Source: Perkinsus chesapeaki ATCC PRA-425 (taxonomy: Eukaryota > Protista > Perkinsozoa). Taken from it: a stretch of 64,000 nt of DNA. The notes beneath the pieces are model-generated. The model ran no database searches. It worked only from the letters and a program-made list of their open reading frames with translations, and was not told the origin of the DNA. The position numbers and the translations under genes are program-made. This document shows positions 1-64,000 of the stretch, piece after piece (the stretch's first letter is position 1; every line of letters starts with the position of its first letter). Location: contig JAAPAO010000049.1 of assembly GCA_013115145.1 (NCBI GenBank), positions 39,204 through 103,203 on the forward strand. Reading direction: 5' to 3'.

Positions 1-426
1 ATTGATCAACGGTAGAATTGGTTGATCAGATCTCATTGAGGACATCCTGCCCGAGTCCCGTAGCCGGACCAAGAAGCTCAGTTTCAGGCTGATCTACCCA
101 GACAGGAGTGGCCGCTTTGTGATGGCCAGAATAGGGGAGGTACTACTCGCTGGCCAGGATCCATTTTCCCACCAATTTCGTGGCGCGCGGTAAATATATT
201 GAGTTAGGTTTACAACAGTCATGAGGCCTTCCCTGATGGCCGCACCCTAGCTGAGGTGAAGTTCCAGCCCGGTGACTTCTTGGACGTGGCGATACTTGAC
301 AATGAGAAGTTGACCGCACCACTACCGGAGAGGCCTACCAGGGGGCCACGGGGGGCCATGCAGAGGAATGGTGACAAGGAGGATGGAGGAGGAGAAGAAG
401 AGAACAAGGCTGACGAGAAGGAATAG
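1..426 (+). CDS. SAP18: SAP18 (Sin3-associated polypeptide 18), 3' part, spliced, runs off the window start
   Basis: Manual translation: ...KKLSFRLIYPDRSGRFVMARIGE | intron | ...DGRTLAEVKFQPGDFLDVAILD, then an acidic tail to TAG at 424-426. Matches the SAP18 C-terminal motifs (YPDxxGRF, L..F..GD.LDVAI). Confidence 0.85.
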
Positions 427-569
427 AACGATAAAACGCAATGACATTTCCTTCCTTTTTATCGGTATACGTGAGAGGTCTCATACCGCTCCTTCGTCTA
501 GTGTTCCACCGCCACCGCCGGCAGTCAACTCCACCATATCACCGTTGCCACAGTTGCCATTTTTAAGCC

Positions 570-2791
570 ATGCCCCGTCTTATTTCTCTCGCACTATTAG
601 CGTCTATGTTGCTGGTGAACCCAGTCCCGGCGACTAAAGACCAACAGCAGCAGCAGCAGCAGCAGCAGAAAGAGGAGGCCGTCGCCCCAACACCGTTCCT
701 GATCCACATATCCGACATACATGTCTCACAGTAGCCTTCCTACTTCCCTTGGTCGCTGAGGCCCTTTTCAGGTTCAACAACAAAACTTTAGATAAGCTGT
801 CGACGTTCTGCACACAATTCTTGCCTCGAGTCAAGGACCAGGGAATGGTTGCAACAGGTTAGTTATCCATAAACCGCGCGCCGCGAAATTACCGTAGTTT
901 CTTTTTGTCAGTTCTCGGCGGTGATCTTGTCGATTCCAATCCGCGAGTGTGGCGTGGCCAGCCTCTCGGGCCGATCCCAGAGGAGTGGGCCAAATTTAGA
1001 GAAGTTATAGATACCCAGTGCCGCCCCAACGGTCTTATCCTTCCTGTTCGGTACACAGCTAGAGGTGTCAGAATAAAGTTATCGTTTTCATTCTCAGAGG
1101 CAATCACGATGCCTTCACGGTTACCGACTACAATGACCAACGTAATGTTAACTACCGCTCCTTAGCTGATGAAGTGAGAACACCGATGCTTCCGTTTATC
1201 ATAAGATTTGTCTTTCATCAGTTGCTGTCCGATACTCCCGGACTGATACGGGACGCTGAGGGCAGTTGGATGCTGCCCGTCGCCAACGACTACCTCCTCA
1301 TTGGCCTGGACCTTAACCCCTCTACTGGCTCCCCTCGGTACTTCTTCGGACAGTTCCACACGACCACAGAGGAATGGCTCAGACGGGAGTGGCTTGAGAA
1401 GCGCCCCGATAAAAAGGCTATTTTGATATCTCATTACAACTTTGGTGATATTGCCATTGCCAGCCCAGCTCCTTTGACTGTATTTGCCAGGCTCGCTCTA
1501 CCCCGAGGATCGTCGCCGTTTCGTTGCCCTACTTCACGAAGCTCCACACTTCTATGTGTTGCTTAGTGGGCACACTCACACACTATTCGGTCATAGGATG
1601 TACGCGGAGATGGAGGGGCTGCCGGAGATGGAGGTAAGCGGCTGGTCTCCTGGGCGCATGCAAAGCGACACATTGTGGAATCTCGTTCAACGTCATCATC
1701 TAGAATGCTGCGCTCGTTCCTGTTCTGTGTGTTATTGGCGGTCTGGCCGTGATGAGATTTGAGGCCGATGTGGGCTGTCTACGCGCATTTCAGACAACAT
1801 CGGCTATACCATTCAGATACCAGACTTCAAGACCACGGGAACCGTCCGTTTACTCCAGTTGCCTTCAACCGATACTTCCCCGCGCGAATGGCGCTACACC
1901 GTACCAGCCAAAGGGGACCTCCCCCCCACTATCCTGCCCCCTATGGTCGGTGTCAACGGTGAGGTTGAGGTGACGGTTATCGGAGACTCTGTACGCAGTG
2001 TCGAGGTTGTCGCCAAGCACTCCCACACCACACTGCACACCAGAAACGGCAGGCTCTACTATGGCCGCATTGACCCGGTACAGCAGGGCCTCGACAGCAA
2101 TGCAGTGGTCCGAGTAACCTACGGCAGCTCCGGCCAATCCGTCGACGCCTACCTCGTTCCCAAAGACCTTCGTAAGGAGTATTTGTCCCAGCCATTCCGC
2201 TGGGAGTTCACCCACCTTCACGCGTTCATGTTCCTCGGCTCTGCCGGTGTCTGGCTCGGCAACATCGCCCTCACTTGGTTGCTGCGCCATCAACTTGAGC
2301 GTTCAGGCAAGCTCCTGTGGTACCTTATGTGGACGGTCCTTCTCCTTCTCCCTTTTGCTCCCTGGGCATTTGGTACCGGTGTGAAGGGATGCCCCGCGGT
2401 GGTGCTGCCCTACGGCACCCTCTGCCTCTCCCACCTCACCTGTCGCCTACCCAACGATGTGTATGGAATAGCCTTTGTCATACTTAGCGTGAAATACCAG
2501 TTGAGCCTTCTCGCAATACTGACACTTAGTCGTTGCAGCGGATGGTCCCTTGTTACCATTCCCCTTCTGCTCCGGTGGCAGCTGTACGCCACCAACTGGA
2601 TGGCCATAACCTACGCCCCCTTGGCCTTGCTCTGCCCCATCTCCACGATCGTCTGGGACCTCACTTTCTGGTATGATGTTATGCGTCGTTACACTAACCT
2701 CTTCGGCAAGAGAACGCCCCCGCTCGGTTACGAAGAGCTGCAGAAACCCCAACACACCTCGACCTCCATCGGGAGAGATTTGTCATCTTAA
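570..2791 (+). CDS. TMEM62-like calcineurin-like metallophosphoesterase with C-terminal multi-TM region, paralog A (multi-exon)
   Basis: Signal peptide MPRLISLALLASMLL, then HISDIH, GGDL, RGNHD, SHY and SGHTH metal motifs across exons. The last exon (ORF 1859-2791) has several hydrophobic helices. Confidence 0.8.
645..668 (+). repeat. (CAG)8 microsatellite encoding polyQ just after the signal peptide
   Basis: caa followed by (cag)8, in frame in exon 1 of paralog A and absent from paralog B. Confidence 0.9.
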
Positions 2792-2895
2792 CTCTTCAAT
2801 TTCAAGTTATTTAGCTACCATCGCACACGCTTATGTGCTGCCACAAACACTACCGTTTCGGAGTACCGCTGTTGTCGAGTTGTCCAAACAGTGAG

Positions 2896-5023
2896 ATGGC
2901 TAGTGGTGTCAGAATATCTCGTCCAATGGCTCTTGCCCGACTACTCCTTTACACTGTAGCATCAATAGTAGCAGGCCAGACCACCGCCCCAATAGAGCGG
3001 GTGCCCTTTATAATACACATATCAGATATCCATGTGTCACAGTAACCCCCTCGCCGCCCGACTATCCTCGGCATCCCCTCCCAGGTTTAATAACATAACT
3101 ATCGATAAGCTTTCTACATTCTGTCGGGATTTCCTTCCACGGGTGAAGGGCTACGGCTTGGTCGCCACTGGTGAGTTGCCTCTTGCCTTGCCTCTTGCCT
3201 TGCACCAGGACTGTTGCTTTCAGTTCTCGGCGGGGATCTTGTGGACTCTAACGTGGCAGCCTGGAGTGGCCAATATCCGGGGCCTATTGAGGAGGAGTGG
3301 GCCAAGCTCAGTCACGTGCTCATCAATGAGTGTGCGCCCCACAGCCCCATTCTCACTGTTCGGTGAGCTCCTGTGCTTTTGCTGGTTTGCCATCGCTCCT
3401 CCAGGGGGAACCACGACTCGTTCGCCGTTGCTGGTTATGATGATGAGAAGAATCATTTTTACAGAGAGATGGTGGAGCAGGTGGGCGCGTCGCTGGCAGG
3501 GGTCAGTTTCCAGGTTGCCTTATTTCAGTTGTGGCCGAAGTCTGCCGACTTCATCAGAGGGCCGGGGGGAAGCTGGATGCTCCCGATGTCGGACTACTTG
3601 CTCATCGGCCTCGATCTCACCCCATCTGCTGGCGCTAGCCGTCACTTCTTCGGTGTCTTCTCCAACGAGAATGAGGAATGGCTCAGAAGGGAATGGATCG
3701 AAAAAAGGCGGAACATTAGAACCATCATTGTTACTCACTACAATTTCGGTACACAGCTTCCAGGGCCTTGAGGGCTGCATCTGCCTCATTAGGAACACTT
3801 GAGCCGTCCGATCGCCGACGATTTGCCGATCTCTTGCATGAAGCCTCGGACGTTCATGTAGTTCTGTCGGGCCATACGCACACGGTGATGGGCCACTGGA
3901 TGTATGCCCAGTTCGAGCGACTTCTCGAGATGGAGGTGAAGTTGCTTTAGCTTCGGCCGCCGAAGTTCGGCGTTCTCTGTACAGCGCTCGTCAGGTACCC
4001 GACTTCAAGTTCGACGGCCTTGTTCGCCTTCTGCAACTACCGCCTGCCACATCGGAGAACAGCGACCCCCGAGAATGGCGGTATTCGATCCAGCCAGGTG
4101 AGGTCCCTCCCCCGACTATTCTGCCCCCCGTTCTCCACGCCGACGGTGAGATCTTCGTTACGGTGGTTGGGCCGAACAATATCGACAAGGTAGAGGCCAT
4201 CTGGGATGACCACGCTGTGCAGTTGGCGTTGGATGGCTCCGAGGATCATCTTTATAAAGGCCTGTTGGACCCTGCGTCTTCACTTGACTCTGGTATCGTA
4301 CGAGTCACTTACAACACCGGTGACTCTGTCGTAGAAACCAACATATCCCCTTTGAATCCACAGGCTCGGCTTATGGTATTCCCTCTGCAATGGGCGTTCA
4401 CTAACATGCATTACGCTATGTTTCTTGGCTCGGTTGCAGCATGGATTGGTAACATACTCCTTGCCTGGTCGCTCCAGGAGACCCTCGTTCGTTCTGGTAA
4501 ACTGCTACGGTATCTTCTACAAGGCATCGCCATCTTAATTCCCTTTTTGCCATGGAGCTTGGCTGTCGGATATCATAGTTGTCCGAGCATCGTGTTCTCC
4601 TTCGGAATATTCTGTTTGCGGACCCTCTCTTGGATGCCTAACGATACCTATGCAATTGCGTTCATTGGACTGAGTGTGAAGTTGGCCCTTTGCTTTGCGG
4701 TCGTGAAGTCGCTTGATGCTAAGAGTCGTTTGGCGCTTGTCACTATTCCTGTATTGCTATGGGGCCAATACTTCGCTCTGCGATGGACGGTGATGTCGTA
4801 TGGACCCTACGCCCTCATCATTGCGCCCGCGACCACACTGTGGGACGTAGTTTTCTGGTTTGGTATACTTAGAAAGTATATGGGATGGTGTAAACCCAAG
4901 AGGTCGGTCACCGTTCCGTATACTCAGTTGAGATTGGATCATGCTGATTCCACCAGCTCATCAGACAGTTCAGATGTGATAAATGGTACGTCAAGGCGAG
5001 CACGTCGTCGTGCTTCGCCGTAA
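2896..5023 (+). CDS. TMEM62-like metallophosphoesterase, paralog B (tandem duplicate, multi-exon)
   Basis: HISDIH, GDL, RGNHD, THY and SGHTH motifs with the same exon layout as paralog A. The TM-rich last exon (4163-5023) aligns with that of paralog A. Confidence 0.8.
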
Positions 5024-5182
5024 GGTCTTTGATGTTGCGTTCGAGATAAACGCAAAATGTATATAATGTTGAGATGAAATGAAATAATAGTCTGACCTAT
5101 GCCGATGAGCAACAGGGCTATCGATAAGGTAGATGACAAGCTAAAATCCTTATAATAATCCATCATGCACCAGGCGCACTCT

Positions 5183-6412
5183 TCACAGAACCATTATTGA
5201 TCGGTAGACCCCAAAACAGGATCCGATAGCAGAGATAACCAGTAGCGCGCCAAGCCCGCCAACGACAGCCATCCTTTCGGCTGAACCGTCCAAACGTTCT
5301 CCTCGTAAGTAAGATATTCTAAGCCAAAAAATGGTAGGATAGAAGTTGTGAATAAGTGAAAAGCATACTGAGCCTAGAAGGCCTACAAGACCTTGGAAGC
5401 TAGGAATCAGTATAGGGACAAGTATAGTAAAGCCCACCATAATAGTTCGAACCAGGATTGACCATAATATATTCTTATCTTCGATTCTTAAAGCTTTCTC
5501 GACTATCCTGAATGATGGGTTCATAAGGACAACGTAATGTGTAGCACAGACAACCAGTATAGAGAAAATGGCAATATAAGCAATGACACTCAACTTATGA
5601 CCAGTGGGAGACATTGCATCAATAACTGTATCAAAAGTCAGCAACTCATGGCCCCATCCTGCATAACCGGCTGCAGCTATGAAGAAATAAAGTACTATTA
5701 ATATTGACATTGAAATGTTAATAACGCGACTGCGTTGCTCTGGGTACTTCATGTCATGCAATATTGTCGTCGATGTACATGACACGGCGTAACCAAAAGT
5801 CATACTGGCAAATGTAATGCCAAGACCAACAAAGGAGGCTGGCGTGGGATCATAAGTGGCGGAGGAGTCTCGATTTATAGCCTTGAAGATTCCTCCAACC
5901 ACAATGGAGACAAGTAGAACAAACACGGCAGCAACTCCGACAGTTCCACTCACATACCCCACATGCTTCATTGTTCGTAGCCAGGAAAAAGGTAACATAA
6001 TTCCGCCCCAGATAAGTATCCAATACCTCTGATCTATCTGAGGAGCAAGCTTTACCGAGTTGGAGCCGAGTAAGAGCATCAATAGGCAGCTAGTTCCAAT
6101 CAAGGCTGCATTAAGGGCTACCGTAACGCTTATCATACCAATTCGGCCGAAAGCTGCGCGGCCTATATCCTCATAGTTGTGAGTTTCAGAAGTCATACAT
6201 AGTCTAAGAAGTTGGATGTAAAGAATACCAAGTGCACCGCAGAGGATGAGGAGGACAAAGCCAAAGACATAGCCAGCCTCTGCAACGGCCCGAGGGATAC
6301 TTAACATTCCAACACCGACACCGGTGAGGAGCATGTTGGTAACCGCCGACCTCGAAGTCTGCTTACCGGCCTCGATCTTGATGGATGATGTCGACTCTAG
6401 AGTCATTGCCAT
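5183..6412 (-). CDS. Amino-acid/auxin permease (Aa_trans/AAAP) family transporter, copy 1, intronless
   Basis: ~410 aa with about 11 TM helices. Motifs GVGMLSIPRA, YEDIGRAAFG, PFSWLRTMK, DMKYP, GSVCFS. Confidence 0.9.
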   Translation of the reverse strand: MAMTLESTSSIKIEAGKQTSRSAVTNMLLTGVGVGMLSIPRAVAEAGYVFGFVLLILCGALGILYIQLLRLCMTSETHNYEDIGRAAFGRIGMISVTVALNAALIGTSCLLMLLLGSNSVKLAPQIDQRYWILIWGGIMLPFSWLRTMKHVGYVSGTVGVAAVFVLLVSIVVGGIFKAINRDSSATYDPTPASFVGLGITFASMTFGYAVSCTSTTILHDMKYPEQRSRVINISMSILIVLYFFIAAAGYAGWGHELLTFDTVIDAMSPTGHKLSVIAYIAIFSILVVCATHYVVLMNPSFRIVEKALRIEDKNILWSILVRTIMVGFTILVPILIPSFQGLVGLLGSVCFSLIHNFYPTIFWLRISYLRGERLDGSAERMAVVGGLGALLVISAIGSCFGVYRSIMVL

Positions 6413-6648
6413 AAGATAACTCAATAATGAGGCTACTCAGGTCCTGAGGCATCCAGGTTCACGCACTGCTACCCTACGCCCCAGAGCTATACCGATATAC
6501 CCACGCGTGCGATAACTCAGAACTTTTTGATCAGAGGAAATCCATAGGTGATATGAGAAGTGTAGTCATTGGCATGCTCATCATCCATGGTGTTGCTGGC
6601 GCGATCATCACAATTTCCAACACCACCATAAGTACCAGGGCACAGGGA

Positions 6649-8472
6649 TTAAACCTGAGCCTGGAACTCCGAACTCTGCTCGATCTTGAACCAAACTAGC
6701 AATGCTTCGTACCATTCTTCATTCGTAAATGGAGGGTTCATGAAACTAGCAACCCACATTAAAGGATATGCTACTCTTTGTATTGTTGACTGTGATACTG
6801 CCCAGGCGACACTCTCACTTAGGGCATAACTAAACACAGGAGAGAACAGACAGACGCAGCAGCCACACTAACCTCGACACAAAGACCCCATCAACAACAA
6901 GCTCCCCTGTATCGGTGAGTGGGGCGAAAACTCCTTGCACGTCCCGAACTATGGCGATATCAACTAAGAGACTGCCACTCATCAATTTTTCAACATGCTC
7001 ACCGTTCTTACCTATCCGTGACAGAGAGGGCCGCGTTAATGCCCTAATCACCACGGAATCCCCAATAGCAAGATCTCCAGCTCGGCGGAAATCATCTTTG
7101 CCGAAATCAACGCGTACAAGGTGGTCAACCGAGGCACGCAGCGCTCGGCCGTCGGCCATGCGAAGGGAGAGCTGAAGTAACGCACTGCTTCAAGTCGTTC
7201 AAGAGGATACCGCAAGATAGAAGAGGTAGTAGCTTAGAGCTGACGACACAACTAACCGGAGACCTTTGTATCAGAAGTACCTACGTAATGCATCTTCCGA
7301 GAAGTATCTTTGTGGATCCAGCCAACCACTGTAGTCGGGACTCCTTCAATTCCCGACACAATCCTGTCCCCAATTGTGATCTCCGACATATACTTCATGG
7401 AGGAGGCTACAAGAAATAGTCAGCATTTAGATAACCAGCATTTCCTTCGATGCAGGCAGCTGATGCTACTCAACCTTGAGGCGACTTATCGAAGGGGCAA
7501 CCTGCCTTGGCCTCGTGATATCTCCACCAGTGCATTGCCAGGGAAGCATGCCGGTCGACACAGCGACGTATACTCTTCGACCTGATAGGAAGGCCGGAGA
7601 AACGAGTGGGCGACGAGCATACCATGAGTTTACCAAGAGTATTAAGAAGATGGGCACCTTGCTTCGAGCGCGCCTTAAACCTCCGTTCCCTGCAAAGCAC
7701 TAAGGCATTGATCTCGTCCCGGCATTCACGAGAACCTGCGAAGCGTACCGCTGTCCCCGATAAACGCGGAATTACAGAACTTCTTGTGATCTTTGGGCAA
7801 GTATGTGCTATGATGAAGCTCGCCACACTTATTGAGCTGAATAAGGCTGCACAAGCAATATGACAGAAATGGGTCGACGTTGCGGTATGCCGATGCCTGC
7901 AGATTGAGGTCTGCCTCACAATAGATGTCAACAGTATCTGAGCGAGAAGAGCGGAACTGAGCTTTCGCCGCATATCACTAGTGTGTACGATACCCAACTG
8001 AAACAGGTCTAACCAGTAAGTAGGAACCATTAGCACGTGTTATACTGGCGTCCCTCTTTACCTAGAGCCTCCCTACGAAGGGAACGAGTGTATCTCACGC
8101 TACTAAGTAGGCTCGGCTAGCTATCGAAGCCTTTACACTAAACACCTACCTTTATACTGCCCGATACTCGCGGTGCCCCATGAGGTACCTGGTATCTGAA
8201 ACAGATCACGTTCGGGATGCTCTAGGGACACACAGTCGGCCACAAAGCGAAAGCTCACTTGGGTCTTGGTTAGGCCATTACCAAGCGAATGCACCGTGCC
8301 TAAGAACCTTTTCAAGTCAGTTACCCACTTTCGACACCTTACTGGTTTCCGATAACAGGGGAATGCAACACCAGACCAGAGCCCATAAGAGCCCTCCAGG
8401 AAGACGAATCCGCTGCAGTCGGTAAATGGCAAGACCTGAAGGATCCCAGTATCCCGGAGACGCGCAGTCCAT
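6649..8472 (-). CDS. Secreted Hog-domain protein (Hedgehog-type Hint plus SRR-like tail) with a Cys-rich N-terminal domain, multi-exon
   Basis: Reverse-strand exons read: signal-like LLWALVWCCIPLLS; Cys-rich IYCEADL...YCLCSLIQLNKCG...KFCN; PA|CFPGNALVEI; MKYMSEITIGDRIV; VVGWIHKD; LRASVDHLV; GVFAPLTDTGELVVDGVFVSSYA; tail ...YPLMW...EWYEALL. Confidence 0.8.
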
Positions 8473-8646
8473 GGTAGAAAATGCAGCTGAACTCGCGGAA
8501 ATGATACTTCACAAGATTCCTAGGAAAACCGCATCCGAGAACAAGAACGAGAAGAAGACACTGTAGTGTAGATCCGGCGTCGGGACTTGTTCCAGAGAGA
8601 ACTCGAGGGGAGCATCCATATCACACGGCTGTTCTTAATGCACTCG

Positions 8647-9963
8647 TTAATGCAATGCAGATCTACGTATATCGACAGAACGCAACAGAGACCAAGGAAT
8701 AGACGAAGCGCAGATGGCTAACGTGATGACTGCATCATATATCCCACAGACAGAACCGACCAATGATATCAACAGCAAAAGGCAAAGAAGGACTATTTGA
8801 AGAATTGCCCGCTTAGATCCTGCTCTGAACTCACTCCAGAGAAAAAGGCTAATAAAAAATATAGGCGGATAGAAATTATGAATCAGAGAATAACAAACGG
8901 AGCCCAAAAGGCCGATAAGACCCTGGAAATTAGGTACAAATATTGCAACAATAACGGTAAAGGCGACTAAAGTGCTTCTTATAGCACAAGATTTGACAAA
9001 CTGGCCTTCCTTGACATTAAAGGCATGTTCAAGTATACGACTCGATGGATTCAGCATGACAGCATAATGAGTAATACATAACAACAGAATACTACATATA
9101 CTAATATAAGAGACTACATCATGACCAGAACCACTTCCAGTAACAGCATCAATAATATTCTGAAATTTAAGAAGAGAGTTTCCCCAACCAATATAACCAG
9201 ACAATGACACAAGGAAGTAGACAATAGCAATAATGCAAAGTCCCCAATAGACAACTCGTCGACGGGCTTGTGGATATTTCATATCATGTAACACGGTCGT
9301 ACTGGCACATGTTACGGCAAAAGCAAGCGTCATACTTGCGAAAGACATACCCAGCCCAATAGCTGTGACAGGGTACGGGTCATGAGATATATCGTCATGA
9401 ATCTCAGGATTCAACGCTCGAGCGAACCCCGCATAAATGAGCACCAACAAAAGACATATAACCGAAGACACTCCTACTGTACCACTTATATAACCGATAT
9501 GCTTCATATTAGGCAACCATGAGAGCGGTAAGAGGATGCAAGTCCATATGAGTATCCAGTAGGGCTGCGGGATTGCTGGATAAAGCTTATATGAGTTTTG
9601 GCCAAGGAGTAGCATAAGCAAACAACATGTACCAATTAAAGCACCATTGACTCCAAATGTAACAGCAAATAATCCCCATCGACCAAAGACATCCATACCG
9701 ATATCTTCATAACTACGCGTTTCTGGTTTCATACAGGCACGTAGAAGTTGAGTATAGAGGATTCCGACAACAGCACTAAATACCATAAGAATAAATCCAA
9801 ATGCATATCCAGCTTGAGCTATTGCCCTTGGTAGACTGAGCATTCCGACACCAATACCAGTGAGGGCAATGTTGGCCACGGCCGACATGTTCGACTGACC
9901 ATGCGATGGAGTGACACCTGACTTTATGCTGTCGATTGTATCAGATGCCTCTACGACTGGCAT
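8647..9963 (-). CDS. AAAP amino-acid transporter, copy 2, intronless
   Basis: ORF 8647-10020 (likely ATG at 9963) carries the same motifs as copy 1 and has a longer C-terminal tail than copy 3. Confidence 0.9.
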   Translation of the reverse strand: MPVVEASDTIDSIKSGVTPSHGQSNMSAVANIALTGIGVGMLSLPRAIAQAGYAFGFILMVFSAVVGILYTQLLRACMKPETRSYEDIGMDVFGRWGLFAVTFGVNGALIGTCCLLMLLLGQNSYKLYPAIPQPYWILIWTCILLPLSWLPNMKHIGYISGTVGVSSVICLLLVLIYAGFARALNPEIHDDISHDPYPVTAIGLGMSFASMTLAFAVTCASTTVLHDMKYPQARRRVVYWGLCIIAIVYFLVSLSGYIGWGNSLLKFQNIIDAVTGSGSGHDVVSYISICSILLLCITHYAVMLNPSSRILEHAFNVKEGQFVKSCAIRSTLVAFTVIVAIFVPNFQGLIGLLGSVCYSLIHNFYPPIFFISLFLWSEFRAGSKRAILQIVLLCLLLLISLVGSVCGIYDAVITLAICASSIPWSLLRSVDIRRSALH

Positions 9964-10183
9964 TGTGAATAAATCAAGATCGTATTCCCCTGAATCGCCA
10001 AACGCGCCATCTAGATGCACACTGTGAAGAACGCAAATACTTCCGGTGATATGTGTTATTAAATGACTGCAACGATAGCATGACGGCTTCTCTTTTCAAT
10101 GATGATATAAAGTATGGGAAGCGATCCAGAATAACTATGGCGGGAAGCCACCACTCAACTACAAGGATCATCTGCTGGCACAC

Positions 10184-11437
10184 TCAAGACACAAGCGTCA
10201 GAACAGAGTCGTAGATACCACAGATAGAGCCCGCAAGGGATATAAAGAGTAGAATAGTTAGTCCTACGAATTGCATAATATGGTATTTCGACCCGCTCCT
10301 CACTTTTTCCCAGATAAACAGACGAATGTAGAAGATCGACGGATAGAAGTTATGGATCAAGGAAAAACAAACAGAGCCTAGGAGACCTATAAGACCCTGG
10401 AAGTTGGGGACAAATATTGCAACAATAACGGTGAAGGCGACTAAAGTGCTTCTTATAGCACAAGATTTGACAAACTGGCCTTCCTTGACATTAAAGGCAT
10501 GTTCAAGTATACGGCTTGATGGATTCAGTAAAACCGCATAATGCGTTACAGACAATAACAGAATACTACATATACTAATATAAGAGACTACATCATGACC
10601 AGAACCACTTCCAGTAACAGCATCAATAATATTCTGAAATTTAAGAAGAGAGTTTCCCCAACCAATATAACCAGACAATGACACAAGAAAGTAGACAATA
10701 GCAATAATGCAAAGTCCCCAATACACAACTCGTCGACGGGCTTGTGGATATTTCATATCATGTAACACGGTCGTACTGGCACATGTTCCAGCAAAAGCAA
10801 GCGTCATACTTGCGAAAGACATACCCAGCCCAATAGCTGTGACAGGGTACGGGTCATAAGATATATCGTCATGGATCTCAGGATTTAGATCTCGAGCGAA
10901 CCCAGCATAAATGAGCACCAACAAAAGACATATAACCGAAGCCACTCCTACTGTACCACTTATATAACCGATATGCTTCATATTAGGCAACCATGAGACC
11001 GGTAAGAGGATGCAAGTCCATATGAGTATCCAGTAGGGCTGCGCGATTCCTGGATAAAGCTTATATGAGTTTTGGCCAAGGAGTAGCATGAGCAAACAAC
11101 ATGTACCAATTAAAGCACCATTGACTCCAAATGTAACAGCAAATAATCCCCATCGACCAAAGACATCCATACCGATATCTTCATAACTACGCGTTTCTGG
11201 TTTCATACAGGCACGTAGAAGTTGAGTATAGAGGATTCCGACAACAGCACTAAATACCATAAGAATAAATCCAAATGCATATCCAGCTTGAGCTATTGCC
11301 CTTGGTAGACTCAATATCCCGACACCGATTGTGGCGAGTACCATGTTAACCACCGCTGAGAAGTTAGACTGGCCATGACAGGGTGTGAGCTCAAGCTTAA
11401 TGCTCTCAAGTGTTTGACTTGACTCTGGGATTGTCAT
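10184..11437 (-). CDS. AAAP amino-acid transporter, copy 3, intronless
   Basis: ORF 10184-11548 (likely ATG at 11437). Near-identical to copy 2 over ~900 bp at offset 1474. Confidence 0.9.
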   Translation of the reverse strand: MTIPESSQTLESIKLELTPCHGQSNFSAVVNMVLATIGVGILSLPRAIAQAGYAFGFILMVFSAVVGILYTQLLRACMKPETRSYEDIGMDVFGRWGLFAVTFGVNGALIGTCCLLMLLLGQNSYKLYPGIAQPYWILIWTCILLPVSWLPNMKHIGYISGTVGVASVICLLLVLIYAGFARDLNPEIHDDISYDPYPVTAIGLGMSFASMTLAFAGTCASTTVLHDMKYPQARRRVVYWGLCIIAIVYFLVSLSGYIGWGNSLLKFQNIIDAVTGSGSGHDVVSYISICSILLLSVTHYAVLLNPSSRILEHAFNVKEGQFVKSCAIRSTLVAFTVIVAIFVPNFQGLIGLLGSVCFSLIHNFYPSIFYIRLFIWEKVRSGSKYHIMQFVGLTILLFISLAGSICGIYDSVLTLVS

Positions 11438-12564
11438 TGATTTCGAACTGAAATTAACCTGAAATATGCTATACTTAAAACAAAGCACGCTTATAGAGAT
11501 AAGACAAGCATCTCCTTTCCCTAGGTTCAATCCGATCTCATCACTCAAAAAGCAAAGATGGCAATAACGGGGCTAGAAAAGCAACGATAGTCTACACTTA
11601 GGTAATACCGCCCGATTCACCTAGAGCAATTCGAGAAGCGCAGCTTGGAGGCTCCGAATCAACTACCATATAGCCTGTGTAGGAGGGTGGAAAATCCCCA
11701 AGAAGAGCTCACTCTTCGCCAAGCAAGGGCTGCGAAGATCGCCCTAGTGTACGCGTGCTGTACCCCACATCCACGCGCACAACAATCTGTACAGTAATGG
11801 TTTGACTAAAAACATAGATAATTAATGATGTACGAGTGATCACTACCGACTACAACGAGATGTGTGCCTTAAAGTATTGCCCAGGATTACTCCTAGTAAC
11901 TGCTCATTCTATCGTAATGTTTGGGGTTTGGATGCGTCACGGACTAACGCATGCGTGCAAATACCGTTGTGACAGCAAAAGCGGTCTACTTCTTGGGTAC
12001 TAGTACTGATCTTATATCAGCGCGAAAATGCGTGTTCTTGGCTAATACAATCAGACGAGGAAGTAATATTCTTAGTCACAGAAGTGTTCCAAATACAATA
12101 TACCACCGAAACGGTAATCACGGCAATAGCTCAACTAAAGGGTATTCTCGAGGCCAATACTCTAGGCTGAGCCCTGGGATTTCTCCAACCCAACCACCTG
12201 TGGAAGACTAACTCAAGAGGACTTTAGTAAGGAACACAGTAGATGAAACAGTTAAGCAGTAACAACAGTAGTAGGATATTCTACAACTGATGAATCAGCA
12301 AATAGCCCCCCATGACCCTAGGCCAAAAGAGGGCATTGTTGTGCTGGCTTTCCATAGGAAAAGTGTTTACCATCATACAGCGACGGCAGCGCTCTTTGTA
12401 GCATCGGTACAGGTACATGACGGACGAGCAGAACTCCGAACGTCAAAGACCGGTGCTACTGGGGATAGACAAAACGAGACCGAACCAGAAACGAATCAGG
12501 ATCGACAATTTTGTGAATTGATTGAAAAGATGCTGTAAAATGTTAATGGTGGTTGTGGATTTAG

Positions 12565-13797
12565 TTACGCGCACAGCTCCTTTATAGCCGCATACACACC
12601 GAATCCAGAACCTATTACAGAGATGAACATCAGAAAACAAAGGAAAAGCGTAAATGCAATCCATTTAGGAGATCCAAAAATCTTCTCGCCTTTCAAATGA
12701 GAAAGGCGTAGATAGAAAACTGATGGATAAATATTGTGGATTAGCGAGAAACAAATAGACCCAAGTAGATTGATAAGAGCTGAGAAGCTTGGAACAAATA
12801 TCGCTACCAGAACGGTAACGGCGACTAGGCAACTTCTAAGCAAGACCGATCTCACAATCTGATTACTCTTGATACCAACCCATTCCTCAAATATTCTGCA
12901 CGCCGGATTCATCATAACAACATAATGTGTGGCACAGACTATAAGTATACCGACAATGCAAGTTGTAGCAACTGCAGAGTTATTACCAGGGACTGGTGCC
13001 ATAGCAGTAATGATAGTATCAAAATGCAATAGCTCTTGTCCCCAACCAATATACCCTGCTAATGATGCTAATAAGAATAGCATGATTAGACAGATAAAAG
13101 ATACCAAAAGGACCTTCGATTGTGCTTCAGGATGTTGCATATCCTTTAGAATAGTAGTGGTAGTACTCGTTACCGCATAAGAAAACGTCAACGTAGAAAA
13201 CGTTGTACCGAGCCCAACTATCGAAATTGGAGCTGCCCGGTACGGTACGGCTTCTGTAGTCTCGACTCGCTCCTGGACACCCGCAATTATAATCATGATC
13301 AAGACCACGACAACCGCCGCCACGCCCACAGTACCACTGAAATAACCAACTTGTTTCATAGTCCGCAGACAAGCTAATGGTAGCATTATAGCCGTCCATA
13401 TCAGTATCCAATACGTTTGGCTTATCTCTGGGGCTAGGAGAACAGAGTTCTGTCCCAATAGTAACATGAGTAGGCATCCAGTGCCCACAAGGGCAACATT
13501 TAATGCGATAGTAACCGCCATCATTCCCGGATATCCGAACGCATCCCGTCCAATATCCTCATAATTACGAGTACAGGGGTTCATACATTTCCGAAGCAAA
13601 TGGGCGTCCAGTAGACCCTCCGCCCCACATGCTACCAGAAGGATAAACCCTAGAACGTACCCGGCTTGAGCTATCGCTCCTGGGAGACCAAGCAGACCAA
13701 CACCGATACCGGTGAGAATTATATTCACTATGGCCGAAAAATTCGACTGACCGGTTTCTTCTACCGAAATCTTACTGGTTTCCGATGATATTGACAT
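12565..13797 (-). CDS. AAAP amino-acid transporter, copy 4, intronless
   Basis: ORF 12565-13890 (likely ATG at 13797). Motifs GVGLLGLPGA, YEDIGRDAFG, DMQHP, GSICFS. Confidence 0.9.
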   Translation of the reverse strand: MSISSETSKISVEETGQSNFSAIVNIILTGIGVGLLGLPGAIAQAGYVLGFILLVACGAEGLLDAHLLRKCMNPCTRNYEDIGRDAFGYPGMMAVTIALNVALVGTGCLLMLLLGQNSVLLAPEISQTYWILIWTAIMLPLACLRTMKQVGYFSGTVGVAAVVVVLIMIIIAGVQERVETTEAVPYRAAPISIVGLGTTFSTLTFSYAVTSTTTTILKDMQHPEAQSKVLLVSFICLIMLFLLASLAGYIGWGQELLHFDTIITAMAPVPGNNSAVATTCIVGILIVCATHYVVMMNPACRIFEEWVGIKSNQIVRSVLLRSCLVAVTVLVAIFVPSFSALINLLGSICFSLIHNIYPSVFYLRLSHLKGEKIFGSPKWIAFTLFLCFLMFISVIGSGFGVYAAIKELCA

Positions 13798-14241
13798 AAT
13801 AAAGGAAGTAACGTAACTGAATCTAGAAGAGGTGCAAATGTGTAAACGCCCAGCAAAAGTAATGCGGCAAATGCAATGGAACGCCATCACACAAACGACA
13901 ACGAATAAGCCCGCAGCCTAGTGTTCAAATGTGTACAAGGCTTTTAGCTAAGGAAAATCCATTGTATTCTCAGGACACAAATATATGAGCTGGCAAGGCA
14001 GCTCTCCGAAACCTGATGGTCTTCGAAGGATCTAGACAAACACCTGGTAATATTTAACGCGAACACGGGTTCCCACCAGCCCCAATGCTACTGGCACTGC
14101 AAACGGAACCGCATTGGAAGAGGAGCGTCACCGTGCAACTCACACGTCAATCTCGCGCGCCTCGAATATAGGATTTAACAGCGCTACTTCCATCTCGCTC
14201 GCCTGAAACTATCATATGTATTGTCACGGAAATCTTAAGGA

Positions 14242-14491
14242 TGATGGGATTCGCCATAACTGGTAACTCAATGCCGCTAGGCGCAAGTAAAACTAGCTAC
14301 AAATGATCTTATACTCAACTATCTTCAGATCTATATCATCTAGATACCCATTATCGAAGGCCACGGTTACAATATTGGGCGAGCGAGATCTAATAATAGT
14401 CCCAGGAAACCAATGCCGACGGTTGACACCGTTTAGCATAATATAAGCGACCGATATCCGCTGGCCAATCATGAGACTGGGAGTCTCATCG
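14242..14491 (-). repeat. 3' LTR (inner boundary 14488 or 14491); overlaps the last ~66 codons of the integrase ORF
   Basis: Matches 20947-21195 except at 3 transitions (gctag/gttag, ctagc/ctaac, ctggg/ctagg). Confidence 0.92.
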
Positions 14492-16209
14492 CGCCCCCCT
14501 TGTGGGCCTCCACAAGCATCAGACGGGATCTTCCATTGCACCGCATCCAAGCGTATCATAACAGGGGTATTGTCATTACCATCCAAGAACCATACCCATA
14601 GTTTATTGGAATAATCGCAAGGATCGTATGTCACTCTAGCGGATCGCCAAGCGGAAGTGGAGTCCATTTTAACATCAATATACATACCTTCTCGAGAAAC
14701 AACAGCAGAACCATCGCACGGATAAGGGTACAACATAACAATATTGTAAAGGTTCTCGGTAGTGACCAAGCCATTTGCCAACCTTACTTTGACACGCCGT
14801 CCCGAGATGCACTCGATGATATGGCCCATCCGAAAACTCATACCGAGCTTACGGCCTCCCATATAGACCAAAACACAATCTCCAGGACGAAAGGTGCCTC
14901 GGACTTTACCGTCGCAAGCAGTAGATCGGCATTTCTGAGCAACAGCGGTGAGGGAACGGTCTTTGAGATCACGCCACAGCCACTGCATAAAACAGTTCCT
15001 AACCGCGCGAACGCGATTGGGACACAACGACTCGTGACCATTAGCAGATTCTTGGACCGCCTCGACACAGCCCCGCGACCGAGTACGGCCACAGTGCAAA
15101 CTATCTGGAGTGATGATATCGGCGCCTTCCTCAGAAACATAGAAGCTGCCCAGAGGGCGAGTGTTCAGCAGTAACATTACCTCCTCCAGTAGCTCATCCT
15201 GCGCGTCCGCATTCTCCGGCCAACGCCCCGCAGTATGGCGCAACATCACTCGCAAACGGTCACTAGCAATGCCGTGAAGCTTCTCGGATCCGAGCTCCCA
15301 AGGCGCCCGGCTGGAAATCAGCTCGACCCGAGCATTGATCTCAGAGCTGACTTTAGAGACAAAATTCTCCTCAGTCCGGAAATAACTAGCACGATCACAC
15401 ACCACGATAGCAACGGAACCAGTGCGTAACTTGAGCAATCGAAGAACACGGAGAGCTTCACGAGCGGTCTCGCTAGAGACTCTAAAAAGGCTTATGTGCT
15501 TACTATACAAACAGCAAGCCGACATAACTTTCCATTTATCCCCCACCGAGTAGAAGTCTATAGCAACCTTATAGTAAGTAGGCATCCTCGCCAGGAATGT
15601 TTCATCGGAGTGACCAACAGAAGGAAGCTGTGTCCAATCCCGTCTCGCACGCAGGATCTTACAAACGTGGCACTGAGCCACTAGGTCCTTCATTTGCCGG
15701 CCACAACCATCCATATGAAACATAGTACACCGCGACAAAGAATCTCGCACCCCAGCATGTCGACAAGCTCGATGGCCATCAAGAAGAATCTTTCGCCTCA
15801 CAGAATCTGCTGCCCTAGGTATAACATAACGGAGGACTTGAGTACCATAGGGACTACCCGAGCGAAAGACAACTAAACCATCAGCATCGCACAATAAGGG
15901 GCCACACGCGGGACCTTTGCCAGCTCGAATCTCCTGACATCGCACATCATCAGCTTGAGCATTTGCCACTACAACTTTACGATCGTCATCACTAAACATA
16001 TGGGGGTATTCCAGACCATTGGCCTCTCCGCCCCCCTTGACATTCCACTTTAATAGGTGAATGACAAAACGTAAGGCTTTAAACGAATGACAAATAGCAT
16101 CAAAGCTGAACGACTGCTTAGCCACACGATTAGACAGACTTGTCGTCTCATCAGACCGATCAGTCTCAGCAAACCGAATGTAGTCCTCGACCAGTTGGTC
16201 AACCAAGGG
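14293..16209 (-). CDS. Integrase (HHCC, DDE core, SH3-like C-terminal domain) followed by two Tudor-like domains
   Basis: GHRACRHAG...QCHVC; VAIDFY; VVCDRASYF; APWELGSEKL; LLNTRPL; FRPGDCVLV. Then two repeats of the pattern G.xI.V...W..xxV/I....xxV.FxxG...I.L...W/YKI. Confidence 0.88.
   Translation of the reverse strand, partial: PLVDQLVEDYIRFAETDRSDETTSLSNRVAKQSFSFDAICHSFKALRFVIHLLKWNVKGGGEANGLEYPHMFSDDDRKVVVANAQADDVRCQEIRAGKGPACGPLLCDADGLVVFRSGSPYGTQVLRYVIPRAADSVRRKILLDGHRACRHAGVRDSLSRCTMFHMDGCGRQMKDLVAQCHVCKILRARRDWTQLPSVGHSDETFLARMPTYYKVAIDFYSVGDKWKVMSACCLYSKHISLFRVSSETAREALRVLRLLKLRTGSVAIVVCDRASYFRTEENFVSKVSSEINARVELISSRAPWELGSEKLHGIASDRLRVMLRHTAGRWPENADAQDELLEEVMLLLNTRPLGSFYVSEEGADIITPDSLHCGRTRSRGCVEAVQESANGHESLCPNRVRAVRNCFMQWLWRDLKDRSLTAVAQKCRSTACDGKVRGTFRPGDCVLVYMGGRKLGMSFRMGHIIECISGRRVKVRLANGLVTTENLYNIVMLYPYPCDGSAVVSREGMYIDVKMDSTSAWRSARVTYDPCDYSNKLWVWFLDGNDNTPVMIRLDAVQWKIPSDACGGPQGGRDETPSLMIGQRISVAYIMLNGVNRRHWFPGTIIRSRSPNIVTVAFDNGYLDDIDLKIVEYKIICS
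14489..14502 (-). other. Polypurine tract next to the 3' LTR, lying inside the integrase ORF
   Basis: The minus strand reads AAGGGGGGCGCGA directly before the LTR repeat and encodes QGGRD. Confidence 0.7.
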
Positions 16210-18974
16210 CTACATTCGGTTTCATGACCAACTTGGTCATGAACCTCATCGTTCACAGAAACTAGATATGAGACTTTATCAACAAGTGGCTGCTCATAAT
16301 GGGGTTGCCACTCAGAGTCTAGAGGATCTTCTGTGTGGTCGAAGATTGCCCAGGCATTGCTGCCTCGCATAGGATCACGAGCAACCTCTTCGTCAAGACC
16401 ACCTTCGTCACACAAACACTGATGTAACGATAATCCAGACGCAACCAATCGCGCCTCAAAGACTCTTGAAAGTAAGTCTGCCTCGTCGTTGCGGGAACCC
16501 TCGATGTGATGAACAGAGACATCTGAGAGCTCACGCATTCGTGATAACTCAGCCAGTAATCCACTCACTAACCTGGATAATACTCGGCGCTCGACCCCCC
16601 GAGACTCTTTGAGGAGATCAGCGCTATCGCAGGAAGTGGCCCACCGGACACATGACAGATTATCACAATAGATCTCAACCTTGATGCGACCCTCAACACT
16701 TGTGGTAGATGAGACTCCAGTAACACTTTGCCTGTACTCGAGGAAGTCGACAATCATCTGAGTCATCCTTAAAAGGACAACCAACTCGCGACGATTCGAG
16801 TGCCAGTTTACCTCGCTCTTCTTAAATCGGTAGACTTCACTGAAGAGACGAGTGGCGTCAGCAAAGGCTACAATACCACCACCAGATGAAGACGCATCGC
16901 AGTAGCAACGGAGAACGATCGGGCTGGCTTCGATTGGCCTAACCTCGGAAGTGTGCCGGCAGGTTTCCCTAACCAGCTCTTCCATCCAATCTAGCATACA
17001 CCGGAAAGCCGCATAAGCATTGTCGGTCAGACGAGAAAGATCAATCTGGGTGTCCCAAGGCTCTCTGTGAAAACATCGAGCAATAAGCGACCGGATAGCA
17101 TCGCCACAACCCCTAGCATATGGGTGTTGCTTCCCAGGGTCGTAGCTTAGACACCCACCGGCCTTGAAAACATCAATCTTGCTGACCTGAGCTGTCGTGC
17201 GACAACGCTCAATGAACGAAACCACCACAGCCAATCGTTTCTCTCGTTGACATGTCAATACTATTAAACTGCTCTCGTAACGGACTCGCATGCCGAGGAA
17301 GGAACCCTCGCTAGCAACAGCGATCTCGACACCGCATTCAGAGAGCAACGAAAGTAGTTGATGCTGTTTGTCTTCTGTAACCATTATGAACACTTTCCGC
17401 ATCTGTACATCAAACCCCGCCCGAAGGAGGAGACATAACAGCAACTTGAACATAAAGACGACCACGCGGATGGTTCCGGAGATGGCCATATCATCCACAA
17501 ACAACATCAACATCAACGTCCAGAGCTGTTGCAAAAGCAAAGCACACAGCTGCTGGATTCGGTGAAAATCTATAGACCGGGCAGAGCATACCAACCGACC
17601 AAGAGAGCCAGAGAGCCCACAGGGCCCAAAGACCACTCCGAAACATAAACGGCATGAGGCAAACAATTCACCGGTCCCTGACCGAAGGTGTAAAACGTTG
17701 TTCACACATCGGCATTTGTAAAAGGCTGCCCGAGCATCCAGAAGGAAGGTACACTCTCTGGACTCTGCTCGCAGTAATGCGATAGGGTGAAATAACAATG
17801 GCACATCACTGCTAGCGGGCGGTAACGCCTTATTTACACAACGGAAATCCACGACCAAACGGCTTTTGCGAGAGGTAGTTGGTGGTATGAGAAAAACCTG
17901 AGCGGCTGCTGCCGACTCGCCGACCCCCTTCACGGAGCACTCAGTACTCGAGGTCGGGATCCACCAACGAGAAAGGACATACTCTTGAACTAGCCGGCGA
18001 TACTCGCTTTTTAAAGGATCACTCAAGCGAGAATATAACGACGCCGCATAGGAACGACCTTTCTCCTGTACCGTCTTGGGTGTTGGAACCCAGATCTCAC
18101 AAACATGAGTCTGCTCCACGACATCCGTCGTTTCACAAGGAGCGAGCTCACGAACCCTGCTCTTGTAAGCACCGTTGGTCTTAGGGATAACCTTCCACCC
18201 TTCATGGACAACTTGGCTCAGGATTTCATCGACAATACCTGACTCGTGCGGTTGAAGATCGGCACGAAGAACTCGGTCAGGCTTGCTCGGAACGGTCGAT
18301 GATGAATCCACACAACCATGAGTGGTAGAAATAAAACCTTCATCCTTGTAGTCACCGATGTTATTTAGGACATCTATATCTAGCTCTACGACTTGTGCTA
18401 CTGAGCCTAGACCACCGAATTCTTCGGGAGAGTCACTCTGACGGTAAACACACTCCCCACCGACATGCATATAGGTCGCTCCTCGAGACTCTAACCCCCA
18501 CTCTTCGATAAGCTGTCGGCCAGCAAGGACCAATAACTCATCGTTAGGAACAACACCAGGAGATGGGAGTATACGGAGCTCACAGTCGACGAATTCGGAT
18601 ACCAAGGTTCTAGACTCAAAGCCGTAGACAGCTATTTTACAATCAATCTGATGCTGGATGGCCACTCTCTGACCGTTCGCCATGGCAACGAGGGTGCTAC
18701 CCCCGGTACCATTAACCGAACAGCCAATAGCATCAAGAGCCACTATGGCTTTATCTACACTTGATACTAATAAATAAGGCCGGCCAGCACCGGAATCTAC
18801 TACGCATCGTGCCTCCAAGAATGGAGAATCAGATGCAAAACGTGCAGGACTAATTCGCACCCTCAAAGACATCTCGGGTGGTACAGGAGTTAAAAGGGAA
18901 ATAACATCAAAAATAGAAGAAGTCGGATGTCCGAGAGCTAATGTATCACTAGGCACATCGCCCTCATCATTCAT
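16050..18974 (-). CDS. Pol: aspartic protease, reverse transcriptase and RNase H (in the -1 frame relative to gag)
   Basis: VVDSGAGRPY; RLVVDFRCVN, LDARAAFY, LCFGVVFGP, FVDD; RCYCDASS, HSNRREL, YCDNLSCVRW, HHIEGSRNDEADLLSR. Confidence 0.92.
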   Translation of the reverse strand: MNDEGDVPSDTLALGHPTSSIFDVISLLTPVPPEMSLRVRISPARFASDSPFLEARCVVDSGAGRPYLLVSSVDKAIVALDAIGCSVNGTGGSTLVAMANGQRVAIQHQIDCKIAVYGFESRTLVSEFVDCELRILPSPGVVPNDELLVLAGRQLIEEWGLESRGATYMHVGGECVYRQSDSPEEFGGLGSVAQVVELDIDVLNNIGDYKDEGFISTTHGCVDSSSTVPSKPDRVLRADLQPHESGIVDEILSQVVHEGWKVIPKTNGAYKSRVRELAPCETTDVVEQTHVCEIWVPTPKTVQEKGRSYAASLYSRLSDPLKSEYRRLVQEYVLSRWWIPTSSTECSVKGVGESAAAAQVFLIPPTTSRKSRLVVDFRCVNKALPPASSDVPLLFHPIALLRAESRECTFLLDARAAFYKCRCVNNVLHLRSGTGELFASCRLCFGVVFGPCGLSGSLGRLVCSARSIDFHRIQQLCALLLQQLWTLMLMLFVDDMAISGTIRVVVFMFKLLLCLLLRAGFDVQMRKVFIMVTEDKQHQLLSLLSECGVEIAVASEGSFLGMRVRYESSLIVLTCQREKRLAVVVSFIERCRTTAQVSKIDVFKAGGCLSYDPGKQHPYARGCGDAIRSLIARCFHREPWDTQIDLSRLTDNAYAAFRCMLDWMEELVRETCRHTSEVRPIEASPIVLRCYCDASSSGGGIVAFADATRLFSEVYRFKKSEVNWHSNRRELVVLLRMTQMIVDFLEYRQSVTGVSSTTSVEGRIKVEIYCDNLSCVRWATSCDSADLLKESRGVERRVLSRLVSGLLAELSRMRELSDVSVHHIEGSRNDEADLLSRVFEARLVASGLSLHQCLCDEGGLDEEVARDPMRGSNAWAIFDHTEDPLDSEWQPHYEQPLVDKVSYLVSVNDEVHDQVGHETECSPWLTNWSRTTFGLLRLIGLMRRQVCLIVWLSSRSALMLFVIRLKPYVLSFTY

Positions 18975-18979
18975 CCCTT

Positions 18980-20962
18980 CTAGTTTCCCGAACCAGACTT
19001 CTCGCCGCTCTTAACCATTGGGTCGCTCTTGTGGTTACCACTTTCGTCATCTTTCTTGACAAGGTCTTCTATTTCCCATACTCGGAATTTTCCAGATGGG
19101 AGAGAGGATACACTAGATAACCCGCCCTCTCGGTTGTGATAACCAACGATATAATAAGTACGACCGTAACGGTTATGACGAGAAAGAACGCCATCTGGTT
19201 TACACATAGATATCATCTCCTGCTTATTCCTGCAACCATAACCAGTCACGCCAAACGCCGCTGCGTACCGACCACAAAACTCTCTGAAGGCTGACCTCGA
19301 TTTTCCACCTTGGTCGCTAGATTGGTTTTGCTTATCGGTGCCGGGGACACCATGAATGGCCCCGACAGAGTCATTGATTGGCGGTGACCTTTGAGGAATA
19401 ATGCTGTTTGTCTCTTCCATAAGTCTGGCCTCGCTGCGGATGTACTCCACGATAGTGTCCTGAACAAATGGACCAGTGCAATGAAGAGGGACAGCACTTT
19501 CCCAATCGCTGTCTGATGATGCTTTTTGTTTACAGCGACGGATCACACCCTGGACCATATCTCTCGGCAACTTGGATAGAATTTGCCTCACGAACTGGAT
19601 CAACTGGGCATCGGTGGATCCTGCGCTATAAACCACGCGATAAATCTCGCAAGCCGCAACCACTTCCTTCAAATATGAATCGATGTCCCTGGCGGACTTG
19701 AACTTGAGTCCAGAGACAATGGAAGTGAGTTTCTCCACGAGAACACTCCTGCGAGCATGAACAGCCATACATGCCTGCTTTATAGCAGTCCAATCATTCC
19801 CATTGGTATTGTAAGTCCTCTTGGCAGTATCAAGAACATCAGGACACTTCTCTAAAGTGTTGAGGAATTTTTGGACACAGGCATGCTTTAGACCAAAATG
19901 GGGTTGAAAGTTACCGTTCTCGTCATAAAAACCACCACCAGCCTCATATAAAACTTCTTCAATCCTCAGCGCATGCTGGGCAAACTCATGGCTCTTGCCC
20001 AACGATTGAGTAGCAATTTTTCCAACATCTGCAGATTCGCACTTCTTGGGAAGATTCTGAACATTCACTCTTGGAGCTTCGACATTGGACGCTGAGTCGC
20101 CCGGGTACACATCACGCTGATGATCAGGGGAAGCTGATAACATAAGAGCCCTTGAAGCTTGGCTAGACTGGTGATAACTCATTGCCGATGCCCCAACTGC
20201 TATTACCGGAGATCCGCTAGGATCTATTGGTAAAGCTACTGGTTGCAAGGAACCCGGTAGAGGGACACCTTGCTGAATAGGAGCTTGATGAGGAACAGCT
20301 GGTCTATGAAACACTTGTTGGGGAACACTTTGTTGAAGAGCAGCTTGTTGATAAACAGCTTGTTGATGAAAGACTTGTTGTGCCGGAAGACTGTAACGAT
20401 CCTGTTGTGACACTGCTGAACGTGCTTGAAGTTCTCCACTTCGTCTCGATAAGGTAGAATGAACACTATCAATACGACCTTGATTGAGCACTTGTTGAGT
20501 AGCACTGCTCGGGGCAGGTGGTGTAACGTATTGACGAATTATACCAGAGTTCGAAGAGGAAACTCTAGAGGCATTTGACCGTCCCAATGCTTGGGAATTT
20601 AACTCGGTCAACTGATCATGCCTCAACTCCAAGGCTATCACGTATGCGCCAGCTTCTTCTAGAACAGCTCGGAGATCAGCTTCTTGCTCTGCGAGAGTAT
20701 CACAAACCCTCTCATCATCTTCACTCACAATAATAATGTTATTAAGTCTCTCAACAACATCACGCAACTTCGATCGAATCTTGCCTCTGTGAATCCTTGC
20801 CTTCTTAAGTTCTTCTCGCAAAGATTCTGGGGAGTCGAATAAGGCGGCTGACTCGATGAACGACGGCCTTCGAATAAGAACAGACGGGCGTTCTTGTACG
20901 CCAGCCGCAGACCCTTCTATCGGGTTCGGATGTGTAGGTGTCGCCATGATGGGATTCGCCAT
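18980..20962 (-). CDS. Gag (coiled-coil N-terminus, Q-rich repeats, capsid-like core, RRM-like C-terminus, no CCHC knuckle)
   Basis: 660-aa ORF directly after the 5' LTR. Capsid-like segment ...FVRQILSKLP. No CX2CX4HX4C motif seen. Confidence 0.8.
   Translation of the reverse strand: MANPIMATPTHPNPIEGSAAGVQERPSVLIRRPSFIESAALFDSPESLREELKKARIHRGKIRSKLRDVVERLNNIIIVSEDDERVCDTLAEQEADLRAVLEEAGAYVIALELRHDQLTELNSQALGRSNASRVSSSNSGIIRQYVTPPAPSSATQQVLNQGRIDSVHSTLSRRSGELQARSAVSQQDRYSLPAQQVFHQQAVYQQAALQQSVPQQVFHRPAVPHQAPIQQGVPLPGSLQPVALPIDPSGSPVIAVGASAMSYHQSSQASRALMLSASPDHQRDVYPGDSASNVEAPRVNVQNLPKKCESADVGKIATQSLGKSHEFAQHALRIEEVLYEAGGGFYDENGNFQPHFGLKHACVQKFLNTLEKCPDVLDTAKRTYNTNGNDWTAIKQACMAVHARRSVLVEKLTSIVSGLKFKSARDIDSYLKEVVAACEIYRVVYSAGSTDAQLIQFVRQILSKLPRDMVQGVIRRCKQKASSDSDWESAVPLHCTGPFVQDTIVEYIRSEARLMEETNSIIPQRSPPINDSVGAIHGVPGTDKQNQSSDQGGKSRSAFREFCGRYAAAFGVTGYGCRNKQEMISMCKPDGVLSRHNRYGRTYYIVGYHNREGGLSSVSSLPSGKFRVWEIEDLVKKDDESGNHKSDPMVKSGEKSGSGN
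18983..18989 (-). other. -1 programmed ribosomal frameshift slippery heptamer G_GGA_AAC at the gag/pol junction
   Basis: The minus strand reads TCG GGA AAC TAG. An X XXY YYZ heptamer sits in the gag frame immediately before the gag stop, and the -1 frame is open into pol (GKLEGMNDEG). Confidence 0.85.
20270..20385 (-). repeat. Imperfect 15-nt tandem repeat encoding QQxxx pentapeptides in Gag
   Basis: Plus-strand units such as acagcttgttgataa / acagcttgttgatga / gcagcttgttgataa encode QQVFH-QQAVY-QQAAL-QQSVP-QQVFH. Confidence 0.75.
20936..20946 (-). other. Primer-binding site TGGCGACACCT
   Basis: Begins with TGG directly after the 5' LTR end. Complementary to a tRNA 3' end ...GGTGTCG-CCA (G discriminator, typical of tRNA-Ser). 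Confidence 0.75.
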
Positions 20963-21196
20963 AACTGGTAACTCAATGCCGTTAGGCGCAAGTAAAACTA
21001 ACTACAAATGATCTTATACTCAACTATCTTCAGATCTATATCATCTAGATACCCATTATCGAAGGCCACGGTTACAATATTGGGCGAGCGAGATCTAATA
21101 ATAGTCCCAGGAAACCAATGCCGACGGTTGACACCGTTTAGCATAATATAAGCGACCGATATCCGCTGGCCAATCATGAGACTAGGAGTCTCATCA
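20947..21196 (-). repeat. 5' LTR (outer boundary 21193 or 21196)
   Basis: The minus strand runs TGATGAGAC...CCCATCA, with terminal inverted repeat TGATG/CATCA. Contains the first gag ATG (20962). Confidence 0.92.
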
Positions 21197-21530
21197 GGAC
21201 AAGCGACTCCGAGATTCCAAGAGGCCGAGTATCCTTTGTCGTTTCCTTATTAGTGAAACGGTCAGCACGGATTTCTGAATTAAGACAACTTAAATGATTA
21301 GTAGTAAATTACACGTGATGATATAGCGCATGTTTATACCGACATTGCTAGCTCTCAGCTTGCTTCTCCCCGACGGCGGTTGCGTAGACACAAATCCATC
21401 AACTTGAAGGCATCAAGCTCTAATATGTGACAACAAATACCAACAAACTAGGACGGTTTCTTTATTTACCGCTGAGAGTCGCCACGAATAAGAAATCGCC
21501 ACAGCCAGCGATCTGACCGTCAAAACCAGA

Positions 21531-21603
21531 GCGGCTTTGGCGCAGTAGGTAGCGCGTAGGTCTCATAATCCTAAGGTCGCGAGTTCGATCCTCGCAGGCC
21601 GCA
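21531..21603 (+). tRNA. tRNA-Met (CAT), elongator type
   Basis: Full cloverleaf: acceptor GCGGCTT/AGGCCGC, D arm GCGC/GCGC, anticodon arm TAGGT-CTCATAA-TCCTA, T arm GCGAG-TTCGATC-CTCGC, followed by TTTT. Lacks the initiator A1:U72 pair and GGG/CCC anticodon stem. Confidence 0.95.
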
Positions 21604-21657
21604 TTTTTAAAGGCATCGTGGCCTCAAAAGTTCCCGATCAGTTTGCTATTCGTCCAG

Positions 21658-21916
21658 GGCCGGTATGCGGATCCTGATCCACACGTGATCCTGAGAAAAA
21701 GATCACAGAAAAAGATCAACGCACTGATTTTCTGCCGTGAACCTGATTTTTTGGCTCAGATCAATAAATTCGGGATCACGCAGCAGGATCATAGCTCAGT
21801 CGGATGATCTGTGGATCACAGCACCTGTGATCCTGCTAGTTTTGGATCAGGATCGTAGATCATGGATCAACGACACATAATATCTGGATCATTCAAGATC
21901 CGATGACTGAGAGATC
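21658..21916. repeat. Left subterminal GATC-rich array
   Basis: About 18 GATC tetramers in ~260 bp, mostly GGATCA-like (hand count). Confidence 0.85.
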
Positions 21917-22016
21917 GTGCACCGCGAAACTGCTATTGCTCATTTTGGCGGAGCGATGCTGCTTCGCTCCGTCTTCTGCGCATATCCGATAACGAATTGG
22001 CTTGAATAGTTTTTAA

Positions 22017-22638
22017 ATGTCAGAAGTTTCGAGCGAGATAAAAATATACTTCGCGTCTTTATTCTTCGACGATAACAACGAAGTTCAGAAGATACTGCGA
22101 GGAAACATTGGTGGCAATGACGTTGCGAGGCGACAGCGTGAGCAATGGGAAAAGCTCGCATGCGACATCAACTCTTTGTTTGGGGTAAATTACACCTCTA
22201 AAAATCTTAAGCAGATGAAGGAGGATATGACACGCGGTAGTAATGTAGGGTGAAAATAAGTGACTTGCTTTCGTCTCAGTTGTTGGTCGGGTAGCTACAG
22301 CGCACAGACAAAGGTTATGCGCCGTGAAAACGGGTGGTGGTGAACCTTCGGAGGATCCTGAGCCATGCACCGAGCCGTGGTTGAAAGCGATTGAGCACCA
22401 TATCTTCAGCACTCCAAGATTCGTGGGGTTGGGGGACTTGGAAGCGGGGGTACAAATTCAAGACGGCATAGGTGCACCATTATCATACAAGCAGTTAACG
22501 CGTCTCAGTAGGGGATGTTCTGCGAAGCGCCAGAGGGAGGACAGCGGAAATGGAGATGCGGGAAAGTACAGAGCAACTGTTCAAGCTATGGATAGGATTG
22601 GGAAGGCTTTTAGAGGCTTGAACGCGGTTCAAAAGTGA
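22017..22638 (+). CDS. Harbinger Myb/SANT-like DNA-binding protein 1 (2 exons)
   Basis: QREQWEKLACDINSLFGVNYTSKNLKQMKEDM. A phase-1 intron (~22237-22298) joins it to AHRQRLCAVKTGGGEP...GLGDLEAG. W..IA..IN...T...LK followed by KTGGG is typical of this family. Confidence 0.75.
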
Positions 22639-22777
22639 CGTCTCGGCAAGGTGACCCTGCGAGCATGGTGAGCATGTTTCTAGGTTCCTTTTGGCAATTG
22701 TCACTCTTGTTGGGTTGTTGGTGGTTATTCCGTTCTCATTCAAGTTAGTGTTGTTATTGTTACAAAACTCTTACTGC

Positions 22778-23440
22778 ATGCCAGCGAAAAAGGCGGAATT
22801 TCAGCCTCAAGAGAAGTTCGACCTCATCAATACTTTCACTAATTGGCTTGAGGATACAAAAGACATGGAGAAAAGATTCACAACGATGAAGGCATATGTT
22901 GATCACGTCAGAGTAGTATGGCTTTATATCGGTATAATATGAATATAGAGAATATACATATAGGTGCTTCAATCACAGGATAAAATAACGTTGCGTGATT
23001 GTTTCGACGATCAGCAAATCTCCAACTATGTGAAAAATTGGAAAAACCGCAATGGAAGGCCCGCTGAGGAGGTCCGAGCAAAAGCGGAGAGTGATTTGCT
23101 TGCAAAAACAAAGAGAATAAAGAAGGAAAACAAGTCCACAGGCGCCCTCAAAGCACCGGTCGCGGTTTCTTCTGCTTCCAGTGCAGTCGAGAGAGCTGCC
23201 GAGGCGATGGAGGAAGCCGATCGCTTGGCTACCGAAGTCAGCGACGAGATTATCACCGATTGCCCGCCACCACTTGCCAGACGAAAGCGCACGTACGCCG
23301 AAGCGATCGATATGGTGGCGTCTGCGGCTGAGGCTGTAGAAACATACTTCAGATTTATGTACAGAAAAGCCAAAGTGGAGAAGCTAGATCGGGCAACGAC
23401 AACTGACAACGATGGCGATGATGAAGGATGGACCAAATGA
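22778..23440 (+). CDS. Second Myb/SANT (trihelix)-like protein of the Harbinger element (2 exons)
   Basis: FQPQEKFDLINTF...FDDQQISNYVKNWKNR, followed by a low-complexity linker and a helical C-terminal segment KRTYAEAIDMV...YFRFM. Confidence 0.6.
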
Positions 23441-23694
23441 GGATGCTGTCCTCAGGACTAGCACGAGCGCTGCTGCAGCATTGCTCCATCGTTTCTGTGG
23501 TACGTACTGTGTTTCCGTATTTATAGCCTTTATCATGATAGATGTTATCCGAGCATGACATTACTAGACTAGTAGTACTAGTTCGGTTTCCCTAAGTGGT
23601 CAGTTGTTTCGTTTAGCTAAGTTAATAATGCCGTAACAATTACTGTGAGAAAATGAATTGAAAAATTTATGAAATCGTCTACAGCGGAGTTTTT

Positions 23695-23952
23695 ATGATA
23701 AACAGGAATAATAATGAAAAACTACTGGGCAGCTACGTTTCCGACAAACTACTACTCCAAATGCCTCTCATCGACCCTACTGCCGGTGTGCCGGATGACG
23801 AGCTCCGTCTGCGATATCGTTTCTGCAGGCAGTCTTTATTTAATTTGCTGGACATACTTCAACTTCGCGATAATGGTAAAAGGCACCACGTAATAAAGAA
23901 ATTACTCGTAGCGGATTGTGGATTAGTACGTAAAGTGCCACTGATCCGCTGA
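23695..23952 (+). pseudogene. Truncated N-terminus of a Harbinger (HARBI1-like) transposase
   Basis: PDDELRLRYRFCRQSLFNLLDIL resembles the HARBI1-type N-terminal helix (TDEYLMSMYGFPRQFIYYLVELL). The ORF breaks off into the GATC array before any DDE core. Confidence 0.7.
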
Positions 23953-24357
23953 CTGATCCTTGAGATGGATCAGGAGCTTGATCCAATGGTTGATCTGGAT
24001 CAGAGGATGATCTGCCAAGGTAAAATGGATCACGGATCAACGAAATTTCTCAAAGCCCTTGAGAAATTCTCAGCCCCTTGATCTATGGATCATGGATCAG
24101 ATTTTTTCTCAAGGATCACGGATCAGGATCAAAAACGAGGATCACACAAGATCCAGATCACAGGTCAGAGATCAGTATCGAAGTTCACGGTTCGAGATCA
24201 AGAGTCAAGGATCAGGATCAAAGATCACGGATCGAGATCAAGGATCATGGATCTAGCTCAAGCATTCCGGATCACGATTGATTTGGCTCAGACAAGAAGA
24301 TCACTGGGTGATCTGGGTCATCGGCTTGATCCATGGATCAGGATCCGCATACCGGCC
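23941..24357. repeat. Right subterminal GATC-rich array
   Basis: About 33 GATC tetramers in ~420 bp (hand count), against ~2 expected by chance. Confidence 0.9.
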
Positions 24358-25141
24358 CAGCTGGGGTATGCCCGACCCACAAGCATGGACGATTTGCCGA
24401 AAACTGAAGAGGGCAGCGGCCGAAATGTCGCCCTATTCAGAGCGCAAGACTGTAAGGATAGAAAGAAAGTGATTCTGCCCGGCAAGACGTCACCACGAAA
24501 CTCAACTCGAATCATTCTTCAGAGTGTGACGAGTATTTTATGTATCCTTCTTCTAGCTGCCGACTTCAAACTTCAGACACTTTCAGAACGAAGCAACATA
24601 AGGCAACTGAGCAAATCTAATGGTATTGGTAGCAGCAGAGCTAGGATAGCTTAGTTAGAAGGATAGCAATCATCTGGAACATCTGCGGATACCGGCTGAT
24701 GTCGCGTATCGGACTCATGCCAGCCGAAATCCACAAGATAAACGAATGGTTTAGCAGTGAGGTTCAGCAAGCAACAGTGTAGGTCGATATGATTGTATAC
24801 GATTAAGATATAAAGCTAGGCTTTGCATCGGTACTTTAGTAGCTTTAACGATAATTGTACAGAACAACGACGACACTGCTCCAACCAACTCTCCACGACC
24901 GTGTCGAGTATATATTCTACGATGCTAGATACGACATACTTTCCAAAGACAGCAGGACCATCATGAGCGGCATCAGCTGATCTAGGAGAAGTATCGGTAT
25001 GATACAACGATAGTGGTTAAAACGCCTACGGCAACGCCGCCCAAAGCGCGCCTATAGGCAATCTACGATTAGTTCTACGAATACGATGATAACGAATAAC
25101 CCTAACCTTGAGGATATGCTCGGTGCCCGATAATGCAGGCT

Positions 25142-25879
25142 CTAAGCTGAACTAGTATCAACAGACAATCGCCCACCAGAGGCGATCTCGATTAGATTGA
25201 GAAGCTGGTCGGTCGTGAGCTGCCACACGATTTCTCCGTTCTCATTGGTCGTGGCACCCACGCCGTTATGGGATCCTAGTCCCAGTGACTTAGCAGCTTC
25301 ACGAACTCGATCTTTAGTTATTAAATCTGACATCAACCCATATCAAGTTAGAAGCCTAGTCTGCTTAGCCTGTTACCTGGATGCGCATGCTCCGGTGTTA
25401 GCTGAGATGTTGAAGGGGCTCGAGCATCTGTATTCACACGTGCACTAGGACCCACCATCCCTGCATCGCCCAAGAGATTGCTGGCTTGATCCCGAACTCC
25501 GGTTAACAATTCATCTCGTGTATGAGCGAACCGGCAACAATCACCAGCATTACAGCCTCTGAAGCCTGGACCGATATACTTGCACATCTGTTGAATAACC
25601 CTCTGGTGGCCCACAACGAGCTCGCTCTTATCATGGGCGAAGGGACAATTTCTGTCGGTACATCTTGCACCACTCGGGCACATGACCGTCTTTGGATTGG
25701 CTAGCTCCTCAGGAGAGTGCGCAAAGGTGCAATTCTCTCCTTCAGTGCAGCCTCCTGCCAAGTAGTAGATGCACATCCTCACCTTATATCTGACATTGAA
25801 CCCTATTAACCACCGCTTACTACCAAAACTACCTCTTCCTCAACCGTTCTGCATTGTTACGATTGGTCGGGGGAGACAT
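25142..25879 (-). CDS. Tandem CCCH zinc-finger protein (3 fingers), multi-exon
   Basis: MSPPTNR...KRYKVRMCIYYLAGGCTEGENCTFAH; KTVMCPSGARCTDRNCPFAH; MCKYIGPGFRGCNAGDCCRFAH. Confidence 0.85.
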
Positions 25880-25999
25880 GGTCGATGGTTAGGGTTTAAT
25901 GGTTCGAAACGATAGGGCTACCTGTTGAAAGAAGTCAACGCAGAAGCCAAGCAAGACTTCAACGCAGAGCCTTCAGACAGGAAAAATGAAACACATATT

Positions 26000-27656
26000 T
26001 CAGCTCATCAGCAGGAATGCCGAGGCTGCTGCCCCTACAGCGACGATTGCAACACTCAAGAGGGCTCTTATTCGCATTGAGACGGCCCCAAGCTGAGCCG
26101 GGTGGGCATCGACCTGCTCAAGCGAACCTGAACAGGGAAAAGTTGCGTGGTGATCTAAAATAGAGTAATGACCTTCCTTGACTTCGCCTTCCGCCTGTAC
26201 AAAAGTTCTTGGAGCATCTGCCACTTCAGGCAACACGCCGCTGTCATTCCTTTCTCTCTAAGCGCAGTTCAGTACACTTTACTCTAGCCGATCGACCTCA
26301 CCCCAGTAAGATTGATAAAGCTATCCACAAACATAAATTGATCAGTTGCCGCCAGGAACTCCGTTAGCAGCGTATCGCTGGCTCCTGATGGATACAAGTC
26401 CTCCCTAAACAACAACACTTTACCGACACCGAATTTGAGAGCATTCTACCTAAGAGTGGCGTGCGAATGAAGCTTACTCCACGGCAGTGTATCAACCAAG
26501 TCCCGCACAGTCCTGGTGCTCCGAGTGTCCTTGACACTGCTCGATAGGAACTTTGACACCCAGTATCTGACCATAGCCTTACCCAGCAATACCAGCGGCG
26601 ACAGACTACGTAAATCTATCGACGACACTGATGCCCAGAGACAAGTCCGCATGGTAGCTATAGCTGTTCTCATCGGGACCACTGCTCGACAGACAAAGCA
26701 TATTTGGAGAGTAGAACCTATTAGCTATAATGGCCACCAATCCAATAAGCGTATTACCTATCATGCAGAGTGGCAGCATGGCACGTATCAGCCAGCCATA
26801 GAAGCTTCTTGTATCTCTTCTGAGTGTACCTGAGTTCTCATACCATCTTTTACTCAAATCATCACCGCTACATCTGCTGGAATGCATCGGCTATGTCATG
26901 CGACGTCATCTCCTCCCAATCTTGGAACTTCACAAAGTCCGTGCCCGAATGTCCAGTAATATAAACCTAAGTTAGGTTATCCCCCTATTCCCTTATCCCA
27001 CCTACCAGGACATAGCTGTCCGCATCAGTATCAAGTCGCTTAGATCGAGGTGTGTCCGGCGTATGCCTGCCTAATGAGGGTAATACAAACAAAGGGGAAT
27101 GTAAGTTAAGTACCGGTAAGGAGGCGCATGAAGTTGTCAGTGGAAACCTCATCGCCTCGATAGTCCACCTCAACCTCAGGAGGGTACAGGTTCACATGGT
27201 TCTCTGGATCATTAAATACATACCCTATAAAACCTCACTCATCCACGATTTAACCGAAGAGCGGTATGAAGTCCCATTGCCTCTATTACCCGGAGCTGGA
27301 TTCCTAGCATTACACGCTATATCCTCTGCTAGCATTAGTATTATATTGGAGTCCGGTATACCTGACCAGAATCCTTCTTTATTCCAGCCATGTCTTCAAC
27401 AGCAATCCCTACCAAGCCTCTTAATCTGATAATACATACTCAATGTGTTGGCAACATGACGGTAGTTGTACCAATACCTGCAACAGCAGCCCAGGGGACA
27501 CCGGCGTCACAATTGCCTAGAGCCATAATATTACCGTGAGGTGTCAACAAGTAGAGCCCAGTTGTTCCGGCCAGAATCCGACTTCATTGCCCCACCGTAT
27601 CCTGCTATACACCACAGCAGCAGTACCGTCAAAGACCTTATCATCCCAATACGCAT
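26000..27656 (-). CDS. GPI8: GPI transamidase catalytic subunit (peptidase C13, GPI8/PIG-K), multi-exon
   Basis: Signal peptide; [10 protein letters not shown]; [11 protein letters not shown]; [21 protein letters not shown]; EVDYRG; TPRSKRL; catalytic TGHSG and DTCHA; DENSYS; C-terminal TM. Confidence 0.92.
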
Positions 27657-27889
27657 CGCATAGACGAATGCCTCAAAAAACAGCAGCTTCAATGCCATCG
27701 ATTAACCACAACAGTCCCCCCCCACTGGAGCCCAAAAGAAGACGACAAGTGGTATCTTTTCACGGTTTCACACGAGTTAAGCCGACATGCCTCCTATACC
27801 CGTCAACGGCAATACTGTAACACCACACCAGATTGTTGAGAGTAACAGAATAGTTGCCAGGAACTGCTATACATTAGATACGCTAATCC

Positions 27890-28444
27890 TCACTCAGAAG
27901 GAGGCTTTTGCCCATCCTCCTTCCTACGATGGCCCCTCATTATTTTCTGCCCCGAATCCATACCGCTGAAATATCGTCTCATCTCCTCTTCCTCCGAGAC
28001 CCGCTCTATACGAAACACGTCATCAACATCTGGGTTCTCCACCGCCACATGGCTCTCCTCTCCATATCGTATTTCCCCCGGACTAGCGTTTGGAAGATAC
28101 ATAATATTGCTCTGCATGCCTAGCGCCATCAGACCCTCATCCAGCCCCAGCGTCTTGGTCAGCGGCTCCTTTTCCTCTTCCTCCTCTGGCTGCTCAGCCT
28201 TACTTATGGCTTCGTAATCGTACATATCGTCTACAAACCAATCATTGAACTCCTCTAGCTCCTTAACTGGATCCTCAACCATCTCATCCTCGTTTATCTG
28301 CTTCGCTCCGTCGACTTCGCGTTTTTCGTTTGGTCGATTTCGCATGTATACGTAGGCAGCGATCGCTGCCGCTGCTGTGGCGCCAGCAACTAGAACCAAT
28401 GGGCCTGTCAAGTCTGTACGAGACTCGACCTTCTTCTCTGCCAT
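27890..28444 (-). CDS. Hypothetical acidic protein with an N-terminal membrane anchor, single exon
   Basis: 184-aa ORF with hydrophobic LVLVAGATAAAAIAAYVYM followed by RNR and a Glu/Asp-rich body. No family recognised. Confidence 0.6.
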   Translation of the reverse strand: MAEKKVESRTDLTGPLVLVAGATAAAAIAAYVYMRNRPNEKREVDGAKQINEDEMVEDPVKELEEFNDWFVDDMYDYEAISKAEQPEEEEEKEPLTKTLGLDEGLMALGMQSNIMYLPNASPGEIRYGEESHVAVENPDVDDVFRIERVSEEEEMRRYFSGMDSGQKIMRGHRRKEDGQKPPSE

Positions 28445-28679
28445 TAACAATTACCTCTGCCCAAATCGAAGCCCTTTTGAACACTTAACTCAACGCTGAC
28501 TCAGCCTGCTGCTGGATGACTGTGATCGCGGCAACACTCCACACTACCGTCACCACCAGCTACAACAAGACCTATCCCTTTGGGGAAGGCATGACGATAC
28601 TCCTCCACACCAATAGGGTAGTATTAAAGACAACATTTAACTTTTCTATTAACAACGAAGTCCCTCAGGGATTTCATCA

Positions 28680-31600
28680 TCACCATTGCCTACGACGACC
28701 ATTGCCGCTGTAGTTGCTGCTCCTCTCGTTTCTATGGTAACGCTCCGAATACCCCCTGTGATAGCTGCTCGAAGGCTGCTGCCTCTGGCTCTCCTTATGG
28801 TACACTACCGAATTCGATCCGAGTAGAGATGGATTCTTGCCTGAGTTGGCCCACGCTCCTCCCAACACCCTACCCTCCACTGTATTACTATAGGCCTCCA
28901 CAATGTTATTCATTTGTTCAATGTACGTTTCACCACGTCTCTTCTTCTCCAGCATACCACTCAACTTCATTATCAATGGCGCATGCACGCTGCTCACCGT
29001 TGTGACCTAATCACGAGCCTGTCCACCCCAGCGGCAGCAGCAGCCTCCTTCTCCTCTACTCACCCTGAATTTAATGAACATCTCCAATAGCTGGAGCCCT
29101 GTGTCCAGGAGTCCAAAAGTGATAGCCGTCGCCAACAACGTCTCAACCGTCTGCTGCGTTATCTTATCCACCCTGTTTTTCGGCGCCGGATTGCCTAACG
29201 TGTCCGATGATCTCCGCAGCGTCGCCGCCGCCTACGTGTGTTTGCGGTGCCTTTTGGTACTGTCGGTTGGGGCTGGTCCGGCTGAAGATTGCGCAAATGA
29301 CGACTGACCATACTGCTACACACAGTGAGGGTCATATGACCGTTACGATGCCGTATCTATATCGAGGAGATCAAAGCACGAGCAACCTAGAGATACTCCT
29401 ACAGTCTGCTGCATAAGCTGGGTATACAGTCTCAGTTCTGGTATCACTCCATATACCGCTTCCATTTCACTCTAACAACAACGAAGTCAGCGCTGTTTCA
29501 TCACTCTGCCATTAGAAATTCCAGTCACTGTATATCTGCCATTTTCCATACGCGCCATGAATTCCCCATTAAGATCGTTGTTTGGCTACTAAGCTCGGAA
29601 ACCAACCAAACCAATTGATCACCAATGCAGTGAGCAACTCCTATCACCCCTCACCCTTACATCCAGCAGACTAAGACAGCGCGTGAAGGCTCGCTCGTAC
29701 AGCTGATGGCTATTGGCTGCAGATGGCCCAACACGTTCAATCTCATCACCGACTGTGGCCAGAAGGACCTTCATGTAGATACTAAAGGTAGCACTTGATG
29801 CCTCCACCTGCTCAAGGAGGAAGGCAATGGGACAGGATACAGCAATGCATTGCAGAACAGCATTACATGGTTGTCCATCATTCCCAGTAGGATTTGATCA
29901 GCCAAGCTCTTCCTGCTCGGTATAGTGGTCTCCAGATCCTTCAGCGGTATGCAACAACCATAAAGCAGGTTGTTATAGATGATCTCATCGGGCTTGTACC
30001 CCTCCGCCTACGGACCACCAGCTTAAACCTCTCCAGCCCACTACTGCCTACCAGGAGATCGTTCAGCAGCTTGAGGCTAATATCAAGCCTTCCAGCATCA
30101 CAATTTGACTTAATCAGAATAGAAAACGTAATTAAATCTGGCACCACCCCCGACTTGCGCATTTCCGTGAACCTAAAGGGCGGAGAGCTGCACACGTGCG
30201 GCTAGGAAAAGTGACAATTTCGGCCAAAGCCAGCGTTCGCCCCCAAGCGTAACGAGAATACTCCACATTCGAACTTAAGTTCTAATTCTCCTTTTACAGT
30301 GGAGATACAGTGTGTTGTATTAGTATAGTCCATTATCAAAAAACAACTATCCACTTACACTTCCATTGCCGCCTTAGCATTTCCCTCTTTAGCATATCCC
30401 TTAATAAGGGTAGTGTACATAACCTGACAGAGCCATCAGCATCATCATACATACTTAACAGATTATGCTACAGTGTTCAATCCTAAATGTCGCTTGTCCG
30501 TGACGGGTGTGCTATCTACATCGTTCGATTGGGCTGCTCTCATATCCTCAAACACCTTCTGTGCTCTCTTCATATCATCACCGTTAATGCAACAGTCCAA
30601 CAGTATACCATACGTTACCACTGTAGGCTGTATCTAACAGCGATACCACAGCTATCACCAGACCAATGCCACCACTCTACTCCTTCACACTATATAGAAA
30701 AGCTTCCAGCAAAGATTCCTTGAGATCATTTCATAGAGAGTCAGACAAGATTGGAAGACGAGGAACGTTCCGGAAGCTAGTCGACGGTTTGAGATTAGCC
30801 CAGACACTCCCACCTGGTGACTACCTCTTTATCCTTCAGGACTTGCATTAGCTCATCGCACTTGGCTACATTACCCTGCCTGGAGTAGCCCTTCATTACA
30901 GTATTAAAGGTAACCACATCCGCCACACTATGACCGAGATCCTCTCCCGTCTTCATAAGTTCGCGGAGGATAGTCTCGGCGATATCCATCCGGCGTGCAT
31001 TAACACAGCTGCTAATAAGAGTATTGCACCTGGTGGTCCACTGTCCCAGCCCATCAGCCAATTCCCCGGCTTACGTGACCACATCCGGCACGATCTCCTT
31101 GGATCTCATAACCTCTAGGAGCTTCAGACCCTCATCTGTCTTACCAACCGCGAAGTAGTACTTCATCATATTGGCGAAATCCTGTAACAGTGTCGCACTC
31201 TCTCCCGGTGCAGTCGCTGAATAGTAGTACCTTAGGGGCCGGAACCTCCCCGCTGGCGACGATTCTCCTAGCAAACTTCTCACACTCGGAGTAGTCCTCG
31301 GCCTCCACTAAAAGATCCTCACTACTCCGACAACTTCGGCAAGCTGACCTCTTACCAGAGCAGAACAGCAAGCAGCTGTTAACCGTCTTGTCGGTCGACG
31401 GTCGCCTGCGTAATTCACCTTCCAGTAGGTCTCTATGCAACGAGAGGCATTCCCTGTAGTGATGCTTCGACGTGGCTATCTTGGTTATACTCATAACCAA
31501 ATCATCGCTAATATCGATGCCAAACTGAGGACCAGCCATTCGATCTCAGCAGTCACCACCTTAGCTTCATCCTACCGTATTCATATCCTTGAGACACCTC

Positions 31601-61443: not shown

Positions 61444-62412
61444 ATGGCCTCTCACCTACTTCCTCCTGTCGTTCCGACTCACGCTGATGACGGAGAATCC
61501 TCTGAGGGGTCGACTCCGCCGAGCTCCGAAAGGATGGCTGCCTACCCAAGGCATCTCCCGACTGATTATTATTATCATTTGGGATTGGATACCGATATGG
61601 ATCTTCATGGTATATTTGGCAATGTCAAATTCGTGGTGCTTATGGGTTCCGCTTCAAGAGCTGAAACTTTTGCTGAAGTCATGGCAAACGCAATTGTATC
61701 CAAAGGTATGCGGAAGCCGGCAGTTGCCCGTCTTGGTAAGACTGAACGTTACAGTATGTATAAGATCGGTCCTGTTGTCTCCGTCTCTCATGGGATGGGC
61801 GGCCCTTCATTGCATATTCTATTAAATGAACTGGCTAAACTATGTGATCGTGCAGGGATTATCGACTCTGTTAAATGGATACGTATGGGTACTTCTGGTG
61901 GATGTGGTGTTCTACCAGGAACTGTGGTGGTCACTACACAAGCCATGAATGAAGAAGTTAAACCTGTTTGGAGATGCGTTCAGCTTGGTAAAGTTGTAGA
62001 GTTACCAACAGACTGTATTGACATGAGCTTCGTCGATGCGATCCTGGCATCTGTTCCGGAAGACATCAATGCGGTTAAAGGGAAAACTATGGCGGCTGAT
62101 GACTTCTACGAAGGACAGGGTCGCCTTGATGGAGCTCTTCAAACTTGGTATAATGAAGAAGATAAACTTGCCTTTATGAAGCGTCTATATGACGCAGGTG
62201 TCCGCAACATTGAAATGGAAAGTGTCGCTATGATGGGCTTCTGCAATAGAGCTGGTATTACCGCTGCCTGTGTATGCACTACTATTGTTGACCGTCTGAA
62301 GGGTGATCAAATTACGGCAACTAAACGTGAACTAGCCAAGTTCAATGAACACTCAATAACGGTTGTCACCAACTTCATAGCGGGGGCGCTCGCGGCCTCG
62401 GGTGGATGGTGA
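61444..62412 (+). CDS. UPP: Uridine phosphorylase (eukaryotic UPP1 type), intronless
   Basis: YYHLG, FVVLMGSASRA, RYSMYKIGPVVSVSHGMGGPS, IRMGTSGG, DDFYEGQGRLDG, NIEMES, VDRLKGDQI. Confidence 0.95.
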   Translation: MASHLLPPVVPTHADDGESSEGSTPPSSERMAAYPRHLPTDYYYHLGLDTDMDLHGIFGNVKFVVLMGSASRAETFAEVMANAIVSKGMRKPAVARLGKTERYSMYKIGPVVSVSHGMGGPSLHILLNELAKLCDRAGIIDSVKWIRMGTSGGCGVLPGTVVVTTQAMNEEVKPVWRCVQLGKVVELPTDCIDMSFVDAILASVPEDINAVKGKTMAADDFYEGQGRLDGALQTWYNEEDKLAFMKRLYDAGVRNIEMESVAMMGFCNRAGITAACVCTTIVDRLKGDQITATKRELAKFNEHSITVVTNFIAGALAASGGW

Positions 62413-63770
62413 GGAGCGATCATTTCCCGGCCTTGGAGAAAGAGATTCTATTGCTATTTGAAATTTCTATGAAAATCTATTATCTCCCAGTAGGAATAGA
62501 CTAGTCATTTATGTTGATTGTAAAGCATCACTAACAACTGCTGCCTGTTGAGTTTGGGCAAAGGCGAACGATCAAACGATGCCAAGCCTGCTGCAGGCAT
62601 CCTTAGAACTTCGACACTTGTATGATACAAGTTGTATCGTATGTGTGAAAGCAAGCACACGATGTTGGGTCTCCTACAGTGTATACGTAGACCTGCACGC
62701 GCACGTACGCATGCTGTACGGCTCGTTTGTGATAGGAGGATGATGAATGTCTTCTGCTTGTGTCACATGTAGTATTGTCTCTTTCGCTCGCGTATGTGCG
62801 ACTTTAGTCCACGCATGGCATACATTGCATAGCTTTGGTCTTCTAATCGGCCGCGGGTTGACGCCTCATTACTTGCCTCGCCCTTAGCGGATCTTATCAA
62901 GTGTGCACGCAAACGGTGAGGCAACAGCGCTTCTTGTTGTGATCTGTATGCTCACGACGCGAGATGGGTGGCAAGTTAGGCTCGGCTGATACGATATTGG
63001 ATATTGACAGCTTAAAGCAAACGAACAAAAAAGAAGGTCAGCAGAAGATTCTATGGTTTCGTGGTGCTACGCGGATGGCGATTATGGCCAGGGGCAGCTA
63101 GACACCGTCGGTGTATTCACCAGACCACGTCACTCCATGCCTGCAAGTGTGACCGTCTGAGTCTCTTTCTATCCTAGAGTCTAGATTCTAGAGTAGCCGA
63201 ACCCGTATAGAGCCGTGGCCTGGCGATGTAAGACAGATGACATGAGTCAACCTCGCCCAAAGCAACGGAGGCCGTAGAGAGACGATCATCGGTGCGACGC
63301 GTCGCAGACTCGAGCCCATCGATGGATAGTCTCGCATACCATACTGAGGATTGATGTACAGGAGGAAGCGAGCCCGTACTGATGACAATCACTCTTATGC
63401 CTACAAGCGAAGAGTTCCATAATGGAACTTCCATTGACTCTGTGTGCTTTGCCTCACTGTTTTAGACCGAGCTACGCCACAGGTGCCAAGCACTTTTTCC
63501 GTAGCGAAACTTTCAAGCCTTCCCACTACTCCGCCAACATCAGGCACCGATGTTCACGTTGAAGGAGGCAGTGTAGCTCGTTAAAACTCCTAGAAATTGA
63601 CACAAGGGGCGGAAAGATGTTAGGCCACGCATGAGGCGGGTATCGCACAAAAGGAGACAGAGCCGGAAGATGCGCCTAGCTGTGGTGCTAGGCTGCAGTA
63701 TCGAAGGTGCGCCATAGTATACTTCACCACATCAACCTCAAGGTCTTATCTACCTTTGATCACAAGCAAG

Positions 63771-64000
63771 ATGTCTACTGATTCTACTCCCGCTTCCAGA
63801 CATAATATTTCTCCTTATGCTCAAGCTTTGACTTGTGATCATTACTATCATCTCGGTCTTGATACCGATATGGATCTTAAGGCCCTCTTCGGTGATGTTA
63901 AGTACTTCGTTATGATGGGTTCTCCTACTCGTGCGGAAACCTTCGCCGAGGTGATGGCTAATGCCTTTGTGGAGCAGGGCCTTCCTAAGCCTACTGTAAT
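63771..64000 (+). CDS. UPP: Uridine phosphorylase paralog, 5' part, runs off the window end
   Basis: MSTDSTP...DHYYHLGLDTDMDLKALFGDVKYFVMMGSPTRAETFAEVMANA. Confidence 0.9.
   Translation, partial: MSTDSTPASRHNISPYAQALTCDHYYHLGLDTDMDLKALFGDVKYFVMMGSPTRAETFAEVMANAFVEQGLPKPTV

What the first reader, a model, noticed from the sequence alone, without database searches (positions are those of the whole stretch)
14293..14695. Retrotransposon integrase carrying tandem Tudor-like domains, a possible Tudor analogue of chromovirus targeting
Seen: after the SH3-like integrase C-terminal domain, two ~55-aa modules align with each other (REGMYIDVK...WRSARVT...LWVWFLDG...IRLDAVQWKI and IGQRISVAY...WFPGTII...VTVAFDNG...IDLKIVEYKI). 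Known: G.RI.V...W/F..G.I....V.V.FDDG...I.L...W/Y is the Tudor/agenet beta-barrel pattern, whose aromatic cage reads methyl-Lys/Arg, and chromoviruses use an integrase chromodomain to target chromatin. Inference: this lineage may steer integration with Tudor readers. I do not know of this architecture being described for Bel/Pao-like elements.
Basis: partly seen in the sequence, partly recalled or inferred. Interest (0 to 1): 0.88.

Follow-up and report, generated by a model that had tools for sequence, protein, structure and literature searches.

The report
Retrotransposon integrase with Tudor-like tail
A young LTR retrotransposon of the oyster parasite Perkinsus chesapeaki ends its integrase with two small Tudor-like barrels, the second encoded inside the LTR itself; they probably tie integration to marked chromatin, an arrangement that is rare but has one published precedent.

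Summary
The quoted peptides are real, but they lie on the minus strand. They form the C-terminal 135 residues of pol in a 6,955-bp LTR retrotransposon (window 14242-21196) of Perkinsus chesapeaki. The element has 250-nt LTRs, a 3-bp target duplication, a primer-binding site inside gag and a polypurine tract inside pol.

The two modules do not resemble each other in sequence beyond chance. AlphaFold2 nevertheless predicts two five-stranded barrels. The closest solved structures to the pair are almost all tandem Tudor, Agenet or SAWADEE histone readers.

Module 2 also shows weak but consistent Tudor/Agenet sequence signal, and its aromatic and acidic residues sit at the usual cage positions. Module 1 is Tudor- or KOW-like by predicted fold only and has no conserved cage.

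Both modules are kept in at least four diverged Perkinsus lineages under purifying selection. A sister integrase lineage lacks them.

Module 2 is encoded entirely within U3 of the LTR in three families. The polypurine tract encodes the conserved inter-module linker.

"Bel/Pao-like" is not supported: the RT and IN are too divergent for Pfam or PDB searches to classify. A Tudor-bearing Gypsy element was reported in Ectocarpus in 2025, so this is a new variant rather than a new kind. Chromatin targeting remains an inference.

The parts
14239..14241 (-). Target-site duplication (TCC), copy next to the 3' LTR
   Evidence: The same 3 nt flank the 5' LTR at 21197-21199. A 3-bp duplication is also seen in L001 (CTG) and in L004 (CAG), where an empty paralogous site confirms it.
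14242..14491 (-). 3' LTR, 250 nt, ends TGA...TCA (the first base reads C in this copy). 199 of the 250 nt are the last 65 codons and the stop of pol.
   Evidence: (D2). It differs from the 5' LTR at 4 of 250 positions, counting the first base.
14296..14472 (-). Module 2: a Tudor/Agenet-like barrel (tail residues 87-145), encoded wholly inside the LTR. The stop codon is at 14293-14295.
   Evidence: Pfam hits are below threshold: Agenet E 0.004, Tudor_3 0.02, BAHCC1 Tudor 0.04. Profile against PDB: KDM4C and KDM4B Tudor, E 0.002-0.003. Tudor-repeat proteins dominate the exhaustive search. AF2 and Foldseek. Cage-position residues.
14473..14526 (-). Inter-module linker. It contains the polypurine tract AAGGGGGGCG (14492-14500), which encodes the invariant QGGR of the linker.
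   Evidence: The LTR starts directly after the tract in the window, L001 and L004.
14527..14703 (-). Module 1: a small five-stranded barrel (tail residues 10-68), Tudor/KOW-like by predicted fold only.
   Evidence: AF2 pLDDT 85.6. Foldseek TM 0.55-0.6, E >= 0.056, to the Spt5/NusG KOW domain, PHF19, RDM15, PHF20L1 and 53BP1 Tudor domains, chromo-barrels and PWWP. No sequence hit to Tudor.
14731..14892 (-). SH3-like C-terminal domain of the integrase. Assigned by sequence pattern and conservation only.
   Evidence: Conserved in all relatives, including those without the tail. Family profile against the module 2 profile: E 0.0014 over 26 columns. No Pfam assignment.
15283..15774 (-). Integrase zinc-binding (HHCC) motif and D,D,E catalytic core.
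   Evidence: Motifs read, coordinates. Pfam rve E 0.012 and Integrase_H2C2 E 0.05 here; 2e-5 and 1.6e-5 in relative P0002.
14293..18974 (-). pol (PR-RT-RNase H-IN-tail), given as one part. It is interrupted by one frameshift and has no premature stop inside the resulting long ORFs. Motif positions: DSG at 18783-18797, FVDD at 17487-17501, the RNase H DAS motif at 16887-16904.
   Evidence: The RT is not recognised by Pfam, PDB or the protein databases.
18983..18989 (-). Heptamer GGGAAAC directly before the gag stop codon (18980-18982). It is a candidate programmed -1 shift signal.
   Evidence: The same heptamer plus stop occurs in L001. The same ORF spacing occurs in L004.
18980..20962 (-). gag-like ORF, intact. 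The conserved start ATG is at 20945-20947, spanning the LTR end and the PBS. This copy has an extra upstream ATG at 20960-20962.
   Evidence: P0001 and the L004 copy start at the homologous ATG. No Pfam family is matched.
20933..20946 (-). Primer-binding site TGGCGACACC..., located inside the gag coding sequence.
   Evidence: It is identical in L001 and L004. It does not match the neighbouring tRNA-Met.
20947..21196 (-). 5' LTR, 250 nt. It carries a second copy of the module 2 coding sequence upstream of gag.
21197..21199 (-). Target-site duplication (TCC), copy next to the 5' LTR.

Best explanation
Window 14242-21196 (minus strand) is a young copy of a highly divergent LTR retrotransposon of Perkinsus chesapeaki.

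Shown:
- Its pol product ends with three consecutive small beta barrels: the integrase's own SH3-like C-terminal domain and then two added modules.
- Module 2 is a Tudor/Agenet-type barrel. It has aromatic and acidic residues at the positions that form the methyl-lysine cage in such domains.
- Module 1 is a Tudor/KOW-like barrel without a conserved cage.
- Module 2 is encoded inside U3 of the LTR, and the polypurine tract lies in the linker coding sequence.
- Both modules are kept by purifying selection in several diverged Perkinsus families.

Inferred:
- The tail stays attached to the integrase and binds a methylated histone tail, mainly through module 2, with module 1 acting as a supporting or second-contact barrel as in many tandem Tudor readers.
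- This would tether the integration complex to a particular chromatin state. It would be the same logic as the chromodomain of chromoviruses, arrived at with a different reader fold.
For: Element:
- LTR pair with 4 differences in 250 nt.
- 3-bp target duplication, proven by an occupied and an empty paralogous site in P. marinus.
- The PBS and PPT are conserved in three families.

Fold:
- AF2 tail model, pLDDT 73, with two five-stranded barrels.
- The Foldseek PDB top 50 are nearly all tandem Tudor/Agenet/SAWADEE readers: BAHCC1, ADCP1, SETDB1, AGDP3, SHH1, FMRP, UHRF1, SGF29 and Spindlin1. E is 2e-4 to 2e-3, and 126-166 columns of the 145-residue query are aligned.

Sequence, module 2:
- Three Tudor-clan Pfam families are the best, sub-threshold hits.
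- The family profile hits KDM4C and KDM4B Tudor domains at E 0.002-0.003, then KDM4A, AGDP3, 53BP1 and BAHCC1.
- In an exhaustive phmmer search of 1.84 billion proteins, 11 of 14 hits outside the family are multi-Tudor/Agenet proteins.
- Across 155 of their repeats aligned to module 2, the residues under W107, F108 and F125 are aromatic in 97%, 90% and 100%. The residue under D126 is acidic in 98%. Those under G110 and G128 are Gly in 92% and 100%.

Conservation:
- The tail is present in the window family, in P. marinus P0006/P0022, in P. chesapeaki P0001 with P. olseni P0003, and in P. olseni P0013.
- Window against the P. marinus copy: pS 0.65-0.84 (saturated) against pN 0.15 for module 1 and 0.22 for module 2.
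- The tail is absent from the sister integrases P0004 and P0005, so it is an accretion.
Against: - No binding or insertion-preference data exist.
- Single-repeat scores against Tudor proteins are only 4-11 bits. The low E-values come from summing repeats, and the same summing produced a clearly false hit: module 1 against the HTH-repeat protein P0020.
- All Pfam hits are below the gathering scores.
- Foldseek TM-scores for the pair are low (about 0.3), because the relative orientation of the two domains is not matched.
- Module 1 alone matches KOW domains as well as it matches Tudor domains.
- The cage could not be checked in three dimensions, because model coordinates are not exposed.
- One cage position is Tyr in the window and P. 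marinus but His in P0001.
- The four insertion contexts seen show no common feature: a gene-proximal site near a tRNA gene, a 31-nt satellite, a site upstream of a kinesin gene, and a copy lying beside or within another LTR element.
Confidence: 0.5

Rival explanations
1. The two modules are extra integrase C-terminal-domain-like barrels, possibly made by duplication of the element's own SH3-like domain. On this reading they bind DNA or RNA or shape the integration complex, and they read no histone mark.
For: - The family profile of the SH3-like domain against the module 2 profile gives hhalign E 0.0014 over 26 columns at 35% identity. This is better than module 1 against module 2.
- KOW domains of Spt5/NusG and ribosomal protein L19, which are nucleic-acid-binding barrels, appear among the hits.
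- Module 1 has no conserved cage.
Against: - The hhalign probability is only 18%.
- The structural neighbours of the pair are overwhelmingly histone readers.
- Module 2 keeps the W-[FY]-x-G and [FY]-D-x-G signature of Tudor repeats.
Confidence: 0.25
2. The tail is a protein-protein adaptor that reads methyl-arginine or an unmodified partner, either a host factor or the element's own Gag, rather than histones.
For: Tudor domains as a class also bind methyl-arginine (established knowledge). The fold evidence does not discriminate between ligands.
Against: The best structural neighbours are methyl-lysine readers, not extended Tudor/SN-like domains. No SN-like flanking helices are predicted.
Confidence: 0.1
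3. The tail directs insertion next to RNA polymerase III genes, by analogy with other tRNA-targeting elements.
For: A tRNA-Met gene lies 335 nt from the 5' LTR in the window.
Against: No tRNA gene lies within the fetched flanks of the L001, L003 or L004 copies.
Confidence: 0.05
4. Reading of pol into the LTR is an accident without function, and module 2 is not a real domain.
For: It lies in U3, which is normally non-coding. Pfam scores are below threshold.
Against: - The arrangement is kept in three diverged families.
- Synonymous sites are saturated (pS 0.84) while pN is 0.22.
- A compact barrel is predicted with block pLDDT 73-90.
Confidence: 0.03

Closest known systems
Chromoviruses (Ty3/gypsy elements with an integrase C-terminal chromodomain, e.g. 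MAGGY)
   Same: A histone-reader-type domain is fused to the C-terminus of an LTR-retrotransposon integrase, after the SH3-like domain. The presumed role is tethering integration to marked chromatin (role as summarised in the preprint read).
   Different: The fold here is a five-stranded Tudor-type barrel, twice over, with no C-terminal helix. A chromodomain has three strands and a helix. The RT and IN are not recognisably Ty3/gypsy.
Gypsy-10_Ec32 of Ectocarpus (and a Tribonema homologue), Genome Biol 2025, PMC12477816
   Same: An LTR retrotransposon with a C-terminal Tudor domain. Its authors describe it as the first TE reported to carry one.
   Different: It comes from a stramenopile rather than an alveolate, and the passage I read speaks of one Tudor domain, not two barrels. 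The exhaustive tail search found no integrase-linked relative outside Perkinsus, so the acquisition is probably independent.
Tandem Tudor / tandem Agenet / SAWADEE histone readers (BAHCC1 TTD, ADCP1/AGDP1, SETDB1, UHRF1 TTD, SHH1)
   Same: They are the best structural neighbours of the two-module tail. Module 2 shares their sequence signature.
   Different: No Pfam model is passed. The relative orientation of the two domains is not matched (TM about 0.3). Module 1 lacks a conserved cage. Ligand binding is untested.
Host-factor tethers of retroviral integrases (LEDGF/p75 PWWP domain)
   Same: A Royal-family barrel that reads histone methylation links an integrase to chromatin (own knowledge; LEDGF appears in a Foldseek hit, rank 25).
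   Different: Here it would be part of the integrase polypeptide.
Retroviral open reading frames that overlap U3 of the 3' LTR (e.g. nef, sag)
   Same: Coding sequence lies inside U3, and the PPT lies inside coding sequence (own knowledge).
   Different: Those are separate accessory genes. Here the pol/integrase reading frame itself runs into the LTR and ends there.

Membership tests
LTR retrotransposon | Two direct long terminal repeats with TG..CA-type ends, flanked by a target-site duplication | tested here: met
   250-nt LTRs with 4 differences, ends TGA...TCA, 3-bp duplication TCC. An empty paralogous site for a relative is present in L004.
LTR retrotransposon | PBS next to the 5' LTR and a polypurine tract next to the 3' LTR | tested here: met
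   TGGCGACACC and AAGGGGGGCG are conserved in the window, L001 and L004. The primer tRNA was not identified.
LTR retrotransposon | gag and pol with PR, RT, RNase H and a DDE integrase | tested here: inconclusive
   The motifs DSG, FVDD, DAS, HHCC and D,D,E were read directly. Only rve and Integrase_H2C2 are seen weakly by Pfam, best at 2e-5 and 1.6e-5 in P0002. RT, PR and RNase H match no Pfam or PDB model.
Tudor / Agenet (Royal family) domain | Five-stranded antiparallel beta barrel of about 55-60 residues | tested here: met
   DSSP on the AF2 models shows five strands in each module. This is a prediction, not a solved structure.
Tudor / Agenet (Royal family) domain | Sequence match to a Tudor-clan Pfam model at its gathering score | tested here: not met
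   Module 2: Agenet 17.9 bits (cut-off 27), Tudor_3 15.3 (25.8), BAHCC1 Tudor 14.4 (28). Module 1: nothing.
Tudor / Agenet (Royal family) domain | Nearest solved structures are Tudor-family readers | tested here: met
   Met for the pair. For module 1 alone the result is mixed, with Tudor, KOW, chromo-barrel and PWWP hits at E >= 0.056.
Tudor / Agenet (Royal family) domain | Aromatic cage: aromatic residues at the end of strand 1, the start of strand 2, and the end of strand 3 or the following turn, often with an acidic residue | tested here: inconclusive
   Module 2: Y96, W107/F108, F125 and D126 are conserved as aromatic or acidic in three families. Y129 is His in P0001. The same columns are aromatic or acidic in 86-100% of the Tudor repeats aligned at each column (up to 155 repeats; only 21 reach the Y96 column). 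Geometry could not be checked. Module 1: only W45, F48 and W66 are invariant, and W28 is replaced by Glu in two families, so a conserved cage is not met there.
Tudor / Agenet (Royal family) domain | Binds methyl-lysine or methyl-arginine | not testable with these tools
   No binding data are available.
Bel/Pao LTR retrotransposons | Bel/Pao-type protease, gag and integrase C-terminal families (Pfam Peptidase_A17, DUF1758, DUF1759, DUF5641) | tested here: not met
   None is listed at E up to 5 for pol and IN, up to 1 for pol pieces and relatives, and up to 0.01 for gag.
Bel/Pao LTR retrotransposons | RT groups with Bel/Pao in a phylogeny | not testable with these tools
   The RT finds no relative outside the family in Pfam, PDB or the protein database. 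No comparator set was available.
Bel/Pao LTR retrotransposons | Metazoan hosts (own knowledge) | tested here: not met
   The host is Perkinsus chesapeaki, an alveolate.
Chromoviruses | Chromodomain (three strands plus a C-terminal helix) at the integrase C-terminus | tested here: not met
   Five-stranded barrels without the helix. No Pfam Chromo hit.
Tudor-bearing Gypsy lineage of stramenopiles (Gypsy-10_Ec32) | Homology of the element and its Tudor domain to that lineage | not tested
No non-Perkinsus integrase-linked hit was found.

The most novel reading that the evidence does not exclude
A retroelement lineage found so far only in Perkinsus, too divergent for current RT and IN models, has independently built a tandem Tudor-type histone reader onto its integrase. 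That would be a second fold, evolved convergently, for the chromovirus strategy. It comes together with an unusual 3-bp target duplication.
Probability: 0.35. Interest if true: 0.75.

Novelty: new variant of a known kind. Interest (0 to 1): 0.6.

Why it matters
Integration-site choice decides how a mobile element and its host coexist. Built-in chromatin readers are known mainly as chromodomains, with one Tudor case reported in 2025 in brown algae.

A second, apparently independent Tudor-type solution in an alveolate parasite would show that fusing a reader to the integrase is a recurrent evolutionary route. It would also give a natural marker for chromatin states in Perkinsus, whose chromatin is little studied.

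They also show that standard domain models miss it entirely, which matters for TE annotation in protist genomes.

Tried and rejected
- Plus-strand reading of the given coordinates: only stops.
- Direct sequence searches of the terminal pol ORF, the tail and the upstream pol ORF against PDB: nothing relevant. Family profiles of IN and pol against PDB gave nothing, or one marginal hit to a pararetrovirus-type 'enzymatic polyprotein' at E 0.017.
- Word-indexed protein search with the upstream pol ORF: no hit. With the tail alone: only P0006.
- BLASTP, a shuffle test and hhalign of module 1 against module 2: no similarity beyond chance.
- Module 1 profile against PDB: chance hits only.
- Local comparison with a Pfam-recognisable Ty3/gypsy pol in L003: nothing beyond a weak integrase match, so the superfamily stays unassigned.
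- BFVD fold search: only unspecific small barrels of phages and giant viruses, and no integrase domain.
- Metagenome scan with the tail alignment: no relative.
- tRNA primer: the neighbouring tRNA-Met does not match the PBS.
- tRNA-targeting idea: not supported by three other loci.
- The summed-repeat E-values were not accepted at face value. Module 1 scored 1.7e-12 against P0020, a protein that Pfam reads as arrays of HTH domains.
Full report
WHAT IS THERE

The coordinates given (14293-14695) read as stops on the plus strand. Upstream in the same ORF are an H-x4-H...C-x2-C zinc motif, the D, D and E of an integrase core, and an SH3-like stretch. Pfam sees the integrase only weakly here: rve E 0.012 and Integrase_H2C2 E 0.05. 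It sees it better in the relative P0002, at 2e-5 and 1.6e-5.

THE ELEMENT

Two 250-nt direct repeats lie at 14242-14491 and 20947-21196. They differ at 4 positions, counting the first base.
- They end TGA...TCA and are flanked by a 3-bp duplication, TCC.
- Directly inside the 5' LTR lies TGGCGACACC..., a primer-binding site that starts with the complement of CCA.
- Directly before the 3' LTR lies AAGGGGGGCG, a polypurine tract.
- Between the LTRs, on the minus strand, are a 660-codon gag-like ORF and pol. Pol carries DSG (protease), FVDD (RT) and DAS (RNase H) motifs, then the integrase.
- The element is 6,955 bp, and it is the only copy in the window.

State of this copy: gag is open. Pol carries one frameshift and no premature stop within the resulting long ORFs.

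HOST AND RELATIVES

Integrase relatives are all from Perkinsus: P. chesapeaki P0001, P. olseni P0002, P0003, P0004 and P0013, and P. marinus P0005, P0006 and P0022. A neighbouring host gene places the window on contig JAAPAO010000049.1 of the P. chesapeaki assembly GCA_013115145.1.

L001 is a second, diverged family in the same genome, with 44% integrase identity. It has 424-nt LTRs, the same PBS and PPT, and a 3-bp duplication CTG. Its pol is split into three long ORFs, that is, two interruptions.

In P. marinus, L004 holds an internally deleted copy with 243-nt LTRs. About 10 kb away it also holds a paralogous empty site. The single CAG at the empty site is duplicated on either side of the insertion. 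This fixes the LTR ends and proves the 3-bp duplication.

DO THE TWO MODULES RESEMBLE EACH OTHER?

Not in sequence.
- BLASTP finds nothing at E<=100.
- A shuffle test gives z = -0.07.
- Profile-profile comparison of family alignments gives E 0.07-0.09 over 11-13 columns.

Its aligned blocks do coincide with equivalent predicted strands.

ARE THEY TUDOR-LIKE?

Structure. AlphaFold2 was run on the 145-residue tail with the six-sequence family alignment. It gives mean pLDDT 73 and two five-stranded barrels joined by a low-confidence linker. Module 1 alone gives pLDDT 85.6.

Foldseek of the pair against the PDB returns almost only tandem Tudor, Agenet or SAWADEE histone readers. These include BAHCC1 TTD with H4K20me1, ADCP1 and AGDP Agenet pairs with H3K9me2, SETDB1, SHH1, FMRP/FXR2, UHRF1 TTD, SGF29 and Spindlin1. 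E is 2e-4 to 2e-3, and 126-166 alignment columns cover both modules. TM is only about 0.3, because the relative orientation of the two domains differs. Two hits are to KOW pairs.

Module 1 alone hits Spt5/NusG KOW, PHF19, RDM15, PHF20L1, 53BP1 and UHRF1 Tudor, chromo-barrels and PWWP. TM is 0.55-0.6 and E >= 0.056. That makes it a Royal-family or KOW-type barrel, and no finer call is possible.

Sequence, module 2.
- The best Pfam hits are Agenet, Tudor_3 and BAHCC1-like Tudor, all below threshold.
- A three-family profile hits KDM4C and KDM4B Tudor at E 0.002-0.003. It then hits L19, KDM4A, AGDP3, 53BP1 and BAHCC1.
- An exhaustive phmmer search of 1.84 billion representatives with the tail returned 17 proteins. 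Three are family members. Of the other 14, Pfam shows 11 to be arrays of Tudor_5, Agenet, Tudor_3 or 53BP1-type Tudor domains. One was too long to scan. Two are not Tudor proteins.

Caveat: the low E-values are sums over many repeats of 4-11 bits each. The same effect produced a plainly false hit, module 1 against an HTH-repeat protein. I therefore count the enrichment for Tudor arrays, not the E-values.

Sequence, module 1. It has no Tudor signal.

THE CAGE

Module 2 has aromatic or acidic residues at the end of strand 1 (Y96), at the start of strand 2 (W107, F108), at the end of strand 3 (F125, D126) and in the following turn (Y129).
- In P. marinus these are identical. In P0001 they read Y, YY, W, D and H.
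- In 155 Tudor repeats of the outside hits aligned to module 2, the matching columns are aromatic in 97%, 90% and 100%, and acidic in 98%. The flanking glycines are kept in 92% and 100%.

In module 1 only W45, F48 and W66 are invariant, and W28 is Glu in two families. So a cage is plausible in module 2 and not conserved in module 1. Many tandem Tudor readers use only one cage, so this is compatible with that class (own knowledge). The geometry could not be inspected, because the model coordinates are not exposed.

CONSERVATION

The tail occurs in at least four diverged lineages. It is absent from the more distant integrases P0004 and P0005, which end just after the SH3-like domain.

Between the window and the P. 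marinus copy, synonymous sites are saturated (pS 0.65-0.84). Non-synonymous differences are 0.15 in module 1 and 0.22 in module 2. The constraint is therefore on the protein, including the part that lies in the LTR.

The 3' LTR begins at 14491, inside the linker. The last 65 codons of pol, which include all of module 2, and the stop codon occupy 199 of its 250 nt. The 5' LTR therefore carries the same coding sequence upstream of gag.

The polypurine tract encodes the invariant QGGR of the linker. The same layout holds in L001 (232 of 424 nt) and in L004 (184 of 243 nt).

The conserved gag ATG spans the last LTR base and the first two PBS bases, so the PBS is coding as well. Gag ends with GGGAAAC plus a stop codon in both the window and L001. 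This is a canonical -1 slippery pattern (own knowledge).

CLASSIFICATION

The order PR-RT-RNase H-IN excludes a copia-type layout. Beyond that nothing could be assigned.
- No RT, protease, RNase H or Bel/Pao-specific Pfam family is matched.
- The pieces have no PDB relative.
- The upstream pol ORF has no protein-database hit.
- There is nothing beyond a weak integrase match to a recognisable Ty3/gypsy pol of P. marinus.

'Bel/Pao-like' is therefore unsupported. The lineage is best called unclassified.

MECHANISM AND RIVALS

Best-supported reading (confidence 0.5 for the functional part, about 0.9 for the anatomy): the tail is a tandem Tudor-type reader attached to the integrase. It would tether integration to methylated chromatin through the module 2 cage.

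Rivals:
- Extra integrase-CTD-like barrels, with a nucleic-acid-binding or architectural role, possibly made by duplication of the SH3-like domain. Family profiles give E 0.0014 over 26 columns but a probability of 18%. Confidence 0.25.
- A methyl-arginine or protein adaptor. Confidence 0.1.
- Targeting of Pol III genes. A tRNA-Met gene lies 335 nt away here, but there is none near three other copies. Confidence 0.05.
- Functionless read-through, contradicted by the selection data. Confidence 0.03.

KNOWN AND NEW

Reader domains on TE proteins are known. Chromo and PHD domains dominate the surveyed fusions (bioRxiv 10.1101/2021.11.30.470311). A Gypsy element of Ectocarpus with a C-terminal Tudor domain was published in 2025 and described as the first TE carrying one (PMC12477816).

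I found no paper on Perkinsus LTR elements of this kind. No relative of the tail turned up outside Perkinsus.

The new features here are the host lineage, the two-barrel layout, the LTR-encoded half, and the extreme divergence of the element. Verdict: a new variant of a known kind. Interest 0.6.

LIMITS AND SLIPS

- The primer tRNA, the transcript ends and the three-dimensional cage remain undetermined.

Noticed in passing
window 21531-21603 (+): A tRNA-Met (CAT) gene lies 335 nt outside the 5' LTR. Its 3' end does not match the element's PBS. No tRNA gene lies near the three related copies that were fetched.
   Followed up: yes
window 14239-14241 and 21197-21199; L001 80-82 and 6855-6857; L004 5855-5857, 10662-10664 and the empty site at 16037-16039: The target-site duplication is 3 bp in three independent insertions, and an empty paralogous site in P. 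marinus proves it. To my knowledge LTR elements usually make 4-6 bp duplications.
   Followed up: yes
window 18980-18989; L001 2029-2040; L004 about 7967-7975: Gag ends with the heptamer GGGAAAC followed at once by the stop codon. A pol ATG lies 5 nt later, or overlaps the stop in L001. This is a conserved candidate -1 frameshift, or a termination-reinitiation arrangement.
   Followed up: partly
window 20933-20962: The PBS lies inside the gag coding sequence. The conserved gag ATG spans the LTR/PBS junction. This copy has an extra in-frame ATG 15 nt upstream, within the LTR.
   Followed up: partly
window 14293-18974 (-): The RT, protease and RNase H of this lineage match no Pfam, PDB or protein-database entry, although their motifs are readable. 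Standard TE annotation would miss the element.
   Followed up: partly
window 5183-13890 (-): Four tandem amino-acid transporter (Aa_trans) genes lie here. Two of them are 88% identical over 300 nt. The element sits about 350 nt upstream of the start of the last one.
   Followed up: partly
L001 18-116 and 6824-6922: The P. chesapeaki L001 copy is inserted in a 31-nt tandem repeat (satellite-like), which flanks it on both sides.
   Followed up: partly
L003 1044-13832: A Pfam-recognisable Ty3/gypsy-type gene lies between a 237-nt LTR pair in P. marinus. A truncated copy of the Tudor-tailed family sits inside the same span, which looks like a nested insertion.
   Followed up: no
P0020 (one search hit): Module 1 scored E 1.7e-12 against a protein that Pfam reads as arrays of HTH domains, purely by summing weak repeat matches. 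It is a warning about whole-protein E-values on repeat proteins.
   Followed up: yes
P0007, P0021 (one search hits): The giant proteins that combine many Tudor repeats with EF-hands are the tail's best outside matches. Their organisms and role are unknown, and whether Perkinsus has such proteins was not examined.
   Followed up: no
window 60706-63970 and 908-3305: Further direct repeat families (D3, D4, D5) lie among ORFs at both ends of the window. They were not examined.
   Followed up: no

Follow-up and report, generated by a model that had tools for sequence, protein, structure and literature searches.

The question raised by this locus is whether the terminal repeat (LTR) of a retrotransposon can also be the 3′ end of the integrase gene and, if it is, what the LTR-encoded piece of protein might do and whether the second copy of that piece, in the 5′ LTR, is a gene in its own right. 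The DNA analysed, here called the window, is a stretch of 64,000 nt from Perkinsus chesapeaki ATCC PRA-425, taken from contig JAAPAO010000049.1 of assembly GCA_013115145.1. The element lies on the reverse strand, and its features are as follows.

14242–21196, reverse strand: whole LTR retrotransposon, 6,955 bp, with an LTR pair, PBS, PPT, target duplication, and the order gag / PR-RT-RH-IN
14239–14241, reverse strand: target-site duplication, 3 bp, 3′ side, read from the sequence; also 3 bp in the related loci L001 and L002
21197–21199, reverse strand: target-site duplication, 3 bp, 5′ side, read likewise
14242–14491, reverse strand: 3′ LTR, 250 nt, of which 196 nt are coding, followed by the stop and a non-coding tail of 51 nt
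20947–21196, reverse strand: 5′ LTR, 250 nt, the direct-repeat partner of 14242–14491
14492–14505, reverse strand: PPT region, 14 nt, a run containing G6; adjoins the 3′ LTR and is identical in a P. marinus relative
20937–20946, reverse strand: PBS, 10 nt, starting with TGG; adjoins the 5′ LTR and also codes for the Gag N-terminus
18980–20962, reverse strand: gag-like ORF of 660 codons, counted from its first ATG, itself within the LTR
14293–18974, reverse strand: pol (protease, RT, RNase H, and integrase with C-terminal barrels), with one frame change
14716–14886, reverse strand: SH3-like integrase C-terminal domain, recognised from alignment A10 and the strand pattern; common to all five related elements
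14512–14700, reverse strand: Tudor-like barrel 1, which precedes the PPT; every family has it, that of L006 included
14296–14491, reverse strand: Tudor-like barrel 2, wholly LTR-encoded, integrase residues about 573–637
20998–21177, reverse strand: ORF of 59 codons with an ATG, within the 5′ LTR; it copies barrel 2 and is judged to be a by-product of LTR duplication

Five related loci form the comparison set, as follows.

L001: P. chesapeaki, a divergent family, the second in this genome; integrase identity to the window 46%
L002 and L003: P. marinus ATCC 50983; integrase identity to the window 70–78%
L005: P. olseni, sister of L001; integrase identity to the window 45%
L006: P. olseni, a third family; integrase identity to the window 29%

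The element is a young LTR retrotransposon of the clam/shellfish parasite P. chesapeaki. It has direct LTRs with TG...CA ends (TGATG...CATCA as the termini of both repeats) and a short target duplication, and a PBS and a PPT adjoin the LTRs. The two LTRs are 98.4% identical, which indicates that the insertion is young. They differ at four sites, one of which is the first base, C in the 3′ LTR and T in the 5′ LTR and in the relatives. The PBS 10-mer is the same in four of the five related loci and differs by one base in L005, and the conserved gag ATG (20945–20947) spans the LTR/PBS junction. The borders of the LTRs are beyond doubt since an empty-site paralogue of L002, a P. marinus element that can be aligned with that of the window, confirms the exact LTR ends and the 3-bp duplication, which is also found in L001.

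The open integrase frame comprises 637 codons, and its stop lies at 14293–14295, 196 nt inside the 3′ LTR, and 196 of the 250 nt of the LTR (78%) are coding. [quoted passage not shown] All of this is borne out. The PPT at 14492–14505 is part of the integrase frame and translates as QGGR, base 1 of the LTR supplies the wobble position of the Arg codon, and bases 2–4 form the Asp codon that follows. Of the four differences between the two LTRs, three are synonymous, namely, that at LTR base 1, in the Arg wobble position, and the CCC/CCT and AGC/AGT differences that the annotation had already called synonymous; the fourth is non-coding. When the 65 LTR codons are shuffled, 1.9% of the shuffles stay open, and the values for three related LTRs are 1–4%. 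The open LTR frame exceeds chance.

The integrase frame crosses the PPT in L001, L002, L003, and L005 as it does in the window, and in these elements it extends 181–229 nt into the LTR, or 54–78% of the LTR (229 of 424 nt in L001; 181 of 243 nt in L002 and L003). The QGGRD sequence over the PPT/LTR junction is invariant in alignment A5; such invariance is expected where bases of the priming tract and of the integrase recognition end also belong to codons. In L006, the frame passes the PPT and a TGATG terminus and stops 22 nt into an LTR of 195 nt, and barrel 2 is absent. It follows from this early stop that the long LTR extension is specific to part of the lineage.

In the copy found in the window, gag is intact, and pol has one frame change, between RT/RNase H and the integrase, and no internal stops. 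In L006 and the protein P0025, RT to integrase lie in a single frame; the frame change is therefore not conserved and may reflect either a lesion or an error of assembly. The copy in the window may not make integrase protein because its integrase is out of frame with RT/RNase H. As for the relatives, L001 shows a single frame change and a single in-frame stop in pol; in L002, gag contains one stop and one frame change, and pol contains one frame change and one large internal deletion; L003 has one large internal deletion and an assembly gap; and L005 has a left LTR reduced to the last 53 nt and an integrase frame that is interrupted once. No joined, consensus, or corrected sequences were used, and queries were ended at frame changes.

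The divergence among these elements bears directly on whether the LTR-coded part is maintained as protein. For the window and L003, the LTR-coded part has a pN of 0.23 and a pS of 0.85, which is saturated, with differences of 0.29/0.19/0.66 by codon position; the integrase core has a pN of 0.12 and a pS of 0.74. Between the LTRs of the window and P. marinus, the coding part shows indels of 9, 9, and a net 3 nt. For L001 and L005, the LTR-coded part (76 codons) has a pN of 0.21, a pS of 0.73, and zero indels, and the non-coding tail of the same LTR shows a p-distance of 0.45 and five indel runs (1, 1, 2, 22, and 2 nt), none of which is a multiple of three. Thus, pN/pS is about 0.27–0.29 in two independent pairs, with only in-frame indels in the coding part. 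Purifying selection maintains the protein sequence of the LTR-coded part, and it does so in two families of elements and in three species of Perkinsus. The first-pass annotation had named neutral evolution with frame-breaking indels as the pattern that would speak against a coding LTR; at a pN/pS of ~0.27–0.29, that pattern was not observed in the relatives.

When the two LTRs of one and the same insertion are compared, their differences carry no selection signal. Synonymous and non-synonymous differences number 3 and 0 in the window, 1 and 1 in L001, and 0 and 2 in L002. The all-synonymous pattern in the window, with an n of 3, is gone on pooling (4 synonymous, 3 non-synonymous). Apart from the PPT and the LTR terminus, the LTR-coded part shows no constraint at the nucleotide level: with a pS of 0.85, its synonymous sites have reached saturation, and a promoter-type constraint is therefore not visible. 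The promoter and terminator roles that the first-pass annotation gave the segment are, for its coding part, putative. A run of 20 perfectly conserved nucleotides (14369–14388) that includes CCAAT was considered as a promoter element and rejected, as a longer run, of 23 nt, occurs elsewhere in the integrase alignment.

The protein that the LTR encodes is the last of several small domains. Following the SH3-like C-terminal domain that is usual in integrases, there are two extra β-rich units, unit 1 before the PPT and unit 2 coded by the LTR. The Pfam matches to the LTR-coded barrel are to Agenet (E 0.007–0.03), Tudor_3 (E 0.015), and a BAHCC1-like Tudor (E 0.067), all below gathering scores. Because the family scans left the identity of the domain open, an exhaustive protein search of 1.84 billion representatives was undertaken, and it gave 18 matches. 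Besides Perkinsus elements, the matches are mostly long repeat proteins from other protists and from metagenomes. Pfam scores the repeats of these proteins strongly as Tudor_5, Agenet, 53BP1-Tudor, and SGF29-Tudor, and the proteins align mainly to the LTR-coded barrel, with phmmer E values down to 7e-17. When the family profile is compared with the PDB, the Tudor domains of KDM4C and KDM4B come out on top, weakly (E 0.2–0.7). A match of the tail to TATA-binding protein (E 0.04) was judged to be due to chance.

Structure prediction points in the same direction. With alignment A5 as input, AF2 gives two five-stranded barrels with a mean pLDDT of 67, and of 65–88 over barrel 2, a model of moderate confidence built from only about four distinct sequences; a single-sequence AF2 model of the last 195 residues, at a pLDDT of 39, was unusable. 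The top Foldseek matches (E 3e-4 to 7e-3) are BAHCC1, ADCP1, SETDB1, UHRF1, FMRP, SHH1, Spindlin, and SGF29, and these are almost only histone readers of the tandem Tudor, tandem Agenet, and SAWADEE types. The two-barrel model has TM-scores of about 0.3, a value explained by the relative orientation of the barrels, which is not fixed in the model. KOW domains and a ribosomal protein are also among the fold matches. A comparison of barrel 1 with barrel 2, made as a test for duplication, found no detectable similarity. Aromatic positions and an Asp are conserved in alignment A10 and mark a candidate location for a ligand cage, whose placement is predicted. With moderate confidence, then, barrel 2 together with barrel 1 is predicted to be tandem Tudor-like. 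The earlier claim that the LTR codes for a folded Tudor-like domain is supported to this extent, and the domain is under purifying selection.

A mark in the sister family bears on which part of the LTR the coding stretch occupies. The pattern searched for in the LTRs was PmaSL1, the spliced leader of Perkinsus in the form printed in PMC3101222. The LTR tails of L001 and L005 contain a copy of 20–21 nt of this leader, which comes after the integrase stop and precedes the gag ATG by about 30 nt, and the left LTR copy of L005 begins at the spliced-leader sequence. The simplest reading is that the RNA of the L001/L005 family would start at the spliced-leader copy; the coding stretch would then be all U3 and absent from the 5′ end of the RNA in this family. 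There is no spliced-leader mark in the LTR of the window family, and, by extrapolation from the sister family, its coding stretch is probably part of U3. The truncated left LTR of L003 was considered as another indication of the RNA start and rejected, the truncation being an assembly gap of Ns. The mark in the sister-family LTR provides a means of placing the U3/R border from sequence only.

We propose the following explanation, to which we assign a probability of roughly seven in ten: a selected read-through of the integrase into the LTR provides the second barrel of a tandem Tudor/Agenet reader that serves as a targeting module, and the ORF in the 5′ LTR is a by-product. The pol/integrase frame passes the PPT and the LTR terminus, and about three quarters of the LTR codes for the second small β-barrel. 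The two barrels, if the model is correct, would form a tandem reader of the Tudor/Agenet type for methylated histone tails. By analogy with the chromodomains of chromoviruses, such a reader may tether the integration complex to particular chromatin, in which case a targeting module would be carried inside the LTR, as in plant CRM elements. Duplication of the LTR from one template leaves an identical, intact coding copy in the 5′ LTR.

The insertion sites are mixed. The copy in the window lies between a transporter gene and a tRNA gene in a gene-dense region, L001 is inserted in a 31-bp tandem repeat, and L006 is in a satellite of roughly 9-bp units. With six copies in mixed contexts, no statement on targeting is possible. 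The neighbours in the window are unremarkable: tandem amino-acid transporters, a cation ATPase, an MFS/UNC-93 protein, and an exostosin-like protein. Targeting to tRNA genes was considered, given a tRNA-Met gene at a distance of 335 bp from the 5′ LTR of the window element, and was rejected, as the three related loci scanned, L001–L003, yielded no tRNA gene.

Three other explanations have to be weighed. That the 5′ LTR holds a stand-alone Tudor mini-ORF, and that solo LTRs scatter Tudor micro-exons through the genome, were both proposed in the first-pass annotation, and the ORF itself is there: the 59 codons at 20998–21177 are intact from ATG to stop, and the protein is identical to the integrase tail. 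The 5′ LTR of L001, too, has an ATG ORF, of 60 codons, and the coding differences between the window LTRs are synonymous in three of three cases. The intactness is, however, automatic at 98.4% LTR identity, since both LTRs were copied from one template in a young insertion, and the pooled LTR-pair differences given above remove the synonymous pattern. A start codon of its own, conserved as in an independent gene, is missing: the LTR-coded segment of P. marinus has no Met, and the Met columns differ between the window family and the L001/L005 family (A10). The spliced-leader-like mark of the sister family, with a 5′ copy that starts there, would place the 5′ end of the RNA downstream of the ORF. 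The 64,000-nt window contains no solo LTRs or further copies, and a further 75 kb or so from the related loci is likewise free of solo LTRs. Finally, none of the 18 matches of the exhaustive search is a small stand-alone protein or a Perkinsus host gene, and capture of the module by the host thus finds no support either. We consider it very improbable that the LTR copy is an independent micro-gene, with the 5′ ORF translated alone and solo LTRs seeding micro-exons that can be captured. The 59-codon ORF is an automatic copy and not a separate gene, and LTR-borne micro-genes are not supported. Still less probable, to the point of being negligible, is an accidental read-through that followed the loss of the original stop. 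Shuffled codons leave the frame open only 1–4% of the time, and all four of the diverged LTRs compared keep it open; pN/pS is about 0.27–0.29 with synonymous sites saturated, the indels are in-frame only beside a decaying non-coding tail, and the sequence and the fold have a Tudor-like signal. The accidental origin derives some support from L006, which lacks barrel 2 and ends 22 nt into the LTR, making the extension dispensable for the lineage overall, but it is already refuted by the selection pattern.

The remaining alternative accepts that the barrels are real and selected and proposes that they are not histone readers. They might instead extend the DNA-binding SH3-like domain, or bind RNA or a host protein, with a methyl-arginine ligand or a tethering factor as examples of what they would recognise. 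The best fold matches are consistently tandem Tudor/Agenet methyl-lysine readers, the sequence matches are to repeats scored strongly as Tudor_5/Agenet/53BP1-Tudor, and aromatic residues and an Asp are conserved at what would be the cage (A10), the placement being predicted; these observations argue for a histone reader. On the other side, it is hard, at this confidence, to tell SH3-like, Tudor, KOW, and chromo folds apart, KOW domains and a ribosomal protein are among the fold matches, bacterial repeat proteins (P0005 and P0017) are among the sequence matches, and the insertion contexts are heterogeneous. On balance, we regard a role other than histone reading as rather unlikely, and we favour the selected read-through that supplies the second barrel of a tandem histone reader.

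It is tempting to join the observations into a broader picture, which we offer tentatively and think somewhat doubtful as a whole. The element would represent a deep-branching, undescribed lineage with an RT invisible to Pfam, in which nearly all cis-signals are coding: the PPT and the LTR terminus as QGGRD, U3 as barrel 2, and the gag ATG at the LTR/PBS junction. Its Tudor reader, acquired independently of the stramenopile case described below, would steer integration by histone marks, and in the sister family, R would start with the host spliced leader, the genomic RNA being either trans-spliced or a mimic of a trans-spliced mRNA. The element offers a natural case of nucleotides under multiple constraints, those of the priming tract, of the integrase recognition end, and of the protein. 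It also comes from a genus in which transposons are little annotated, and the family is missed by domain models and annotated as spliced “hypothetical proteins”.

The relationship of the element to known groups is difficult to judge from its enzymes. The integrase models rve and H2C2 match repeatedly, in five proteins, with E values of about 1e-3 to 5e-2 that fall short of the Pfam cut-offs. For RT/RNase H, there is no Pfam match at E<0.1, and the PDB profile matches to pol proteins are marginal (E 0.2–0.85); motifs of the DSG, xVDD, and DAS types are visible by eye in pol. A phmmer comparison of pol and the integrase with the PDB gave nothing useful. The alignment profiles of pol and the integrase gave marginal PDB matches only, and because of this, placement in Ty3/gypsy as opposed to other groups is not possible. 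Word-index protein searches found only Perkinsus relatives of the element, and the proteins of the window element are absent, as exact sequences, from the protein collection. [quoted passage not shown] The element belongs to a Perkinsus-specific lineage of LTR retrotransposons with a gypsy-like gene order, and it is not assigned to the CRM clade or to the chromoviruses.

Other elements that code within the LTR, or that carry a reader domain, can be compared with it. In some retroviruses, accessory ORFs that overlap U3 are separate genes with their own expression routes. The first-pass annotation likened the LTR of the window to such a Nef/U3 overlap. The likeness holds in that both have coding sequence within the nucleotides of the 3′ LTR. 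It fails in that the overlap in the window is pol's own C-terminus and there is no separate accessory gene, and the analogy is, therefore, loose.

Two comparisons concern the reader domain. Gypsy-10_Ec32 of Ectocarpus, which has a homologue in Tribonema, has a C-terminal Tudor domain and was presented by its authors in 2025 as the first Tudor-bearing transposable element (PMC12477816). Like the window element, it is an LTR retrotransposon with a pol that ends in a Tudor domain. It belongs to a stramenopile, and its description, by which it is compared here, does not mention that the Tudor domain is LTR-encoded or tandem (PMC12477816). Chromovirus integrases with chromodomains share with the window element the fusion of a reader of the “Royal” superfamily, predicted in the case of the window, to the integrase C-terminus; the chromodomain may tether integration to methylated histones, and the MAGGY chromodomain with H3K9me is cited for this in 10.1101/2021.11.30.470311. 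The chromoviruses differ in that their domain is of a different family and, in most clades, lies upstream of the PPT.

A closer analogue than nef/U3 is the plant CRM clade. In the CRM chromoviruses of plants (group A; for example, the Beetle elements of Beta), the gag-pol ORF extends into the 3′ LTR, a putative targeting motif, the CR motif, follows the PPT and is LTR-encoded, and the LTRs have TGATG...CATCA ends (PMC3059260, PMC3605345). The window element has the CRM-type arrangement, with a pol ORF that continues past the PPT into the 3′ LTR and a conserved C-terminal module encoded there, and it has the same TGATG...CATCA ends. The differences are as follows. The module of the window element is Tudor/Agenet-like and the second of a tandem pair, whereas that of CRM is a CR motif derived from a chromodomain; the host is an alveolate parasite and not a plant; gag and pol are separate cistrons and not one gag-pol polyprotein; and the target duplication is 3 bp. 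The RT of the window element is too divergent for detection by Pfam, and the likeness to CRM is drawn from the arrangement. The arrangement of an LTR-coded integrase tail is, then, already known from the centromeric retrotransposons of plants, and what is novel is the Tudor-like module in Perkinsus. With a different reader domain, this putative alveolate example joins the rare LTR-encoded integrase targeting modules and suggests that the same solution arose more than once.

The conserved gag ATG consists of the final LTR base and bases 1 and 2 of the primer-binding site (PBS), so that it straddles the LTR/PBS junction and, in all families, the PBS codes for the Gag N-terminus (M-A-T-P). The window gag has an additional in-frame ATG at 20962, within the LTR and 15 nt upstream of the conserved one. 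Further along, gag and pol are separate cistrons, with the gag stop followed by a 5-nt spacer and then the pol ATG in a different frame. The layout of this junction is the same in the window and in both P. marinus copies, L002 and L003; in L001, a second, divergent P. chesapeaki family, the gag stop and the pol start share one base. The junction has the look of a conserved bicistronic or stop-restart arrangement rather than a frameshift site.

Coding junctions and protease-RT-RNase H part
Window 20937-20947, minus strand: gag ATG across LTR/PBS junction
L001:506-516: the same
L002:5100-5110: the same
Window 18972-18982, minus strand: gag stop and pol start
L003:7620-7630: the same
L002:6965-6975: the same
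L001:2036-2040: the same
Window 16053-18974, minus strand: protease-RT-RNase H part, with catalytic-type motifs discernible by eye

In Pfam nothing matched the protease-RT-RNase H part at E<0.1, and sequence comparison with PDB likewise gave no match. Canonical gypsy-like elements with normal Pfam matches are found nearby in P. marinus L003 (L003 gene 323-7622). Judged by its sequence, the lineage of the window element is very divergent, and domain-based transposon annotation likely misses it; the NCBI gene models render the lineage as spliced hypothetical proteins (P0001, a database protein, being one such product).

Insertion sites, neighbors, and LTR features
Window 14471-14489 and 21176-21194: 8-bp-stem palindrome, directly after the first LTR bases
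Window 5183-13890, minus strand: tandem Aa_trans amino-acid transporter array, at least four genes
Window 21531-21603, plus strand: tRNA-Met (CAT) gene, by ARAGORN and Rfam
L001:1-82 and 6855-6927: 31-bp tandem repeat hosting the insertion
L006:about 1965-3806 and 10572-12000+: long satellite of ~9-bp units hosting the insertion
L002:4172-4857 with 9657-10144, versus L002:14353-15494: segmental duplication with empty target site
L001:457-476 and 6805-6824: spliced-leader copy in LTR tails, matching PmaSL1
L005:1030-1049 and 7305-7324: the same

The window copy lies in a gene-dense region; two related copies, in L001 and in L006 (a third family, from P. olseni), are inserted in tandem repeats. 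The copies are too few for a call on target preference. On its downstream side the window element is directly adjoined by the Aa_trans array, in which three genes were Pfam-scanned (E 1e-48 to 1e-53) and the fourth is inferred from an 88% repeat, adjacent copies being 88% identical across 300 nt. The tRNA-Met gene lies 335 bp past the 5′ LTR, and the PBS shows no match to the 3′ end of this gene. Since no tRNA gene was found in L001–L003, the related loci that were scanned, this proximity is probably coincidental. In the P. marinus segmental duplication, whose copies are 96–98% identical, the target site of the L002 insertion survives unoccupied; the insertion is therefore younger than the duplication.

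Compared with the P. marinus LTR, the window LTR has a 9-nt in-frame insertion; the palindrome falls inside it and is similar to a copy of the LTR terminus in inverted orientation. The LTR tails of L001 and its P. olseni sister, L005, contain a 20–21-nt copy of PmaSL1, the Perkinsus spliced leader (PMC3101222), downstream of the integrase stop and ~30 nt upstream of the gag ATG; no such copy is present in the window. The left LTR remnant of L005 begins with the spliced-leader bases. The copy may be what is left of a genomic RNA that was trans-spliced, or it may imitate the 5′ end that trans-splicing produces. Intron-less “SL-like” copies in the genome are mentioned in PMC3101222, and LTR-borne copies could account for some of them.
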